A program made the translations under genes and the position numbers. This document shows, in pieces, positions 1 to 64,000 of a stretch of 64,000 nucleotides of DNA (within the stretch, counting starts at the first letter, position 1; the number at the start of each line of letters is the position of its first letter). This DNA is from an uncultured virus (IMG/VR IMGVR_UViG_3300017963_000022). Its lineage: Duplodnaviria > Heunggongvirae > Uroviricota > Caudoviricetes. The notes below the pieces were generated by a model. The model did not search any database. It was given only the letters and a program-made list of their open reading frames with translations, and was not told the DNA's origin. The stretch lies in IMG/VR virus record IMGVR_UViG_3300017963_000022. The stretch is one strand, 5' to 3'.

Positions 1-282
1 AATAGGAAAAATGAATAGAAGACTCTATTTAAAATAGGGGTAGGGTGCTGACAAAAGAAAAACTCAAATATATGAGCAAGTATTCAGATATTAGAGAAAA
101 AGGGTATAAAACAGAGATAGATATTAACTTATAGACATGAATAACGCTATAAGAGATACACCAATATACTTGGTTATATAACTAATAACAGTAGAGTAAT
201 AGTAATAGATACAGAGAAACACTCGTATATAGTATAAGTATAATAGAGATAGTCTCTTAACCCTTAGTACACTGTCCAACTA

Positions 283-690
283 GAGACTCGCCCGATCACA
301 GAGACTCACTCATTTCGGTGGCACTCGATAATTCCTAGAGACTCCGCCTGTTAGGTAGCACTCTAATAATTACGGAGACTCGCTGGAGTCCCTACCCGTA
401 TTTGCACAAGAGTCTCTCGCTCTTGAGAGAGTCTCCTTTTGTCTATATATTCTCATAAGAGTTTGGAGACTCTGAGATGGAGTCCCTTTAGGTATTCGCA
501 CGAGAGTAAGCCATTCTTGAGAGGGAGTTCTCTACTATATATTCTCTAAGAATTACAGAGACTCCGCTTAAGGAGTCCTACTTGATCTCCGCACAAGAGT
601 CTCCGGTTCGTGAGAGAGACTCGGCGGAGGAGTCCCATTCAAAATCTGCACAAGAGGTCTCCGCTACTGAGACTCCGCCCAGGGGAGAGT
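283..690. repeat. Degenerate tandem repeat array rich in GAGACTC/GAGTC motifs (about 91-bp core period)
   Basis: GAGACTC starts at 283, 301, 338, 375, 466, 558, 616, 669; recurring sub-motifs GGAGTCC, GCACAAGAG, TCTTGAGAG, CTATATATTCTC; no ORF. Confidence 0.85.
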
Positions 691-746
691 TAAAAAAAAG
701 TGAGAGCCCTTCTCCCCTGCGTATGCAATTTGGGGAGGGGGCTCTC
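691..746 (-). terminator. Rho-independent terminator
   Basis: GC-rich stem 702-746 followed on the minus strand by a T8 run, immediately after the stop of ORF 752-994. Confidence 0.85.
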
Positions 747-751
747 GTGGT

Positions 752-994
752 TTAGCCTAGGAGTGTAGGCTGTACTTCTAGGCGAATAATCCGAAGGCGA
801 TACCGAGCAGGACTCTGGAGAAGTTGATACTCTTCCAGAGCATACTGACAATATTCAGGAAACTGAAACATCTCTGCTTTGCGAATATCTCTCTGAGGTT
901 CCAGATTACCGCCTTCCTTATTCCTGGACAGGTATCCTTCGAGATCTCCGTTTGCGTCCAGGAGTTCAACAATTAAGTGGTGTTCTTTTTCCAT
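752..994 (-). CDS. Hypothetical protein (80 aa)
   Basis: AAGGAG RBS upstream of ATG; terminator follows. Confidence 0.7.
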   Translation of the reverse strand: MEKEHHLIVELLDANGDLEGYLSRNKEGGNLEPQRDIRKAEMFQFPEYCQYALEEYQLLQSPARYRLRIIRLEVQPTLLG

Positions 995-1200
995 ATTATT
1001 CTCCTTTTTAGAAAAAGTTCTGTAGTAAACTCTAATTAGCAGAGGTGGGTGTTTCTAGGGTTAGCAGTTAGCCAACTCTAGAATTTTATACAGTAGGATA
1101 GTTGATAAAACACTCATCAAGTATATAATACCGATGAGTATTACAATTTTCCAGTTAGGTAGTCTCCGGTTGGCGTTCATGGTGGTGAACTACCGGAGGG

Positions 1201-1728
1201 TTATGCCTTACTGGTTTTGGCCTTGGCAGCAGGGGTGTCTCCACCCATGAAGCCGAAGTCGAACTCCTCAACCGGTTCCACCTCAGTGGGAGCGGTCTCA
1301 GGTTCTACCAATGACCGGATATACCAGGGCTCTTGCCGTAGGGCGAACTTGCGTTCGATGTCCTCAAAGCTGACCCAATCGGACTCGTCCAGAATCGTGC
1401 CATCTTCCGCAATATTCTGAATTTGCCATTGGACGGTGCTCTGGTATTCCTTATTCACCATAGAGATGAACTGTGACGGAATACGCTTATAAGCACCTTC
1501 GAAGTAATCGGTGTCAAAGGCCGAGTTGATTGAGCGGGTCAGGAGAGCGTGGAGTTGTTGGTGCTTCCAGTTCTTAGAACCCTTTTTGATTTTGGGCTCA
1601 TTGGGTTTCCTGTCCAGGGGTTTTAATACCTGTACTGTTTTCCCATTGGACTCCAGACGGATATTAACCGTCCAGCGAGCATGTTGGATAGAAGTACTAG
1701 ACATTGTACACTCCTTTAAGTGTTCCAC
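1201..1728 (-). CDS. Hypothetical protein with acidic C-terminus (true start may be the TTG/ATG region near 1704)
   Basis: Long ORF; AAGGAG just upstream of MSSTS; hairpin at about 1163-1199 after the stop. Confidence 0.7.
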   Translation of the reverse strand: MEHLKECTMSSTSIQHARWTVNIRLESNGKTVQVLKPLDRKPNEPKIKKGSKNWKHQQLHALLTRSINSAFDTDYFEGAYKRIPSQFISMVNKEYQSTVQWQIQNIAEDGTILDESDWVSFEDIERKFALRQEPWYIRSLVEPETAPTEVEPVEEFDFGFMGGDTPAAKAKTSKA

Positions 1729-1752
1729 CTCCGCTAGTTAGAATCTACTACA

Positions 1753-1970
1753 GATAGTTTACCTACAGAACTCCAGGACAGATTATTATTGTCCTAACAT
1801 GGTAAGAATAGATTTTAATCCGAGTTCTACAGGAACATATATTCGCAGGTATAGAATATATGCAACAACGGCAAGAGATATGATTAAGGCCAATGTAACT
1901 AGCCTATCCATTAATTTTACAGGTTTCATGGTATACTCCTAACGTCCTGAAGTTCTACAGGTAAACTATC
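1753..1970 (-). repeat. 27-bp inverted repeat pair (1753-1779 / 1944-1970) enclosing a small ORF
   Basis: 24/27 Watson-Crick pairs; the 3 mismatches are all G-U wobbles in the minus-strand RNA. Confidence 0.9.
1786..1929 (-). CDS. 47-aa hydrophobic membrane peptide MKPVKLMDRLVTLALIISLAVVAYILYLRIYVPVELGLKSILTMLGQ (candidate type I toxin)
   Basis: Hand translation; AGGAG RBS 6 nt upstream; one TM segment; not in the ORF track. Confidence 0.7.
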   Translation of the reverse strand: MKPVKLMDRLVTLALIISLAVVAYILYLRIYVPVELGLKSILTMLGQ

Positions 1971-2019
1971 CGCTTTGCACTCCCTATACTTTGTTGGTGG
2001 TCTGTCCCCCCTCATCACA

Positions 2020-2042
2020 GACCGCAATCCAAGCGGTTTTTT
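2020..2042 (+). terminator. Plus-strand intrinsic terminator candidate (possible end of an antisense sRNA)
   Basis: ACCGC-AATCCAA-GCGGT followed by a T run. Confidence 0.5.
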
Positions 2043-2144
2043 GGGATTATGTGCTGATATTCTTTTTTTAAGGTTCTGGTTGTTTTTTGTTTTTTGTTCT
2101 GCTCTCTAACTGACTATAGTATACACGAAAACCACGAGATTTAA

Positions 2145-2180
2145 CATTGCAACTTCATTGCAACTTCATTGCAACTTCAT
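2145..2180. repeat. 11-bp direct repeat CATTGCAACTT x3.3, putative regulator binding site
   Basis: Perfect copies at 2145, 2156, 2167; minus-strand TATACT at 2118-2123 nearby. Confidence 0.85.
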
Positions 2181-2438
2181 GACAATTTTTTAAGGTTTAA
2201 AGAAATTTAAGGTTGGTATACAATTATACAGATAAATAAGATAAACTTTGTCCGAATACCCCCCTTATTTAGATAAATTAGACCTTTTTTGTCTGATTTG
2301 GCATCGCCTGTGTATACCTCCGACAAGGTTTACAAAAGTAAAGTCTGTATCGGTAGTAATAATACTTGTAGAGTCTCTGTCTGGTTAAATAAAAAAGAGG
2401 ATTACGGGTTAGGTAATCCTCTGCTCTTTAAAAAATTT

Positions 2439-2618
2439 TTAATTTTCGTATATTGTGACTATCGGTGGGTCAAACCTAAAGTGATCTAGCTGTATATCCC
2501 TTACTAGTTCTGCTTCACATTTAGGACACTTTATTATTAACTGTACCCAACTACTTGTTATATCTATAGATACTTCTTCAAAGTCTACTATTGAATTACA
2601 GTTTGGACAGATATTCAT
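2439..2618 (-). CDS. Small zinc-ribbon protein
   Basis: CPNC...CPKC motifs; ATG of MNICPNC at 2618. Confidence 0.65.
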   Translation of the reverse strand: MNICPNCNSIVDFEEVSIDITSSWVQLIIKCPKCEAELVRDIQLDHFRFDPPIVTIYEN

Positions 2619-2619
2619 C

Positions 2620-2766
2620 TTAACATCCTGTTGCAATTGGTAGTTTGTCTATTATACACTGGTCTGGTAGAGCAAAGCATATAATTGTCTCACTGACTAA
2701 AAAAGTTAGTATGCTTGCTAATACTATACCCACTATAATAAATAGTAATTTAAGATACCATCTCAT
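2620..2766 (-). CDS. 48-aa membrane microprotein MRWYLKLLFIIVGIVLASILTFLVSE...
   Basis: Hand translation; AAGGA RBS; TM stretch. Confidence 0.55.
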   Translation of the reverse strand: MRWYLKLLFIIVGIVLASILTFLVSETIICFALPDQCIIDKLPIATGC

Positions 2767-2883
2767 TTGTTTATCCTTTCCCATCTACCACATATCAAAC
2801 CATATTTGTTTGCTAAGTGGAGTCTCCAGTACCTATGAGTAAATCCTCTAAGTACTTTTCTTGTTTCACTACATCCTGTACAC

Positions 2884-3090
2884 TTATACATCTTCTGCCT
2901 CTATTACAACATCTTTTAGATACTCGTATTCATTATAGAGTTTATCCATGTAGTACGTAGGTACTATATAAATTTGTCCTTCGTGGTCAGCATTTTGAAA
3001 TAATTCTTCAATTGCTTTGACTACATACTTTAAGTGTCTTAGTAAACCTTCCATTCTTTCTCCTATCCAAATAGTATGAAGTAAGGCCAT
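2884..3090 (-). CDS. Hypothetical protein (start probably at the internal MEGLLR)
   Basis: ORF track; AGGAG upstream of the internal ATG. Confidence 0.55.
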   Translation of the reverse strand: MALLHTIWIGERMEGLLRHLKYVVKAIEELFQNADHEGQIYIVPTYYMDKLYNEYEYLKDVVIEAEDV

Positions 3091-3227
3091 ACTATCGAGT
3101 TAATTAATAATTTAAAATAAGAATACTCTATTTTACTACTTATTTTTACCCACATTTGCCCAATGAAGGTAACATACCAGCCAGTTATATAGAGTATTAT
3201 TACAAAAGCTATAGGACTATGTTCCAT
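3063..3227 (-). CDS. 54-aa membrane microprotein MEHSPIAFVIILYITGWYVTF...
   Basis: Hand translation; AGGTAGG RBS; hydrophobic. Confidence 0.5.
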   Translation of the reverse strand: MEHSPIAFVIILYITGWYVTFIGQMWVKISSKIEYSYFKLLINSIVWPYFILFG

Positions 3228-3349
3228 TTTAACCTACCTTTCTCGGAGCCTTCCGGTCTCAAAACATTTCAAAACTTCTTTTTGTGTGGCGAAAATACCA
3301 TGAAACTAGTATTATCTATATACAAAAGAAAGTAAAACAATATAAAACT

Positions 3350-3577
3350 TTATCCACTAACTCTCCAATAGTCAATCTTATCAAATTCTATTTGTATACT
3401 AGCTACGTCACTTTCCTCATCTGTATCCAGCGTGATATTAACTCTATCTCTGTTTCCTGTAATGCAAGAGTTTAATGCACTATCCAAACTATCAATATCT
3501 TCGGCTGACCCTGTAAAGGTCATCCTCTCTCTTGGTGGACTTGTGTCTCCCAAGAAAACAATAAGTAACCTAGCCAT
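3350..3577 (-). CDS. Hypothetical protein (75 aa)
   Basis: ORF track; same strand as its neighbours. Confidence 0.6.
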   Translation of the reverse strand: MARLLIVFLGDTSPPRERMTFTGSAEDIDSLDSALNSCITGNRDRVNITLDTDEESDVASIQIEFDKIDYWRVSG

Positions 3578-3612
3578 GTACTCATATTACTTCCTTTGGC
3601 TAATTTTAAAGC

Positions 3613-3687
3613 TTACTCCTTTTTTGGTGGTAGAATAATATTATAGACTATAAAAGCTATTATAGCAACTACACACCAGCATCCCAT
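3613..3687 (-). CDS. 24-aa membrane micropeptide MGCWCVVAIIAFIVYNIILPPKKE
   Basis: TAATG stop/start coupling with the upstream ORF. Confidence 0.4.
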   Translation of the reverse strand: MGCWCVVAIIAFIVYNIILPPKKE

Positions 3688-3845
3688 TATCTTATATCCT
3701 TCTCTATATTAAGAAAAATAAGTAGGGCAACCAACGCCAACATAATCAGTCCCGTCATTATCGGGAAATACTGAGATGTATACATAGCTACTCCTACTAC
3801 AGTTGCTCCTAATATTAGAGAATTTCTAATCTTTTTCCAACTCAT
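3687..3845 (-). CDS. 52-aa two-TM microprotein MSWKKIRNSLILGATVVGVAMY...
   Basis: Hand translation; two hydrophobic segments. Confidence 0.5.
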   Translation of the reverse strand: MSWKKIRNSLILGATVVGVAMYTSQYFPIMTGLIMLALVALLIFLNIEKDIR

Positions 3846-4107
3846 CCTTTAACTCCAGCCATATTTCTTCTTTCAGACGAATCCATGCAATCATAGCCAA
3901 ACCTGCAACCTTCAACTAAGGAATAGGAACTCCACCATTACGCCATTGATCGAAGTACCCAAGAAGAATTACCCAAATCCTTTCTTCTTGTCCTTCTTCT
4001 GGTCGTTCCTTCCAAGTGTCGCCCCATCTTCTCTGGTCGCCCTCTAGTTGTCTTTTGAGAGCTTTTGTAAATTCGGGCATATAGTCCCACACTCTATTTC
4101 TAAACAT
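3826..4107 (-). pseudogene. Helical protein (possibly MazG/dNTP-diphosphohydrolase-like) interrupted by an in-frame TAG at 3916-3918
   Basis: Frame continues ...GGVPIP*LKVAGLAMIAWIRLKEEIWLELKDELEKD; GGAGG RBS. Confidence 0.5.
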
Positions 4108-4116
4108 CCTTACCTC

Positions 4117-4254
4117 CTATCTAATTCTAATTACTTGTCCATGCTCCGTAGCATCGAGCACATGTCCACTAGATTTAAAAAGATGGGCTAGCTTGGAAAA
4201 CAAGTTTCGATACTTCCAAGCTGTCCCATCTAAATCGAACGATATTCTTTTCAT
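4117..4254 (-). pseudogene. 45-aa HAD-family N-terminal fragment MKRISFDLDGTAW...
   Basis: HAD motif I (DxDGT); far too short for a full HAD domain. Confidence 0.5.
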
Positions 4255-4340
4255 CTAACCTGTGTACTTTCCTTTCTCTGTTCTAATAATTCAATCGTCC
4301 CCGCTATAATCATCAGAACTCCGACTAATCCTATTATCAT
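4251..4340 (-). CDS. 29-aa membrane micropeptide MIIGLVGVLMIIAGTIELLEQRKESTQVR
   Basis: Hand translation; ATGA overlap with the next ORF. Confidence 0.45.
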   Translation of the reverse strand: MIIGLVGVLMIIAGTIELLEQRKESTQVR

Positions 4341-4347
4341 TTTTATT

Positions 4348-4443
4348 CTACTTTATAGCTTGTACAAATATCAAAAGTAGCGTTGCCACTATTAGTAAAG
4401 TATAAGAATACTTTTCTATTAGTGGTTGCTCATCTTTATCCAA
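4348..4443 (-). CDS. 31-aa membrane micropeptide (TTG start) MDKDEQPLIEKYSYTLLIVATLLLIFVQAIK
   Basis: AGGAGG RBS at the end of the caspase gene; TM stretch. Confidence 0.45.
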   Translation of the reverse strand: MDKDEQPLIEKYSYTLLIVATLLLIFVQAIK

Positions 4444-4450
4444 ATACAGT

Positions 4451-5338
4451 TTACCTCCTATGAAGAAAACCGTCTAAAACGTCCACCAGCCATGCTAGAA
4501 TCTCTCGGATGAATGAAAGTATCCAACAAGCGTCTCCAGGCAGTTCTGGTGGGTCTGGTGGCTGTGTGGGCGGTTCTGGAGCAACTTCTGTAGCTTCGAA
4601 TAAAACTCGTTGCTTCAGTTCTTCTTTTCCTTCTAATTGAGGTGTTTGAGGATAAGAAGTGCTTGGTAAATTTTCTCTAAGCTTTGTATAAAAATCTTCC
4701 CAAGAAGCTCCAAGGTTTTCATACATTGTAGTTAAAGCAAAGTACGTCATAGCACCATTATACTTTCCACCGAAGTAGGCATCGTAAGCATACTCTGAGT
4801 CACTACTTCCAGTTAGAAGCAGTTCTGTCATTTCTTCTTCTTGTAAAAGGTTTTTTCGTAAAACCTTTCTGTCTACTTGATGGGTTTGTACAAATTTAGG
4901 TTTAGGTGTTTGACCAAATGCCATAACTCTTGTTGATGTTCCACTAAAGCAAGAATCAATGACAAGGTATGCAGTAGCATCTGGATGAAGTCTATCTAGA
5001 ATAGAACGTAGTTCATCGTCAATAATATATGTATCATATACATATAAAGCCTCATCATAGAAGTCTTCTTCGTCATTGTTTTCATCAGAAACTTGTGTCC
5101 CATGTCCTGAATAAGTAAAAACAACAACATCTCCCTCAGTGGCAGAAGATACTAACCAATCTAGTTCAGCTAGTATGTTCTCTTTAGTTGCAGAGCTATC
5201 TAATAAAACTCTGGTTTCGTTAAATTCAAACTCATTTGCAAGTAACCAAGCCCAATCATTTGCATCGTTAACACAACCGTTCAGATCATTAATTGTTCCT
5301 GGGTAGTCATTTATCCCAACACATACAGCTAATTTCAT
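4451..5338 (-). CDS. Caspase/metacaspase-family protease (peptidase C14) with Pro-rich linker and amphipathic C-terminal helix
   Basis: AVCVGINDY...LNGCVNDA, YSGHG (catalytic His), IDSCFSG (catalytic Cys), QTPQL. Confidence 0.92.
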   Translation of the reverse strand: MKLAVCVGINDYPGTINDLNGCVNDANDWAWLLANEFEFNETRVLLDSSATKENILAELDWLVSSATEGDVVVFTYSGHGTQVSDENNDEEDFYDEALYVYDTYIIDDELRSILDRLHPDATAYLVIDSCFSGTSTRVMAFGQTPKPKFVQTHQVDRKVLRKNLLQEEEMTELLLTGSSDSEYAYDAYFGGKYNGAMTYFALTTMYENLGASWEDFYTKLRENLPSTSYPQTPQLEGKEELKQRVLFEATEVAPEPPTQPPDPPELPGDACWILSFIREILAWLVDVLDGFLHRR

Positions 5339-6294
5339 GGCAACTCTTTGTCACTATTTGATAAGCAGGATGTTATTGCTGATATAAAATTACTAATAGC
5401 TTGCAATAAACAATCCAGCACTGTTTGACAATCTTCGCAATCATCTGGTGGAGTAGTTCCTCCACTATCTGCCCGTAAATCTGTCCAATCTTCTTGAGGA
5501 ACAATATACATATTTACGTCTGTATTATTACTTACTGTATCAATATTACCGCTTGAGGAGTATTGCCACAAGTAAACTTTTTCAGGATTTATTGTAGGCA
5601 CACCACCAATATCAGGTAATCTACAGTAACCTATTCTGTCGTTAAGATCATCCATCCATTCTGGAGGGAAAATTCTGTTTGGCTTAATGTAATAATGGTA
5701 GCCACTGAATACAATCTCATTTCCAGTTTTATCATCAATAGGCCAATAGTGTGCTAACCAGAAAGGTACTTCATCAAAGAAGTCTTGGTCAAAATGGTAG
5801 TGGTATTTTTCCCACCACCAAGCACCGGTATAGATCATAACCTTTCTTCCGAAAAGTTCTTCAGCTAGTGCTACAGCATCCTTGACTCTTTTTGCGATAA
5901 CCGCAGGGTCAAGATAATCTGTTTGGGATGACTTCTGTTCTGCATCAATAATAATAATGTCGTCATCTTCCAATCCATGTTCTACAACTAGGTCATAGAA
6001 AAATTGAATTTGTTCTTGACTTGTAAGGCGACCTCTCTGAATAGCGATTTCATCATCTACTCTTAAGAAGTGATAAGCACCTCTCCAAGCAAAGTAGTTT
6101 TTCAATTCTTTCCAATAAAGAACAAAGGAAGGGTCACTATGACCTGTCCAAGTAGTTCCTTCCATGTCATCAGGCATAAAGAAACCATCGGAAGCTTTTA
6201 GGATTACTCCTTCTACACCTCCACCATCCTTTACTGCTTGCCAATCAATATACCCCTTGTGATAAGATGTATCAATTACTTTTGCTTTATTCAT
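5335..6294 (-). CDS. Endolysin, GH25 muramidase
   Basis: IDTSYH, KASDG, GAYHF, IDAE, IYTG, WLAHY, LWQYSS, TDVN motifs. Confidence 0.88.
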   Translation of the reverse strand: MNKAKVIDTSYHKGYIDWQAVKDGGGVEGVILKASDGFFMPDDMEGTTWTGHSDPSFVLYWKELKNYFAWRGAYHFLRVDDEIAIQRGRLTSQEQIQFFYDLVVEHGLEDDDIIIIDAEQKSSQTDYLDPAVIAKRVKDAVALAEELFGRKVMIYTGAWWWEKYHYHFDQDFFDEVPFWLAHYWPIDDKTGNEIVFSGYHYYIKPNRIFPPEWMDDLNDRIGYCRLPDIGGVPTINPEKVYLWQYSSSGNIDTVSNNTDVNMYIVPQEDWTDLRADSGGTTPPDDCEDCQTVLDCLLQAISNFISAITSCLSNSDKELP

Positions 6295-6297
6295 TTA

Positions 6298-6714
6298 TTA
6301 TCCTGTAGTTAAAGCATCTACCCACTCTATCGGTAATCCAAGCGGAACTAGTGCCATAAGCACCGATCTTCTAAACGCATCAATAAACCAGACATTTGAT
6401 AAAGCAATTAAGAAAAAGCCGAACCAAATTGCTTTTTTAGGTTTGTCTCGTATGAACGCTCCGAGTTTGATAACCGGATTTGTGTCTAAACGCTTTCTAT
6501 TTTTTTCTACATCGTGTCTAACCTCTGCTACTTGAGTTTTTACAGTTTCTTTTATTTCCTCCCCCTTCTCCTCAACAGTACGGTTAATATGATGTTGATT
6601 CTCTAAAATATCAGCGATAACTCCATAAAGAATTACAGCAGAGTCTTCAGGATTTATTCTACCCTCTCTGACTAACTCTCTGAGTTCGATGATAGTATTT
6701 TCGCCGTTAAGCAT
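6298..6714 (-). CDS. Holin-like membrane protein (coiled coil plus C-terminal TM)
   Basis: Directly upstream of the endolysin; hydrophobic C-terminus. Confidence 0.55.
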   Translation of the reverse strand: MLNGENTIIELRELVREGRINPEDSAVILYGVIADILENQHHINRTVEEKGEEIKETVKTQVAEVRHDVEKNRKRLDTNPVIKLGAFIRDKPKKAIWFGFFLIALSNVWFIDAFRRSVLMALVPLGLPIEWVDALTTG

Positions 6715-6824
6715 GTTTATGTTTTTCTCCCATTAAATATTAAAGTAGGCCCAAAGGCTCTATTTATATTATACCTCACAACGAAATATGTTGAACATTA
6801 TACTGTTCAAATTTGTGTACATAT

Positions 6825-6869
6825 ATCATAACACATTTCAAAGTGGATGTCAATAGTACTTTAGTACTA
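6825..6869 (-). promoter_or_regulatory. Sigma70-type promoter with abutting palindrome, driving the lysis cassette
   Basis: TTGACA (6848-6853), 17-nt spacer, TATGAT (6825-6830); TAGTAC-N4-GTACTA at 6854-6869. Confidence 0.8.
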
Positions 6870-7571
6870 CGTTTCGCCTACATACACTACTGATAGGTTC
6901 ATGTAGACAGGCGTAAGGTTTACGGCAAGTCCCCCATCATGGGCGGCACGTAAATCCAACGCCCATCCAGAAGTAGTTACATCTACTAATCCTGATAAAG
7001 AACTAGCACCTACATCGTCCACAGTAGTAAATTTTCTCTTTGTATGTATTTTATTTTGTTCCACCCCATTCAAAAACGCTGAAAATCTAAAAGTAGTATT
7101 TGCAGTACCACTAGAAGCACTCATTGAACAAGTAACTAAGTATACACCTGTTCTAGTAAAAACAATTTTATCATTAGCTACATCTGCTGTACAGCGTTTT
7201 GATAAACCATTAGTATCAAATCCTGTAAGCTTTGTATATGTTGCTCCAGTAGGAATTGACTGAGCAGATGTTCCACTGGCTACATAAATTTCAGCATAGC
7301 CGTCATTATCTTCCAGAGCTTCCAAACGAGCTCTTATATGATTAAGATTATCTAGTAATGTTGGGCTTCCCGCAGTACTTGATGAGCCCAATTCTGATTT
7401 ATCATAAGTAACCCTTGTTTGAGGAAGTTTACCGAAAAAGCTTCCTGGTCTTCCATCAAGTCCTCCACCTGAAGCAGATACACCCCCAAGGTTGAAGGGC
7501 TGTACCTCTAACATTCTTCTCATCTTATAAAACTGATTCCAGAAGACATCTGAAAAATCTTGTGCTGGCAT
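6867..7571 (-). CDS. Tail tip / receptor-binding-type protein
   Basis: Last gene of the tail module; beta-rich C-terminus (GVYLV pattern). Confidence 0.6.
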   Translation of the reverse strand: MPAQDFSDVFWNQFYKMRRMLEVQPFNLGGVSASGGGLDGRPGSFFGKLPQTRVTYDKSELGSSSTAGSPTLLDNLNHIRARLEALEDNDGYAEIYVASGTSAQSIPTGATYTKLTGFDTNGLSKRCTADVANDKIVFTRTGVYLVTCSMSASSGTANTTFRFSAFLNGVEQNKIHTKRKFTTVDDVGASSLSGLVDVTTSGWALDLRAAHDGGLAVNLTPVYMNLSVVYVGET

Positions 7572-7580
7572 TAGTATCTC

Positions 7581-10500
7581 CTATAATTCGTCATCCACTC
7601 TAATTACTAAAATGTTAGAGCTTGGTAATCCTGTTGATTTCTCTGCCCAAGTAGTCTCATCTCCATCCTTTTGGTAGAACTTTGATGGAGCACCGCTAGT
7701 ACTGAGGAACATATATGGGTATCCCCCTAAGAAATTAGTTGTTTCAAACCTATGTGTTTTAGCATACTTAGCTAGATTATACCAACGGCTATTAACATCA
7801 TCTGTTCCTTTGAAGTAGACTCCACTATCCACACCAGAAAAAGTTTCTAACACCGAATATACATATCTTTTGTAATCATATGTTCCACCAAGAGCTATAC
7901 CAGAAACAGTGTATACTGGCCCAAGTACATCTACAGTTCTTGCATCAAGTACTCTTGGGAACGGTTTTCCATTGAATGTATTCTTTAGTTGACTCCAATC
8001 TCCAGAAACAGCCGTTTGACTAAAGTACATCTCTCCAGATTTTACACCACTATAAACTGTACCACCAAAGAAAGTAGAGGGGGAGCTATGGGCAACGTCT
8101 ACTGACGCATATTTTCTCATTCCTGATAATGAATATAACCCAAGTACACCATAACTGTCTCCAGCAGTTGTCACGTAGCTATTTGTAAAAGCCGCAAGAG
8201 AAAGACTTCCAGAAGTAGGAATATTTGCTACACCAGAAAAGGCATATAGTCTATAGCTACTGTCTATATCCAAAGTTACAATATGTTTTCTTGTATTAAA
8301 AAAATAATCATCTGCGGAAGATAGACCAGTATAAGTTTTTACAGTAGTACCTGTAAAAATATTTTTTGCTTTATACTCGTATCCTCCATCTGGATTGTAT
8401 ATAAGAATAGTATTATCTAACTCATCAACTGTAAGAGCAACATCATATGGGTAATAATCGCCATCAAATCCTAGCCAACTATTTCCCCAACGTGTTCCTG
8501 TTATTACGTTTTCAATTTTCCATTCTGTAGACGGGTAAAGATCGTGGGTAGTTATTGCAAGAGGTGGTTTGCTTTTTTTAGTGAGTGGAAGCACGCAAGT
8601 ATTACGAGCACGGTAAAGAACAGTATCATCAATTGTGTTATATTGTGATGGGTCAATATTTCCGGTACGTATACTAACTGGTTCATCACCTGGAAGTGTA
8701 ACAATGTAAAGGCCGTATAAAAATTCTGAAGTCACATTATTTATTACTGTCCATCTAAGAGCAACATAGCTTTTCATATCTTCTTTAGTAAATGCCATAC
8801 TCATTGCACCAGAATACCTGTTAGAATAGTTACCTGTTGCATTAGAAGTTGTAAAAATAACCTTCTTAGCGGGGGTTGAAAAACCCACATCTGGAGTATA
8901 TTCCTTTGTCATATAATAGGCTTGAGCGTATTGAGTTTCTGACCCTGGTGGCCTTTCTGTCCAATATATAGTATCACAAGTTATAGCAGAGAATCCACCG
9001 TCTTCCGTTGGAAACACCATAGAACTATTGTCATTGCCTGATAGTATATACCAATCAGCATTGTTAGTTACACCTGTTGGATAATAGCTAGGGCCAATAC
9101 TACTAGAAAATGTTTCTGTTTCTAAGTCGTATACGTACATTTCTAAATAATGATACAAAGACTGAGACGAGGCATCAAAAGCACCAGGGCTTTCTAATCT
9201 TTTATCTCTTATCCAACAACACCAACTCCTATTTTGTATTCCTACACCAGAATTTGATAGGGGATAGCCTATTTCATCACCAGAGAGTGTCCAAGGAATC
9301 CCATAAGTAGTTTGTAAGTCATCGTCAATAACGGTATAATCCAAATTAACTAAATCTGCTTTAAGATGTACACGATTATTGTTGTTATAATGTTTTCCCA
9401 AGAAGTGAACGTATCTTTCATTATCTTCTACCCACATAAGGTGTGAAGTGCTGTAAGAAAAATCTAAAAGATAGTTTGTTGTGTCCATGTAGTATTCAGT
9501 TTCTACATTTGTATTTAAGTCAATGGCATAAATACGTAAACCAACACTGTGATAGAACTTCCCATTCTTTAAGCACATGGGTCGTCCGATACCTTCTATT
9601 AAAGAACACTCATCGTTTGTAAAAGTACTACCAAGACTTACCATATCAAAAGGCTTTTGCATAGCAGTTCTATTTTGAGAAACTATTATCAAATCTCCTA
9701 TAGTTCCTTGTTCTTCCTCACCACCATCTATCCAATTCTGTTTTGTGGGATTGTAAGCTTCAAAACCACCAGTTAGTAATGTATAGGTATCGTTGTGGTC
9801 AACATCCATTACGTTAATGTTTTCTTTTCCATCATCTGCAATTACTTGAGTCATTGTAAAATCGGTAGATGATCTCCAAACCATTACCCAAGAATTTCCA
9901 GATGAGGTATCATTGTAGCCTACGATAATTTCTCCAGTGATGCTATTTATTCCTACACCTGCGGCTATCCAATTAGTTGTATAGAAGTCTGTAAGAACTC
10001 CATTAACTTCTTCAGTCCAACCATCAGGAGTTATCTGCACCCATGAAGTATCCCCTGCAAATCTTCTATACACTTCCACACCATCTGTTGTAGCAACTAA
10101 TACACCATTCTTTATCTTTAAATCTCGAATATTGAGATTAGTAATACCCGTACTGTAAGAAGACCACGATGAACCAGAGATCGTTTTTCTATAAACCCCA
10201 TGAGATTTTGTTCCTACGTAAACATATTCGGAATCTGTATCGTAAGAAACATATGCAAATAATCTAGGACAACGTTCATCTAGAACTAGGGTTGTTCTTA
10301 AACCATGAGAATCACTCAGTTGTGAACCTACAGTAGTTGCTCGTCCTACACCGTTCCAAACATGTGTGGTACACTTTACTCTATCACCAGGGTCAATATC
10401 GTATCCTCCTACAAGAGTAAATATTTTCTGTGATACAGTCTGAGCATATTCATCTAGAATCTTACTTCCTATTTCTGAAGCTGTTTCATAATCAGTGATA

Positions 10501-11201
10501 TAGTTATTTGTGTACACAACTGTACGTTTGTCAGTAGCACCTCTATCCCAAGAAGTTCTTCTGTTCATTGTTAAAAAGACATTATTACCCCAAATAATAA
10601 CTCTATTTCTTAGGTTAGCATCTGAAGAGTCTATCTCCTCTGATATAATATCTGTATCGACTAAATTAGCGGCATAACTCCCAACAGTTGTAAGTAAGCT
10701 TCCGACAACACATGTACCGCTTCCATTGAAATAAAAATACCAACCACTTTGTTGACACATTCTAAGAACAACATCATACGCTGGCTCTAGACCAAAGAAT
10801 TGTCCATATGGTTGTATATATCCCTCTCCTGCACCAGCAACAAAAGTAATACTTATTTGTGCAAGAGAACAAATTTCTTCTATCCAATGTTTTGAACTAT
10901 GTCCAGCATAGTTGTAAGTAGTCTCTATAAAATAATCTTGTAACCATTTAGAACCGTCTTGACAATCTGCTGAGATGCTTCCTTCAACATCTCTTGATAC
11001 TGTTCCAGTCCAATACTTTCCTTTTAGAGTTCCTTCTTCATAAAGATAAAACAAATCTCCAGGACTTATAGAAAGAGAGTCATCAAAGATTATATTAAAT
11101 GTTCCTACTCCAGAACAAATATTTGTTTGGCGATCATACTGCAATACTTTATTGCTGACATCAACCGCTCCTTTCTTTACTTGTACATTAATCCCTGCCA
11201 T
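7581..11201 (-). CDS. Large tail protein (hub-like N-terminus, beta-propeller-like C-terminus)
   Basis: N-terminus resembles the neighbouring hub protein (LRNRVIIWG); position after the tape measure. Confidence 0.7.
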   Translation of the reverse strand: MAGINVQVKKGAVDVSNKVLQYDRQTNICSGVGTFNIIFDDSLSISPGDLFYLYEEGTLKGKYWTGTVSRDVEGSISADCQDGSKWLQDYFIETTYNYAGHSSKHWIEEICSLAQISITFVAGAGEGYIQPYGQFFGLEPAYDVVLRMCQQSGWYFYFNGSGTCVVGSLLTTVGSYAANLVDTDIISEEIDSSDANLRNRVIIWGNNVFLTMNRRTSWDRGATDKRTVVYTNNYITDYETASEIGSKILDEYAQTVSQKIFTLVGGYDIDPGDRVKCTTHVWNGVGRATTVGSQLSDSHGLRTTLVLDERCPRLFAYVSYDTDSEYVYVGTKSHGVYRKTISGSSWSSYSTGITNLNIRDLKIKNGVLVATTDGVEVYRRFAGDTSWVQITPDGWTEEVNGVLTDFYTTNWIAAGVGINSITGEIIVGYNDTSSGNSWVMVWRSSTDFTMTQVIADDGKENINVMDVDHNDTYTLLTGGFEAYNPTKQNWIDGGEEEQGTIGDLIIVSQNRTAMQKPFDMVSLGSTFTNDECSLIEGIGRPMCLKNGKFYHSVGLRIYAIDLNTNVETEYYMDTTNYLLDFSYSTSHLMWVEDNERYVHFLGKHYNNNNRVHLKADLVNLDYTVIDDDLQTTYGIPWTLSGDEIGYPLSNSGVGIQNRSWCCWIRDKRLESPGAFDASSQSLYHYLEMYVYDLETETFSSSIGPSYYPTGVTNNADWYILSGNDNSSMVFPTEDGGFSAITCDTIYWTERPPGSETQYAQAYYMTKEYTPDVGFSTPAKKVIFTTSNATGNYSNRYSGAMSMAFTKEDMKSYVALRWTVINNVTSEFLYGLYIVTLPGDEPVSIRTGNIDPSQYNTIDDTVLYRARNTCVLPLTKKSKPPLAITTHDLYPSTEWKIENVITGTRWGNSWLGFDGDYYPYDVALTVDELDNTILIYNPDGGYEYKAKNIFTGTTVKTYTGLSSADDYFFNTRKHIVTLDIDSSYRLYAFSGVANIPTSGSLSLAAFTNSYVTTAGDSYGVLGLYSLSGMRKYASVDVAHSSPSTFFGGTVYSGVKSGEMYFSQTAVSGDWSQLKNTFNGKPFPRVLDARTVDVLGPVYTVSGIALGGTYDYKRYVYSVLETFSGVDSGVYFKGTDDVNSRWYNLAKYAKTHRFETTNFLGGYPYMFLSTSGAPSKFYQKDGDETTWAEKSTGLPSSNILVIRVDDEL

Positions 11202-11204
11202 TTA

Positions 11205-12170
11205 TTATTTCCTTAATTCTACATTAGTTCTATATCCAGATGAACTTATAGAGTGGTTTACAGAATAAGCAAACCAGTCATCTGAACTTGCTATTGGTAA
11301 AGTTTCTACAGTATAAATATTTCTAGATGTTATTCCAGGGTCGCCTAATAAAGACATAACCAGTGAGCTTCTTAGTCTATTCCACTTAGTTAGGTTGTAA
11401 GAAGCGGCATCGTCAGCAACGGATTGGCTATCTATAAAAGATGCAGACATTACTGCTGTTTTATAAAAACCAGAAGGGAGATACGCACTTGCCGCTTTAG
11501 CTTCAGCGGAAATACCATTTGCCCCATAAACAACAATTCGGTTGCGAATATCATCATCTGATTCTACTTTAGTAGCACTTAATACACTTGCCTTTGCAAT
11601 TGTACCAGAAGAAGAGTCTCCTCCTACTGGATATGGTTTTCTATCTACAAACCAAACTTTACCGTTCTTATCAGCATAAAGATGCCATGCTACCAACTCT
11701 GAAAGCTGTTTACAATAATCATAACAACCTACAAGATTTACCTCTACGGGTACTGAAACACCGTAAGTAAAATTTGTGTTGTTCCCCTGATAATTGGTTA
11801 ATCCTGCTAGTGCTAAAAGGTCTTCAATTAAATCCTCACACTTAATGTTTGATCTTGTAAATGGATTATCAGGATTGGATGAAGCAATAAAGTAGTCAAC
11901 TGCTCTAGTTAATACATCATATGCAGTTATTGTATAAGTATTATTTGGATATGCTCTTTCTACGTTTTTTACATAGCCAGTGAAAAGTTGAGCGTGGTCA
12001 TCATCATACCCAATGTCTACAGTAACAGAATCACCAATAGAAAGAGTAGTAGAACCTGCTTCAATAATTGCTACATCTGTTGCATTAGTATATGCAGAAG
12101 ATAGATTTACACTTAGTATCTGAGAAGTATTTGTAACACTCTTATATAAGTTCTTTATACTATTACTCAT
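11205..12170 (-). CDS. Baseplate hub / Tal-like tail protein
   Basis: LFTGYV...ITAYD...WHLYAD.NGKVWF...IRNRIVVYG pattern; synteny. Confidence 0.7.
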   Translation of the reverse strand: MSNSIKNLYKSVTNTSQILSVNLSSAYTNATDVAIIEAGSTTLSIGDSVTVDIGYDDDHAQLFTGYVKNVERAYPNNTYTITAYDVLTRAVDYFIASSNPDNPFTRSNIKCEDLIEDLLALAGLTNYQGNNTNFTYGVSVPVEVNLVGCYDYCKQLSELVAWHLYADKNGKVWFVDRKPYPVGGDSSSGTIAKASVLSATKVESDDDIRNRIVVYGANGISAEAKAASAYLPSGFYKTAVMSASFIDSQSVADDAASYNLTKWNRLRSSLVMSLLGDPGITSRNIYTVETLPIASSDDWFAYSVNHSISSSGYRTNVELRK

Positions 12171-12531
12171 CTACATAGAGCTCCATTGTTACATCATACG
12201 TTGCTACAGTTGTTGGAAGACCTGGACGATCAAACAAACAAGTCCAAGTTTCAGGTCTTCTAGCCGCTTTAATTCCTTTCACGAGACACGAAGCTACTGC
12301 ACCCTCTGGCCCACTAAGAGTATAAGCAAGCCCTGTTTTTCTAAGGTTCTCTAATGCGTTTTTATCTCCAGAAGTTGCGACTAATCCAGCAATTGACATC
12401 TTTGTAGATTCCCATCCGAATACATGATGGACAGTCTTTGTATCCAATGGCTGTAGCCTAGCAATGATTTGATCTGCTCCGGTTTCTAGTTTAGTTAAAT
12501 ATATTCTTGTCTGATTAAATCTCCAGCCCAC
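12163..12531 (-). CDS. Distal-tail-like protein
   Basis: Immediately after the tape measure. Confidence 0.5.
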   Translation of the reverse strand: MGWRFNQTRIYLTKLETGADQIIARLQPLDTKTVHHVFGWESTKMSIAGLVATSGDKNALENLRKTGLAYTLSGPEGAVASCLVKGIKAARRPETWTCLFDRPGLPTTVATYDVTMELYVDE

Positions 12532-12545
12532 AATTGAGCCTCCTA

Positions 12546-15500
12546 TTAAATTACACTAACCACAGTAGCTCCCTGTGCGGCTCCTTTTCTTACTAGCTCT
12601 TCAGCTAAGTAAGCTTTAGTTAAGCTTGCTACAAGCTCACCGTCAAGGAAAGTATCAAAGTTAGCTGTAATATCTACAGTAACCTCTACTGGTTGGTTTT
12701 CAAATGATTCGAGCATTGAACCGAAGTTCGTAGACAGAACTTCCGATAATACTGATGCTGATTCTTCTAGTTTGGTTTTCCCTCCAAAACCCTCTCCAAA
12801 TTTATCTGGTAACAGGAACTCATCAAACGGCCCTCCAGGTAAAGGTGTACCAAATCCAGGAAGTATTGGAAGTTCCTGACCTGGGGTAGCAAATGGATTT
12901 AGGTTTTTCCAAAAATCATTGGGTGGTAACATAGTTGGAGCATCTGTAAACCCAATTCCAGGAATACCTGCAACTTGAGCTCCTGCAAGAGCAGATGACA
13001 TACTTTGTTGAACTCCTTGATAGATTGATTCGGGAGTTATCGGTGCGTATCCTGGGTCTTCCTGATGGGCAAATCCAAATTCAAGTCTTCTTTCTTCTAG
13101 GTTAAAACTAGAAGTATTCTGTGCAATCTCTTCAAGTGGGCCACCAATAGCTTCATAAATAGCATTAGCTAACGCCCCAATATCTACTCCACCAGCATTT
13201 ACAAATCCTGCTTGGTATCCAGTAAACGGAACATAGAACGTACCATCAGACGGTAAGTTGTAGATACCATCTACCATGTCCTCTGTATTCTCTTCAATTT
13301 GACCAAGAAGCAATTGAATAATAGTATTATCTACTTGCATGGCTTCCATTTGCTTATTAGAGTAAAGTATTATTGTGTCTTCTAATTGCTCCATGTAACC
13401 TAGTTCTTGTAGCTGTGCAAGTTGTTGTTGATACAGTGTAAAGAACTGCTGTGCTTGAGCACTACCAGCGGCAAACGGAAGATCAGTAAATCCGAAACTT
13501 CTGTCTGCTTGTGAAATTATTCCTTCTTCAAAAGCATCTTCAATTGCCTTTCTAAATGATCTAGCACTTGCTGGTAATCCGTAAAGCTCTCTAGCCATTT
13601 CGCTAATTGGAAGCAGAACACCATTTTCAAACTCTAGAACTACGTCATTGATTCCTTCTCTATATTGCTCAATAAGCTCTTCGTCACCACCGTAGATTCC
13701 AGTTTCGTATCTACGTTCATATGCTTGAGCTCTTCCAATAATATCTGCAATCTGAGATTGTGAAAGGGCTCCCGTACGTGCGGCTACAATTGAAGGTGTT
13801 TCATAAGCATCAAATCTTTGTTGTACTCTAATTTGATCTAAATAGTCTGCTTGAGCTCCAGCTAATTGACGAGTCATTTGTTCCAAGTCTGCCATAGAAA
13901 CTTCTAAGCCGGCACTTAGAATAATTGTCTCTTCTGTACTTGCTCTTAGGTTTTCCATTGCTTCTCTGTATTCTTGCAGAGTAGCACTCATAGCATTAAT
14001 ACTATCTCTCTGTTCGTCTGTAGCGGAAATGTAAGTACGTGCGGCTTCTTCCATTTCTTCAGGAGTAAAACTAACACCTTCTCCTGCAACTTGTTGTGTA
14101 GCGTATAGCTCAGAAAATAGCGCATCTAAACCAGCAATAGTTGATCTTCTTCTTGCAATCTGTCTACCAGACAATTCTCCAGTAGTTGCTAATCCTGTAG
14201 TAGAAGTTAGTAGTTTTGTTTGGATACGATCTAAGATAGTCCCAAATAGAGTAGTAAACTCGGTTTCTAACTGAGCAGTTTGTTCTACACCCGCTGGTCT
14301 GTACGCTTCTACTAATTCTGCATAACGTTCTGGTTCAATTTGTTGGAATCTCTGAATAGCCAACTGTGACTGAAGACTTGGTTGTCCCTCTATTTGGCTA
14401 CGTTCAACCATTTCATTAAGTGCATCTATATCTGGAAAATTATCAAAACCAAGTGCAAGAGCTAATTGAATTGCTTGCGATCTTATCCAAGTATTTATAT
14501 CACCAAAGAAAGGAGTTCCTCCACCAACTGCTCCAGAAACTTCTTCTTGAAGAGTTGCTTCTTGTACTCTTCGTTGAGCTTCCTCATCTACTTCTGGTGT
14601 AGGAGGTTCACCACTAAGAATAATAGCGAGCTCTTCTCCCTCTAGTTTCACCCCTTCAACAAAAGCTGAAGCAACGGAAGAACCAATTACCATACCAACA
14701 GAAACACCAACTGGCCCTGATAGGACTCCACCAATAACGCCACCAATAGTTCCACCTACAATATTACCCCAACCTTCTGCGGTTTCTCCTTGGAAAAAGT
14801 TTGTTGCGGCGGCTGTTCCAACACCTAAAGCCCCAAGTCCTATATTCTGTGTCCAAGGACTTTGCATAAAGTTTCGAGTTGACCGTCCAGCTTGGAACCA
14901 AGGGTTTTGTTGTTGTAGCATTTGCTGTTGTGTAAGTGGCCCAAGCATAGGAGCAAGCGGAACAGATTGAGGGCCAAAGATACCTTTGCCCTGTCTTCCA
15001 TAAATACCAAGTCCTCCTAATGTAAGTAGAGCAGGAAGGTTAGTACCAGCTAGTCCTGAAAGTGTTTCTAAAAGATCAACAAGAGCAGTTAATCCTTTTA
15101 CTGTTGTTTCAACGAGTGTAAGGATACCGCCCTCTGAACCCCAAGTTTGGGCTAGCTCTTGGAAGGCGTTCCCAAGATTTGTAATTGCTGACTGTACGGT
15201 GTCTACTTGAATTGCTAGAGCTTCATAAGCGGCTCCAGAGTGACTTGCAGACTGTGTATTAATTTCTTGGGCTCTTGTAAGCCCCTTTAGAATAATTTCT
15301 ACCTGTGCTTGTCTACGAGTACCACCACCAATTGCTCTTGAAATTGCAGTTAGTTGGGATTCATCAATCAATCCTTGAGCAAACTTGGTAGAAATTTCTT
15401 CAGCAATATCTAAGAAAGCTCTGGTTTCTCCATTTACATCTGTAACAGCAATACCAAAAGAACGTAGTTCATCTTGTGCGGCAGATGTACTGATACCAGT

Positions 15501-16799
15501 AATAGCGGCTCTTAGAGCGTTACCAGTTTCGGTTGAGGTTAGCTGTGTTTGTTCTGCAAGTACAGCGATGATACCTACAAGTTCATTTATCTCGTCTGTA
15601 CTATCTTTGATTCCAATACCTGCTGATTGAGCAATAGCACCAACAATAGCATAAGATTCTGCTAGTGTTCGCAAGTCTACGTTAGCAACTTTTGTAACCG
15701 CTACCCAACGATCAAGTAACTGTCTCCCCTCTGCAAGAGGAATACCTGCCTGAGTCATTGCGGCTACTAATGTATCCATAGCTTGTGCTTGGTTGAATGT
15801 AGATAGTTTTGAAAGAACTAGTGAGTCGGTTAATAATTGATTAGCCGTTTTAAATCTTTGGTACTCACTTTCCATATTTCCAGTAGCACGGAGAGCTTGA
15901 GCATATCCTTGAATAACACCGTCAATAGACTCGCCAGTAAGTCTAGCGGCATCAGCTACAGCACCAAACGCTTGTGCTAGTGTGTCTTGATCTTCACCAA
16001 GAATAATTGAAATGTTGGCAAGCTCTGTTTGATTCTTGATTAGAAGGTCTGTTTGTGTTCCAAGTAATTGAAGCGGTTTGTAAATAAGAGCCGCCGCAAT
16101 TGTCCAACGAGTAAACTGAGTAATGCTTCTAGAAAGTCTTGCACCAAAAGTACTAAATCTATCTGAGGTAACGGCTGTAACCTTTCCAAGTTCATTCATA
16201 CGCAAGGAGAGACTTCTTACATTCCCTTCTGCATCTGCCGCTACTGCGGTCATCATCTGTATTCCAGAAGACGGGTCAGCAGTTACTCTTACATCCTTTG
16301 CTACAAATCCATACTCTAATAGAGCTTTCTTTGCTCTTTCTGTAGCTTGCTCTACAGTAAGAAATGGATTGTTGCTAGCAAGGAATTGTCCAAGACTTTG
16401 CCAAGAGTTCTTTACTTGTTCCGTTGTTTGTTCTACAGAATCGGCAACAGACTCAGGAATTGCTTGTCCGGTTTGTTTCCAGCCCAAATTAGCAGGGTCA
16501 AATCCTTGACCTGTACCTGTAGTTTGTTGTCTAACTCTTCCAGCGTAGTTCTCAATTTCTCTTAGATAGCGTAAATAGACCGCCGCTTCTTCTGTATTGA
16601 ATACTCTAATTTCTCCCATACTTCCAAGAGTTGTAGCGATCTTATTAACTTGAAGGTCTACTTCTTTAATAACGGCGGCGGCTTCGTTGAGTCTCTTATA
16701 GGCTTCAACGTAGCGGTTTACTTCAGCCTCGGATAAGCGTAACGCTTCTCCAAGTTGCCGTATTTTCTGAAGAACTTGATCTATATTTTGAACTGGCAT
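12546..16799 (-). CDS. Tape measure protein (1417 aa)
   Basis: Long Ala/Gln-rich helical protein; TGNALR...LRSFGIAVTD.NGETR.F core; Gly-rich TM region; follows the chaperones. Confidence 0.9.
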   Translation of the reverse strand: MPVQNIDQVLQKIRQLGEALRLSEAEVNRYVEAYKRLNEAAAVIKEVDLQVNKIATTLGSMGEIRVFNTEEAAVYLRYLREIENYAGRVRQQTTGTGQGFDPANLGWKQTGQAIPESVADSVEQTTEQVKNSWQSLGQFLASNNPFLTVEQATERAKKALLEYGFVAKDVRVTADPSSGIQMMTAVAADAEGNVRSLSLRMNELGKVTAVTSDRFSTFGARLSRSITQFTRWTIAAALIYKPLQLLGTQTDLLIKNQTELANISIILGEDQDTLAQAFGAVADAARLTGESIDGVIQGYAQALRATGNMESEYQRFKTANQLLTDSLVLSKLSTFNQAQAMDTLVAAMTQAGIPLAEGRQLLDRWVAVTKVANVDLRTLAESYAIVGAIAQSAGIGIKDSTDEINELVGIIAVLAEQTQLTSTETGNALRAAITGISTSAAQDELRSFGIAVTDVNGETRAFLDIAEEISTKFAQGLIDESQLTAISRAIGGGTRRQAQVEIILKGLTRAQEINTQSASHSGAAYEALAIQVDTVQSAITNLGNAFQELAQTWGSEGGILTLVETTVKGLTALVDLLETLSGLAGTNLPALLTLGGLGIYGRQGKGIFGPQSVPLAPMLGPLTQQQMLQQQNPWFQAGRSTRNFMQSPWTQNIGLGALGVGTAAATNFFQGETAEGWGNIVGGTIGGVIGGVLSGPVGVSVGMVIGSSVASAFVEGVKLEGEELAIILSGEPPTPEVDEEAQRRVQEATLQEEVSGAVGGGTPFFGDINTWIRSQAIQLALALGFDNFPDIDALNEMVERSQIEGQPSLQSQLAIQRFQQIEPERYAELVEAYRPAGVEQTAQLETEFTTLFGTILDRIQTKLLTSTTGLATTGELSGRQIARRRSTIAGLDALFSELYATQQVAGEGVSFTPEEMEEAARTYISATDEQRDSINAMSATLQEYREAMENLRASTEETIILSAGLEVSMADLEQMTRQLAGAQADYLDQIRVQQRFDAYETPSIVAARTGALSQSQIADIIGRAQAYERRYETGIYGGDEELIEQYREGINDVVLEFENGVLLPISEMARELYGLPASARSFRKAIEDAFEEGIISQADRSFGFTDLPFAAGSAQAQQFFTLYQQQLAQLQELGYMEQLEDTIILYSNKQMEAMQVDNTIIQLLLGQIEENTEDMVDGIYNLPSDGTFYVPFTGYQAGFVNAGGVDIGALANAIYEAIGGPLEEIAQNTSSFNLEERRLEFGFAHQEDPGYAPITPESIYQGVQQSMSSALAGAQVAGIPGIGFTDAPTMLPPNDFWKNLNPFATPGQELPILPGFGTPLPGGPFDEFLLPDKFGEGFGGKTKLEESASVLSEVLSTNFGSMLESFENQPVEVTVDITANFDTFLDGELVASLTKAYLAEELVRKGAAQGATVVSVI

Positions 16800-16800
16800 T

Positions 16801-17079
16801 TTATCCCTCGATTTGATCTAAAGGTATTGTAAACGTGTTTCCTTCCGTCTCCTTTTTCTTTTTAGAACTTGGCAATACATTATCTAACCAGTCTTCCAAC
16901 CGCTTTGATCTCGGATGCCAAAGAACTTCATCCGGTGGTCGCTTTTCCTTTGGTAACTCATTCAGAGAATCTATTTGCTGTCTCTTTCTTATTACATAAG
17001 AAATGGTATATGGCAATTCTCTAGAAGAGTCTATACTTGGGTCTAAGGGAAGCTGTAATGCTTTACTAGACGACCACAT
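16801..17079 (-). CDS. Tail assembly chaperone, C-terminal (T-like) frame
   Basis: Lies in the -1 frame relative to the upstream chaperone and is open back to the slippery site. Confidence 0.8.
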   Translation of the reverse strand: MWSSSKALQLPLDPSIDSSRELPYTISYVIRKRQQIDSLNELPKEKRPPDEVLWHPRSKRLEDWLDNVLPSSKKKKETEGNTFTIPLDQIEG

Positions 17080-17102
17080 ACTAGTAATCGCATCACTCCT
17101 TG

Positions 17103-17822
17103 CTATTTTTTTAATGTTACTGAACTAAGCTCCAATTGTTTGTAGCTTTTAATAATTTCAGTCTTTACCCTGGTTGGAGTTTTTAAAAAGTCTTCAAAAG
17201 ACTTATAAGGTCTTTGTGTATATTCCTCATCTGAAAATGTTCCATAGTATGCCGCCATTTCGGAGTAAGCTTTTTCAAAAGTTGATTGTGCGTGCATATC
17301 TATAAGAACAGCTTCGTATAGTTTGAGTAACTCATCTTTATTAATTTTACGAATCTCAGCTAACTTAGCTTCACGTTTATCTGCAACGATTCTTGTAACT
17401 TCCATATTATAAAGGTCTGGATAGTTGTCAATATACTTTTGATATTCTTCTCTTTCTTCTAATGAAGCATCCTCATCTGGTTCTTGTTTTGCAGGAATAT
17501 GAACTTCATTGAGTGCTTCTAGTGTTAAGTCTCTTATCATTAATGAAGCTAGTGTTTCCACTATTTCTTCTTTACGAAGATTAGTAATGTTTGGTATGTA
17601 GGCTTTTCTATCTTTCCATCTTCTGTTTCTAAGTTTTTCTCTGAACTCAGAGCTTTCCCTTAGAGCATGTACTTGAGCTTTGCCGTTATCTTCATCTCCA
17701 ATAACTCGTTGATACAAAGTTATTGTTCCTCTTCCTTCTGGAAGAAGCAATTCCAACTCAGTTGTATAATTGAATAGAGCATTTAAATCTACTTCTCTTT
17801 TTTCAATATTTGGTAAACTCAT
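17103..17822 (-). CDS. Tail assembly chaperone (G-like)
   Basis: Between tail tube and tape measure; ends at the slippery site. Confidence 0.8.
   Translation of the reverse strand: MSLPNIEKREVDLNALFNYTTELELLLPEGRGTITLYQRVIGDEDNGKAQVHALRESSEFREKLRNRRWKDRKAYIPNITNLRKEEIVETLASLMIRDLTLEALNEVHIPAKQEPDEDASLEEREEYQKYIDNYPDLYNMEVTRIVADKREAKLAEIRKINKDELLKLYEAVLIDMHAQSTFEKAYSEMAAYYGTFSDEEYTQRPYKSFEDFLKTPTRVKTEIIKSYKQLELSSVTLKK
17106..17112 (-). other. Programmed -1 frameshift slippery heptamer A AAA AAA
   Basis: TTA AAA AAA TAG; the -1 frame reads IARSDAITSMWSSSKA. Confidence 0.8.
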
Positions 17823-17842
17823 TCTACCTCTCCTATATAAAA

Positions 17843-17892
17843 TTAAAAGGGCTACAGGACTATAGTGAAAAACAATAGTGAATCTGTAGCCC
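17843..17892 (-). terminator. Terminator-like hairpin after the major tail gene
   Basis: GGGCTACAG / CTGTAGCCC stem followed by TTTT on the minus strand. Confidence 0.6.
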
Positions 17893-17938
17893 CGTTTTGC
17901 TGTCCTTTTTGGCTTTACTTTTTAATTGTTAGTGTGGA

Positions 17939-19132
17939 TTATGCTTTCGCTCCACTGTATACATAGAGTAATCCGTCAATGCCTCTCCAGTTAAAGTTGG
18001 TTGTAGCATTGTTGTTTACGTTGGATTGCCAAGACTCTCCAACGATTTCAATATCGGGAACATATACAGTCTTCTTTACATCATACGGAGATGTAGTATC
18101 GCAAGGGTCACGTAGAATAATTTCTAGATCAACCCCTGATAATACACATCCTTGTCCAATCTGGAACTCCGTAGCTCCAGAGTTAATAGACCCATTTAGA
18201 AGCAGGTCAATAAGCTCTGTATCTGTATCTAAAACTGCTAGTGTTCCTTCAACTGTAGCGTTCTGTCGTTGGTAGCCAACCATATTACGGTTGCCCATTT
18301 CACGAACTTCCTGTGGTTGGAGTGCTCCATTGATTGTTACCGATTGTATTCTAGGAATACTATTGGCATTAATCTCAATGGCAACATCCTTACCAGGAAT
18401 AGCAACTGCCTGAACGGAGTCACTTACGTCACTCCAATTATTTCCAGCAGGGTTGGCATGATACACAGCAAGAACTTGAGCGGTTCTGGTGTCGCCTGTT
18501 GTAAGGGTTGTACCAGAGACGCTGTATTCTCCTGTGCTTGGGCCAGCGGCAACTTCTTCCAGATATTCTCCATCAAGGATTACTGATAGAAGTTTGTTTC
18601 CGTTTGCTAGCTGGATAGGAGTATCTGCGAGTGAAAACGAAGTTGTTCCTGAAGTAAACTTATCAACAACAACATCATTTTTGAACCAGCGTTTTTCTGA
18701 ACCAACAAGGTTGTAGTCCTCTGTTGAGTCTGCATCTACAGAATAGTTGTACGTAAAATCACGTACTTGTAGTCTGCGAGCGTGAGCACTCTTTACGTAA
18801 TCGGATAGTGAATCATCTTTGATATATACAATTACGTCAACCTCAGTTAGGTTAGAAATATCAACTCCAGCACCAGGGTAGGCAGAAGGGTCTGTTCCTG
18901 TCAATACGGAGAACACTTTAATTCCAACATCCATAGCGGAGAAGGACATAGATACGTTAGGAATACCTTTAGATGTACCTGCGTGAGAAGAATTTCCCAA
19001 CTCGTCAACATAATTTGACGGTACATCGTCATTGAACTGAACTCTTTGTACACGGCTTGCTACAAAAGAGTCAATTGGCCCAACGATCTTTAGTTGTGCT
19101 TCCTTAGAAGGAATCGCTAATCTTTTTGCCAT
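17939..19132 (-). CDS. Major tail (tube) protein
   Basis: Beta-rich; upstream of the chaperones; strong RBS; hairpin follows. Confidence 0.75.
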   Translation of the reverse strand: MAKRLAIPSKEAQLKIVGPIDSFVASRVQRVQFNDDVPSNYVDELGNSSHAGTSKGIPNVSMSFSAMDVGIKVFSVLTGTDPSAYPGAGVDISNLTEVDVIVYIKDDSLSDYVKSAHARRLQVRDFTYNYSVDADSTEDYNLVGSEKRWFKNDVVVDKFTSGTTSFSLADTPIQLANGNKLLSVILDGEYLEEVAAGPSTGEYSVSGTTLTTGDTRTAQVLAVYHANPAGNNWSDVSDSVQAVAIPGKDVAIEINANSIPRIQSVTINGALQPQEVREMGNRNMVGYQRQNATVEGTLAVLDTDTELIDLLLNGSINSGATEFQIGQGCVLSGVDLEIILRDPCDTTSPYDVKKTVYVPDIEIVGESWQSNVNNNATTNFNWRGIDGLLYVYSGAKA

Positions 19133-19148
19133 CTGTAGTTCCTCCTAC

Positions 19149-19634
19149 TTAGGTGGTTTGATTATATCTAGCTACTAGTTTTACTTGACCCCGCCAATAC
19201 ACTTTGCTAGTCTCTCCCTGTGTTTCGGGAAAGATGCGTATTGGAGTATATTCCAGAGTCAACCAGTCCATAGCTCCGATTTGGGTTGGACTTACGTCTG
19301 GTGGGAAACCCTCATCATAGTCATATACTGGTATTCCTTGCTGGAATGTATTTTTAATTAAGTAGCCAAAGTCGTCTGTTTGCGACTTGTTATCACCAAA
19401 AATTGTGATAATCCAAGTTCGTATATCCACACCTTCCCTATTTCCTAGTTCAAAAGGTCTAACAGAGTACACAGAATTTTCTATCGAAACTGTAGGGATT
19501 GTTAGTTCGACAGGCTGGTTACTCCCTGAGTTTGGGAACTCATCTACAATGGTAACAAAGGAAGCGTTGACAGAATCAAACGCATCTTTGACGCAATAGT
19601 ATACACTTAAGTCTTGCTTTCTTTCTAAGTACAT
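19149..19634 (-). CDS. Tail terminator / completion protein
   Basis: Size, synteny, PTVSI...ELG pattern. Confidence 0.6.
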   Translation of the reverse strand: MYLERKQDLSVYYCVKDAFDSVNASFVTIVDEFPNSGSNQPVELTIPTVSIENSVYSVRPFELGNREGVDIRTWIITIFGDNKSQTDDFGYLIKNTFQQGIPVYDYDEGFPPDVSPTQIGAMDWLTLEYTPIRIFPETQGETSKVYWRGQVKLVARYNQTT

Positions 19635-20512
19635 TATAGTAACGCTAGTCCTAATTTTCCTGTTCTGGTTATATATAGTTTATAAAGTCTATCTTTAATT
19701 GATAGTTCTTGTAAAATTTGCCCAGGTACAAACTCACGAGCATTATCAAAATTAAATTCTTCAATGGCTCTGTATATATCTTGAAGGACAGTTTCTCCTC
19801 CATATGTTTCTAACTGAAGTCTAGTAAAAAGTAGGTTCTGTTCTCTTGCTACTTTTGCTGAAAAATCTACAATAATTTTCATATGTGCAGATTCTACAAA
19901 GTGTGTACCAGGACTATCTGGATAAGGCGTACCTCCTCCTCCTCCGAAGGAGACATTACCATCATTTAGAAGTGACCACCAAGGAGCAGGTGAAGACATA
20001 TTAGCTATTCTATCTTGAATAGTTTCAAAGTATCTTGTTGTTCCTTCATCCTTGTAAGTAGGTGTTCTTCCTCTTTGTCCTTTCTTTCTTCTTTTCTTCA
20101 TAGAAAGTCCTTCACGAGCTTGTCCATAAAGAAAGTATCTCCAATATCTTGAAGCATCCACTGGAGCAAGGGTTCTTGGAAAGTTTTGTCTTGTAGATTC
20201 TACTGCGTTAATATAATCATCTAATCTTCCTGCTGTTGTATTCAGGTCGATCTCAAGAGTTACTGTGTCGCCAACAATAGCAAATACAAGTGTCTCATCT
20301 CTACGAATAGCCGCTATTAGCGGTTCCCTAAAGATAGGCAAGTCGTATTCTTTTGTTAAGCTTATAGCTAACTCTGCTTCTGTTACTAGCATTTCGTGGT
20401 AAGTGTGTTTTTGTTCTTCTAGTACAGTTATAAAAGCGGCTCGCAGTACGCTGTTTTTTAATCTTTCCAACTCGGCTACCCACCGAGTTACTCCCTGTGT
20501 TACTTTAGCCAT
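19634..20512 (-). CDS. Neck / tail-completion protein
   Basis: Synteny; LNDG...PGTHFVE pattern. Confidence 0.5.
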   Translation of the reverse strand: MAKVTQGVTRWVAELERLKNSVLRAAFITVLEEQKHTYHEMLVTEAELAISLTKEYDLPIFREPLIAAIRRDETLVFAIVGDTVTLEIDLNTTAGRLDDYINAVESTRQNFPRTLAPVDASRYWRYFLYGQAREGLSMKKRRKKGQRGRTPTYKDEGTTRYFETIQDRIANMSSPAPWWSLLNDGNVSFGGGGGTPYPDSPGTHFVESAHMKIIVDFSAKVAREQNLLFTRLQLETYGGETVLQDIYRAIEEFNFDNAREFVPGQILQELSIKDRLYKLYITRTGKLGLALL

Positions 20513-20780
20513 TATACGGTGGAAACTCTATATCGCCTAATAAGGCTCTCATTAAGGAACGAGTGAAATCTCCAAAGCCGTCAAGAATATATTTTCTAAT
20601 AGTTTTAAAGTCCTCATCCTCTAGATCGAGTTCTTCAACTGCTTGAAGAGTAAGGGCAACAAACTTGTTTTTCTTTTTATCCACGACTCTCATAATATCA
20701 AGTATATCGAGTCCTTGAATAATTACTCCTTCTCGTCTATCAAATTCTTCCATTATACTGTCTTCTCCTTTTCGATACAA
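20505..20780 (-). CDS. Hypothetical protein
   Basis: ORF track; overlaps both neighbours. Confidence 0.6.
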   Translation of the reverse strand: MYRKGEDSIMEEFDRREGVIIQGLDILDIMRVVDKKKNKFVALTLQAVEELDLEDEDFKTIRKYILDGFGDFTRSLMRALLGDIEFPPYNG

Positions 20781-21178
20781 TCAAGCAATATTCTATTAAC
20801 TGCCGGTACACCTCTAGGAATTTCTGATTGTATTTCTAGTACCTTCCCATCAGCTACTATGTATTCTGTACCGTCCAACATAGTCCGTGTTATGTTTCCA
20901 CGCCACTTTATTTGAATCCTACAATCTCCATCAAACTGCTGTCCACCAGCATACCAATCAAGAACGTTCACTTGTCCCCAATTAACATGTCCGGTAACTG
21001 TGGTTACAGCATAGGCAGGAATCCAGTATTTCCCATTACATCCAGAACAGAATGGGTCTTGAGAGTGGTTAGAGACAATATCCAAATTACATATACCACA
21101 TCCTGAATATGTGGGGATATAAAAGTCTACGGGTCGTCCGATTAATGCTCGTATATCGTCTATAATATTTGTTAGCAT
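20753..21178 (-). CDS. Head-closure-like protein with CxxC motifs
   Basis: Synteny; CGIC...CSGC. Confidence 0.5.
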   Translation of the reverse strand: MLTNIIDDIRALIGRPVDFYIPTYSGCGICNLDIVSNHSQDPFCSGCNGKYWIPAYAVTTVTGHVNWGQVNVLDWYAGGQQFDGDCRIQIKWRGNITRTMLDGTEYIVADGKVLEIQSEIPRGVPAVNRILLDCIEKEKTV

Positions 21179-21181
21179 TGT

Positions 21182-24100
21182 TTAGTAATCCTCTCCTTCA
21201 GGATTTCGTAGAGTTGCATAGAAGTCTATTGGGAAGTTTAAAACGGCTCTATGAACTCTTTCTGCTTGTGTTCTAATTGAACTTATGAAAGAAGATACAT
21301 CGGTAATACCAACCGTATCTTGAATCAAAATTCTAACTGCTCTTAGTCTTGATAGTGCATCAGTAACTCCAACTGCGTCACTAATCAGTACTGTTATTTT
21401 CTTTAGTGCAGATAGTGTGTCAGTAACATTTACAGTTTCTTGTAAAGATACAACTAAAGCTCTTACATTAGTTAGAGTATCTGTTACTCCCACGCTTTCC
21501 ACAAAGGTTCTTGATATAGCTCTTACTGTTGCTATAGTATCCGTAATTCCTACAGTGTCGCTAATTAGCACTACTAACTTAACTATTCTTTCAATACTGT
21601 CTGTTATTCCTACGGTATCGGCAAGAGTCACAAACCTATTTGCTGATCTAGATAGTATGTCAGTTATTCCAACATTTTCTGTAATCAACTTTATAATATT
21701 TCTAGCAGTAGTTACTGCATCTGTTACACTTACTGTTTCGCTAAATGTTCTAAATAAGTTTCTTGCAGAAGCTAAAGAGTCAGTTACTCCTACATTATCA
21801 CTAATAGTTACAAAAACTCCTGCCGCACCTTTTACAGCGTCAATTACATCTGTGATACCCACACTATCGACAAGTGTAACTATTCTACCTGCTGATCTTG
21901 AAAGTACGTCTGTAATTCCTACACTGTCTACAAAAGCTCTCGCTATTGTTCTTGCAGTACTTAATGTGTCAGTAACACCCACACTGTTTTGTAAAATTAC
22001 CCTACGTCCTATAGATATTAAAAGATTATCTGTAATGCCTACGGTGTCTAAAATAGATACCACAATTACAAGTGTAGCTGAAATAGTATCAGTTAGTCCT
22101 ACGGTGTCTGTTAAAGTTTTCTTAAGATCTCTTGCAGTTGTTATTGTGTCAGTAATTCCTACATTATCTGTTAATGTCTTGAAGAGATTTCTTGCATTTG
22201 TAACAGTATCGGTAACACCTACATTCTCTGCAAAAGTTCTTGCTATTGTTCTAGCTGTTGTAAGTGCATCTGTTATGCCAACAGTATCAGCAATAGTTAC
22301 AACTTTTTTGAGAATTGCATTAATTGTGTCTGTAATCCCCACTGAGTCCGTAAGAGTAATTCTTCTTCCTACAGAACTAGATATACTGCTTGTAACATCC
22401 ACACTTGCTGTAAGAGTTCTAAAGAGTTCCCTACTTGTAGCTAATGAATCAGTAATCCCTACAGTTTCAGTAAGAGTTACTCCTCTTCCAATAGCAGTAG
22501 CCAATATGTCAGTAATACCTACATTATCAGCAATTGTTTTGACAATATTTCTAACTGTTGCTAGTGCGTCTGTAATACCAACAGTATCAGAAATAAGCAC
22601 AACCTTTTTAAGGATTGCGTTAAGAGTATCAGTAATACCAACGTTGTCAGTAATGGTAATTTTTTTACCCGCAGAAGTGACAATAGTATCTGTTATTCCT
22701 ACATTGTCGGTAAGAGTTTTGAAAATTTCTCTAGCTGTGGTTAAAGCATCGGCAATACCAACTGTATCTGCTATAGTTGCAAATCGTCCTGCCGATCTTG
22801 TTAGAGCATCAGTGATGCCTACATTATCAGCAATGGAAATAATTTTTCCAAGCACCGTTGCCAGTGTGTCAGTAACACCTACTGTATCCGCAATAGATAC
22901 TATTCTCCCTATCGCAGTTGTAACTACATCAGTAATTCCGAGAGAATCTGAAATTGTTTTAAAAATATTTCTTGCAGTAGTAGTTGTATCAGTTACTCCA
23001 ACATCATCGGTAATAGTTCTATATCTTCCAAATATGAGTGAAAGTGCATCCGTTACACCTACGCTGTCTGCTATGGAAACTGTTCTTCCAAGAACTATAG
23101 AAATTGTATCTGTTACTCCTACTGAATCTGAAACAGTTCTAAAGTAGTCTGTTCCTGCGGCTATACTATGAGTTCCTACATATACATCTCCAGAATAGAT
23201 ATAAAGATAAGGAATTTCGCTTGTACTTGCGTTGTCATTGTTGTAACAATATCCAAGTGCTGAAGCTGTAATTGCTCCACTTTCTGTTTCCACATCTTGA
23301 TTTCTAGTCCAAGAAGTATCATATTCTAACAAGTCTAGAGAGTTAGCATCGTCTGTAGGTTGCCCTAAAACATACCTAATTCCATTAACTTGTGTAGCTG
23401 AAAGTATAGTAGTGCTTCTAAAGTCTTCGCTAGTATCACTGTCGTTTTCGTACAAACTTGGCGATACCATAGTATAACGATACACAGCACTATCATAAAT
23501 TTGAAGTCTAGCTCCTGTAACAAGCTGTCCGGCTGTACCATTAGAAAAAGTATTTTCTGTTCCCCAGGAACCAGCATTTCTATTACGATAGTTGTAGTCT
23601 GCATCTGTTAAGTCGTAGTAAATAACATCTATATCATTAGAAGCAAAAGAGCCTCTACAAAAAGTTGCAGACATCACATAATCGTGATCTAATCCTGTGT
23701 TAATAGCTTCAGGAGAAGATAAAGTGATACCATTAAAAAACCTAAATTTAAGATAGGCTTGAATTACGCCTTTATATTTTACAAAATCTACAAAAGTAAA
23801 ACCAATATAATCAGAAGTGTCTACACAAATTGAGCAAGTAATGTAAGTTGCACTACTTGGTATTTCTGTGTAACTAGGAATTACCCCCGCCCAGGAACCA
23901 GACCAAGATTCCGTTCCTGTGTCATACTTTCTATATTGATATATATAGTTTGCATCATCAGGAGAAACTACTACCCAAATGTCATCAGCAGAATCTATTT
24001 GAGAGTCTATTACTTGAATATTAGGAGTAGCGGAACCAAAAATATTTGTTGTGGTCTGACTAGTTGAAGATGCTGGAGTTCCATCTAAATTTTTATAGAT

Positions 24101-24205
24101 ATACAAAGTACCAGCTTCAGCAAATACGCCCCAATAAGAGCCGTCACTAAGCTGGTGAATCTGCATATTATTTATATGAGTTCCAGTTCTAACTAGTGTT
24201 CCCAT
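21182..24205 (-). CDS. Fibre-like virion protein: globular N-terminus plus about 31 Thr/Ser-rich repeats of ~20 aa
   Basis: Repeated [ST]D[NTS]VG[IV]TD motif from about residue 355 to 975. Confidence 0.8.
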   Translation of the reverse strand: MGTLVRTGTHINNMQIHQLSDGSYWGVFAEAGTLYIYKNLDGTPASSTSQTTTNIFGSATPNIQVIDSQIDSADDIWVVVSPDDANYIYQYRKYDTGTESWSGSWAGVIPSYTEIPSSATYITCSICVDTSDYIGFTFVDFVKYKGVIQAYLKFRFFNGITLSSPEAINTGLDHDYVMSATFCRGSFASNDIDVIYYDLTDADYNYRNRNAGSWGTENTFSNGTAGQLVTGARLQIYDSAVYRYTMVSPSLYENDSDTSEDFRSTTILSATQVNGIRYVLGQPTDDANSLDLLEYDTSWTRNQDVETESGAITASALGYCYNNDNASTSEIPYLYIYSGDVYVGTHSIAAGTDYFRTVSDSVGVTDTISIVLGRTVSIADSVGVTDALSLIFGRYRTITDDVGVTDTTTTARNIFKTISDSLGITDVVTTAIGRIVSIADTVGVTDTLATVLGKIISIADNVGITDALTRSAGRFATIADTVGIADALTTAREIFKTLTDNVGITDTIVTSAGKKITITDNVGITDTLNAILKKVVLISDTVGITDALATVRNIVKTIADNVGITDILATAIGRGVTLTETVGITDSLATSRELFRTLTASVDVTSSISSSVGRRITLTDSVGITDTINAILKKVVTIADTVGITDALTTARTIARTFAENVGVTDTVTNARNLFKTLTDNVGITDTITTARDLKKTLTDTVGLTDTISATLVIVVSILDTVGITDNLLISIGRRVILQNSVGVTDTLSTARTIARAFVDSVGITDVLSRSAGRIVTLVDSVGITDVIDAVKGAAGVFVTISDNVGVTDSLASARNLFRTFSETVSVTDAVTTARNIIKLITENVGITDILSRSANRFVTLADTVGITDSIERIVKLVVLISDTVGITDTIATVRAISRTFVESVGVTDTLTNVRALVVSLQETVNVTDTLSALKKITVLISDAVGVTDALSRLRAVRILIQDTVGITDVSSFISSIRTQAERVHRAVLNFPIDFYATLRNPEGEDY

Positions 24206-24206
24206 G

Positions 24207-24695
24207 TTACTCCGGTGTCCAAGTATATGAACATGCAGGGTGGCTTGCTTGCCACTGTGTTACTTCTTCCTCTGTTAATACACTTCTAGGCACATGTTGA
24301 CAATAGTCTTGAAAAACAGCGTGGTTTACTGCCGCACATTCTGTTGGTGGATTTTCTGTTTCTCCAAGTAGTTTCAGTAGTGGACACCTGTTTTCAAAGG
24401 TAGTATCGTCTCCATATGGAGGAAGATCAGTAACAAAACCGTATCCTGGTTTCCAAATAAAATAGTATCTTTTTCCAGTGATCTTGATTTCGCCAAATCC
24501 TTCTTCAATTGATTCTAGAGTCTGTTTTAGTGGAAAGTGGGCGATCATTGCTTCTTCAGACCAAGCTATAAGAGTATCAGGCCATTCATCAGGCCAAGGT
24601 GAATCCATGCTTGGAGGGTCTCCACCAAAAGTATACGGAGCACCGCAACACTGTCCACACCAGTTGCATGTTCCTTGTCGTATATAATTAGCCAT
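24207..24695 (-). CDS. Cysteine-cluster protein (YkgJ-like CxxCGxCC)
   Basis: CNWCGQCC plus downstream CPLL, C, C. Confidence 0.6.
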   Translation of the reverse strand: MANYIRQGTCNWCGQCCGAPYTFGGDPPSMDSPWPDEWPDTLIAWSEEAMIAHFPLKQTLESIEEGFGEIKITGKRYYFIWKPGYGFVTDLPPYGDDTTFENRCPLLKLLGETENPPTECAAVNHAVFQDYCQHVPRSVLTEEEVTQWQASHPACSYTWTPE

Positions 24696-25391
24696 TTATT
24701 TACTCCAATATTGTCTAAAAGATTCTATCTCTTCTTCAGTATAGAAATGTTTTACATATTTTAAATTGTACACCCTATCAAGAAACTCTGTAGGATACTC
24801 TAAATTTTTAAGTTGCGAATATTTCTCACCAATATATTTTGCATCCTTCAAACTTCTTTCGTGAACCATTTGAATATTCCAAATTCCTAACAGTTTACGA
24901 AGAGCAGTCGGTAAAACTCTATTGGCATCTTCTAGTCTTAGAATTAAAAGTCTATGTTTACCTACTTTGTAAATACTATATCCTCGTTTATGATTGAACT
25001 TTTTTTCAAAGGGGTTGAAATCAAACGTGGTCATTAGTTCTTTTTCAAACCACAGATCAGGATAATGTATGTTATATTTTTCTAAGAACAGAGCTTGTAG
25101 TTCTTCTGCCGTTTCTGTCCTTCCTGATACACCATATCTTATAGAACTAAACATAAAGGCAGAAAGATTTCTTGCCATTGGTTCTCTAATAGGTGTAATA
25201 ATTTTAAGGGGAGGGACTTCTCCCGATTTAATTATCCTTAACACTTTTGGCTTGCTTGTTGGAAACTCTATTTCTGGAACTTCTCCAGATAGCCAATGAG
25301 CATGAAGTGTCTCCACTCCACTATTGTAAAGTGCTCGGTTTATAGAATTGCTACCTACTCTACCCATTTGGTAAAGAAATGTAGTCTTCAA
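24696..25391 (-). CDS. Sulfotransferase-like protein (putative capsular polysaccharide synthesis family)
   Basis: YQMGRVGSNS 5'-PSB-like loop; IREPMARNLS 3'-PB-like motif. Confidence 0.7.
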   Translation of the reverse strand: MKTTFLYQMGRVGSNSINRALYNSGVETLHAHWLSGEVPEIEFPTSKPKVLRIIKSGEVPPLKIITPIREPMARNLSAFMFSSIRYGVSGRTETAEELQALFLEKYNIHYPDLWFEKELMTTFDFNPFEKKFNHKRGYSIYKVGKHRLLILRLEDANRVLPTALRKLLGIWNIQMVHERSLKDAKYIGEKYSQLKNLEYPTEFLDRVYNLKYVKHFYTEEEIESFRQYWSK

Positions 25392-25394
25392 TTT

Positions 25395-25937
25395 TTAGCT
25401 TCCTAAGAATGTAATCTCCCAAGTAATTTCGAGAGTGTCTGAAGAACCAACATCAACAGCAGGTGAAATCTGTGCATACGCCATTGTATCTGTACCGTTG
25501 CCCAATAGAGCTTCGTCAATACCTGTAGCGTTAAGATCTCCAGCTTCGAAAGTTGATTTATAAACAATTACATTATCATCTGCGGCGGCCCAAGCTCCTT
25601 TAGTTTGAGGGTAAGAAGCATCCATAGCTTCATCTGAGCCTGACTGAGATACAAGCGCATCTACTGTTTTGGCTTCTGTAGTAAACCCTGTACCAACACC
25701 GATCACAGCATTAGTGTTATCCAGCTTGGTTCTTTCTGTAGTGTCTTGGTGAAGGTCTGCGATAAGGGCATCGCCTTCATTAGTCACGATGTTATGGTTC
25801 GCCATAATCATATCGGAACCAGGGAGTCTCAGGAGTTTTTGCCACCAGTTAGGAGCCTGTTTTTTAATTTGTCCATCAGGCCCACGAACGATTGCTCTAA
25901 CGCTTCCGCTGATAAGCATTTTTTCTCTTTTAATCAT
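25395..25937 (-). CDS. Virion structural protein (probable fibre attachment)
   Basis: HNIVTNEG...IGVGTG...EALL...SDTLEITWEI pattern; synteny. Confidence 0.55.
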   Translation of the reverse strand: MIKREKMLISGSVRAIVRGPDGQIKKQAPNWWQKLLRLPGSDMIMANHNIVTNEGDALIADLHQDTTERTKLDNTNAVIGVGTGFTTEAKTVDALVSQSGSDEAMDASYPQTKGAWAAADDNVIVYKSTFEAGDLNATGIDEALLGNGTDTMAYAQISPAVDVGSSDTLEITWEITFLGS

Positions 25938-27195
25938 TTTGTTCTCCTAATTGTAAGGTTTCAATAAAGAGTTTTTTCCAACTCTTTGCTATATTACTCC
26001 ATAAATATTTTTCTGAAGTAAACTTTTCTAGACCTTTTTGTCCTAGAGATTTTCTAAGTTCTTCGTCATTGTACAATGTTTCCAAGTGCTCAGTTAATCC
26101 CATCGGGTCTGGATAGTCTCTATCAAGAAGAGTTTCTGTGTCAAAGACTGTTTGCTTTATAGGGATAAGCAACCCACAATCTTCAAAAAGTTCTGCACAA
26201 GCAGTATGATTTGGAACCACTTGAGGTACTCCAGAAACAGCGTGTTCGGTTGCTGTGAGTCCCCAACCTTCTCCTAAAGAAGTATTAATTCCAACATCTG
26301 TTACATTATAAATCTTGTTTAGTTTTTCAATTGGAATTTGTTGTACCAATGGTTCAAGATTTGTAACAATAATTCTTTGATGTAATTTTAAATCCCAAGG
26401 TTTATAAAGACCCTTATCTTCAAATCTTTTTTCTATGCGCTCTACCAACTGGAAAAGATTCCAACCTGCATCTTGTACTCCTGCATGGTGATAGTATCTT
26501 ACTGTTGGTGGTTTTTCTAAAGCAAAATGAGCAAACGCCAATAAAGAAAGATCGAGTCTTTTTCTTGGTTGATTTCTATTTGCATTTAGAACAACAAATG
26601 AATTGTTAATGTCAAGTCTTTTTTTAATTGCTTCAAAGATTTCTTCTTTTGCTTCTTGTCTATCCTCTATTTTGTAAAAGTCTTTCAGATTTGTTCCGTG
26701 AGGGATTACCTCTATTTTTGATTCTAATTCTGGAGAAGCGTCCAAAACTGTTTTCTTTCCAAACTCTGTATATACTACAGCTTTAGAAACAATATCAAAA
26801 TGCTGGAACCAAATTAGTTGATACCCATAGCCATCTACAGGAAAATAAACAACAATTTTAGGTAGGTCTTTTCCTGCATATATTTGTTTAATGTTTTCAA
26901 GGTATACATCTACAATCCAAATATCATTTAGAATAAAAATAATATCTGGTTTTACTTTATGTACAAGTTCCTCTATACGGGCAACTCCATACATATCTTG
27001 AAATCCTGTTCTTGGTGTAGCCGCAGGATAAATATGGTGAGTGAAGTTGTGAGGGTCTCCATGATAGTTGATAGCTAAGTGGTGAACCTCAAATTCATCT
27101 TCTGGAAGTTCTTGGATAATATTGTGATTTACTGTTCCAAATCCAGTTGGAGTAACTCCGTCCCCTATCCAGAGGATTTTAATTTTGTCTTTCAT
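25930..27195 (-). CDS. GT-B glycosyltransferase (GT4-like)
   Basis: NRNQPRKR, GEGWGLTATE...GVPQV, IPHG motifs. Confidence 0.88.
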   Translation of the reverse strand: MKDKIKILWIGDGVTPTGFGTVNHNIIQELPEDEFEVHHLAINYHGDPHNFTHHIYPAATPRTGFQDMYGVARIEELVHKVKPDIIFILNDIWIVDVYLENIKQIYAGKDLPKIVVYFPVDGYGYQLIWFQHFDIVSKAVVYTEFGKKTVLDASPELESKIEVIPHGTNLKDFYKIEDRQEAKEEIFEAIKKRLDINNSFVVLNANRNQPRKRLDLSLLAFAHFALEKPPTVRYYHHAGVQDAGWNLFQLVERIEKRFEDKGLYKPWDLKLHQRIIVTNLEPLVQQIPIEKLNKIYNVTDVGINTSLGEGWGLTATEHAVSGVPQVVPNHTACAELFEDCGLLIPIKQTVFDTETLLDRDYPDPMGLTEHLETLYNDEELRKSLGQKGLEKFTSEKYLWSNIAKSWKKLFIETLQLGEQND

Positions 27196-27222
27196 TCCTA
27201 CTCCTTTCCTTTTGTGTTTATG

Positions 27223-27738
27223 TTAATAATCTGCACCTGACTCATGTGGGTTATCCATATATCCAACCAAACTTCCTTTGAGAGAACTTCTCAATTTTTT
27301 CTGTGGTGGTATAAGGATACTATCGAGTTCAGCTTTTAGCCTCTTTAGTACTTCGCTTTTTACTTTACTGCTTTGAATATTGGAATAAGAGATTTCTGCA
27401 TCTCTCCAACTTCCTACACTCCAAGCCATATTTTCTAACGAGCCCTCTAACACAATGATCGCCGCCATTATTATAATTGGCTGTATATCTTGTGGTTCAA
27501 CAATTGGAGGCTCATCAAAAGTATAACTCCAGCTTGAGTTTCTTTCTACATTATATGTAGAAACCCCATCATCAATAAGATACTTATTAGACCAATATCT
27601 TTGTAATGCCCATACAGAGGCTACCAATGCTGTCTGTAGCCACTCATTAGTATATCTATAGCTACCAACAGTAACGTCCCCGATTCGTTGTCTAAGAAAG
27701 GGGAGTAGATAATCTAGGTTTGTGCTGGCTACTGTCAT
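27223..27738 (-). CDS. Head-tail adaptor-like protein
   Basis: LRQRIGD...YTNEWL pattern; downstream of the capsid gene. Confidence 0.55.
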   Translation of the reverse strand: MTVASTNLDYLLPFLRQRIGDVTVGSYRYTNEWLQTALVASVWALQRYWSNKYLIDDGVSTYNVERNSSWSYTFDEPPIVEPQDIQPIIIMAAIIVLEGSLENMAWSVGSWRDAEISYSNIQSSKVKSEVLKRLKAELDSILIPPQKKLRSSLKGSLVGYMDNPHESGADY

Positions 27739-27752
27739 TAGTTATTCCTCAA

Positions 27753-28271
27753 TTAATTTTTTTCTTCTAGCTCTCCTGATTGAAGAACTGATAGTCTTTC
27801 TCTTAAGAATTGCATTGTCTTCTCAGGACGTTCCGCTTCTTCTGCTACTTTGATGACTCTTGTAAGTGCGGCCTCAGTTGTCATTTTTTCAACTGTTTTC
27901 TTTAGCTTCATAAACGGAGCTACTACTAGTTTTTCTAATTCTTCATCTGTTAAATTATTGGCTGACTTTTTAATTTGTGTGCTTCTAGGTTTATTGTACT
28001 CAACGATCAAACCTTCTTCAAGGTGTTTTCTATTTGCCCGCTTAAAGAATACATGCTCTTCGTCAGACCAAAGTTCGATGAAACAACTATCTGCTTCGGT
28101 ATCTCCGTTTGGTGGGCTGAACAGAAGAACATCTTCGATCTGGTTAGTAAATGAGTTAAGTCTTTTCACATTTACTTTTCCAATAATACCTTTTCCCTTC
28201 TTATAAACTGCCACCGGATTATCTGTTGACATTAGGGAAATAACAGAATAATCTTTCACTTGTCCTTTCAT
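27753..28271 (-). CDS. Hypothetical protein downstream of the capsid gene
   Basis: ORF with RBS. Confidence 0.65.
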   Translation of the reverse strand: MKGQVKDYSVISLMSTDNPVAVYKKGKGIIGKVNVKRLNSFTNQIEDVLLFSPPNGDTEADSCFIELWSDEEHVFFKRANRKHLEEGLIVEYNKPRSTQIKKSANNLTDEELEKLVVAPFMKLKKTVEKMTTEAALTRVIKVAEEAERPEKTMQFLRERLSVLQSGELEEKN

Positions 28272-28309
28272 TATAAGTTTAAACTCCTTTTCAATTGTAA
28301 AGTCTAGTT

Positions 28310-28341
28310 GGGGGAGGGAATGGATTACTCCGCCCTCCCCC
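28310..28341 (-). terminator. Hairpin after the major capsid gene
   Basis: GGGGGAGGG / CCCTCCCCC stem; U tract weak. Confidence 0.5.
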
Positions 28342-28360
28342 TATAAACATAATTCAGTTA

Positions 28361-29269
28361 TTAGCTGATACCACCAATAACATAAATACCTTCTGCGTTG
28401 TCGATAATCATACCGAATTGTTGGTAAATTTCGATCATCCAGTAAGGCGGTGTTGGGTTCATATCAACCCATTGTTTTCTCTTTACGTCCCCATAAGTGA
28501 TAAACTCACCAGCCTTTTCGCCGATTACCAGAACTTTGTCTGTCGGCAATAGAGCGTTGTGGTCATCAGGGTAGTCATAGAGTTGGTCAAGAGCGATGAT
28601 TGGAGCACCGTAATAAGTACCCAACCAACCAGTCTTCATAACTTCCTCTAGCTGAGAATCTACACCCTGCCATTGGGTTCCACCGTCATTCCAAAATGCA
28701 CCGAATTTGGTTACGGGGGTTAGAGCAGAACGCACACCAACAACAGCTTTCACACCAGGAGTTGTTTGATTGATACGATCAATCGCATTTTCCAGGGCGG
28801 TAGCTGTAATTGAGCCACCAACATTTGTGAAGTTGTTTGGAGTAGTTCCTACTTTCCAAATGGATGTAAGTGCAGTAAATACTTTGTTGTAGTAATAGTC
28901 ACGCAGTTTTGCAAGCATTTCACTTTCAATTTCTGCGACAGTACCAATGTTACCGTTTTCAATGTCCCATTCATTGTACATAACTTTTACGTCAGCACCG
29001 TCTAGAACGTAGTTAATACGTTCATTCACAGTGATTTCGCTGGAAAGGTGTACAGTACCAGGAACAAACGTACGAACATTAATACCCTTACGTACCTTTT
29101 TTACTAGAGCATCGCCTGGGTTAAGTGCTCTCGTATCGAGAATTAACCCCATCATTTCTCCAGTGATGTGAGTCGGGTCAACGTACTCAACAATGAGTTC
29201 GGCAACCGCTTCTCTATCACCAGAAGCAAATGCTGATGCCACCAGTTCTTGAAGTTTCTTTTCTTCCAT
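28361..29269 (-). CDS. Major capsid protein
   Basis: Synteny; GWLGTYYGAPII...LPTDKVLVIG HK97-like pattern. Confidence 0.8.
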   Translation of the reverse strand: MEEKKLQELVASAFASGDREAVAELIVEYVDPTHITGEMMGLILDTRALNPGDALVKKVRKGINVRTFVPGTVHLSSEITVNERINYVLDGADVKVMYNEWDIENGNIGTVAEIESEMLAKLRDYYYNKVFTALTSIWKVGTTPNNFTNVGGSITATALENAIDRINQTTPGVKAVVGVRSALTPVTKFGAFWNDGGTQWQGVDSQLEEVMKTGWLGTYYGAPIIALDQLYDYPDDHNALLPTDKVLVIGEKAGEFITYGDVKRKQWVDMNPTPPYWMIEIYQQFGMIIDNAEGIYVIGGIS

Positions 29270-29295
29270 TATTTTAATCCTCCAAATGAACTAGC

Positions 29296-29871
29296 TTACG
29301 GTACTAATGTACGGAATGTAAGTTCTTTTGTTGTTGAGTTATAGCGTTCTACTATAATACGTGTTGCTGATGCTGAGTATCTTAACTTACCTGTATCTGT
29401 AGTGTGATCTGCTGTGTTAGAAGCAATTAGATAAGCACCAGGAACAAGGCTAGCTGAGTAAATGAACGCACCAGATGGTACAGTAAATACTCCTCCAGCA
29501 AAGGCACTCATTACCTGACCAGAAGGAATTGTTTGTCCCTTCATGTTGCCAGGATGAGTTAGATAAATAGTACTACCAGTAATAGGTACATTGTCTGTAC
29601 CTCTTCCCCAACCTTGTCTTAGGTTCCAAGGATACGAAGGCATTGGTTGGTAGATAGGTAGACTACGATTGTCTTGTGCAAACACAGCTACATAAAAGGC
29701 TTTTGCGGCCTCAGTAGAGTTTGCAGGAAGCTTTGCTCCCATCAAGTCTGTTTTACTGCCGAAGTTATAGTTAAAGGTGTGTGATGTGAAGAGAACCATA
29801 CGTCCTTCAGGGATGTTCTGTGTAGCTACAACTCCAACAATATCTGAGAATTTGTTAATTTCAACTCCCAT
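29296..29871 (-). CDS. Capsid decoration / cement protein
   Basis: Between scaffold and capsid genes; beta-rich. Confidence 0.5.
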   Translation of the reverse strand: MGVEINKFSDIVGVVATQNIPEGRMVLFTSHTFNYNFGSKTDLMGAKLPANSTEAAKAFYVAVFAQDNRSLPIYQPMPSYPWNLRQGWGRGTDNVPITGSTIYLTHPGNMKGQTIPSGQVMSAFAGGVFTVPSGAFIYSASLVPGAYLIASNTADHTTDTGKLRYSASATRIIVERYNSTTKELTFRTLVP

Positions 29872-29883
29872 TATTCAGTCTCC

Positions 29884-30984
29884 TTACTTAGATTGTTTAT
29901 TTGCTCTTCTATCTCTGAGCATCTGAGCTATCTCTGTCGGTGTATATTCATCTTCACCCACTTTGATATTTCTTATATTCGGAAGTTTGTTTTTAGTTGA
30001 GGCTTCTTCTTCTTCGACTTCTTCTTCGTCACCTTCAGGCTTTTCTTCTTCGTCTTCTTCTTCGCCATCTAGTTCTTCGTCATCGACAGGTTCATCCTCT
30101 TCTTCTTCCTCTGAAACCAAGTTCGCAATAAAGAAGTCAAGCATATCGCCTTCTTTCATGGCGAGCAGTTGTTCTTCGTTGTCTTCAAAGAAGTTATCGG
30201 GTTTTTCAACTCCCGCTTGTTCAAAGGCATCACGAATTTCTGCAAGTACTTCCAGTCTCTTTGCTTCAGCAAGAACTTCTTCTTCAAAGGTTTGAAGTCT
30301 TTCTAGTTCTGCTTTCATTTCAGAAGTGATTTGGTTTTCTTCCAGTTCCGTAATTCTTTCTTTTGCGGCTTGGAGTTCAGTTGTTAGAGTTTCGATTTTC
30401 TTTTCTAACTCTGTCACTGTTTCTTCCTCCTTAGATTTGTCGTCACTTGACATATCTACGTCAGTAATATTCGTCCTACCCATATAAGCGGGTATCCCAA
30501 CTAAGGTTGTTGCACGTAAAACGCATCCACGCAAAACCAAGTAACCATCTTCATTATATTGGGATTCATCGGGGTCAAATCCTATCTCCCAAGAGAGGTC
30601 TAAGGCTTCGCCTTCTGCGTAACGCTCTTTAATAAGGGCAATATCGGCGGGACGTTCTTTATTCCAAAGAGCCGCAACACCTCGAATTTTATTACCATCA
30701 ACTCTTAGATGAGTAATAACTCCGAGAGGTACTGCATCTTCATGTCCCTCCTTTATTTCTCCTACTGCCATTTTCAATGGCATATACAAACCAGTCTGTA
30801 TTAGGTTTGAAAATTCTTCCTGTGGAATTATATGTCCATTAGAATTAGGCATAGAATCAGTTAGTATAAAGCGTACATAAGTTAGAAACGGATTCAGGTT
30901 TTGTGACGCTAATACTAAATCATCTAGTTCACTATCTACTATTAATTGTAACTCAGAAGTAATTTTGTTGATACTTTTAGACAT
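29884..30984 (-). CDS. Prohead protease-scaffold fusion
   Basis: PNSNG, GH, LSWEI, VGIPAY; acidic coiled-coil C-terminus. Confidence 0.75.
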   Translation of the reverse strand: MSKSINKITSELQLIVDSELDDLVLASQNLNPFLTYVRFILTDSMPNSNGHIIPQEEFSNLIQTGLYMPLKMAVGEIKEGHEDAVPLGVITHLRVDGNKIRGVAALWNKERPADIALIKERYAEGEALDLSWEIGFDPDESQYNEDGYLVLRGCVLRATTLVGIPAYMGRTNITDVDMSSDDKSKEEETVTELEKKIETLTTELQAAKERITELEENQITSEMKAELERLQTFEEEVLAEAKRLEVLAEIRDAFEQAGVEKPDNFFEDNEEQLLAMKEGDMLDFFIANLVSEEEEEDEPVDDEELDGEEEDEEEKPEGDEEEVEEEEASTKNKLPNIRNIKVGEDEYTPTEIAQMLRDRRANKQSK

Positions 30985-30998
30985 AGTAATGCTCCATT

Positions 30999-32543
30999 TT
31001 ATTCATTTTTAGTATTATCTTCCTTATTTTCTCCGTTTTCTTTCTCTGTTCCAGGTGAATTTGAGTGTGGTTGAGGATGAAACTCAAGTACGTCTAGCTT
31101 CTTTAGAGTCTTTTGTTCTTTAGCTCTTTGCTTTACTTCTGAATCAAATACATATCCAAACTCTCTATCTACTGTATCTCTAGAGATATTACCAGTATTG
31201 TATAAGAACTGTAGACCTTCCAAGAAGGCTCTAAATTCTACCAGTCTCATTGGTGTAAAGAATATTTCTGGTGCTGATTTGAAACGATTCTTTTCACGAA
31301 TGTCTTCAATGATTTCACGCATAACACGAATGATCTTTTTACGAAGAACTCTCATTGTTCTTTCTGGAGAAATTAATGCAATATCCGCATCGGATGATTG
31401 ACTTCTCCCCGCCTCACCTGTAATAAGAATCCCTGGCATACCTAAAGCGTAAAGAATATCTGTATTTACACTGGCATACTTGTTTTCATCAAGTAGTACA
31501 TCTGTGTCAGGAAATACCCAACTAATGTCTACTGTGTGGTTAGTAAACAACTGAAAAATTCTCTCAACATCCTTACCAGAAGAATCTCTCCATCTCATCT
31601 GCTGTTGAAGTACTTCTAACTGCATATCATCTTCTGCAACCAAAGGATATGCATCTGTACCTACTTTGATGTGCATAATAGCAGAGATCATTCTAGCAGA
31701 GATAGAATAATCCATACGTCTTAAATTTCTTTTATGTCGTAGAGACTCTATCGCTGGATATAAATAAGGAGTTGGATATGGTGCGTCTGAAAGAACTTTA
31801 CGTCTTAATACAAACGGGTCTTCCAGTTCAAATTGCGTTTCCCCATTTTTAATTTTTTCTACTAACTCAGGAAATTCTTCTACAATCTTTTTATAAAGCT
31901 CTCTATCCTCAGTTCCATCTGAATACTTACCTTCATGTTTAATAAAGAAAATAAGTTCTTCAGGAATATCTACATAGTAAGAAACCCAATTCCCAATCAT
32001 AGGGGAGTTAATACTAATAGTAGCAGGGTCACGTAACCACATATTTGTAGGTAACTTTAAACTAGGATAGGCTTTGATTCCCCTTCTTGTTAACTGTTTT
32101 TTAGTTACTGGCTCAAAATCTATTTCTGGAACAACTAAACCAGAAACTAAAAATTCAAGAGCACAATCTTCAGCAAAATCTTGAAGCTCTAATAACACTG
32201 ACTCATAAACTTTAAAAATATTATTTGGTACTGACCCTTGATCTAATTTTAACTCCATCATACTAATCTCAACCATCTTGTTAAGTACGCTGGAAGCTAG
32301 TGGGTCACGGCGATAAAAGAATCTACAATCTTGTACTACTTTTCGATATTCCTTAAGAACATCCTTAGTAGCAAACTTGTCAACATCTTTTGCTGTCCAG
32401 GGATTTTCTGCGTATGAGTCTACCTTTGTATTAGGGCTGTATACTGTAGCCAGTGCTTTTTCTAGTGTTTTAAAAGCAACTATACCTTTTCCAGATTCTT
32501 CAAATTCTTCTGGTGTTTTTTCTTCTACTGTTATTTCAGGCAT
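30999..32543 (-). CDS. Portal protein
   Basis: 514 aa directly after TerL; ILYALGMPGILITGE pattern. Confidence 0.8.
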   Translation of the reverse strand: MPEITVEEKTPEEFEESGKGIVAFKTLEKALATVYSPNTKVDSYAENPWTAKDVDKFATKDVLKEYRKVVQDCRFFYRRDPLASSVLNKMVEISMMELKLDQGSVPNNIFKVYESVLLELQDFAEDCALEFLVSGLVVPEIDFEPVTKKQLTRRGIKAYPSLKLPTNMWLRDPATISINSPMIGNWVSYYVDIPEELIFFIKHEGKYSDGTEDRELYKKIVEEFPELVEKIKNGETQFELEDPFVLRRKVLSDAPYPTPYLYPAIESLRHKRNLRRMDYSISARMISAIMHIKVGTDAYPLVAEDDMQLEVLQQQMRWRDSSGKDVERIFQLFTNHTVDISWVFPDTDVLLDENKYASVNTDILYALGMPGILITGEAGRSQSSDADIALISPERTMRVLRKKIIRVMREIIEDIREKNRFKSAPEIFFTPMRLVEFRAFLEGLQFLYNTGNISRDTVDREFGYVFDSEVKQRAKEQKTLKKLDVLEFHPQPHSNSPGTEKENGENKEDNTKNE

Positions 32544-34087
32544 TAGTTATTCCACCTCGCTATGGGAGCTAGTGTTTTTTTAGCTGGTTGTATATTTTCA
32601 TTTTCAAGATACCATGCCATTACTGCACAGATTACTGAAGCAGTAGCATGGTCGCTCCCCTGTTGTCCACCTTTCGGAGTTAGTGTTCTGTACACTCTAT
32701 TCCCCGAAGGCAATCTAATAAATACCATTCTTTCTAATTCTGAAATTAGTTCTAAGTCTGTTGTGGAATATACAATTCTGTGTTCGTTTGAATGTTCCTG
32801 CAAAACAGATATAGAAAATGGTCTTGTCTTTTGTTTTATTTCTTTTCCGTCTTCATCATATCCTATTACAAGATTAGAGTTAAACCTGATAGGAATAATT
32901 CTTTTCGTGTAGTTCTTCTTAGCATATTGAGGTTCCATCTTTAGCTTTTGAATTTCAGCTATACCTGCATGACCCTCATCCATTCCAATTACTACAGGAT
33001 TGAATCTTGTGTCAAGGTAATCTATAATCCTAGATTGAATTGGATATGGAACTTTGTTAAGAGTTATTCTGATAAGAAACTTCATTTGACCAGAGCTCTC
33101 TATTGTCATTATTGTGATAGCAGTTGGGTCTGTATACCCTAAGTCGATACCAAAAATAACTTTCTTGTTACCTGCTGGTTTTGGAAGAAGGGCGAGTCTT
33201 TCATAGTAATCTGCAAGGTTATCTCTTAGATCAATACCATTCAATACTAGTTTATATACGGGATATTGGTCAACTTGCATTAGTGTTCTATCAAAGACCG
33301 CAAAGGTTGGCTTACCGTGTCTTCCAAGTACAAGGTGAATGTAATCGTCACTATCCGGTTCACCATACATTTCCCTACTTCTCTGTTCGTCCTCATCTGA
33401 ATATCTTGGATTCTGGTGTGCAGAGATTCTGTGTTTTGTAAACATATCAGATTGCATATCTGCATTGTACAAAACATTTTTTTCTCTGAGTCCGGTAGGT
33501 ACACCAGAAACCATTCTTCTTATTCCAGGAGTCCAGGTATTTAGAGTTGGGCCGAGCTCTACCCAGGTTCCCCAAGGGTAGTAACCAGCCTCATCTACAA
33601 ATTCAAAAGGAGTGTGGAGACCAATAACATTACGACCATCCCCCATAGTTCCCGCAATACGACAAATCAATGTTGCCCCCGTCTTTAGTTGGATAGTATT
33701 CGTGCTACTGTTGATACCCTTCTTAGGAAAAATGAAGGCTTTTAAGATCGAATTAGTCCGAAATAGACGAGTAACTCTAGCCCAAACAGGCTCTAAGTGA
33801 GCACTGTTTGGAACAGTATAAAGTATGTAATCATCTGGAAATAGGTCATTGATTAATGACCATGTAAGTGCTCCTGCTATACTTTCAGTTTTCCCCACAG
33901 CACGACCACAACAAAGTGAAACATAGTTGTTAAAATCGCAAATAAAGTCCTGTTGGTAGTCAGTAAATTCAAATGTTTCTTCATGTGGAAACTTATCCAC
34001 ATTCATTATAAATTCCCAACAGTGAACAGGGTGGCGTAGTACTTCGTATAAATAAAAATCTTCGTGTTCTAGCCGTTCTTTTAGCAT
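32543..34087 (-). CDS. terL: Terminase large subunit
   Basis: CGRAVGKTE Walker A, FVDEAG Walker B, GIDLG nuclease motif, SDH. Confidence 0.92.
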   Translation of the reverse strand: MLKERLEHEDFYLYEVLRHPVHCWEFIMNVDKFPHEETFEFTDYQQDFICDFNNYVSLCCGRAVGKTESIAGALTWSLINDLFPDDYILYTVPNSAHLEPVWARVTRLFRTNSILKAFIFPKKGINSSTNTIQLKTGATLICRIAGTMGDGRNVIGLHTPFEFVDEAGYYPWGTWVELGPTLNTWTPGIRRMVSGVPTGLREKNVLYNADMQSDMFTKHRISAHQNPRYSDEDEQRSREMYGEPDSDDYIHLVLGRHGKPTFAVFDRTLMQVDQYPVYKLVLNGIDLRDNLADYYERLALLPKPAGNKKVIFGIDLGYTDPTAITIMTIESSGQMKFLIRITLNKVPYPIQSRIIDYLDTRFNPVVIGMDEGHAGIAEIQKLKMEPQYAKKNYTKRIIPIRFNSNLVIGYDEDGKEIKQKTRPFSISVLQEHSNEHRIVYSTTDLELISELERMVFIRLPSGNRVYRTLTPKGGQQGSDHATASVICAVMAWYLENENIQPAKKTLAPIARWNN

Positions 34088-34795
34088 TTAGAAAATGAAT
34101 CCGTCTGGATGATTCGTCCCTCTTTTCTCCATCAATTGTTCAGAAGTAACTTCAGTAATATGTCCACAATGCCCAATGACCTTTCCTTCATCATTGTAAT
34201 GTGTACGGTTACAAGTTAAGGATACGGAATTGTTAATGTACGGGTAGTTAAACCAAACCGTTCCTAGAAGCATGTTGCACTTCTCACAATAAATGTACGC
34301 ATGAACTTTCTCGTACATCTCTTTTGCCGCTTTCTTTAACTTTTCTAGCTCTGTTCTTGAATCTTCTACTCCAGCGATCTTTCTGCTCTTGCGGGTAATT
34401 TTTAGATCATCCTGAAGTTTGGAAATATCTCTTCGCAAATTGCTAGAGATACTACTAACCTTGTCGATTAAAGTTAAATTCTTGTTAAGATCTCCCAAAC
34501 CAGAAGTAAGAAGTTGAACAGTTATATTATCTAACGTTTCAAGAGTTACCAGAGCTTTACATAAAACCTTCAGAGTCTCATGGTCGTTGTACTTCATATC
34601 CGAAAGATCATAATCCTGCTCAAACTCTTTTAGTTTTCTATCTACTTTTAATTCAAACTCTTCCCCCTGTTGAAGCATCTCTTCTTCAAAGTCACGCTCT
34701 AAGAGTAAATCAAAAGCTTCATCATATTCTTCGTCAGTCATATCTTTGTACTGAACAAAGTTCCTCATTCTTGCCTTATCTTTTGAACTTACCAT
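34088..34795 (-). CDS. Probable terminase small subunit with C-terminal Zn motif
   Basis: Immediately upstream of TerL; helical core ending LKITRKSRK; CEKC. Confidence 0.55.
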   Translation of the reverse strand: MVSSKDKARMRNFVQYKDMTDEEYDEAFDLLLERDFEEEMLQQGEEFELKVDRKLKEFEQDYDLSDMKYNDHETLKVLCKALVTLETLDNITVQLLTSGLGDLNKNLTLIDKVSSISSNLRRDISKLQDDLKITRKSRKIAGVEDSRTELEKLKKAAKEMYEKVHAYIYCEKCNMLLGTVWFNYPYINNSVSLTCNRTHYNDEGKVIGHCGHITEVTSEQLMEKRGTNHPDGFIF

Positions 34796-34802
34796 TTAAC
34801 TC

Positions 34803-34955
34803 CTACGTAGCACTACACATAGACCAGCCACAAGAATAACAAGTGCTACACTTTCCTGTAAAAACTATATGTGTTGACCCACAAAGGGGACAAGAGACTT
34901 CATTCTTTTTTGTGGATTCTAAATAGTTTTTCCTAGTTTTTTTCTGTTTTTGCAC
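34803..34955 (-). CDS. 50-aa zinc-ribbon protein (CPLCGS...CSTCYSCGWS)
   Basis: Hand translation; GTG start; AGGAG RBS. Confidence 0.55.
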   Translation of the reverse strand: MQKQKKTRKNYLESTKKNEVSCPLCGSTHIVFTGKCSTCYSCGWSMCSAT

Positions 34956-34976
34956 GATTTTTCTACTCCTATTATA

Positions 34977-35168
34977 TCATGTTTTTAATTTCGTTGGGAT
35001 ATATGAAACTAAATTATCCCATTCTCCAACCTCTTCTAATACCTTTTGTAAACATTCTCTGTGGAAAAATAAATTTGTGTAGGGTTTGTCAAGTGCTACT
35101 ATGCGGTACTCTTGAAGCGGTTCTATTTCTTTTTCACATTCAAAGCACACTATTCGTTGTCTTTTCAC
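34977..35168 (-). CDS. Small Zn-binding protein
   Basis: CFEC...HREC. Confidence 0.55.
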   Translation of the reverse strand: MKRQRIVCFECEKEIEPLQEYRIVALDKPYTNLFFHRECLQKVLEEVGEWDNLVSYIPTKLKT

Positions 35169-35169
35169 T

Positions 35170-35454
35170 TTACCTTAGTGACCCCCGTGTTCTGTATCTA
35201 CTTATAATACTTACTAATTCTTGTGTGAGTAGCTTATCGTCTTTTAAATACAAAAACTTATTTAGTCTATCAAGATCAGTTTTCGCAATAGGAACTAAAA
35301 TAAGTTCATGAGAATCTACACAAGCTTGAGCTCTTTCAATCTTATCAAATTCTTTTTTACAGTAAAGACATTGATAAAAAGTTAAGAGCTCACGCTCATT
35401 CTTTCTAGGATTGTACTTCGTTTTGTTTCTAACTAAGACAAAAGCAGAACTCAT
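35170..35454 (-). CDS. Zn-finger-like protein
   Basis: CLYC...C...H; GGAGG RBS. Confidence 0.6.
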   Translation of the reverse strand: MSSAFVLVRNKTKYNPRKNERELLTFYQCLYCKKEFDKIERAQACVDSHELILVPIAKTDLDRLNKFLYLKDDKLLTQELVSIISRYRTRGSLR

Positions 35455-35467
35455 AAAATCCTCCAGG

Positions 35468-35542
35468 CTGGCACGGGTGGAGTTGAACCACCATCCTCTC
35501 GGTTAACAGCCGAGTGCTTTCTTCCAGTTGAGCTACGTGCCA
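35468..35542 (-). tRNA. tRNA-Asn(GTT)
   Basis: Cloverleaf; CTCGG-CTGTTAA-CCGAG. Confidence 0.92.
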
Positions 35543-35550
35543 GTGTACTA

Positions 35551-36504
35551 TTATTCATTTTCTAAACAAGTTAAAGTAAAACATTGTTTACCATTACCAT
35601 CTCTTAAATCCCAATAGGGATTAAGTCCATTAGGATAATAAATAGGAGATGGGTCAATCTCTTCTCGTTGGAACTCAACCACATTTTCCAACCAGTAGTT
35701 AGCAAAATAAACAGGTCGTTGAAGTATTGCTACATCTTCATTCGGTTTACTCTCACCGTACCACACCTCAACAGTTTGTTCTTTCCATCTTACCACATTC
35801 CAGCTTTCGTAGTCCCCCTCGACAAAACCCCACTCTAAAGCGGTTTCAAAGTCAACCTCAACGACCTGCTGGTTTATCGCAATATGGGTGTACATATCGG
35901 CACGGCGAGAACAGTCTACAACTAAGTACGGGCCAGTCCACTCTCCACCTGATCTTCTTAACCAAACAGTATCTCCTATGTTGGCAGGACTTGGTACAGC
36001 TACACCTCCAAGGTACTCATCAGAACGATATGCTAAATCAAACATTTCTATAGAACGCCATTTAGCAGTAGCTCTCATTAATCCTGGATTATAATAAACT
36101 GCTGTACCATAAACATATTGAGGAGAACGTGTAAACCAAACTTCATTAGTTACAAGTCCAGGTACACAGAAACCCCAATCGTCAACAAACCCTGTAAGAG
36201 GACTGTTGTCGTACATGTTATATTCTGTACAAAAACTTCTGTGATCTACAGGAATAGCTTCTGGTGTAGCGAAGGTAGGCAAAAGTACCCTTTCGGGAAG
36301 TTGCATATTAAGGTCTTCTGCTACTTCAAAAACTTCCTGTTCCACCTCTGGAAAAGTAACTTCCAAGTCTGTTAACAAAAGTTCTTGATTTACTTGTAAA
36401 GGTTCTTGCATTGCAGAGGCTAACGCTTGGTTCGCCTCTACATTTAGAAACAACATAGCCACAATTACAAGTGCTTGGGCTAAGTCAGATATTATTTTTT
36501 TCAA
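35551..36504 (-). CDS. Secreted protein with an RlpA-like double-psi beta-barrel domain
   Basis: Signal peptide; GTAVYY...IGDTVWL...GPYLVVDC...VEVDFETA. Confidence 0.55.
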   Translation of the reverse strand: MKKIISDLAQALVIVAMLFLNVEANQALASAMQEPLQVNQELLLTDLEVTFPEVEQEVFEVAEDLNMQLPERVLLPTFATPEAIPVDHRSFCTEYNMYDNSPLTGFVDDWGFCVPGLVTNEVWFTRSPQYVYGTAVYYNPGLMRATAKWRSIEMFDLAYRSDEYLGGVAVPSPANIGDTVWLRRSGGEWTGPYLVVDCSRRADMYTHIAINQQVVEVDFETALEWGFVEGDYESWNVVRWKEQTVEVWYGESKPNEDVAILQRPVYFANYWLENVVEFQREEIDPSPIYYPNGLNPYWDLRDGNGKQCFTLTCLENE

Positions 36505-37210
36505 AGGTTTTCTCCATTTCCTTGAGTCTTTTCTTTGCTATGGCGAAGGCGAATCTTTCAATCTCAATTCCAATAAAGTGTCTATTATGATTGATTGCTG
36601 ATACTCCAGTTGTACCGGAACCCATAAAAGGGTCAAGAACAATATCGTCTTCTTCTGTCGTAGCGAGAATAATCCTATCCAAAATAGCCAAAGGCTTTTG
36701 CCAAACAAAGCCTTTACCATTTGGTAGTTTTATCCGTTCCTTAGACATGGTATGGAAATTCCCAATGTCTTCCCAAACATCTGTAGGAATTTTCGTTGTT
36801 CTTCCAGAAGGATTAAAACCCTTTCCTGTTGTTTTCTTAGGAATAGAAATCCTTTCAGGAAAAAACTTATATTCTTTAGTTTTAGAATACCAAAGAATAT
36901 CATCATGTTTTCTAGCAAATCTTCGTCTACTGCGACCACCCCAATCGTAAGGCCAAATTATCCAGTTGACAAAATTCTCTTTGCCGAAAAGACTATCAAG
37001 ATATACTTTTAATTCTGCAACACTTCTATAGTCTGTTTGAACAAACAGACTTCCAGCGTCTTTCAAAACATCCCGACATAGGTCTGTCCAAGAAAAGTCG
37101 AAATCATCGTACATCATATCAGCATAGATAAGATCAACTCTTGTATCAGAGTGCCAAAACATTTCTGTGAGTACCTTACGGTTATCTCCTAGAATAAGGT
37201 TAACACTCAC
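36485..37210 (-). CDS. N4-C/N6-A DNA methyltransferase (beta class) with variant DMMY motif IV
   Basis: LIYADMMY; QKP; VLDPFMGSGTT. Confidence 0.85.
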   Translation of the reverse strand: MSVNLILGDNRKVLTEMFWHSDTRVDLIYADMMYDDFDFSWTDLCRDVLKDAGSLFVQTDYRSVAELKVYLDSLFGKENFVNWIIWPYDWGGRSRRRFARKHDDILWYSKTKEYKFFPERISIPKKTTGKGFNPSGRTTKIPTDVWEDIGNFHTMSKERIKLPNGKGFVWQKPLAILDRIILATTEEDDIVLDPFMGSGTTGVSAINHNRHFIGIEIERFAFAIAKKRLKEMEKTFEKNNI

Positions 37211-37300
37211 TGACTTCCTCTTTCCTTCTCACTTCCACAGACTGTACAACGCCACCCTTTGTTACACTTGTTATGAACTCGTTTTCCTCTCCCATGTAAC

Positions 37301-37483
37301 TTATCTTGTGTTGGATGTATACATGTGCATTTTAGTATCATCTTCCTTTCCTTTTTGAACTAGTCCCTCATTGGGAACTAACTTATAAACAACTCCACAA
37401 AGGATGCAACAATACTCCAGAGTTCCATCCTTTAATAATTTGAAATTTAAACATTCCTTACAAACAGGACATTTCTTTTTCAT
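37301..37483 (-). CDS. Small zinc-ribbon protein
   Basis: CPVC...CILC. Confidence 0.5.
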   Translation of the reverse strand: MKKKCPVCKECLNFKLLKDGTLEYCCILCGVVYKLVPNEGLVQKGKEDDTKMHMYTSNTR

Positions 37484-37484
37484 A

Positions 37485-37557
37485 AGCTGACGAAGAGAAT
37501 TGAACTCTTAACCTATTCTTTACAAGAGAATTGCTCTACCGATTGAGCTACGCCAGC
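37485..37557 (-). tRNA. tRNA-Thr(TGT)
   Basis: ATTCT-CTTGTAA-AGAAT. Confidence 0.92.
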
Positions 37558-37562
37558 AAAGG

Positions 37563-37636
37563 AGCGTGTACAGGGAATCGAACCCTGCTCACTTGGTTGG
37601 AAGCCAAGCACCATCGTCCAGATCGGTCTTACACGC
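37563..37636 (-). tRNA. tRNA-Gly(TCC)
   Basis: CTTGG-CTTCCAA-CCAAG; A at position 8. Confidence 0.88.
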
Positions 37637-37643
37637 TAACTGT

Positions 37644-37907
37644 TTATCTATTTTCCCCTGTCCAAAGATCATTAGAAACAAAGTATTTTCCTAAATCATG
37701 GTTAGCACATTTGACAACTGCTGAAACCGAGGCGTAGATAGTTCTATCAGATTCAGAGAGCCACAGTTTAAACTGGTGTGCTCCTCGTCTTACTGCTTCA
37801 TTAACTGCCTCTTCAGCAATTGCAATGAACTGCTCACTAATTTCTGCATCCTCGTTCTCTGCAAGGGTGTATTCTGTAAAATAAAAACTCATGGTACTCT
37901 CCTCCAA
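37644..37907 (-). CDS. Hypothetical protein
   Basis: ORF track; GGAGGAG RBS before MSFYF. Confidence 0.6.
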   Translation of the reverse strand: MEESTMSFYFTEYTLAENEDAEISEQFIAIAEEAVNEAVRRGAHQFKLWLSESDRTIYASVSAVVKCANHDLGKYFVSNDLWTGENR

Positions 37908-38188
37908 ACATCCGTATCAACTTCATTAACACCGTATAGAAAGTTGATTACATCTTGTAATTCTCGTTGAGCAAGAGGTGGAAATCGGTAAACTCTAATT
38001 AGTGTCTTACGTCCAAAGAGGTCTTTGGATGTTACAACTTCATCACTAGTATTATGCCGTCTGAGAATTTCTACAAGCTCGACAACTGCCTTTCTAATAT
38101 TTTCTTTTAATGCCCACCTTTGTTTATCCCAATTATCTGCTTTATTTTTTAACTCATTATACTCTTGTTCTGATAAGACATACTTCAT
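37889..38188 (-). CDS. Hypothetical protein
   Basis: AAGGAG RBS. Confidence 0.65.
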   Translation of the reverse strand: MKYVLSEQEYNELKNKADNWDKQRWALKENIRKAVVELVEILRRHNTSDEVVTSKDLFGRKTLIRVYRFPPLAQRELQDVINFLYGVNEVDTDVWRRVP

Positions 38189-38205
38189 TTATATCTCCTT
38201 TCCAG

Positions 38206-38277
38206 AGCCCCCAACTGGAATCGAACCAATATCAACAGCTTAGAAGGCTGTAGCTCTGTCCATTGAGCTATGGGGGC
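38206..38277 (-). tRNA. tRNA-Arg(TCT)
   Basis: ACAGC-CTTCTAA-GCTGT. Confidence 0.92.
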
Positions 38278-38282
38278 ATAGT

Positions 38283-38588
38283 CTATTTCTTAGCAATAGA
38301 CCAATACTTCTTCCATACTTTTGTACGAAACTCTCTATCAAACCCTGCCTTTTCAAGAGCACGGGTTAGAGCTTTCTTTCTTCCTTCTGCCTTTTCAAAA
38401 GTATCTTCTATTGAACAAGCGGTAACTCCTGTCGCCACCAGATCATACTCATCATCTACAAGTACATCAATCCAACAAGCTGTGGTGTGTGTAATGAAAG
38501 CCTCTTGTCCAAACTTACGAACAATCTTTTTTGGCTCTTCAAAAGCAACGTGTCCAAAAGCAAATCTATATTTATCAACAGTGAACAT
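38283..38588 (-). CDS. Phage hypothetical protein (CSxEDxFxKxxGRKKALxRA motif)
   Basis: Motif typical of phage small proteins; RBS. Confidence 0.7.
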   Translation of the reverse strand: MFTVDKYRFAFGHVAFEEPKKIVRKFGQEAFITHTTACWIDVLVDDEYDLVATGVTACSIEDTFEKAEGRKKALTRALEKAGFDREFRTKVWKKYWSIAKK

Positions 38589-38626
38589 TTTTATTCCTTT
38601 CCTTTTATTTGTCTAGTTAGTAAAGG

Positions 38627-38697
38627 CGACCCATAAGAGAATCGAACTCTTGATACCAACTCGACAGGCTGGTGTTTTACCTCTAAACTAATGGGCC
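38627..38697 (-). tRNA. tRNA-Asp(GTC)
   Basis: CCAGC-CTGTCGA-GTTGG. Confidence 0.9.
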
Positions 38698-39092
38698 TAA
38701 ATCATATCTCCATTTTGTCTTCTACCTTTGCCTTGCTCATTCAAAGAACCAAATGTTTGTGTAAGTGAATGACAGTTGGGACAAAGAACTTGAAGATTTT
38801 CTGGTTTATTGTTTCTATAATTTCCATCTATATGATGAATTTGTAAAGGAGCTTTATTAGAATATTTGTTTATTTCTGACCAACCACACACCTCACACTT
38901 GTATTGAGTAGCCTCTAATAAATAATCTCTAATTATTTTTGAAAGCTCCCCCCTTTTTCCACGAATACCATCAAATTCTCCGGCTAACCAATTTTGTATT
39001 TTTTCACTTCTTTGATAGATTTGTTGGCATTTTCCAGAACAATATTTTCTTCCTCTATTTAATTTTCCTTTACAGTTTTTACATTTACTCAT
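38697..39092 (-). CDS. HNH endonuclease (homing-type)
   Basis: CEVCG...LQIHHIDGNYRNNKPENLQVLCPNCH. Confidence 0.9.
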   Translation of the reverse strand: MSKCKNCKGKLNRGRKYCSGKCQQIYQRSEKIQNWLAGEFDGIRGKRGELSKIIRDYLLEATQYKCEVCGWSEINKYSNKAPLQIHHIDGNYRNNKPENLQVLCPNCHSLTQTFGSLNEQGKGRRQNGDMI

Positions 39093-39105
39093 AATTTTTA
39101 AATTG

Positions 39106-39191
39106 TGACGGTGATAGGATTCGAACCTACTGTGTTTCTATTGTATCGGGGTTACAGCCCGATGCCACTCCACCATCGTGACCGCACCGTC
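39106..39191 (-). tRNA. tRNA-Tyr(GTA)
   Basis: TCGGG-CTGTAAC-CCCGA; long variable region. Confidence 0.85.
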
Positions 39192-39194
39192 AGG

Positions 39195-39262
39195 CAGGGC
39201 GTGAAGGCATCGAACCTCCTTTAGGAGTTTTGGAGACTCCTTTCTTGCCGAAAGAACGCCCT
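39195..39262 (-). tRNA. tRNA-Trp(CCA) with a miniature D-arm
   Basis: AGGGCGT/ACGCCCT acceptor; AGGAGT-CTCCAAA-ACTCCT; 68 nt. Confidence 0.75.
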
Positions 39263-39265
39263 ATA

Positions 39266-39337
39266 AAGCCTCAGTGAGAATCGAACTCACCATTAACGAT
39301 TTTGCAGATCGCTCCCTAGCCGATTGGGTTTGAGGCT
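39266..39337 (-). tRNA. tRNA-Cys(GCA)
   Basis: GCGAT-CTGCAAA-ATCGT; U73. Confidence 0.85.
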
Positions 39338-39441
39338 ATTTTCTTTTTCATCTAATCGGCTTGCCCACCATCTAAGTAACTCCAATGCTTCTGGTGAATT
39401 TCCACACTCATCAATCCACACTAGAGGGGGTGGTATACCTT

Positions 39442-39645
39442 TTAGTTTACGTGTCCTTTTGTCCATCCTAAACCTTTCATTACTACAGTGGTTGGTTCAT
39501 ACTTTCTAAAAAATCTACCATTACATTGTTCTATTCCTTCAGGAAGTTTAACATGTGGTTTATAGTAGTAAAAGGGAGTGACTCTATGAGTTGTACTGTA
39601 AAATTCATAGCCACAGGTTTCACATTTATATGTATAAGTAGACAT
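39442..39645 (-). CDS. FmdB-like zinc-ribbon protein
   Basis: MSTYTYKCETCGYEF...MKGLGW; start trimmed to avoid tRNA-Ser; AAGGAG RBS. Confidence 0.65.
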   Translation of the reverse strand: MSTYTYKCETCGYEFYSTTHRVTPFYYYKPHVKLPEGIEQCNGRFFRKYEPTTVVMKGLGWTKGHVN

Positions 39646-39665
39646 AGCTTCTCCTTTCATTTCAG

Positions 39666-39750
39666 CGGAGACGGTAGGAATCGAACCTACGCTCCCGTGC
39701 GGAAGACTGTGGGTTAGCAACCCAATGCATTACCTCTCTGCCACATCTCC
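39666..39750 (-). tRNA. tRNA-Ser(GCT)
   Basis: TGGG-TTGCTAA-CCCA; long variable arm. Confidence 0.88.
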
Positions 39751-39941
39751 TAGTAATCCAAAAGAATATAACCGTCAACAGCTATACATGCTTCTTCGAT
39801 AGAGTACGTACCTGCTAAGATTTTCTCTAGTACTTCTTCAGTTCCCATATTGTCATCACCAGCATCAATACGGCGAAAGTGCTCGATTCTATTAATAAGT
39901 CTGCGAAAGTATTCAACATCAATTCTTTTGTAGTCTTGCAT
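39750..39941 (-). CDS. Hypothetical protein
   Basis: AAGGAG RBS. Confidence 0.6.
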   Translation of the reverse strand: MQDYKRIDVEYFRRLINRIEHFRRIDAGDDNMGTEEVLEKILAGTYSIEEACIAVDGYILLDY

Positions 39942-39963
39942 ACTGACTCCTTTCCTAAACCGA

Positions 39964-40035
39964 TACCCCTGCGTGGAGTCGAACCACGTTCTCCGGTTTA
40001 AAAGACCGATGCTTCACCACTAAAGCTTCAGAGGT
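39964..40035 (-). tRNA. tRNA-Lys(TTT)
   Basis: TCGGT-CTTTTAA-ACCGG. Confidence 0.9.
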
Positions 40036-40037
40036 AA

Positions 40038-40268
40038 TTAAAATTCTTTAACAAAAAATAAATTACCAGGATAAAATTTATCATACTCGCCTTTATAGTA
40101 GGTAGCAGAATTTTCCCATTCCCATCCATTTCTTTCAAACATCTTTATTATGGAAGAATGGTGTAAATAAAAAGCTCGTATACGTAACACTACTTCTAAA
40201 TTACCAGAGAAATTTATTCCAAAACTAATTTCAGAATCCAAAACCTGTCCTGACCTAATCTTTAACAT
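40038..40268 (-). CDS. Hypothetical protein
   Basis: ORF track. Confidence 0.5.
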   Translation of the reverse strand: MLKIRSGQVLDSEISFGINFSGNLEVVLRIRAFYLHHSSIIKMFERNGWEWENSATYYKGEYDKFYPGNLFFVKEF

Positions 40269-40271
40269 CTG

Positions 40272-40763
40272 TTACTCCGGCATCCAGGCTTCTTCTACAT
40301 CTGTCAACTTGATTACAAGTTGTGGATGTTCAAAGCTCCAAAGTTCGTGACCATCTGCTCGCTGTTCGTTCATTACGATGTAAGCAACTGCTCCACCGTC
40401 ATAAGAACTTGGACGAGGGTTTCCATAATGATAGTCATTACCTTTAGCATAAACAGCTAATGGTCTACCTGCTGGTATCTTAATACGTCTACCTGCGGTG
40501 TTATTAGCCCACTCATCATTCTCATACGGAGTTAAAACATTATCTTTATCTGCATACCAGAGCACACAATTTTGTTTTGCTTTAACATAACCAACAAGTA
40601 GCCCACCTAAATGTGTAGGGTAAATACCACTTTTGTAATCAAAGATTTCAGGGTCAGTTGGTTCTGGTGGTAACGGTGGTTCTGGTTCTCCTGGAAGGAA
40701 ACCAGATAACCATTCTAAAAATTTTTCAAGGAGGCTAATCAGCCATCCAATAAAATCACTCAC
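40272..40763 (-). CDS. Protein with N-terminal amphipathic helix and Pro-rich linker
   Basis: MSDFIGWLISLLEKFLEWLSGFLPGEPEPPLPPEP; AGGAG RBS. Confidence 0.7.
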   Translation of the reverse strand: MSDFIGWLISLLEKFLEWLSGFLPGEPEPPLPPEPTDPEIFDYKSGIYPTHLGGLLVGYVKAKQNCVLWYADKDNVLTPYENDEWANNTAGRRIKIPAGRPLAVYAKGNDYHYGNPRPSSYDGGAVAYIVMNEQRADGHELWSFEHPQLVIKLTDVEEAWMPE

Positions 40764-40937
40764 TCTATTCTCCTATAGGGTCTTCATAGTCCCAATCTCC
40801 ATTTTCGTCTATTGACACTTCTGGAGGAGGGTCTTCACATTCACCTACCCTACCACCGCATTTTTCGCAGTAATCTAAGTTATCAAATCCTTCTAGGTTA
40901 TTATCATCGTCAGGCATTTTATAACTCCTTTCCAAAG

Positions 40938-41009
40938 TACTCTCACATGGAGTCGAACCATGTTCTGATGGTTAAGAGCCATCTGCATCACCGGAAATGC
41001 TTTGAGAGT
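40938..41009 (-). tRNA. tRNA-Lys(CTT)
   Basis: GATGG-CTCTTAA-CCATC. Confidence 0.9.
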
Positions 41010-41013
41010 TTAT

Positions 41014-41089
41014 TCCCTTCCTGGCTAGAGCAATACTAGCGACTTCCATTCATTCGAGAGGGCTGTTTTAACCAAACTTCAAGGAAGGG
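41014..41089 (-). ncRNA. Degenerate tRNA-like element
   Basis: CCCTTCCT/AGGAAGGG closing stem, GTTT/AAAC D-like arm, GCTAG-N7-CTAGC T-like arm; anticodon arm unpaired. Confidence 0.4.
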
Positions 41090-41164
41090 CGAACAACCTA
41101 GTAAACTGTTCGTAAAGTTCCTCTGTCTGTGATAACTAGGACTCACAGCTTTATGGAACTCTAG

Positions 41165-41238
41165 TGCAGATACATGGATTTGAACCACGACTCTCCGCTT
41201 TATCAGAGCGGTGCTTTAACCAGTTAAGCTATACCTGC
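41165..41238 (-). tRNA. tRNA-Ile(GAT)
   Basis: CCGCT-CTGATAA-AGCGG. Confidence 0.93.
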
Positions 41239-41301
41239 ATAGTGTGTAGCAAATAAGTATATTGCGCTCCGCCGAACTCTGTTCGTTTGTTACACACTCA
41301 G

Positions 41302-41373
41302 CACCCTCACAGGGGATCGAACCCTGGTTGTCGGATTGAAAGTCCGGTAGCCTAACCACTAGCTGATGAGGGC
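41302..41373 (-). tRNA. tRNA-Glu(TTC)
   Basis: CGGA-CTTTCAA-TCCG. Confidence 0.9.
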
Positions 41374-41376
41374 GTA

Positions 41377-41459
41377 AGGAGAGTAATGGAGTCGAACCAT
41401 TATCCTAGAGGATAGGCAGGTTTTCAAGACCTGTTGAACACCATCGTTCCCTACTCTCC
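41377..41459 (-). tRNA. tRNA-Ser(TGA), probable 8/4 fold
   Basis: GGAGAGTA/TACTCTCC; CAGGT-CTTGAAA-ACCTG; TATCC/GGATA variable arm; ATGG/CCAT T-stem. Confidence 0.8.
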
Positions 41460-41464
41460 AATAG

Positions 41465-41538
41465 TAGCGGGTACGGGTATCGCACCCGTCTTAGCCAGCT
41501 TATGAGGCTGGTGAGAATCTCTTTGCCTCCCACCCGCA
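41465..41538 (-). tRNA. tRNA-Met(CAT), atypical (1:72 mismatch)
   Basis: CCAGC-CTCATAA-GCTGG; T-loop TGCGATA. Confidence 0.75.
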
Positions 41539-41543
41539 GTATT

Positions 41544-41738
41544 TTAATTTATTCCATAATCTTGAATATCTTTTAGTCTGTTGTAAATTGTTTCTAACAA
41601 CTTGTTTGTTTTCATATTCTGAAGAACAATAACAAAAAGTTCTACAGCAATTCCAGCAATTCCTACAGCAAACAAGATACCAAAATTTACAAAGAAACCA
41701 AGTTCTGTTTCTGTCACTCTAGTTCCTCCTGTAACCAC
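41544..41738 (-). CDS. Small membrane protein
   Basis: TM stretch; GGAGG before the internal GTG. Confidence 0.55.
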   Translation of the reverse strand: MVTGGTRVTETELGFFVNFGILFAVGIAGIAVELFVIVLQNMKTNKLLETIYNRLKDIQDYGIN

Positions 41739-41920
41739 TCTAAGTCATTGAAGTTTCCTCCAAATCTGTGATAGTCATTTCCACCATCTAGGAAGAAACC
41801 TCTTTCACCATCGGTTTCTTTAAAGCAAGCACAAGAAACAAAGTCGTGTCTAAATTTAGATTCTACTACGCAATCACAATTCTTGCATCTTGCCTTATTC
41901 TTATACTTCTTCTTGTCCAT
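41714..41920 (-). CDS. Small Cys-rich phage protein (CxxC...S..RHDF..C.C...DGG..Y)
   Basis: Recognisable phage motif. Confidence 0.7.
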   Translation of the reverse strand: MDKKKYKNKARCKNCDCVVESKFRHDFVSCACFKETDGERGFFLDGGNDYHRFGGNFNDLEWLQEELE

Positions 41921-41935
41921 TTGCTTTCCTTTCAG

Positions 41936-42007
41936 TGGAGGCGGTGAGAGTCGAACTCACATCCTGCACTTTATGAGAGTGTCGCTCAACCATTGAGCTA
42001 CGCCTCC
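41936..42007 (-). tRNA. tRNA(CAT): Met or lysidine-modified Ile2
   Basis: CACT-CTCATAA-AGTG. Confidence 0.88.
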
Positions 42008-42010
42008 AAA

Positions 42011-42092
42011 TACCGATAGTAGGAATCGAACCTACACTCCCGAAGGAACTCGTTCTTGAAACGAGTGTGTCTACCTATTTCACCATATCGGC
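42011..42092 (-). tRNA. tRNA-Leu(CAA)
   Basis: CTCGT-TTCAAGA-ACGAG. Confidence 0.92.
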
Positions 42093-42101
42093 CTAGTTAA
42101 T

Positions 42102-42344
42102 CTAACTATTCTGAGTTTCAGAAAATTTTCCTATAAGCCAAAGGTCAGGTAAAAATCCAAGCAGTAGCCAGTACCACCAATCTACCATTTGTATAGAAGG
42201 ACTTACCAAAGTAGTAATCCAATATACAATAAAGCCTATTGGGAATATGATAGCCACTCCCATTAAAAGTCCAAGAAGAATCGCAAGCGTTGTACTAAAG
42301 CTTGAGTATAGTCCTTGAAGTACTGTCCAAATAACTTTTTTCAT
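42102..42344 (-). CDS. Small membrane protein
   Basis: Two hydrophobic segments; GGAGG RBS. Confidence 0.65.
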   Translation of the reverse strand: MKKVIWTVLQGLYSSFSTTLAILLGLLMGVAIIFPIGFIVYWITTLVSPSIQMVDWWYWLLLGFLPDLWLIGKFSETQNS

Positions 42345-42379
42345 TCTTCCTCCAGTTTTTTTTTTTTTTTTTACTAAAG

Positions 42380-42453
42380 TGACCCTGGCTAGACTCGAAC
42401 TAGCGACTTTCGGTATGTAACACCGATGCTCTAACCAACTGAGCTACAGAGTC
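42380..42453 (-). tRNA. tRNA-Val(TAC)
   Basis: TCGGT-GTTACAT-ACCGA. Confidence 0.92.
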
Positions 42454-42525
42454 ATTAGGGATTGACTAAGGGCAAAGACTTGCCAAATCCACAGTCAAAA
42501 CAATCTGCCTTGCCAATCCCATTAG

Positions 42526-42596
42526 CAGGGGAGGAGGGAATCGAACCCCCGAAGTGGAGTCCAAAGCTCCATGTGTTACCTCTACACCACTCCCCA
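42526..42596 (-). tRNA. tRNA-Gln(TTG)
   Basis: TGGAG-CTTTGGA-CTCCA. Confidence 0.9.
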
Positions 42597-42600
42597 ATAG

Positions 42601-42684
42601 TAGCCTCGACAGGAGTTGAACCTGTACGCCCGAAGGCACATGTTCCTAAGACATGCGTGTCTGCCAAGATTTCACCACGAGGCC
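42601..42684 (-). tRNA. tRNA-Leu(TAG)
   Basis: CATGT-CTTAGGA-ACATG. Confidence 0.92.
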
Positions 42685-42761
42685 ATACTAAAGCAGACCA
42701 AATAACCACCTAACAATGTTATAGACCTGCTTTAATGTAGACCCTTACAGACCTACATTTG

Positions 42762-42843
42762 TGCTCACAGCAGGAGTTGAACCTGCACTCCCGTAGGAAC
42801 CTGTTCTTAAGACAGGTGCGTCTGCCAGTTTCGCCATGCGAGC
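42762..42843 (-). tRNA. tRNA-Leu(TAA)
   Basis: CCTGT-CTTAAGA-ACAGG. Confidence 0.92.
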
Positions 42844-42863
42844 AACTATTCTTTTTTCATCTC

Positions 42864-42983
42864 TTAGCTATTTGAACCAGAGAAGAGATCATCTAATGCT
42901 TCTACTTCGTCCCAATTAACATCGCCGTCTCCAGCAATGGACAGGTCTTCAGTAGGGATATAGTCTTCATCCCAACGTCTCAT
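42864..42983 (-). CDS. 39-aa acidic micropeptide MRRWDEDYIPTEDLSIAGDGDVNWDEVEALDDLFSGSNS
   Basis: Hand translation; AAGGAG RBS. Confidence 0.5.
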   Translation of the reverse strand: MRRWDEDYIPTEDLSIAGDGDVNWDEVEALDDLFSGSNS

Positions 42984-43042
42984 TTTTAACTCCTTTCTAC
43001 TTGGTTTACTCTACTCGTAAAGCTTGGAGTAGGAGTCTAAGG

Positions 43043-43115
43043 CGTACCAAACTGGAGTTGAACCAGTGACCTTTTGTTCTTCAGACAAACGCTCTACCGA
43101 CTGAGCTATTGGTAC
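43043..43115 (-). tRNA. tRNA-Phe(GAA)
   Basis: TTTGT-CTGAAGA-ACAAA. Confidence 0.92.
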
Positions 43116-43178
43116 ATAAGAGTCAGGTACTATCACCAAAGGTAGGTGCTTACCTTTGTCGGTGTTCGCTGACTCAAG

Positions 43179-43250
43179 AGCCCTCTGAGGGAATTGAACC
43201 CCCGCATCTTGGTTCGTAGCCAAGTGGTCTATCCTCTAACCTAAGAGGGC
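43179..43250 (-). tRNA. tRNA-Arg(ACG)
   Basis: CTTGG-CTACGAA-CCAAG. Confidence 0.92.
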
Positions 43251-43255
43251 AAAAA

Positions 43256-43327
43256 GGGGCAAGGTGTGGCAATAGGGGGCTTAAAATTTTCATCCAAAAT
43301 AGTAGTTAACCTATTACCTTCAGCCCC
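43256..43327 (-). ncRNA. Y-RNA-like element A
   Basis: GGGGC-U-GA-A-GGUAAUAGG-UUAAC ... CCUAUUGCC-ACAC-C-UU-GCCCC then U5. Confidence 0.7.
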
Positions 43328-43348
43328 ATAAAATTATTTCAAAAACTC

Positions 43349-43417
43349 GGACAAGTTATTATCGTAGGATGGCGGTTCTCCCAAAATGTAGAAAGATAAC
43401 CTACAGATATTCAGTCC
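43349..43417 (-). ncRNA. Y-RNA-like element B
   Basis: GGAC-U-GA-A-UAUC-U-GUAGG-UUAUC ... CCUAC-GAUA-AUAA-C-UU-GUCC. Confidence 0.7.
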
Positions 43418-43427
43418 TTGTAAAAAG

Positions 43428-43550
43428 TGGGCAGGATTGGATTCGAACCAATATTGAATCTTTTACAGAGATTTATGTTTACCGATAACCCTAACAATGT
43501 CAGTCTGTTAGACAAGGTATCTTGCAGGGAGCTTATTTCATCACCTGCCC
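43428..43550 (-). ncRNA. tRNA(GUA)-Y RNA chimera: cloverleaf with a permuted Y stem in the D-loop
   Basis: GGGCAGG/CCTGCCC-A acceptor; AATCT-CTGTAAA-AGATT; ATTGG-TTCGAAT-CCAAT; insert CCCT-GCAA-GATAC-CTT-GTCT-AAC-AGAC-TGA-CA-TTGT-T-AGGG-TTATC. Confidence 0.72.
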
Positions 43551-43558
43551 GAAAGAAT

Positions 43559-43626
43559 TAGATTAGAGTCTAAGCTAGCCTCGCTTAATCGTCCAGAAGT
43601 TCCGTGACCTCAAAGACTCTAATCTA
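43559..43626 (-). ncRNA. Unknown three-way-junction RNA
   Basis: Perfect 13-bp TAGATTAGAGTCT/AGACTCTAATCTA stem enclosing two hairpins. Confidence 0.5.
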
Positions 43627-43629
43627 TAG

Positions 43630-43702
43630 TGGACGAGGTGGGAGTCAAACCCACAACCTTCTCGGTGCAAACGAGATGCTCTCTCAGTTGAGCTACACGC
43701 CC
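43630..43702 (-). tRNA. tRNA-Ala(TGC)
   Basis: TCTCG-TTTGCAC-CGAGA; G3-U70. Confidence 0.9.
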
Positions 43703-43723
43703 ATGCGGAAGAACCACTTTCTG

Positions 43724-43797
43724 TCAAGGTGGCTGGATTTGAACCAGCGACTTCTTCGCCCCAAACGAAGCACTCTACCGGACTGAGCTACACCCTG
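43724..43797 (-). tRNA. tRNA-Pro(TGG)
   Basis: CTTCG-TTTGGGG-CGAAG. Confidence 0.93.
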
Positions 43798-43877
43798 ATG
43801 CGCCCACAAGAACCCTCCGACTTATAAGCGATGTCGTAACCCGTCACACCCATGTCACGATCTTCCCACGTATTACT

Positions 43878-43922
43878 ATCTTACTATATATTTACCAGAA
43901 AGTCAATAGTACCTTAGTACTA
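43878..43922 (-). promoter_or_regulatory. tRNA-array promoter with palindromic operator
   Basis: TTGACT (43901-43906), 17-nt spacer, TAAGAT; TAGTAC-N4-GTACTA at 43907-43922. Confidence 0.75.
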
Positions 43923-44219
43923 TTTCAATACATCGACAACTGTATCAAAATCCTTCTCACGTAAGTCTTTTACAACAACTGCCTGTGTATGTGCTGTTTG
44001 TGCTTTCTTAAGTTCTTCTGCCTTTTCGCCAAGATCGGTTTCAGCGGTCTGAAGACTTTCTCCTGCGACTTCTAAAGCCTGTTCAGCTAATTCTAAAACA
44101 TCTTTACCAGTGGTAAGTTTTGTAACAGTATCAATCTGAGATTGACGAATAGCTGGAGAAAAAGGTTTTCGAATAACTAACACAAAGGTTTTTACTTTAT
44201 CAGCAATAGCGAACTTCAC
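43920..44219 (-). CDS. Coiled-coil hypothetical protein
   Basis: AGGAGG RBS; GTG start. Confidence 0.7.
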   Translation of the reverse strand: MKFAIADKVKTFVLVIRKPFSPAIRQSQIDTVTKLTTGKDVLELAEQALEVAGESLQTAETDLGEKAEELKKAQTAHTQAVVVKDLREKDFDTVVDVLK

Positions 44220-44281
44220 AGAGTCCTCCTTTCTGGTATTAATATTATACCATAATTTTCTTTTTTGTTGGTACTTCTAGG

Positions 44282-44355
44282 GGTGTCTGATGGGGGTCGA
44301 ACCCACACTCTTTTAGGCCACAACTAAACGCTCTACCAATTAAGCTACAGACACC
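44282..44355 (-). tRNA. tRNA-His(GTG) with G-1
   Basis: TTTAG-TTGTGGC-CTAAA; G-1:C73. Confidence 0.92.
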
Positions 44356-44361
44356 ATAAAT

Positions 44362-44541
44362 CTACCATAGACTTGCTCTTTCATTGCACCAGTCATACAT
44401 TTCTTTAAACTCATGACGGTCTTCCCATTTTTCAGGACGGGAAGAATATCTCCGCTCTCTGAACTCTTCTGAAAACCCACATACAGGGCAGTAATGAACT
44501 GTGATAAAATACCAATGCGGCCTATGTTTATGTCCTTTCAT
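44362..44541 (-). CDS. 59-aa CPVCG-containing protein
   Basis: Hand translation MKGHKHRPHWYFITVHYCPVCG...; AAGGAG RBS. Confidence 0.6.
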   Translation of the reverse strand: MKGHKHRPHWYFITVHYCPVCGFSEEFRERRYSSRPEKWEDRHEFKEMYDWCNERASLW

Positions 44542-44557
44542 ACTTTCTCCTTTCAGG

Positions 44558-44833
44558 TGGAGTAGGGGGGAATCGAACCCCCGTCCAGAATACGTTGGGT
44601 CAACTGTTACTAGCGTTCCTCATTACCTAAGAGGTCAGGTTTGCTGATCTTTTATGGGGATGACCAGCTTCCACCAGCAGGTTTTGATTACGCTGGTACT
44701 GCTACAGCGGAGAGTTTTGGCTCAACTCTCAAGAGCTTTGCTACAAAGTTGGAGATTCGTTTAACTAAATTTCCGTTTGTTTTAAATGCTAGAAGTCTTA
44801 GCTTCATTTATTCTGTCGAAACCGATCTACCCC
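44558..44833 (-). ncRNA. ssrA: tmRNA (276 nt); predicted tag (A)GNLVKRISNFVAKLLRVEPKLSAVAVPA at 44688-44774
   Basis: 5' GGGGTAGATCGGTTTCGAC; 3' GGACGGGGGTTCGATTCCCCCCTACTCCA; G3-U70. Confidence 0.92.
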
Positions 44834-44841
44834 GTTGATTT

Positions 44842-44895
44842 ATTATACCTATTAAAACATATTTCTACAATTTTGTCAATAGTACTTAAGTACTA
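44842..44895 (-). promoter_or_regulatory. tmRNA promoter region with palindromic operator
   Basis: TTGACA at 44874-44879 abutting TAGTAC-TTAA-GTACTA (44880-44895); TATAAT at 44842-44847. Confidence 0.65.
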
Positions 44896-45573
44896 TCTAT
44901 ATAATCCTGCTGGAATAAGTTGCTTCATCATTCTGTCTGAAAGGTTAGTATCTACTGTAGCATTGAATAGCATACGTTTATCGTTCCAGTAATACCAACT
45001 TGCTAACATATAAGCAAGTTCTACACTAGGCTTACTTTGTTTCTGCCACCGTACCCCTTCACCAAAGTATCCACCTGGAACTTTGAAGTGATTGGGGTCT
45101 TCACCAACAGTTATGTGTCCTTTGCCTTTTACTTTTTGTATATAAGAATAGTCAGTAAAATGATCTAATCCAACACAATAAACTTCTTTAAAGCCCATAA
45201 AATAAGCAACCTGCATAGCTACGTAAGTAACTGTATGCCCTTGCCACATGGGTTGAGTAATATCTTTTTGGAAATAAGGTTCATTACCTCTCCAACGTAA
45301 GTTATAAATGTTGCCACCCTTTAACTTACCACCAGTAAAAATACCTTCTACTGGCAATCTCTTTATCTCTTTTCCAAATTGATCTATTACTAAGTCATCA
45401 ATTACACAGAAATATTCATACTCTAATCCTTCTTTGAGATAACCTCTGTTCATTCCTATAAGAATTTCTCCATCCAAAAAAGAAGTATCTACTAAGTCTA
45501 GAGAAGGGCCAGTACAAACTATCCATGCCCGTTCACCTAAATGCCTATTACGAAATTTATTTAGAGTAGCCAT
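44893..45573 (-). CDS. Maf/DUF115 (MptE-like), sialyltransferase-fold glycosyltransferase
   Basis: IVCTGPSL...IGMN...AYFMGFKEVYCVGLD. Confidence 0.75.
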   Translation of the reverse strand: MATLNKFRNRHLGERAWIVCTGPSLDLVDTSFLDGEILIGMNRGYLKEGLEYEYFCVIDDLVIDQFGKEIKRLPVEGIFTGGKLKGGNIYNLRWRGNEPYFQKDITQPMWQGHTVTYVAMQVAYFMGFKEVYCVGLDHFTDYSYIQKVKGKGHITVGEDPNHFKVPGGYFGEGVRWQKQSKPSVELAYMLASWYYWNDKRMLFNATVDTNLSDRMMKQLIPAGLYR

Positions 45574-46148
45574 ATAACCCCATTTGGTTGTTTCATTTCC
45601 AGTGCTCTAGTAAACCCTATTTGAGGATTAGCTAGATAATAAAGAACTCTATTAACTCCTTCATGTGCAAGAATAGCAATATTATTTGAGTAGGCTAAGT
45701 CTTTGATTTTATTTACAGCAAAGTTAACTCTATCTGCAAGGTCATAATAACTTTCGCCGTTTGGGAACTTGTGATAGGCTTTATTACTTACTCGTTGGTG
45801 AAGTATATCTGGAGGCACTTCGCTTTTTAGCTTCCCTTCATAATCTCCAAAGTAAATTTCCATAAGCTCACTTAGATAATAAGGAGGGTACAATAAACGA
45901 TGGTCGCAAATAGGCAAAGCAATTTCAAGTGTTGTCCGAACCCTAGAAAGAGGACTAGCATAGATCTCTTGTACTCCAAGTTGAGCTAATCGTCTTCCAA
46001 GAAGTCTTGCTTGATATACTCCTTTTTCAGTTAAAGGACTATCGCTTTGACCTTGATACCTTCCCTCTGTATTATATTTAGTCTCACCATGTCTACATAT
46101 AGCTATCATGTGTTTATTCCTTTCCAAACTAACTCTGCTAATTCCCAA
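45561..46148 (-). CDS. Histidine phosphatase (phosphoglycerate mutase family)
   Basis: RHGET, SPLSR, EIYFGDYEG, GES, AHEG. Confidence 0.9.
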   Translation of the reverse strand: MGISRVSLERNKHMIAICRHGETKYNTEGRYQGQSDSPLTEKGVYQARLLGRRLAQLGVQEIYASPLSRVRTTLEIALPICDHRLLYPPYYLSELMEIYFGDYEGKLKSEVPPDILHQRVSNKAYHKFPNGESYYDLADRVNFAVNKIKDLAYSNNIAILAHEGVNRVLYYLANPQIGFTRALEMKQPNGVIWLL

Positions 46149-46792
46149 TCACCAGGATTGTTAATATCAATTGCTTCTGTGGGAGTTAGTTTGACAAAAT
46201 TACTTTTGTCAAAAGCACTTCGTCTTCCAAATCTTTTTACATAAGAAGTTTTTACCATATACAATCCAGTAGTTTCTTTAATCATTGGAGCAATATCTTG
46301 ACTGTTCTTTATATTTCCTTGTTCATCAAGATAATTACATTTATTATTCATCCAGTAATATCCTTGCTCCACAGTAATGCCAATTAAAGAATACTTAACT
46401 TCCTTGTTAACAAAGCCCATCATTCCTTCAACAACTGTTTCCGGTTTTATAAATGGGGATGTAGGTACAAGCTGTACTAAAACATCTGCATTAGGATAGT
46501 TAGCTACCTGCCACTGAGCTAAATGATCTCCTGTAGCTTTGCTTGTAGCAAGCTGTGGTGGTCTCTCAATAACCTCTGCATTGAAGTAATGTTTAGCAAA
46601 TGCTCTAAATTGTGGAGAATCAGAATCCATAACTACTGTTACAGAGTGTCCAAGTCCTTCCATTATCCCTTTAACTTTTGTTGCTGTTTCCAAAGCATGA
46701 GCATATAAGGGTTGGTTGCCCAACACTTTCACATTCTTATGTGGTATACGTTCACTATGTTCTTTGGCGTGTACTGCTATTACGAAGTCCAT
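46106..46792 (-). CDS. neuA: CMP-nonulosonate cytidylyltransferase
   Basis: AKEHSERIPHKN...L, PTSPF, ETTGLY, IDIN..GDW. Confidence 0.85.
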   Translation of the reverse strand: MDFVIAVHAKEHSERIPHKNVKVLGNQPLYAHALETATKVKGIMEGLGHSVTVVMDSDSPQFRAFAKHYFNAEVIERPPQLATSKATGDHLAQWQVANYPNADVLVQLVPTSPFIKPETVVEGMMGFVNKEVKYSLIGITVEQGYYWMNNKCNYLDEQGNIKNSQDIAPMIKETTGLYMVKTSYVKRFGRRSAFDKSNFVKLTPTEAIDINNPGDWELAELVWKGINT

Positions 46793-47733
46793 TTACTTTC
46801 CTTTCCTAAATAATCATCACCGTAAGTTTGATTTACTAGAAAACTTTTTTCCATATCAGTCATACCAAACTGTACTTTACCTGCACCATGAGTTTCCAGA
46901 TACGCCTCATAATAAGGCTTGAAAGCAGGAAATCCTGCATGTTCAGCATGGTGAATAAGATGTTCAAACTCTTCTGGTGTAGAGGCACAATCAATATGAT
47001 GTACAAAAGAATGTCTTGATAAACAAAAATGTCTCTCAATCATTTCAGCCCCAAGATATAAAGCTGTCCAAGAAGCCATAAGTTCTTTAGCATGATCGGA
47101 ATATCCGATTTTAATTCTATTATCACCAAACTCTTTTTTCAACACGAGTATATTCCCAAGCCTAAGATTCTCTCTTTTAGTTGGGTACTCTGCTACACAA
47201 TGTAGTAACCATATTCGATCAAAGTCTCTAAAACAAAGGAGTGCATCTTCAATTTCTTCCAAAGTAGCTCCAGCAGTAGAAAGAACTATCTCTGTTGACA
47301 AAGGTATTTTATTATAAGCGTGAACTAGAAGTTCTGTGTTTCTAAGATTAGAAGAAGAGAATTTGATCTTTTCCATAGCAGGGTAATATCTTAAAAACCA
47401 ATCAAGTGAGGGAATGTCTTGAGCAGTTGCATACCATTTAATATTATTACGGTAACATTCATCATCAAAAATTCTGAATTGTTCTATGTCAAATTCAAAT
47501 ATTCTTCGATAGTCTTCATAGGTTTCTCCATAAGGAGATTTGTAAGACTTGTTTAGTTTCTCTTGTGTATAAAAACTAGCCACATCTTTCTTCTGCATCT
47601 TAATAAAAGTAGCTCCTGTTTGTTTGGCCTGTCTTACCATTTCTAAAGCAAGATTAAGATTACCCATATGATTAGTTGTAAACTCAGCTATAAACTCTAC
47701 ACTCATTTTACCACTCCAGTAAATACCTTCCAA
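46780..47733 (-). CDS. neuB: PEP-dependent nonulosonate synthase (start probably MSVEF)
   Basis: FIAEFTTNHMG...IKMQK, LSTAG, LHCVAEYP, GYSDH, GAEMIERHF. Confidence 0.9.
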   Translation of the reverse strand: MEGIYWSGKMSVEFIAEFTTNHMGNLNLALEMVRQAKQTGATFIKMQKKDVASFYTQEKLNKSYKSPYGETYEDYRRIFEFDIEQFRIFDDECYRNNIKWYATAQDIPSLDWFLRYYPAMEKIKFSSSNLRNTELLVHAYNKIPLSTEIVLSTAGATLEEIEDALLCFRDFDRIWLLHCVAEYPTKRENLRLGNILVLKKEFGDNRIKIGYSDHAKELMASWTALYLGAEMIERHFCLSRHSFVHHIDCASTPEEFEHLIHHAEHAGFPAFKPYYEAYLETHGAGKVQFGMTDMEKSFLVNQTYGDDYLGKESKWTS

Positions 47734-48302
47734 TTGTTTGATGCTCCAATCCAGTCAATACTTATTCCAGTATCACGTTGAAATCTTTTAAATGCTCTAA
47801 ATTCAGTTGCATAAAGGAAACCATCTTCTTCATTAAAGAACTCATCAAAACGAAGAACTACACCAGGAGTTAACTTCCCGTAATCAAAAAGAGTTTTCAA
47901 AACAAAATAGGTAGGTTTTTCTAAATCACAATCTACATTAACAAAAGCAATCTCTTCTGGATGAGCTTCTAAGAAAGGGACAAGCGTATCTTCAAAAAGA
48001 CCTACTACTAGCTCTATATTATCTGCAACTTTCGGTAGCTTATTTAAAGCAAATGCTCCTTTCACTAAGCGGTTAGTATAGTTTTCAGGAAGTCCTTTAA
48101 AACTATCAAAACCGTATACTTTCCTATCTGGAAAATGTCCAGCGTAAAAGTTGGTTGATCTTGCTAAATAGACTCCCATATCAAGAAGAATACCTTCTTT
48201 ATTTTGAATTGCAAAAATAGTACGGACATTCATATCCACATTTGAGCAGGAGGTAATCTTATTATTCCTAATAAAATTTGCTCGTGCTTTGTGTATTACC
48301 AT
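47703..48302 (-). CDS. TylF/MycF-like SAM O-methyltransferase
   Basis: MGV..A.S, GFDSFKGLPE, VGLFEDTL, AFVNVDCDL, FDE. Confidence 0.85.
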   Translation of the reverse strand: MVIHKARANFIRNNKITSCSNVDMNVRTIFAIQNKEGILLDMGVYLARSTNFYAGHFPDRKVYGFDSFKGLPENYTNRLVKGAFALNKLPKVADNIELVVGLFEDTLVPFLEAHPEEIAFVNVDCDLEKPTYFVLKTLFDYGKLTPGVVLRFDEFFNEEDGFLYATEFRAFKRFQRDTGISIDWIGASNNWKVFTGVVK

Positions 48303-48991
48303 CGTTCAAACTCCTCTGCTAATTCTGTTGCAGTTATAGGCTGTTCACCTAATGCTGGTGACAGTGCTTTTCTAATTACATCCTCATTATGTAGTCGGCT
48401 TTTTGCATACTCAATAACTTCTGGAATAAGTTCAGAAGTAAATCCAACTACCCCATCACGATCAGCAAATAAGAAAAATCCATTTTGTATAATAGTGTTA
48501 TTAACTGAAACATCTACACCAAAGTTTTGTATCTGCCATTTTCCATAAGCATCGTAAGGACAAGTACCTTGAGCAAACACAGGGTAACAAAGATCATCTA
48601 TAAAGTCTGCATCTCTAGTATGCCCATCAATAATTGTTCCTTTAGCTCCAGCATTTCTAGAAAGCCTTGCAGAAATATCTCCGAATTTAGCAACAAGAGG
48701 CTCTCCTAAATTACTGGCTTCCATCATATCTGTACTACTTCCAATAACTTGAATACATCCTACTGGCATTGCTTCCCACATCTCCATTCTGATGTTGTCA
48801 TCAATAACCTCTTTTCTATAGATGTACTTTCCCTCACAACCAAAAGCATACCCATAAATAGGAATACCGCTGTATCCTGCTGTTGGAAAAATATTTAACC
48901 AGTAGTTGTCATAGCCAATATCAAATTGCAAAATATCAGAAAGCAGCCCTGTATACAAGTAATCAAACATAATCAAACTATGCTCATCCAT
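48296..48991 (-). CDS. RraA / HMG-aldolase family protein
   Basis: LLSDIL, AKFGDI, GTIIDG.TRD, YPVFA, FADRDGVV. Confidence 0.8.
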   Translation of the reverse strand: MDEHSLIMFDYLYTGLLSDILQFDIGYDNYWLNIFPTAGYSGIPIYGYAFGCEGKYIYRKEVIDDNIRMEMWEAMPVGCIQVIGSSTDMMEASNLGEPLVAKFGDISARLSRNAGAKGTIIDGHTRDADFIDDLCYPVFAQGTCPYDAYGKWQIQNFGVDVSVNNTIIQNGFFLFADRDGVVGFTSELIPEVIEYAKSRLHNEDVIRKALSPALGEQPITATELAEEFERW

Positions 48992-49943
48992 TTCTTTTCT
49001 CCTTTAGTTCTTTTATAGAACGATTAATATCTGCTTTTTCTTTTACTTGTTGTCTTAAATCATGCACTCGTTGTTTCTGATATGTACCTACTTTATGAAG
49101 AAGTGTCTCTCGTTGAAGATCAAAGTTCAAAAAGTTAGGGTCAATAACAAACTCCTTTGGAAAAAACTGACTTACTCCATATGTATTCGGAGTAACTGCA
49201 AGACAACCATTAAAAAGAGCTTCATAAATATTTCGTCCTAAAGTTATACGATTAGAAAATTCCACGTAGACTTTCGAATCTCTAAGAAACTCATGAAACT
49301 TTTTCTCAGAACCAGAAGAAAATTTTGTATTATGTATTAACTCTATAGAGGTTTTATCCTTATAGTAATTATAAAATCTTCTGTTGTTTACGATACATAC
49401 AACCTTTAAAGATTTTTGAAGTTGCTCCAACATGTAAAGAGTGTATGTTCCGTTTCTAGCTATTGAGTCGATCACAGCAAATACATCAATTGACTTCTGG
49501 TTCTTGATTGGTCTTTCCCATTTTACATCATAAAGACCTAAATTGACAATAGTACGCTGGTACTGTTCCATTGGTAGATAGTTTATAGGAAGTTCCCATA
49601 TAAGATTATAAGGCGTTACCTTATTCCAAAATACCAACTTATCGTCAGGGTATCCACAAGTCTTGTCAAACCGTTCTAGATTGTTCATATATTGGTCAGC
49701 GTCAAATTCTACCCAAAAGGTTTTTGCATTTGACGCTACCCGTTCTAAATGATCTACCCATAGCGGCATGTATTCCTGCTTCCATACCATATGAAAGATA
49801 ACATGTTTGTTTTTCCAAAAGTTATCTCCTCTGTTACGAAGCTCATTATGTGGAACTACTTTAGCTTTTAGTTTCTGACGTAGTTGGTGTACAGGGTAAA
49901 ACCTGTCACCACCTTTATTCTTCGTTACTATTATCCAACTCAT
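48984..49943 (-). CDS. GT-B glycosyltransferase-like protein
   Basis: C-terminal FLRDSKVY...GRNIYEALFNGCLAVT. Confidence 0.6.
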   Translation of the reverse strand: MSWIIVTKNKGGDRFYPVHQLRQKLKAKVVPHNELRNRGDNFWKNKHVIFHMVWKQEYMPLWVDHLERVASNAKTFWVEFDADQYMNNLERFDKTCGYPDDKLVFWNKVTPYNLIWELPINYLPMEQYQRTIVNLGLYDVKWERPIKNQKSIDVFAVIDSIARNGTYTLYMLEQLQKSLKVVCIVNNRRFYNYYKDKTSIELIHNTKFSSGSEKKFHEFLRDSKVYVEFSNRITLGRNIYEALFNGCLAVTPNTYGVSQFFPKEFVIDPNFLNFDLQRETLLHKVGTYQKQRVHDLRQQVKEKADINRSIKELKEKRNG

Positions 49944-49944
49944 T

Positions 49945-51201
49945 TTATTCAGAAGTTAAAGGGGTTCCTCCCAAATCTCCAATGTACAGGCCAAGACCAT
50001 GTAAAATTGTTGGAGCTAAGTCCATACGATCTCCATCTCTGATAACAGCCGTATTATTAGTTGCTAACCATGTTTCATAAGAGTAATGGTGTACACTTGC
50101 ACCTTCATCAAAACCATGATCGGTAACAATATAAAGATCAGTATTATTATATATTCCTAGACTAATTAGTGCTTGGATAATATCACCAGTCCAAGTATCA
50201 GCCCGTTGAATATAGTCACCATATTGTACACTGTTCTCACCAGAGATATGCCCAATTACGTCAGGCTCTCTAAAAATAATAATCCCAACTAACCATTCAT
50301 CTTGATGGTCTGTGATATATTGAATGGCGAGATCTCTGATTTCTTCTCCTCTACGAATGGGTGGTTCATAAGTTCCATTGTGGTAAAAGTCAATGTTGTC
50401 AGACATATAACAATAGGGCTGTCCATCTGGTTCTGTACAAGGATTTGCACCACAATACGTTTGCTCTCCAATACACGCATCGCCAGTATGCTGTCCTTTA
50501 CCACTAATGAAGAAAGTATTTACAGCAAAATCTCCAAAAGCATTTTCGATCTTCTCGAAAATACTATAGCCTACTGGTAATGGATTATAGTCCCCATTGC
50601 CAAAAATTCCAGTATCTTCAGCACGGTATCCAGAGATAAGCTGACTCCATCCAGCCTTCGTATCGGTTGCTCCTGAAGTAATCAATGTATTTATCAACAC
50701 AGGCATACTTGGAAGTGTTTGCATGTTGTTACACTCTGGCAAAAGACCATTTAAACATTCATAAAGATGATCTCTTTGAGTGCCGTCCCATCCAATAATA
50801 AGAATATTCCTATGTTCAGAAGGTTCTTGTGTTGATGTTGGTGTAGGGGTTGGCCCAGGAGTAGGGGTTAATGTTGGTGTAGGAGTAGGGTCAAGACTTA
50901 CACAAACCCCATCCAAACAACCATTAGCACAAAGCTCCGACTTAGGCCAAGGTATTATCCCGTTGCAGTAAAACTCTTTTAAATTATCTGCATCCAAACA
51001 TACGTCAAACTTTTCATAAGGATAACCACTATTTCCAATACCTGAAACACTTCCAGAAATTAGTGGAGCTATCCCTCCATCAGAATCAAAACAACTTGGT
51101 TCTGTATCCGCTGTTACAACAGATGATTGTCCAGCAAAAATGGCAGTAGTACATATTGCAAATATAGTAATTGCCACTGTTAACATTGTTCTAAATTTCA
51201 T
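49945..51201 (-). CDS. Secreted alkaline-phosphatase-superfamily enzyme with Cys-rich CxDSDGG domain and PT linker
   Basis: Signal peptide; IIGWDG, EPDVIGH, VTDHG, DLAPTIL. Confidence 0.8.
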   Translation of the reverse strand: MKFRTMLTVAITIFAICTTAIFAGQSSVVTADTEPSCFDSDGGIAPLISGSVSGIGNSGYPYEKFDVCLDADNLKEFYCNGIIPWPKSELCANGCLDGVCVSLDPTPTPTLTPTPGPTPTPTSTQEPSEHRNILIIGWDGTQRDHLYECLNGLLPECNNMQTLPSMPVLINTLITSGATDTKAGWSQLISGYRAEDTGIFGNGDYNPLPVGYSIFEKIENAFGDFAVNTFFISGKGQHTGDACIGEQTYCGANPCTEPDGQPYCYMSDNIDFYHNGTYEPPIRRGEEIRDLAIQYITDHQDEWLVGIIIFREPDVIGHISGENSVQYGDYIQRADTWTGDIIQALISLGIYNNTDLYIVTDHGFDEGASVHHYSYETWLATNNTAVIRDGDRMDLAPTILHGLGLYIGDLGGTPLTSE

Positions 51202-51335
51202 TTACTCTTCCTTTTTCGGTGGGAATTTAGGAACATCTAGTTCCTCAAAATATTTTTGTTTTCTTTTTATACTACTTCTTATACCAATAAGAATAGCAAT
51301 ACCAAAACCAATAACAACTCCAGCACAGAGTTCCA

Positions 51336-52154
51336 TTATGTTTCCTTATCGAGTTCTGTTTGAACTCTTCTATAATACTCTTGGTATACTTCTTCAGTAA
51401 CTCGAATCATTTCTGGAGTAAACCAGTTCTTCCAATCACCTGTAACACCCTTTCGAGCGAAGGTGTTTTTACGATCTTCTTCTCCAGGCTTTCTACCAGT
51501 CATATTTTTAAATGAGTATTTTTCAATATATTCTACGACTCTATCAGCAATATATCCTATATCAAGGGCATCAAGGATTCTTGTGATCTCTTCATAAGTA
51601 TCTTCTTTTAGCCATTCATAGGTTGTCCAAACATAATTAGTTTTCAGATTAGTTGGCGACTTTGTACTAAATCCAGGAATCATATACTCTAACATTCGGT
51701 AATTAATTCTGTTATCTGTTGGGTCATCTACTACAGTATATTGTAAAGCTTCCAGTTCTGTTTCTCTTTTCTTTTCATTGAAACCATCGTGATAAGGATG
51801 ATAACGTTTGTGAAAAGAAAGAGATAATAACCTATCTCTAGGGTCACGAACAATACCTAAAAGTTTTATATCGCTTCCTAGTTCATGTATTAACTCTGTA
51901 GGCGTATTGCCATGAAGTTTTAAAATTTTACCCTTGTTCATTATTTCTTGATAAACAAGAATAGGGCTTTGTGTATCTTTAAATAAATTTATTTCTGGTG
52001 TAGGCTTTTGTCCTGTAAGCATATCCCCCAATAAATATCCTATCCAACGACTCCCTACCCTTTGTTCACTAGTTATCACTAGCATTACAAACTCCTTTAG
52101 TTTTGTACTCCCCATCTTTGGATGGGGAGTACTTGAAATGAGATTTCTTCTCAT
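51336..52154 (-). CDS. PAPS-dependent sulfotransferase
   Basis: QRVGSRW, RDPRDRLLS, YE.L, RKGVTGDWKNWF. Confidence 0.85.
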   Translation of the reverse strand: MRRNLISSTPHPKMGSTKLKEFVMLVITSEQRVGSRWIGYLLGDMLTGQKPTPEINLFKDTQSPILVYQEIMNKGKILKLHGNTPTELIHELGSDIKLLGIVRDPRDRLLSLSFHKRYHPYHDGFNEKKRETELEALQYTVVDDPTDNRINYRMLEYMIPGFSTKSPTNLKTNYVWTTYEWLKEDTYEEITRILDALDIGYIADRVVEYIEKYSFKNMTGRKPGEEDRKNTFARKGVTGDWKNWFTPEMIRVTEEVYQEYYRRVQTELDKET

Positions 52155-52157
52155 AAT

Positions 52158-52475
52158 TTACGCACGAGCTTTACGTGACCGTGCATATTCCTTTAGCGGT
52201 TTTAGTGAGTTGTTGTAGAATACTACTGTTAGTAGAGCTTGAAGCACTACTTGAACAACGTATTGCCAACTTAGTTCGATACCTGCATCCGGTGGTAAAA
52301 TACCTAACCAGACAAGCAGGGGTTGAACTCCCAATGGTAAAACTGCAAGCATGAATACATAGAACTTTTCAGAGAAATCAAACTCTTGATCTTTCTTGAA
52401 GAATCTAATAATCGCTTTGATTGCTTCCAGTATTAGCATAGCTACCGCAGGAACCGTAATAATAGGGTCGTTCAT
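52158..52475 (-). CDS. Small multi-TM protein, holin-like
   Basis: Three hydrophobic segments and a basic C-terminus. Confidence 0.55.
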   Translation of the reverse strand: MNDPIITVPAVAMLILEAIKAIIRFFKKDQEFDFSEKFYVFMLAVLPLGVQPLLVWLGILPPDAGIELSWQYVVQVVLQALLTVVFYNNSLKPLKEYARSRKARA

Positions 52476-53105
52476 TTATACCTCCATTTTGGTTTCCAAA
52501 AGTATACTTTCTAAAACCTTTCTGAGTTTATTTCTTAACTCGTCAAGGCTTCCACTGTTGTCGATGTGGAAATCGAAATCGTCTTTACCAAAAGTATCTA
52601 AAGAAGTTTCTGATACATCCTTATATGCAGAAGTCCCTTTTAGAATTTCTCGGTTAGGAGCAGAAATATAGAGTGTTTTCACTAAGTAAAGATCACTCAA
52701 TGATTCTTTTAAATAGTTGGCTTCATTTGGAAATCTCCAGTCATCTATAAACACAAAGTCATAAAGACAAGGATTACTTAAGATTCTTTGGACAGTTTGT
52801 TTTGCCCAAATAGCTATATCATAATTTCTTCCAGTATTTCCAACTTCTTGTAGAAGCCGTCTACCTTTTTTATCTTTAACTCCGTCCCAACCAAAACTTT
52901 CTTTTGCTGTGAACTTAACACCATAAGCAAAGTTCATTGTAACAAAGTCAAGAAAACCTAAACTGTCTACAAAAGAACTAAGTAATATAGAAGTCTCAGT
53001 CTTTCCCGTTCCAGCCTTTCCACCAATTAAAATAACAATTGGGTTATCTGCGAATCGCTCTTCCAACTTCTTCCTTTTCCTCCTCAGTAAGTGGAACAGC
53101 AACAA
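52476..53105 (-). CDS. Deoxynucleoside monophosphate kinase (start probably the TTG near 53066)
   Basis: GKAGTGK, FA..VK, GRRLLQEVG, DWRFPNE, SE.SLD. Confidence 0.85.
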   Translation of the reverse strand: MLLFHLLRRKRKKLEERFADNPIVILIGGKAGTGKTETSILLSSFVDSLGFLDFVTMNFAYGVKFTAKESFGWDGVKDKKGRRLLQEVGNTGRNYDIAIWAKQTVQRILSNPCLYDFVFIDDWRFPNEANYLKESLSDLYLVKTLYISAPNREILKGTSAYKDVSETSLDTFGKDDFDFHIDNSGSLDELRNKLRKVLESILLETKMEV

Positions 53106-53325
53106 AGCTACTTTCTGCTGTAACCACGTTACCTTCTAGCTCTGCTTCAGCAAACTGAAGTAGACGCTCAATTAGGTCAGCCTTAGTACCGTAGGAAGGT
53201 AGCTCAAATTCTTTGCAGAGTCGAATTAACTCTGTTCTTTTCTTGTCCATCAGAGATGCCTCTGTGAACTCATAATCATTCAAGAGTCCTTCAACTTCGG
53301 TTTCAAATTTTGTTTGAGATTCCAT
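53044..53325 (-). CDS. SAP-domain protein
   Basis: ELIRLCKEFELPSYGTKADLIERL. Confidence 0.75.
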   Translation of the reverse strand: MESQTKFETEVEGLLNDYEFTEASLMDKKRTELIRLCKEFELPSYGTKADLIERLLQFAEAELEGNVVTAESSFVAVPLTEEEKEEVGRAIRR

Positions 53326-53335
53326 TGAATCCTCC

Positions 53336-53572
53336 TTATCTATTTGAGTAGTATTCCTCTAGAATACCTTCCAGTACTTTAGGACTTACGTACTCATTCA
53401 TAACTAAAAATAGAAGTAAATACGAGAAACTACTCACAGCCATAGTAAACGCCCTGTCGCTAGTGTAAAAGAAACCGTCTTTAGATGAGAGTTTCTCGAT
53501 TACTAGATAGTCAATGCCTGGAATTTTTTTTATCTTTAGTCTACTATTTTGTATAGTCTTCGTATTTGACAT
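53336..53572 (-). CDS. Hypothetical protein
   Basis: AGGAG RBS. Confidence 0.6.
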   Translation of the reverse strand: MSNTKTIQNSRLKIKKIPGIDYLVIEKLSSKDGFFYTSDRAFTMAVSSFSYLLLFLVMNEYVSPKVLEGILEEYYSNR

Positions 53573-53594
53573 AACAAACTCCTATGCTTTACTT

Positions 53595-53963
53595 CTAGTT
53601 TACCATATTCTCAAGTTCTTTGGGTGCTGTAGGAAGGTTCCTAAAGTCCCCTTCACACAACTCAAAGAGATCAACAATCTCCATATTGAGTGCAATAGTA
53701 GCCGCTTCTAGAGTTTCCTCAGTAAGAGAAACTTCTAGTTTAAGTTCTTCCCCAAAGTCTTCTTCACCTTCATCCTGATATTGCTGAGTCAAAATTCCTT
53801 TGGCCTCCCATAATTTTAAATCAGGAAGAAATGTATATGATATTTGCGTACCATACCTAAATCCTGTAGAAGTCAACACTACTTCATTTTCCTTGTCTGT
53901 CACTTTATTTTCTCCTTTATACTGAACGTCTTGTCCACTTTCTATAAGGGTTGATACGTTCAT
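53595..53963 (-). CDS. Acidic hypothetical protein (start probably the internal GTG)
   Basis: ORF track. Confidence 0.6.
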   Translation of the reverse strand: MNVSTLIESGQDVQYKGENKVTDKENEVVLTSTGFRYGTQISYTFLPDLKLWEAKGILTQQYQDEGEEDFGEELKLEVSLTEETLEAATIALNMEIVDLFELCEGDFRNLPTAPKELENMVN

Positions 53964-54813
53964 GTAGTTCTTCTAAAATTTTAACATCTTCAAGATTATG
54001 TTCTTTTAGTTTAGGCATAATCTTAGGGTCGCCAATACGAACAAGCATCCATTCATGGGGCTTTAAGTGTGTCTTCCCTTCAATTCCAAAGAACTCAGTA
54101 ACGATTCCTAAAGACCTACGATGGAATTTAAACTTAGCTCTGACCAAGTAGTACAGATCGAAATGGTAAATTTCTCCGTATGCTGGAAATTCTAAATCCG
54201 TAAGATCAGTATCATATGCTAAAAGAGCATCAACGAGTTGTTTCTTAGTCATTTTGGAAGGAACTCGTCTATCCTCTGGTAAAAATTTTTGTAACTCATT
54301 TTTCAATTTAGTTACAGTCTTCTTTTCCAAAGCCTCCTTTTTCTGAGTTGTTAACTTAGCGTGCCAGTATTCTGCTCTTGTTCTAACAAACGGAATATCA
54401 AAACGAGTTCCGTAGTAAGTAACTAGTACGCTGAAATCCCTCATACTTGCTAACAGGGACTTAATAATTCTTAGATCAAAGTCTCCAGATAGGATTTCTT
54501 TCTGAGTAATCTCATCATATTGAATCGTATCTTCTCCCTTTACCTTGATTGCCCAAGATACCATAAATCCATTGTTGGCTGTAAAGTTAGAAGTCTCAAT
54601 ATCAAAATAGCCAATGCTTACTTCTGGATGGGTATACCAGGGTTCCACGCCTACATTAATTCTTTTATATTTTACTGGTGTAAGTTCTTGTCTCAATTTT
54701 TTCTCCAATACTTTATTCTCTACCTGCAATACTCTGCCTTCAGCAAAACATCGTGGGTGAGTTTTAATTGTGTGTCTATGTATACACTTTGGTTCATTCG
54801 TTTTTCTTCCCAT
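53917..54813 (-). CDS. RNase H-like (DnaQ/YprB-type) exonuclease with a helical insertion
   Basis: FDIETS, YYGTRFDIPF, HFDLY, HNLEDV. Confidence 0.8.
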   Translation of the reverse strand: MGRKTNEPKCIHRHTIKTHPRCFAEGRVLQVENKVLEKKLRQELTPVKYKRINVGVEPWYTHPEVSIGYFDIETSNFTANNGFMVSWAIKVKGEDTIQYDEITQKEILSGDFDLRIIKSLLASMRDFSVLVTYYGTRFDIPFVRTRAEYWHAKLTTQKKEALEKKTVTKLKNELQKFLPEDRRVPSKMTKKQLVDALLAYDTDLTDLEFPAYGEIYHFDLYYLVRAKFKFHRRSLGIVTEFFGIEGKTHLKPHEWMLVRIGDPKIMPKLKEHNLEDVKILEELHERINPYRKWTRRSV

Positions 54814-55216
54814 AGGGTTTTGACCTCACTACATGCCTATAGTTACTATTCATGTGCATAATTATTTTTTCTACTTCTTCTTCAGAAAGATTGTAAGTTT
54901 TTCTCATGTACTCTATGTAGCCAGCATCCGTAAATTCTCCGCCAAGAGAGTAAGATATTCTATCACAGATTCGTTTAAAGTGTGATGCGATTGTTCTTCT
55001 GCGAATACCTAGAACTTCTTCAAGGGCTGTATAGTTATTACTCGTGGATACATACTCTAAAAGAGCAAGTTCAAAGTCATCTATAGAGCCACTTTCATAA
55101 AGTTCTTTAATCTTACTTTCAATGATTATAAGATTATTATATTCATCAGAACTAAAGTCAGGGTCACTTCGAATCCTATATCTATCTCTTAACAGGGTTT
55201 CTACTAGCCAACTCAT
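54794..55216 (-). CDS. HTH DNA-binding protein
   Basis: YTALEEVLGIRRRTIASHF. Confidence 0.55.
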   Translation of the reverse strand: MSWLVETLLRDRYRIRSDPDFSSDEYNNLIIIESKIKELYESGSIDDFELALLEYVSTSNNYTALEEVLGIRRRTIASHFKRICDRISYSLGGEFTDAGYIEYMRKTYNLSEEEVEKIIMHMNSNYRHVVRSKPYGKKNE

Positions 55217-55892
55217 TATTACAGTGTGTTAGAAAGGAACAGTTTTTGCAAACATTCATGTATTGAAATCTACCTTCGTGAGCATACTTATCATTTTCTA
55301 TTCGTTCCAAAATACTCGGAATAACCTCATGTATAAGTAAGTCAAACTCAGGTTCTTTTCTTCTATATGAGTGAGAATAGTTCTTATCTAACGATACTCC
55401 CACAATGTTTGAAGCAGGATACCCATAGATTTTTTCAAACGCCCAATCATAAACAATAAACTGAGGGTCAGCATAAATTCTAAGGGGTAGTCCTCCTGTC
55501 TTCCAATCTATTACAACAGAATCCTCCAAAATTCTATCAAACTTTCCAATAATATAAGTATCAGGGTCATAGGGTACTTTGAAGAACTTCTCTATCTTAT
55601 CTCGATTGGAAAGAGGAAACTTTATTCCTTTAAAGAAATTAGTAACATTTCGTTCAATCTTTTCAATTGATCGAGCATCATAGAGTTCTGCCTCTGTTCT
55701 AAGAAGCGTAGCTCTATCAAGAGCTTCTTCCAAGGAAGCGTCCCAATAATCCTCTACTACTGTGTGTACAATAGTACCAATAAGCATAGCAGTAGTTTCC
55801 TCTGCTTGTTGTTTTGCAAAGCGTCTATACTTATATTTCTGCGAACAGGATAAAAAATCCTTAATTGCAGAAGCACTTAAAAGGGTTGTCAT
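55182..55892 (-). CDS. PD-(D/E)XK nuclease (RecB/Cas4-like)
   Basis: LSASAI..F..C, GT.VH, GKFD, IDWKTG, Q...Y, C..C.F...C. Confidence 0.85.
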   Translation of the reverse strand: MTTLLSASAIKDFLSCSQKYKYRRFAKQQAEETTAMLIGTIVHTVVEDYWDASLEEALDRATLLRTEAELYDARSIEKIERNVTNFFKGIKFPLSNRDKIEKFFKVPYDPDTYIIGKFDRILEDSVVIDWKTGGLPLRIYADPQFIVYDWAFEKIYGYPASNIVGVSLDKNYSHSYRRKEPEFDLLIHEVIPSILERIENDKYAHEGRFQYMNVCKNCSFLTHCNNELASRNPVKR

Positions 55893-56251
55893 TAGTCAAT
55901 AACCTTTCTCTTATTTGCAGATTGAGTTCTCCATACATCTATTGCAATCTTGTCCAAGTCAAACTTCTTTTTAACGTATTCATATTCTGCAAGTACTCTT
56001 GCAAGTTGTTCACGCATCTTTGGAAGATTGCCCTTTAAACCTTTTCTCAAATAAGTCTTGTTAATAAATGTCATAGTAGGGGGTTTCCCATTGACATAGT
56101 AATCCCCGTTTGAGGATACTTCTAGAATAATCTCGGCCTCACGTAAATCAATAGCCTCTGACATGAGAAGTTTCTTGAGTGCAAGGGCTTCAATTTCTTT
56201 GAGCAATTTGTACATATCTTCAAAATCGGGCAATTGTATTTCTTTAGTCAT
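55892..56251 (-). CDS. UvsY-like helical protein
   Basis: Coiled coil ending WRTQSANKR; recombination gene context. Confidence 0.45.
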   Translation of the reverse strand: MTKEIQLPDFEDMYKLLKEIEALALKKLLMSEAIDLREAEIILEVSSNGDYYVNGKPPTMTFINKTYLRKGLKGNLPKMREQLARVLAEYEYVKKKFDLDKIAIDVWRTQSANKRKVID

Positions 56252-56627
56252 ATTCTTTTATCTTCTCTTCTATAAATTCTACTTTGGTACAAAGACCAAA
56301 GACAGTAACAATCCATTTGAAAGGCATATTATATGTGCCTTTGAGGTTCCTAACAAACGTATCAAAGTCACCCCTAGCCACCTTATAAAACCGGTAGGGA
56401 CTAAAGGCGAGATTTGCAGGAAACCCTGGAAAATCAAGGTAATCTATTAAACTTTCTTTAACATAGTACTCTTCCAATTCGAGCATTTCTGAAATAGTAG
56501 TATTAGATACACCTGTGGCACAAAGACGACACATTTCAAATATTGCAATGTACTCTACAATTCTTTCTGGTACACCCGTTTTATCTGAATGTAGCTTTTT
56601 AATATGACTCCATAGACTGTTTATCAT
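56244..56627 (-). CDS. Hypothetical protein, possible HTH
   Basis: GVSNTTISEMLELEEYYVKESL. Confidence 0.55.
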   Translation of the reverse strand: MINSLWSHIKKLHSDKTGVPERIVEYIAIFEMCRLCATGVSNTTISEMLELEEYYVKESLIDYLDFPGFPANLAFSPYRFYKVARGDFDTFVRNLKGTYNMPFKWIVTVFGLCTKVEFIEEKIKEYD

Positions 56628-57115
56628 TTTTTCAAACCTTCCATTCTCCAGGTTAGGTCTGCTTCAGACTCCGCTAATTCAACAAAGAGCTTCATTAAAT
56701 CTACAAAAGTATCAAAGTCAAAAGCTACAAAATATTTACACTCTCCACGAGCTCCGGAAAACTTTCCCATAAGCATTGGAAGACTGTACGTACCCCTAGC
56801 CTCTTCTTTAATCTTTTCAAACCATTCTCTTTTAATTGCCATCTGAGTAGCACCACCATAACCTACCTTTGCTTCCGCACGAAACTCTCTAGGAAAATTG
56901 GGAAACACCGCTAGTATATCTCCAGCAAGTAGAGGCTCATCCATGATAGTACCTATTGCACCAGAACCAGCTACCCTTCTAAACTTTCCATCAGGAAAAG
57001 CTTCCTGTAAAAGTTTAACAGCGTCTCGTTCCCATTTAACTCCTTTAACTTTCTGCTTCTTCGACATTTTCACTAAGTTCTTCAGAAATCTCCATGTATT
57101 CTGCATAGCGTACAA
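56624..57115 (-). CDS. Hjc-type Holliday junction resolvase (start probably MSKKQK)
   Basis: KG..WER, R..GSGA, GDI, EAK. Confidence 0.8.
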   Translation of the reverse strand: MYAMQNTWRFLKNLVKMSKKQKVKGVKWERDAVKLLQEAFPDGKFRRVAGSGAIGTIMDEPLLAGDILAVFPNFPREFRAEAKVGYGGATQMAIKREWFEKIKEEARGTYSLPMLMGKFSGARGECKYFVAFDFDTFVDLMKLFVELAESEADLTWRMEGLKK

Positions 57116-57419
57116 TATCTTCTAGCCATGCTATACCAATGGAAACTGCCTTCACTAATGGAACTAAAATATCATCGTGTGTACCACCACTAAAAGTAAG
57201 ACTCCAAAGAGCTTTACTTACTCGTCCAACGTAGTCAGCAAGAATCATAAACCACGTTGCCCAAGGATGATGTTCTGGTTTTTCTTTTTCCTTCTGCTTT
57301 GCTCGTTCAGCATCTATCAAAAGATAGACAGACTCACGGAAGTCTGTATTATTGAACTCTTCAACTCTTTGTTTGAGTTCTTCGTCCCTATCCAAAATTT
57401 CTCCTAAATCAATAGGCAT
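57045..57419 (-). CDS. MazG-like helical protein
   Basis: ERAKQ...W..IL...VG.VSKA...LV..V...IAWLE. Confidence 0.55.
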   Translation of the reverse strand: MPIDLGEILDRDEELKQRVEEFNNTDFRESVYLLIDAERAKQKEKEKPEHHPWATWFMILADYVGRVSKALWSLTFSGGTHDDILVPLVKAVSIGIAWLEDIVRYAEYMEISEELSENVEEAES

Positions 57420-57428
57420 TTCTTCCTC

Positions 57429-58715
57429 CTAATTTTTATCAACAATTGAAATGGTTTCTGGAACAAACTTAAGAAAGACTGTACCAATCGGGCCATTTCT
57501 ATTTTTTCTTACAATATTTTCTAAAACTCCAAGAGACTCAGTTTCAGGATAATAGTATTCATCCCTGTATAAGAAGATTACAACATCTGCATCCTCTTCC
57601 AAATTACCAGACTGTCTTAAGTCTGAAAGAATAGGACGCTTATCATCTCGCATTTCAACTAACCTATTCAACTGTGAAAATAAAAATACCGTTATCCCAA
57701 GCTCATTAGCCAAGAGTTTCAATGCCCTAGAAATTTGACCTATTTCATGTGTTGAATTAGTGTCTCGCTCAGCCATTAGCTGAACATAGTCTAGAAAAAC
57801 ATACTCGATCTTTTGACTATAATGATATTGTCTAATTGTATTCAAAGTGTATTGAAGGTCTGCTGAGTAGTTAGTATCAATATAAATTTCTGATGAATCT
57901 CTTAACCTCTTTACAGATTCCACTAGTTTCTTTGCATCCGTGTCAGAGATAATTCCTTGACGAATGTTAAGAAAATCTACGCCTGAGTCGATAGAAATTA
58001 GTCTATCCATCAAAACACTTGCGTTCATTTCTTTAGAAAATATTAAAGAGGGTATCTTACTTTTGAGTACAGAGTTACACATCCATGCGGTTTTACCCTG
58101 TGAGGGGCGACCAGCTACTACAACTAAATCACCAGGACTAGTACCATTAATCAACCAATCAATAGAAGGAAACCCTGTAGTCTTACCGCTTATTCCAGAG
58201 TTTTTAGTGCGATCTACAATAGCTTTCCATTGATTAGTAATAGCGTTCTTCAATGAAATTGTTCTCTCGCCTCCAGAAGCAAGGATAAGTTCTCCAAGTG
58301 CTTCACGTATTTGATTAATTAATGCCCCAATATCCACAGCTTCCTTTAGCATATTTGGAATAGCTTTTGCTAAAGATAGTAGTGATCTTCCTCTATAAGA
58401 GTCTAAAACATTTTTAATGTACGAGTCTAAATTCTCTATCCTATAAGTATCTTCAAAAAGTCTTTCTAAATACTCAATACCTCCTGCGGTATCCAAAGTA
58501 CCCTTCATTTTCAAGTACTCAGATAAGATAGAAATGTCAGGAACCATCCCATCAAGGGCTAGTCTAATTATCGCATCGTAGATTGTTCTATTTGGAGCAG
58601 AAGAAAAAGAGTTTGCGGTCAGGTTTGCACAGTCATTCACTCTTCCTGGGTTATTTAGAAGAAGGGAAAGTACTGCTTGTTCTGACTCTTCCGAAAATAA
58701 AACTGTATTAGTCAT
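57429..58715 (-). CDS. dnaB: Replicative DNA helicase
   Basis: AGRPSQGKT, FS.EM, DYVQL, SQLNR, LSDLRQSGNLEEDAD, KNRNG. Confidence 0.95.
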   Translation of the reverse strand: MTNTVLFSEESEQAVLSLLLNNPGRVNDCANLTANSFSSAPNRTIYDAIIRLALDGMVPDISILSEYLKMKGTLDTAGGIEYLERLFEDTYRIENLDSYIKNVLDSYRGRSLLSLAKAIPNMLKEAVDIGALINQIREALGELILASGGERTISLKNAITNQWKAIVDRTKNSGISGKTTGFPSIDWLINGTSPGDLVVVAGRPSQGKTAWMCNSVLKSKIPSLIFSKEMNASVLMDRLISIDSGVDFLNIRQGIISDTDAKKLVESVKRLRDSSEIYIDTNYSADLQYTLNTIRQYHYSQKIEYVFLDYVQLMAERDTNSTHEIGQISRALKLLANELGITVFLFSQLNRLVEMRDDKRPILSDLRQSGNLEEDADVVIFLYRDEYYYPETESLGVLENIVRKNRNGPIGTVFLKFVPETISIVDKN

Positions 58716-59097
58716 CTAAACTTTCCTTCAACTCTATTCCTTGACTTGCTTGTTGTTTTCTTTCCTCGATAAACGAACTCATATCTTCTGAGACAATCTT
58801 CTTTCCCTGTCTATAAAAAGTTTCTGTACAGCGATTCTTAATTGCACTTTTTATATATGCTTTATTCTGTATCCGTAGTGTATCTCTTTTAGTTCCTATT
58901 TCTAAAATAGAATAAAAAACTCTCCACTTTCCAAAAAGAGAAACTAAACGAGATATGAATATCATATCATCCTTATCAGGAGTTATTTCAAAAACATCCC
59001 GAAAGAATCTCATCAGTAGGCTTGTAGTAGTTTCGCCTGATTCTAACCTCTTTGCATAATGTTCAGCCAGAGAATCTACTGCTTCCATTTGAGCCAC
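58708..59097 (-). CDS. Hypothetical protein (possible helicase loader)
   Basis: Overlaps the dnaB start. Confidence 0.55.
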   Translation of the reverse strand: MAQMEAVDSLAEHYAKRLESGETTTSLLMRFFRDVFEITPDKDDMIFISRLVSLFGKWRVFYSILEIGTKRDTLRIQNKAYIKSAIKNRCTETFYRQGKKIVSEDMSSFIEERKQQASQGIELKESLDD

Positions 59098-59159
59098 TCT
59101 TTATCCTTTGGTGCTAGAAGGGGAGAATAGTCTCCCCTCCTAACAACTAAACAATCTAA

Positions 59160-60101
59160 CTAAGTAGTTTCTGCATCGAGATCAAATAAATCTTTTAAAG
59201 CGTTTGTTACTTCGTCTTCGACTTCCGCAACATTCTCAACAACTTGTTCATTTGGAGTTTGATCTATTTGCTCACTACCTTCTTCTGCATTTCTAGCGGC
59301 GAAAATATCTTTCAGAGCCACGCCACGTAGAAGCTCCTTTACTTCTTCTGAGTCCAATTTTACGATTGCTCTTTCGAGATCATATGGCTCAAGTTCCATT
59401 TCCTCTAAGTTATACACAGTATCCCTATGAGGTTGTGGAACAGGTGTAACCTGACGCTCTCTTCCTGTACCTTGTACCATAAGAACAATATCAAAATTTT
59501 CAAGACCTACAGGGATTCCTCCAGATAGATGAGCTCCAAAGTCTTCAATTTCTTCTCCTTCCAGCAGAGAAACTTCATCTGCTATATCGGGGTCAGGTAC
59601 AGTTACACTCTCGTTGATTGCATCCAAGGCATTGAATATAGTAACTCCACCAGCTAGAATTTTTATTGTATTTGAAAGTTGTGGTTCTACTCCTGCTAGA
59701 GAAGCTCCACAATCTTCACAAACAATAGGCCAGCGTCCAGCAGAGTCCCTTTTGTTTTCAAAACTTTTTTCACAATCAGGTGAAACTTTTACAGGGGTAA
59801 GGTCAAGAACATTTGCGTAATAGCGTCTAGTCCAAGGTCTAAACCCTTTAACTTTCTTTGCTTCTTTAAAGTCTCCACCTACCTCCAGTAAGATTTCTTT
59901 GTTAATCAAGCACACAGGACAGGTATCAGGGTCAGGACATTCTATGCTAGTCCCTTTAATCCAGTGAGTGTGCTTCAACATTGTTCCTTCAATCGGATGT
60001 AAAAACCGAATGATATGTTGTCCAGGAGTTAATTTTAAAAAGTTCAAGCGACTTCTATTGGTGAACTCCCCACCAGTACGATCTGATTTGGGTAAACCCA
60101 T
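59160..60101 (-). CDS. gp32-like single-stranded DNA-binding protein
   Basis: IRFL, HW, C...CPVC, YYANV; acidic tail. Confidence 0.75.
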   Translation of the reverse strand: MGLPKSDRTGGEFTNRSRLNFLKLTPGQHIIRFLHPIEGTMLKHTHWIKGTSIECPDPDTCPVCLINKEILLEVGGDFKEAKKVKGFRPWTRRYYANVLDLTPVKVSPDCEKSFENKRDSAGRWPIVCEDCGASLAGVEPQLSNTIKILAGGVTIFNALDAINESVTVPDPDIADEVSLLEGEEIEDFGAHLSGGIPVGLENFDIVLMVQGTGRERQVTPVPQPHRDTVYNLEEMELEPYDLERAIVKLDSEEVKELLRGVALKDIFAARNAEEGSEQIDQTPNEQVVENVAEVEDEVTNALKDLFDLDAETT

Positions 60102-60475
60102 TATACTTCTTCCTCCGTTTCAATTGTAGTTTTCTGTTCCAGTTCTGGTTCGTTGACATCTGGTTCTTCTGTATCTGTTTTTTCTGCAAAAGCCTCCTTG
60201 AGATTCTCCAAAGTTGTTGCTCTATGAGCATCCAAACGCTCGATAGCTTCTTCAATGTCTGCTGGTCTAGCTATCGGATTATTCATTGACTCACTATACA
60301 ACACATATTTTAAATATTCTTTTTCTGTTTGAGCGTACTGTAGTTGTCTAAGCAACGCCATTGTTTCGGGGTTCATCCAAAGTTCCTGGGGAATACCAGA
60401 GATTTCGTCTGTAATTCTTAGGTTCTTAAATTGACCCAAACTAAACAATCGCTCCATTCCAATTTTACGTTCCAT
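60101..60475 (-). CDS. Hypothetical protein
   Basis: ORF track; promoter upstream. Confidence 0.6.
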   Translation of the reverse strand: MERKIGMERLFSLGQFKNLRITDEISGIPQELWMNPETMALLRQLQYAQTEKEYLKYVLYSESMNNPIARPADIEEAIERLDAHRATTLENLKEAFAEKTDTEEPDVNEPELEQKTTIETEEEV

Positions 60476-60481
60476 TTCTTT

Positions 60482-61462
60482 TTATTCCTCTAGTATATCA
60501 TAACACATTTCTACGATTTTGTCAAGGGTTTCTTTATTCTTTTTTAAAAACTCTATGGTCTTATCTACACCCTGACCTAATGTTTCACCTTCAAATTTAT
60601 AGTAAGCCCCCGACTGTCGCAGTATGCCCAACCTTTTTGCAAATTCTATTACATCACGGTAGTAATCAATCCCTTTTCCAAAGATAATAGGAAGTATCCC
60701 TGAACGATACGGCGGTGCTAACTTGTTCTTTGTTACTGTATACTTAGGGAAAATTCCTCTTATATCGTCTTTTTCTTTTCCTTTTATTTTCAAACCTGAT
60801 GTTAGTTTAATTCGTATAGTTAAGAAGTGCTTCAAAGCATTACCACCTGGGGATACGTAACTTCGTACATACGACCCAATATTGTCCCTTACCTGATTTA
60901 AAAAGATAAAAGCAATGTTGTGTTTCTTTACTTGGAAAGAATTTCTCCTTAACCATTTAGTAAGTAAACGAGCTAGAAGGGCTACATTAGCGTCAATTAA
61001 ATCATCATCTAACTCCTTTTTTGGTGCAAGAGCTCCTAAAGAATCTAGAATGATTACACCAAAAGCTCCTGATACTATACCTTCTTCTGCTACTTCAAAG
61101 ATGTCTTCTGCGGTTTCTGGAGAAGCGATTGTAAGTCGATCATCATCAAACTCTCCTACAATTGCTTTAGCGTATTGTAAATCCAGGGTACGCTCTGCAT
61201 CTAAGTATAGTACATTTATTCCTTGATCTAGTGCATGTTTTGTAAGAGACAAAGCAATTGTAGTTTTACCAATTGACTCTGGCCCAACAATTTCTGTAAA
61301 CACACCTCTCGGAATACCTCCAATACCTAAAGAAACATCCAAAGAAAGACTACCAGTAGATATAACACCAGCATCTAGGTAACGCTCTACTGTAACCAAT
61401 GAGCTCTCCCCATACTTATTTTTCATATCTTCACGAAACTTCTGTACTAATTCATCACTCAT
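60482..61462 (-). CDS. recA: RecA/UvsX recombinase
   Basis: STGSLSLD, GPESIGKTT, DAE, DSLGAL, NQVR, GGNALK, KNKLAPP. Confidence 0.95.
   Translation of the reverse strand: MSDELVQKFREDMKNKYGESSLVTVERYLDAGVISTGSLSLDVSLGIGGIPRGVFTEIVGPESIGKTTIALSLTKHALDQGINVLYLDAERTLDLQYAKAIVGEFDDDRLTIASPETAEDIFEVAEEGIVSGAFGVIILDSLGALAPKKELDDDLIDANVALLARLLTKWLRRNSFQVKKHNIAFIFLNQVRDNIGSYVRSYVSPGGNALKHFLTIRIKLTSGLKIKGKEKDDIRGIFPKYTVTKNKLAPPYRSGILPIIFGKGIDYYRDVIEFAKRLGILRQSGAYYKFEGETLGQGVDKTIEFLKKNKETLDKIVEMCYDILEE
60497..60525 (-). promoter_or_regulatory. Sigma70-type promoter inside the recA 3' end
   Basis: TTGACA, 17-nt spacer, TATGAT; shares GAAATGTGTTATGATATA with the 6825-6853 promoter. Confidence 0.75.
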
Positions 61463-62234
61463 TAGTTAGTTCTCCCAATCTATTTCTAATAATCTCAATA
61501 TATTTTTCCTCTTTCTCTATTCCTATCCATTTTCTGTTTAGCCGTTCACAGGCAACAGCCGTCGTTCCACTTCCAAGAACATTGTCTAAAACAATATCCC
61601 CCTCATTAGTGTAAGTACGAATAAAATATTCAAAAAGAGGTAAAGGTTTTTGTGTCGGGTGATACTTACCTTTAGCTTTATCAAACTTTATTACTGTTCT
61701 CGGATAACGAATACCTGGATTATCTATTACGTATTCGCTCTGTTTACCGTAATTACTACTTGTATTTTTTCCTGTAGCTTCTGTATAATATGGTTCGCCT
61801 TCTGTAAACTGAGGATTGTATGTTGGTAGTTTCCTATAGAATACTAAAACATTTTCGTGGTCTTTTAGTGGCATCCTCTTTGCGTTCAGGTGTCCGGTAA
61901 AATAATTCTTATACCAAATCCACTCGTATCTAAAGAGCTTAATATTACTCATAGCCAATGCCTTATCAAAAGGCGGCTGTGCAGTAAGGACTATTGGTGT
62001 ATTCTCTTCTGCTAATCCCTTATTAGTAAAAGGTTTTTTATCAGTCTTACCTGAGTACAATCTCCAAATCTCATCAAGTGGTAACAAAGAGTCCCATTTA
62101 TTTTGGGTAGTTCCATAAGGAAGATCAGCAAGTATAAGGTCTACTTTAAGTCCTGCCCCTATAAGACTCTCCATCACCTTTAAACAATCTCCGTGATAGA
62201 GAACTCCATTTGGATAGTTATACGCTTTGACCAT
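61455..62234 (-). CDS. N4-C/N6-A DNA methyltransferase (beta class)
   Basis: ADLPYG, HPTQKP, LDN..GSGTT. Confidence 0.92.
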   Translation of the reverse strand: MVKAYNYPNGVLYHGDCLKVMESLIGAGLKVDLILADLPYGTTQNKWDSLLPLDEIWRLYSGKTDKKPFTNKGLAEENTPIVLTAQPPFDKALAMSNIKLFRYEWIWYKNYFTGHLNAKRMPLKDHENVLVFYRKLPTYNPQFTEGEPYYTEATGKNTSSNYGKQSEYVIDNPGIRYPRTVIKFDKAKGKYHPTQKPLPLFEYFIRTYTNEGDIVLDNVLGSGTTAVACERLNRKWIGIEKEEKYIEIIRNRLGELTNE

Positions 62235-62412
62235 TCTTCAAAGGACACCATGAAGGACTATAGCCATCGACAAAACCAGAGATTAACTCTAGTCTTTCTT
62301 CTTCGTTCATAATTATCCCACAGTAAACCACATCTTTAGGTGGAAACATCAATGCTTCCATTTCTCTGTCGTGGTGACGATGTTCACAAGTATTACAATT
62401 AGGTGAAGTCAT
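62218..62412 (-). CDS. Small Cys-rich protein
   Basis: CNTC...YC...PSWCPL. Confidence 0.6.
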   Translation of the reverse strand: MTSPNCNTCEHRHHDREMEALMFPPKDVVYCGIIMNEEERLELISGFVDGYSPSWCPLKNGQSV

Positions 62413-62596
62413 AACCTTTCCTCTCCTTAAGAGTTATTACTCTTCCTTATACTCAGAGAGTTTCATATCAATGCTACCATCACGATTAAATCGAATGGCA
62501 TCTACAACATAAAACTTCTTCACATCAGCATAATACATTAATCGCATTGTTCCAGGTAAGCGATTAAACAGCCATGCAATAATTTTTTCAATCATT

Positions 62597-63994
62597 TTAT
62601 TCTCCTTTTGTCCAGTAATCTAACGGTGGCGAACAGTCTGCAACTGCTGGAATTTCTCCCAGGAATTGTTGTTCTGCTCGCTCCATTGTGGTAACTAAAA
62701 ATTCTTGAGCTTCTGCTATTAAGTCCTCACGTACTTCCACTACAACTTCATCATGTACCTGTACTAAAAACCTAAAGTTCTCATGCCCAAACGGATTGCT
62801 ATAAAACATATCTACCATAGCAATCTTTAGTGAATCTGCTGACCCACCTTGAATGATATGGTTAACTCCCTCACGCTTTATTCTGTTGACCCAACGTTTC
62901 CTTGCCTTATAATCTTTGAAAGTGGTAAGCTCTTCGAAGAAACGCATACGCCCAAAAGGAGTCTTAGAATATAGTTTCTCAATTACTAAGTCTCCTGCTT
63001 TTTGAATAAAGATTGACAGTGCGGGGTGTGCTTTAAAGAAACCCCCTAGAAGTTCTTCAGCCTCATTCTCAGAAATATCCTCGTTCTTTTCTGCCATTCC
63101 AAAAGCAGATGTCCCATAAATAATAGAGAAGTTTACAGTCTTACCACGACTTCTTTGTTTCCCTGTTACCTCTTCAAGGGTAATACCAAAAATACCGGAT
63201 GCTGTTTTAGCATGAATATCTTCGCCGTTCACGTATGCTTCGATAATTCTTCTTTCTTTACTAACTGCCCCCATGAATCTCATTTCTGCTTGAGAGTAGT
63301 CACACGTTAATAATTTATATCCTGGTCTAGCCAGGAAACAATTCCGATATTTTTCCTCTTTAGGAATATTCTGCATATTGGGTTTATCAGAACTCCATCT
63401 TCCTGTAGCTGTTCCAGCCTGATTAAAAGTAGGATGGATACGTCCGGTTACAGGATGTATGTAGTCTTCCCAATTTCTTCCATAAGTAGTAGCAGTTTTA
63501 TTTTTCTTTGCAAAGTTAATAAGAGAGTCAATCAATGGAACTCCCTTATATCTTTCTAATGTTTTCTGTTGTGTATTTGCTACAGGTATACCACACAAAT
63601 GTAATGCTCGTTTCTTTTGAGCAATGCTCCCGACATTCCATACAGTCTTAAGTTCTTCCAGAATAAACTCTGGAGAAGTCAATGACTCTAGAAAAGTTAA
63701 GTCTACTCTCTCTACCTTTGAGTTCTTAACTGTAGGAACAGGAATATGGTAGTACTCATAAGCGGATACACCATCAGTAATTTCTTTGCTCGCTTCTTCC
63801 CAAGTAGTTTTGAAAACAAGCTCAGTAAGAAATTCTCGGAGCTTTGCTACTTCTTGTTCTGCTTCATCAGCAATTATTTTCCAAGCTTCCCAATCCAGAA
63901 GAACTCCGTCATACTCCATCTTTGCTACTACAGGAAGGAGTTTCATTTCTAACTCTATGACATGGACATACTTTCTGTTTTCTGCCAGCATCAT
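62597..63994 (-). CDS. polA: Family A DNA polymerase (5' part extends beyond the window)
   Basis: TGRWSS..PNMQN, DYSQAEMR, K.VNF.IIYG, N..IQG..AD, QVHDE. Confidence 0.95.
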   Translation of the reverse strand: MMLAENRKYVHVIELEMKLLPVVAKMEYDGVLLDWEAWKIIADEAEQEVAKLREFLTELVFKTTWEEASKEITDGVSAYEYYHIPVPTVKNSKVERVDLTFLESLTSPEFILEELKTVWNVGSIAQKKRALHLCGIPVANTQQKTLERYKGVPLIDSLINFAKKNKTATTYGRNWEDYIHPVTGRIHPTFNQAGTATGRWSSDKPNMQNIPKEEKYRNCFLARPGYKLLTCDYSQAEMRFMGAVSKERRIIEAYVNGEDIHAKTASGIFGITLEEVTGKQRSRGKTVNFSIIYGTSAFGMAEKNEDISENEAEELLGGFFKAHPALSIFIQKAGDLVIEKLYSKTPFGRMRFFEELTTFKDYKARKRWVNRIKREGVNHIIQGGSADSLKIAMVDMFYSNPFGHENFRFLVQVHDEVVVEVREDLIAEAQEFLVTTMERAEQQFLGEIPAVADCSPPLDYWTKGE

Positions 63995-64000
63995 TTGAAG

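What the first reader, a model, noticed from the sequence alone, without database searches (positions are those of the whole stretch)
1753..2042. Type I toxin-antitoxin-like module: membrane peptide locked in a 27-bp RNA duplex, with a candidate antisense sRNA
Seen: a 47-aa TM peptide gene (1786-1929, AGGAG RBS) is flanked by arms 1944-1970 and 1753-1779. In the minus-strand RNA these pair over all 27 positions, with every mismatch a G-U, which points to selection on the RNA. On the plus strand an extended -10 (TGGTATACT, 1929-1937) and a terminator (2020-2042) define a ~100-nt antisense RNA covering the 5' arm. It contains a C-rich-loop hairpin (1997-2025) that is mutually exclusive with the terminator. 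Known: hok/sok and AapA/IsoA use 5'-3' long-range mRNA pairing plus antisense control. Inference: a type I TA system, or an RNase III-excised regulatory cassette.
Basis: partly seen in the sequence, partly recalled or inferred. Interest (0 to 1): 0.7.

Follow-up and report, generated by a model that had tools for sequence, protein, structure and literature searches.

The report
RNA clamp around phage membrane-peptide gene
In an uncultured tailed phage, the two ends of the message for a tiny membrane-peptide gene can pair into an unusually long double-stranded RNA stem that probably sets this message apart for cutting or stabilisation, but no relatives or RNA data exist to prove it.

Summary
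The inverted repeat is real. Arms 1753-1779 and 1944-1970 match at 24 of 27 positions. All three mismatches are G-U on the minus (coding) strand. With G-U allowed, the minus-strand helix is 31 bp without interruption (1973-1943 with 1780-1750, about -48 kcal/mol). The next longest in the 64 kb is 18 bp, and 0 of 30 shuffles reached 31.

The helix encloses exactly one AGGAG ribosome-binding site and one 47-codon, single-helix membrane-peptide ORF. It sits in a one-strand, tRNA-rich, siphovirus-like metagenomic phage.

The plus-strand "antisense sRNA" is weak:
- Its -10 motif occurs at chance frequency in the window.
- Its 5-bp terminator is outcompeted by the neighbouring hairpin (predicted occupancy 0.08).
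- The candidate RNA folds no better than shuffles.

The ribosome-binding site lies outside the long stem, unlike in hok or AapA toxin messages.

My best reading (0.4) is a long-range double-stranded RNA clamp, a likely RNase III substrate, that separates the peptide message from its leader and from the downstream 167-aa gene. Rivals are a DNA-level repeat without RNA function (0.25), a type I toxin-antitoxin module (0.12), and a clamp that acts without cleavage (0.1).

No homologous locus, sequence variant or RNA run could be obtained, so conservation and expression are untested. Interest is moderate.

The parts
1943..1973 (-). 5' arm of the long-range RNA helix (27-nt core 1944-1970; 31 nt with G-U/C-G extensions)
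1750..1780 (-). 3' arm of the helix (core 1753-1779). It starts 5 nt after the stop codon and ends 45 nt before the ATG of the next gene.
1936..1940 (-). AGGAG ribosome-binding site, 6 nt before the ATG and 3 nt outside the helix
   Evidence: SD-like motifs precede 39 of 59 ORFs checked
1786..1929 (-). 47-codon ORF for a peptide with one transmembrane helix (residues 10-28), followed by a tandem TAA TAA stop
   Evidence: no homologue other than itself; no family match
1822..1833 (-). Copy of the core of the 5' arm inside the ORF (11-nt exact direct repeat 1823-1833 = 1951-1961). It can pair with the 3' arm when the 5' arm is absent.
   Evidence: 7.6e-4 exact copies expected; the pairing energy is not exceptional
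1997..2025 (+). 9-bp hairpin with an 11-nt C-rich loop. It has one G-U pair on the plus strand, which is an A-C mismatch on the minus strand.
2021..2042 (+). Weak terminator-like element: a 5-bp stem plus a T-run, whose 5' half is taken up by the hairpin above
   Evidence: not listed
1929..1937 (+). Extended -10-like motif TGGTATACT, the complement of the spacer between the ribosome-binding site and the ATG
   Evidence: motif at chance frequency in the window
1201..1704 (-). Downstream 167-aa gene of unknown function, with its own AAGGAG site. Its GC content (0.50) differs from the phage's (0.38).
2145..2177 (.). Three tandem 11-nt repeats (CATTGCAACTT) in the 350-nt non-coding region upstream of the cassette; candidate protein-binding sites
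2396..2422 (-). Terminator-like hairpin plus T-run that ends the upstream (lysis and small-gene) transcription unit

Best explanation
The inverted repeat forms the two strands of a 31-bp helix in the sense (minus-strand) transcript. The helix ties together the sequence just upstream of the ribosome-binding site and the sequence just downstream of the stop codon of a 47-codon membrane-peptide gene. This closes off a 224-nt cassette inside a longer message that continues into the 167-aa gene.

A perfect helix of this length is a substrate for the double-strand-specific RNase III of the host. Cleavage on both strands would release the peptide message from its roughly 130-400-nt leader and from the downstream cistrons. 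The released message would keep a short terminal stem, so the peptide message would have its own lifetime and translation rate.

Shown: the helix exists in the sequence; it is asymmetric between strands; it sits in the non-coding spacers around exactly one ribosome-binding site plus ORF; its interior is not otherwise structured.

Inferred: that the region is transcribed as one RNA, that RNase III cuts the helix, and in which direction expression changes.
For: - The helix is 31 bp without interruption on the minus strand only. It has 6 G-U pairs, and the duplex energy is -48.0 kcal/mol against -36.0 for the plus-strand arms.
- It is far outside the background: the next helix is 18 bp, and 0 of 30 shuffles reached 31, with a maximum of 24.
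- Folding z-score for 1740-1985 is -5.3 on the minus strand and -2.9 on the plus strand.
- Both arms lie in non-coding spacers. The 5' arm ends 3 nt before AGGAG, and the 3' arm starts 5 nt after the stop codon.
- All long ORFs with family matches lie on the minus strand, so the helix is on the transcribed sense strand.
- The interior 1781-1942 folds no better than shuffles (z = 0.09). This looks like an mRNA with a closing clamp, not a structured non-coding RNA. No Rfam family matches.
- A terminator at 2422-2396 ends the upstream operon, and no terminator follows the 3' arm, so the peptide and the 167-aa gene are probably co-transcribed.
- That about two helical turns of double-stranded RNA suffice for RNase III, and that RNase III stems flank rRNAs and T7 cistrons, is recalled knowledge and comes from no call.
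Against: - There is no RNA evidence of any kind. No sequencing run that holds the stretch is on record as RNA.
- There is no homologous locus, so no conservation or covariation test was possible.
- The three runs that hold the stretch carry it without any sequence difference, so there is no population variation to read.
- The G-U argument is modest. Three mismatches, two of them adjacent, give a probability of roughly 0.005-0.15 depending on the null.
- The host, and therefore its RNase III specificity, is unknown.
- No convincing sigma-70 promoter was found on the minus strand between 2396 and 1973. The best is 9 of 12 at 2388-2359.
Confidence: 0.4

Rival explanations
1. DNA-level repeat without RNA function. 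The arms would be the remnant of an inverted duplication or template-switch event, or the terminal repeats of a small inserted cassette that brought in the peptide gene. The pairing in RNA would then be a by-product.
For: - The repeat is equally visible in DNA.
- The mismatches are all transitions, the commonest mutations, and two are adjacent.
- The cassette is unique and its genes are orphans.
- The surrounding piece up to 2264 ends at an assembly branch point and has about twice the depth of the rest in one run, so this end of the genome is mosaic.
- Phages do carry ultra-small elements with terminal inverted repeats: MPME1, 439 bp (passages read in PMC3029335).
Against: - There is no second copy in the window, in viral contigs, in 185,579 species genomes (24-nt arm pattern), in the phage records or in the plasmid records.
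- No target-site duplication is visible at the arm ends (read).
- No transposase, integrase or invertase family matched among the 58 phage ORFs scanned.
- The cassette's GC content (0.366) is that of the phage (0.378), not of a foreign insert.
- All three mismatches happen to preserve pairing on the sense strand.
Confidence: 0.25
2. Type I toxin-antitoxin-like module. The peptide would be a membrane toxin whose message is held inert by the 5'-3' pairing. A roughly 100-nt plus-strand RNA (about 1944-2042) would pair with the 5' arm and leader and trigger degradation.
For: - The peptide has the size and layout of such toxins: 47 aa, a basic N-terminus, one transmembrane helix.
- The cassette (224 nt) is close in size to the 253-nt AapA1 message, which also has a 5'-3' long-distance interaction (PMC5416894 passages).
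- The ribosome-binding site is predicted to pair with a sequence inside the ORF (pairing probability 0.74-0.98), as for the metastable anti-SD hairpins of aapA3 (PMC6733600 passages).
- An 11-nt copy of the 5' arm inside the ORF offers an alternative partner for the 3' arm.
- An extended -10-like motif sits at the right distance from the arm.
- Hairpin 1997-2025 has a G-U pair only on the plus strand.
Against: - The ribosome-binding site is not part of the long-range helix.
- The predicted local pairing of the ribosome-binding site is no better than chance; the interior z-score is 0.09.
- A perfect 31-bp helix would itself be cut by RNase III, which does not suit a stable, inert toxin-message store (inference).
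- No promoter-like site lies directly before the 5' arm and no terminator follows the 3' arm, so the message ends probably do not coincide with the arms.
- The -10 motif is at chance frequency (11 found, 7.5 expected).
- The terminator has a probability of 0.08, and the candidate sRNA has z = -0.21.
- The pairing of the internal copy with the 3' arm is not exceptional: 51 of 2000 shuffles and 30 of 392 real segments do as well.
- No toxin family matches.
- The genome shows no integrase and so looks virulent; plasmid-style addiction has no obvious role there.
Confidence: 0.12
3. RNA clamp that works without cleavage. The helix would limit ribosome loading, because it ends 3 nt from the ribosome-binding site, or would protect both ends of the cistron from exonucleases. 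Each terminating ribosome must melt the inner turn of the helix, which would couple the fate of the message to its translation.
For: The same structural evidence as for the best explanation. The helix lies within the usual ribosome footprint on both sides of the ORF (distances; footprint sizes recalled).
Against: Nothing distinguishes this from the cleavage model in sequence. Long perfect double-stranded RNA is normally cut in bacteria (recalled).
Confidence: 0.1
4. Chance repeat with no function at either level.
For: The scan reads very many windows, so rare events are expected to turn up somewhere. There is only one instance and no conservation data.
Against: Expected 6e-4 times per window for the Watson-Crick repeat. 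0 of 30 shuffles reached 31 bp, with a maximum of 24. In addition, the arms bracket one small gene exactly.
Confidence: 0.05

Closest known systems
RNase III processing stems that bracket a functional RNA (the stems flanking 16S and 23S rRNA; R sites between cistrons of phage T7 early mRNA). Recalled; the T7 and RNase III papers were seen only as reference-list lines of PMC8708148.
   Same: A long double-stranded stem formed by sequences on either side of, or between, units of a polycistronic transcript, on the sense strand. It is long enough for cleavage on both strands.
   Different: Here the stem encloses a single protein-coding mini-cistron of 47 codons. The helix is perfect, without the internal loops typical of T7 sites. 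Cleavage is untested and the host is unknown.
5'-3' long-distance interaction of type I toxin mRNAs (hok; aapA1/IsoA1 and aapA3/IsoA3 of Helicobacter pylori; PMC5416894 and PMC6733600, passages read)
   Same: A small membrane-peptide ORF in a message of about 220-250 nt whose two ends pair. There is a possible anti-SD inside the ORF and a possible cis-antisense RNA over the leader.
   Different: The ribosome-binding site lies outside the long-range helix. The helix is far longer and perfect. The message ends are not shown to coincide with the arms. The antisense promoter and terminator are at chance level or weak. The peptide is in no toxin family. The carrier looks like a virulent phage, not a chromosome, plasmid or prophage.
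Ultra-small phage mobile elements with terminal inverted repeats (mycobacteriophage MPME1/2; PMC3029335, passages read)
   Same: A short DNA segment in a phage genome, bounded by inverted repeats and carrying a small ORF.
   Different: MPMEs are 439 bp, occur as identical copies at different sites in related phages, and leave a 6-bp footprint. This cassette is 218-224 bp, is single-copy wherever I could search, and shows no footprint or duplication.
Stem-bracketed small peptide genes noted earlier in this scan (for example e1-7455161, e1-4053192, e1-1301460; AI notes, not checked here)
   Same: A long inverted repeat that encloses one small peptide gene, with any mismatch falling as G-U on the mRNA. 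Those notes also read it as an RNase III-like clamp.
   Different: Those cases are bacterial, and several were reported with compensatory changes in relatives. This one is in a phage and has no relatives to test. No sequence similarity to any earlier window was found.

Membership tests
Type I toxin-antitoxin system (hok/sok, aapA/IsoA type) | Small hydrophobic toxin ORF (under about 60 aa, one transmembrane helix) | tested here: met
   47 aa; best 19-residue hydropathy window is residues 10-28, mean 2.64
Type I toxin-antitoxin system (hok/sok, aapA/IsoA type) | Sequence membership in a described toxin family | tested here: not met
   No Pfam hit at E up to 5. The only NCBIfam hit is an antiporter subunit at E = 0.035, far below its cut-off. 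No PHROG. No homologue other than itself among 5.8 billion clusters.
Type I toxin-antitoxin system (hok/sok, aapA/IsoA type) | 5'-3' long-distance pairing of the toxin mRNA that sequesters the ribosome-binding site | tested here: not met
   Long-distance pairing is present (31 bp), but AGGAG at 1940-1936 lies 3 nt outside it. The predicted local anti-SD pairing sits in an interior that folds no better than shuffles.
Type I toxin-antitoxin system (hok/sok, aapA/IsoA type) | Antisense RNA gene with its own promoter and terminator | tested here: inconclusive
   The -10-like motif is present but at chance frequency (11 found, 7.5 expected). The terminator stem is -7.0 kcal/mol against -13.1 for the competing hairpin, probability 0.08. 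The candidate RNA has z = -0.21. No RNA data.
Type I toxin-antitoxin system (hok/sok, aapA/IsoA type) | Toxicity of the peptide and rescue by the RNA | not testable with these tools
   Needs expression in a host
RNase III processing stem | Double-stranded RNA of about two helical turns or more on the transcribed strand (threshold recalled) | tested here: met
   31 bp without interruption on the minus strand, -48 kcal/mol; all genes with family matches lie on the minus strand
RNase III processing stem | Cleavage by RNase III in vivo or in vitro | not testable with these tools
   No RNA run holds the stretch; host unknown; no RNase III family among the 58 phage ORFs scanned against Pfam
RNase III processing stem | Stem kept by compensatory changes in relatives | not testable with these tools
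   No related locus could be fetched. The three runs that hold the stretch show no differences.
Miniature mobile element with terminal inverted repeats (MITE / MPME-like) | Several copies in the same or related genomes | tested here: not met
   Only the two arms match in the window. 0 matches in viral contigs, 0 in species genomes, none in the phage or plasmid records.
Miniature mobile element with terminal inverted repeats (MITE / MPME-like) | Target-site duplication or footprint at the ends | tested here: not met
   The flanks ...CTACTACA | arm and arm | CGCTTTGC share no direct repeat (read)
Invertible DNA switch | Both orientations present in the population, and a site-specific recombinase | tested here: inconclusive
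   No strand-changing joints in the contigs of the 4 runs laid, but contigs drop rare variants. No recombinase family among the ORFs scanned; about a quarter of the genome lies outside the window.
Any Rfam RNA family | Match to a covariance model | tested here: not met
   Window 1-3000, both strands, E up to 1: the only hit is a sub-threshold preQ1-II match at 992-1093 (24.7 bits against a gathering score of 47), outside the locus

The most novel reading that the evidence does not exclude
A virulent, tRNA-rich phage carries a hok/AapA-style RNA-controlled toxin module with three parts. The membrane-peptide message is locked by a 31-bp 5'-3' clamp. An in-ORF copy of the 5' arm gives the 3' arm a second partner, making a three-way RNA switch. 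A cis-antisense RNA with a C-rich kissing loop opens the clamp and hands the message to RNase III. The phage would use this to time membrane damage or to exclude competing phages. It would be a type I-like system in a lytic phage, with a new toxin and a new locking geometry.
Probability: 0.12. Interest if true: 0.7.

Novelty: new variant of a known kind. Interest (0 to 1): 0.4.

Why it matters
If the clamp is functional, it shows that phages can package the message of one tiny membrane protein as a separate, double-strand-closed unit inside an operon. That would be a simple way to give a potentially harmful peptide its own dose and timing. It would also add a phage case to the stem-bracketed peptide genes that this scan keeps finding in bacteria, pointing to a general and so far unnamed RNA device. 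The helix is short, self-contained and easy to test with arm mutations and compensating mutations in a reporter. Such clamps could also serve as insulators in engineered operons. If it is only a DNA-level repeat, the finding is ordinary.

Tried and rejected
**Relatives of the locus**
- The 175-aa and 167-aa protein queries and their alignment found no related locus in viral contigs.
- In metagenome contigs the only hit was L001. It is the same phage, 100% identical over 2922 nt.
- Species genomes gave nothing.
- The arm patterns gave 0 matches in viral contigs and 0 in species genomes.
- A degenerate pattern for a conserved stretch of the 167-aa protein gave 0 matches in viral contigs.
- The caspase-like neighbour gave nothing in viral contigs.
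- An alignment of 7 family members was too divergent to search with.
- The 167-aa family has 6 representative clusters among 1.84 billion proteins. All are on short metagenome contigs whose DNA I could not reach.

**Public records**
- The phage records gave no DNA or protein match for the locus. The terminase finds one record at 25% identity. The plasmid records gave nothing.

**RNA evidence and reads**
- No RNA holder is listed among the 6 runs.
- Contigs of 4 runs laid on 1-5000 showed no differences and no joints.

**Readings considered and dropped**
- T7-like promoter: TATAGGGAG lies at 1979-1992, but there is only one exact copy in the window.
- Upstream ORF 2027-1926, whose stop overlaps the peptide ATG as ATGA: it has a TTG start and no ribosome-binding site, so it is not supported.
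- Structured non-coding RNA: the interior has z = 0.09 and no Rfam match.
- Retron, integron attC, CRISPR mini-array and archaeal bulge-helix-bulge: rejected on anatomy. There is no reverse transcriptase among the 58 ORFs scanned against Pfam, the repeat is inverted and not direct, and the helix has no bulges.
- Metastable switch through the in-ORF copy of the arm: the exact 11-mer is unexpected (7.6e-4), but the pairing energy is matched by 51 of 2000 shuffles and 30 of 392 real segments.

**Protein function**
- The ESM Atlas gave no usable lead for the peptide or the 167-aa protein.
- A PDB profile search gave nothing.
- The 80-aa neighbour has no homologue.
- No complex prediction was sent, because no binding claim is made.

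**Own genome and earlier notes**
- No whole genome is held for this window.
- The scan has no earlier notes for this genome or this sequence.

Full report
**Context.** The window is part of a tailed-phage genome from metagenomes.
- Every long ORF with a family match lies on the minus strand.
- In order of transcription the genes are: DNA polymerase, helicase and recombinase genes; a sugar-biosynthesis cluster; 26 tRNA genes; terminase, portal, tape-measure and tail genes; and a GH25 endolysin with a caspase-like peptidase.
- No whole genome is held for it.
- It has no DNA match among 50,697 phage records. Its terminase finds a single record at 25% identity.
- Shine-Dalgarno-like motifs precede 39 of the 59 ORFs I checked, so the host uses such sites.
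- After the lysis region come several small genes, then a terminator-like hairpin at 2422-2396, then about 350 nt of non-coding DNA with three tandem 11-nt repeats.
- The finding follows, then a 167-aa gene, two small ORFs, and another terminator-like site at 716-702.

**The observation.**
- The arms are 1753-1779 and 1944-1970. They are 27 nt long, 24 positions are complementary, and 164 nt lie between them.
- The three mismatches are all transitions. On the minus strand they read G-U; on the plus strand they read A-C.
- With G-U pairs allowed, the minus-strand helix runs 31 bp without interruption (1973-1943 with 1780-1750) and has 6 G-U pairs.
- The next longest such helix anywhere in the window is 18 bp. 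The plus strand has none of 14 bp or more at this place.
- In 30 dinucleotide-preserving shuffles of the window, the longest helix had a mean of 18.6 and a maximum of 24.
- The Watson-Crick repeat alone is expected 6e-4 times per window.
- Duplex energy is -48.0 kcal/mol for the minus-strand arms and -36.0 for the plus-strand arms.
- Folding 1740-1985 gives z = -5.3 on the minus strand and -2.9 on the plus strand.
- The arm sequence is unique in the window, and this is the top inverted repeat of 13 found in it.

**What the helix encloses.**
- The 5' arm ends 3 nt before AGGAG (1940-1936), which lies 6 nt before the ATG at 1929.
- The ORF has 47 codons and ends in TAA TAA. The 3' arm starts 5 nt after the stop codon and ends 45 nt before the ATG (1704) of the 167-aa gene, which has its own AAGGAG site.
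- The peptide has a basic N-terminus, one strongly hydrophobic stretch (residues 10-28) and a 19-residue tail.
- It has no homologue other than itself among 5.8 billion protein clusters.
- It matches no family in Pfam, PHROGs or NCBIfam and has no tblastn match in the phage records.
- The interior of the cassette (1781-1942) folds no better than shuffles (z = 0.09), and no Rfam family matches.
- The cassette therefore looks like an ordinary small mRNA with one extraordinary closing stem.

**How strong the "selection on RNA" argument is.** It is modest.
- From the base counts, the chance that three random mismatches are all G-U on the minus strand is about 0.005.
- If the mismatches arose as transitions from a perfect repeat, the chance is about 0.04-0.15.
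- Two of the three are adjacent and could be a single event.
- The four extra pairs that extend the helix from 27 to 31 bp are mostly G-U and add little.
- The better argument is position. Both arms lie in non-coding spacers on the sense strand and bracket exactly one ribosome-binding site plus ORF.

**The plus-strand antisense RNA.**
- TGGTATACT is at 1929-1937. However, the motif TGNTATAMT occurs 11 times in the window against 7.5 expected, with 14 of 100 shuffles doing as well. Here it is simply the complement of the spacer between the ribosome-binding site and the ATG.
- The terminator is a 5-bp stem (2021-2037, -7.0 kcal/mol) followed by a T-run. Its whole 5' half is also the 3' half of the 9-bp hairpin 1997-2025 (-13.1 kcal/mol), so its ensemble probability is 0.08. 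The terminator scan did not list it.
- The candidate RNA 1940-2046 has z = -0.21.
- One point in its favour: the hairpin has a G-U pair on the plus strand that is an A-C mismatch on the minus strand.
- No run on record as RNA holds the stretch, so expression cannot be judged.

**Comparison with type I toxin messages.**
- In passages I read from PMC5416894 and PMC6733600, the AapA1/AapA3 full-length message of about 250 nt is kept inert by a 5'-3' long-distance interaction in which the ribosome-binding site is sequestered. It is activated by 3' trimming and is then caught by an antisense RNA and RNase III. Transient anti-SD hairpins act during transcription.
- Here the cassette is similar in size (224 nt) and has a 5'-3' interaction, but the ribosome-binding site lies outside it.
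- A local pairing of the ribosome-binding site with a sequence inside the ORF is predicted (probability 0.74-0.98 in all constructs), but it sits in an interior that is not unusually structured.
- An exact 11-nt copy of the 5' arm lies inside the ORF (1823-1833 = 1951-1961; 7.6e-4 expected). When the 5' arm is removed, the 3' arm is predicted to pair with this copy.
- The energy of that pairing is matched by 51 of 2000 shuffled interiors and by 30 of 392 real segments, so I treat it as a lead only.
- No promoter-like site lies just before the 5' arm and no terminator follows the 3' arm. The message ends probably do not coincide with the arms, as they do in hok and AapA.
- A perfect 31-bp helix would itself be an RNase III substrate, which does not suit a stable, inert store of toxin message (inference).

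**DNA-level readings.**
- The arms have no other copy in the window, in 2.9 million viral contigs, in one genome each of 185,579 species, or in the phage and plasmid records.
- There is no target-site duplication at the arm ends.
- No transposase, integrase or invertase family matched among the 58 ORFs scanned against Pfam.
- The contigs of four runs show no inversion joints, though contigs drop rare forms.
- The cassette's GC content (0.366) matches the phage's (0.378). The downstream 167-aa gene is at 0.498.
- A multi-copy mobile element such as the 439-bp mycobacteriophage MPME1 (PMC3029335 passages) is therefore not supported. A one-off inverted duplication cannot be excluded.

**Comparative evidence, the decisive missing piece.**
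- The 167-aa protein has one 70%-identical relative and five more distant representative clusters among 1.84 billion proteins. All are on short metagenome contigs.
- None of their DNA could be fetched.
- The only locus retrieved, L001, is the same phage, 100% identical over 2922 nt.
- The three runs that hold the stretch carry it without a single difference.
- Neither conservation nor covariation could be tested.

**Verdict.**
- Most likely (0.4): a sense-strand double-stranded RNA clamp that marks the peptide cistron for RNase III-type processing and gives it a fate of its own.
- Rivals: a DNA-level repeat without RNA function (0.25), a type I toxin-antitoxin-like module (0.12), a clamp that acts without cleavage (0.1), and chance (0.05).
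- Earlier AI notes of this scan describe similar stems around small peptide genes in bacteria. I did not test them, and they count as leads only.

Noticed in passing
window 240-720: A non-coding region with three to four repeat units of about 93 nt, built from GAGACTC / GAGTCTC / GGAGTCC motifs and small hairpins. It lies just past the last terminator of the one-strand gene array. It may be a replication, packaging or genome-end structure.
   Followed up: partly
window 2145-2177: Three exact tandem copies of the 11-nt unit CATTGCAACTT (one helical turn apart). They are unique in the window and lie about 170-230 nt upstream of the peptide gene. They look like binding sites for a regulator of this transcription unit.
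   Followed up: partly
window 2235-2264 and L001: In two runs the assembled contigs break at the same 30-mer, which ends in a run of six C. In one run the 2,596-nt piece from 332 nt before the window start to 2264 has about twice the depth (23.2) of the rest of the phage (12.5). The piece that carries the cassette may therefore be shared by two genome contexts or be repeated.
   Followed up: partly
window 1102-1129 (+): A near-consensus sigma-70 promoter-like site, TTGATA-16-TATAAT (11 of 12), on the non-coding strand. It lies inside the doubtful 39-aa ORF 1061-1180, which has no ribosome-binding site. It would drive transcription antisense to the 167-aa gene and the cassette, towards the weak terminator at 2042.
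   Followed up: no
window 1201-1704 (-): The 167-aa protein belongs to a tiny orphan family: 6 representative clusters among 1.84 billion proteins. The family has a conserved acidic-aromatic motif near the C-terminus (VEEFDFGF in this protein) and a basic K-T-S-K tail. It has no Pfam, PDB or Atlas lead. Its GC content (0.50) differs from the phage's (0.38).
   Followed up: partly
window 1926-2027 (-): A 33-codon frame (TTG start, no ribosome-binding site) runs through the hairpin and the 5' arm and stops at a TGA that overlaps the peptide's ATG (ATGA). If it were translated, ribosomes would melt the clamp and could couple into the peptide gene, as mok does for hok. This is unsupported.
   Followed up: partly
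window 35466-44354: A cluster of 26 tRNA genes on the coding strand, with an HNH endonuclease ORF (38697-39092) among them.
   Followed up: no
window 44893-52154 and 24696-27195: The phage carries a sugar-modification set: NeuB-like synthase, cytidylyltransferase, histidine phosphatase, RraA/aldolase-like protein, phosphodiesterase, sulfotransferase, an NKWYS capsule-synthesis-like protein and a glycosyltransferase. This suggests synthesis of a nonulosonic-acid-type sugar.
   Followed up: no
window 4451-5338 (-): A caspase-family (Peptidase_C14, E = 5.6e-27) protein is encoded directly after the GH25 endolysin gene and overlaps its end. This is an unusual partner in a lysis region.
   Followed up: no
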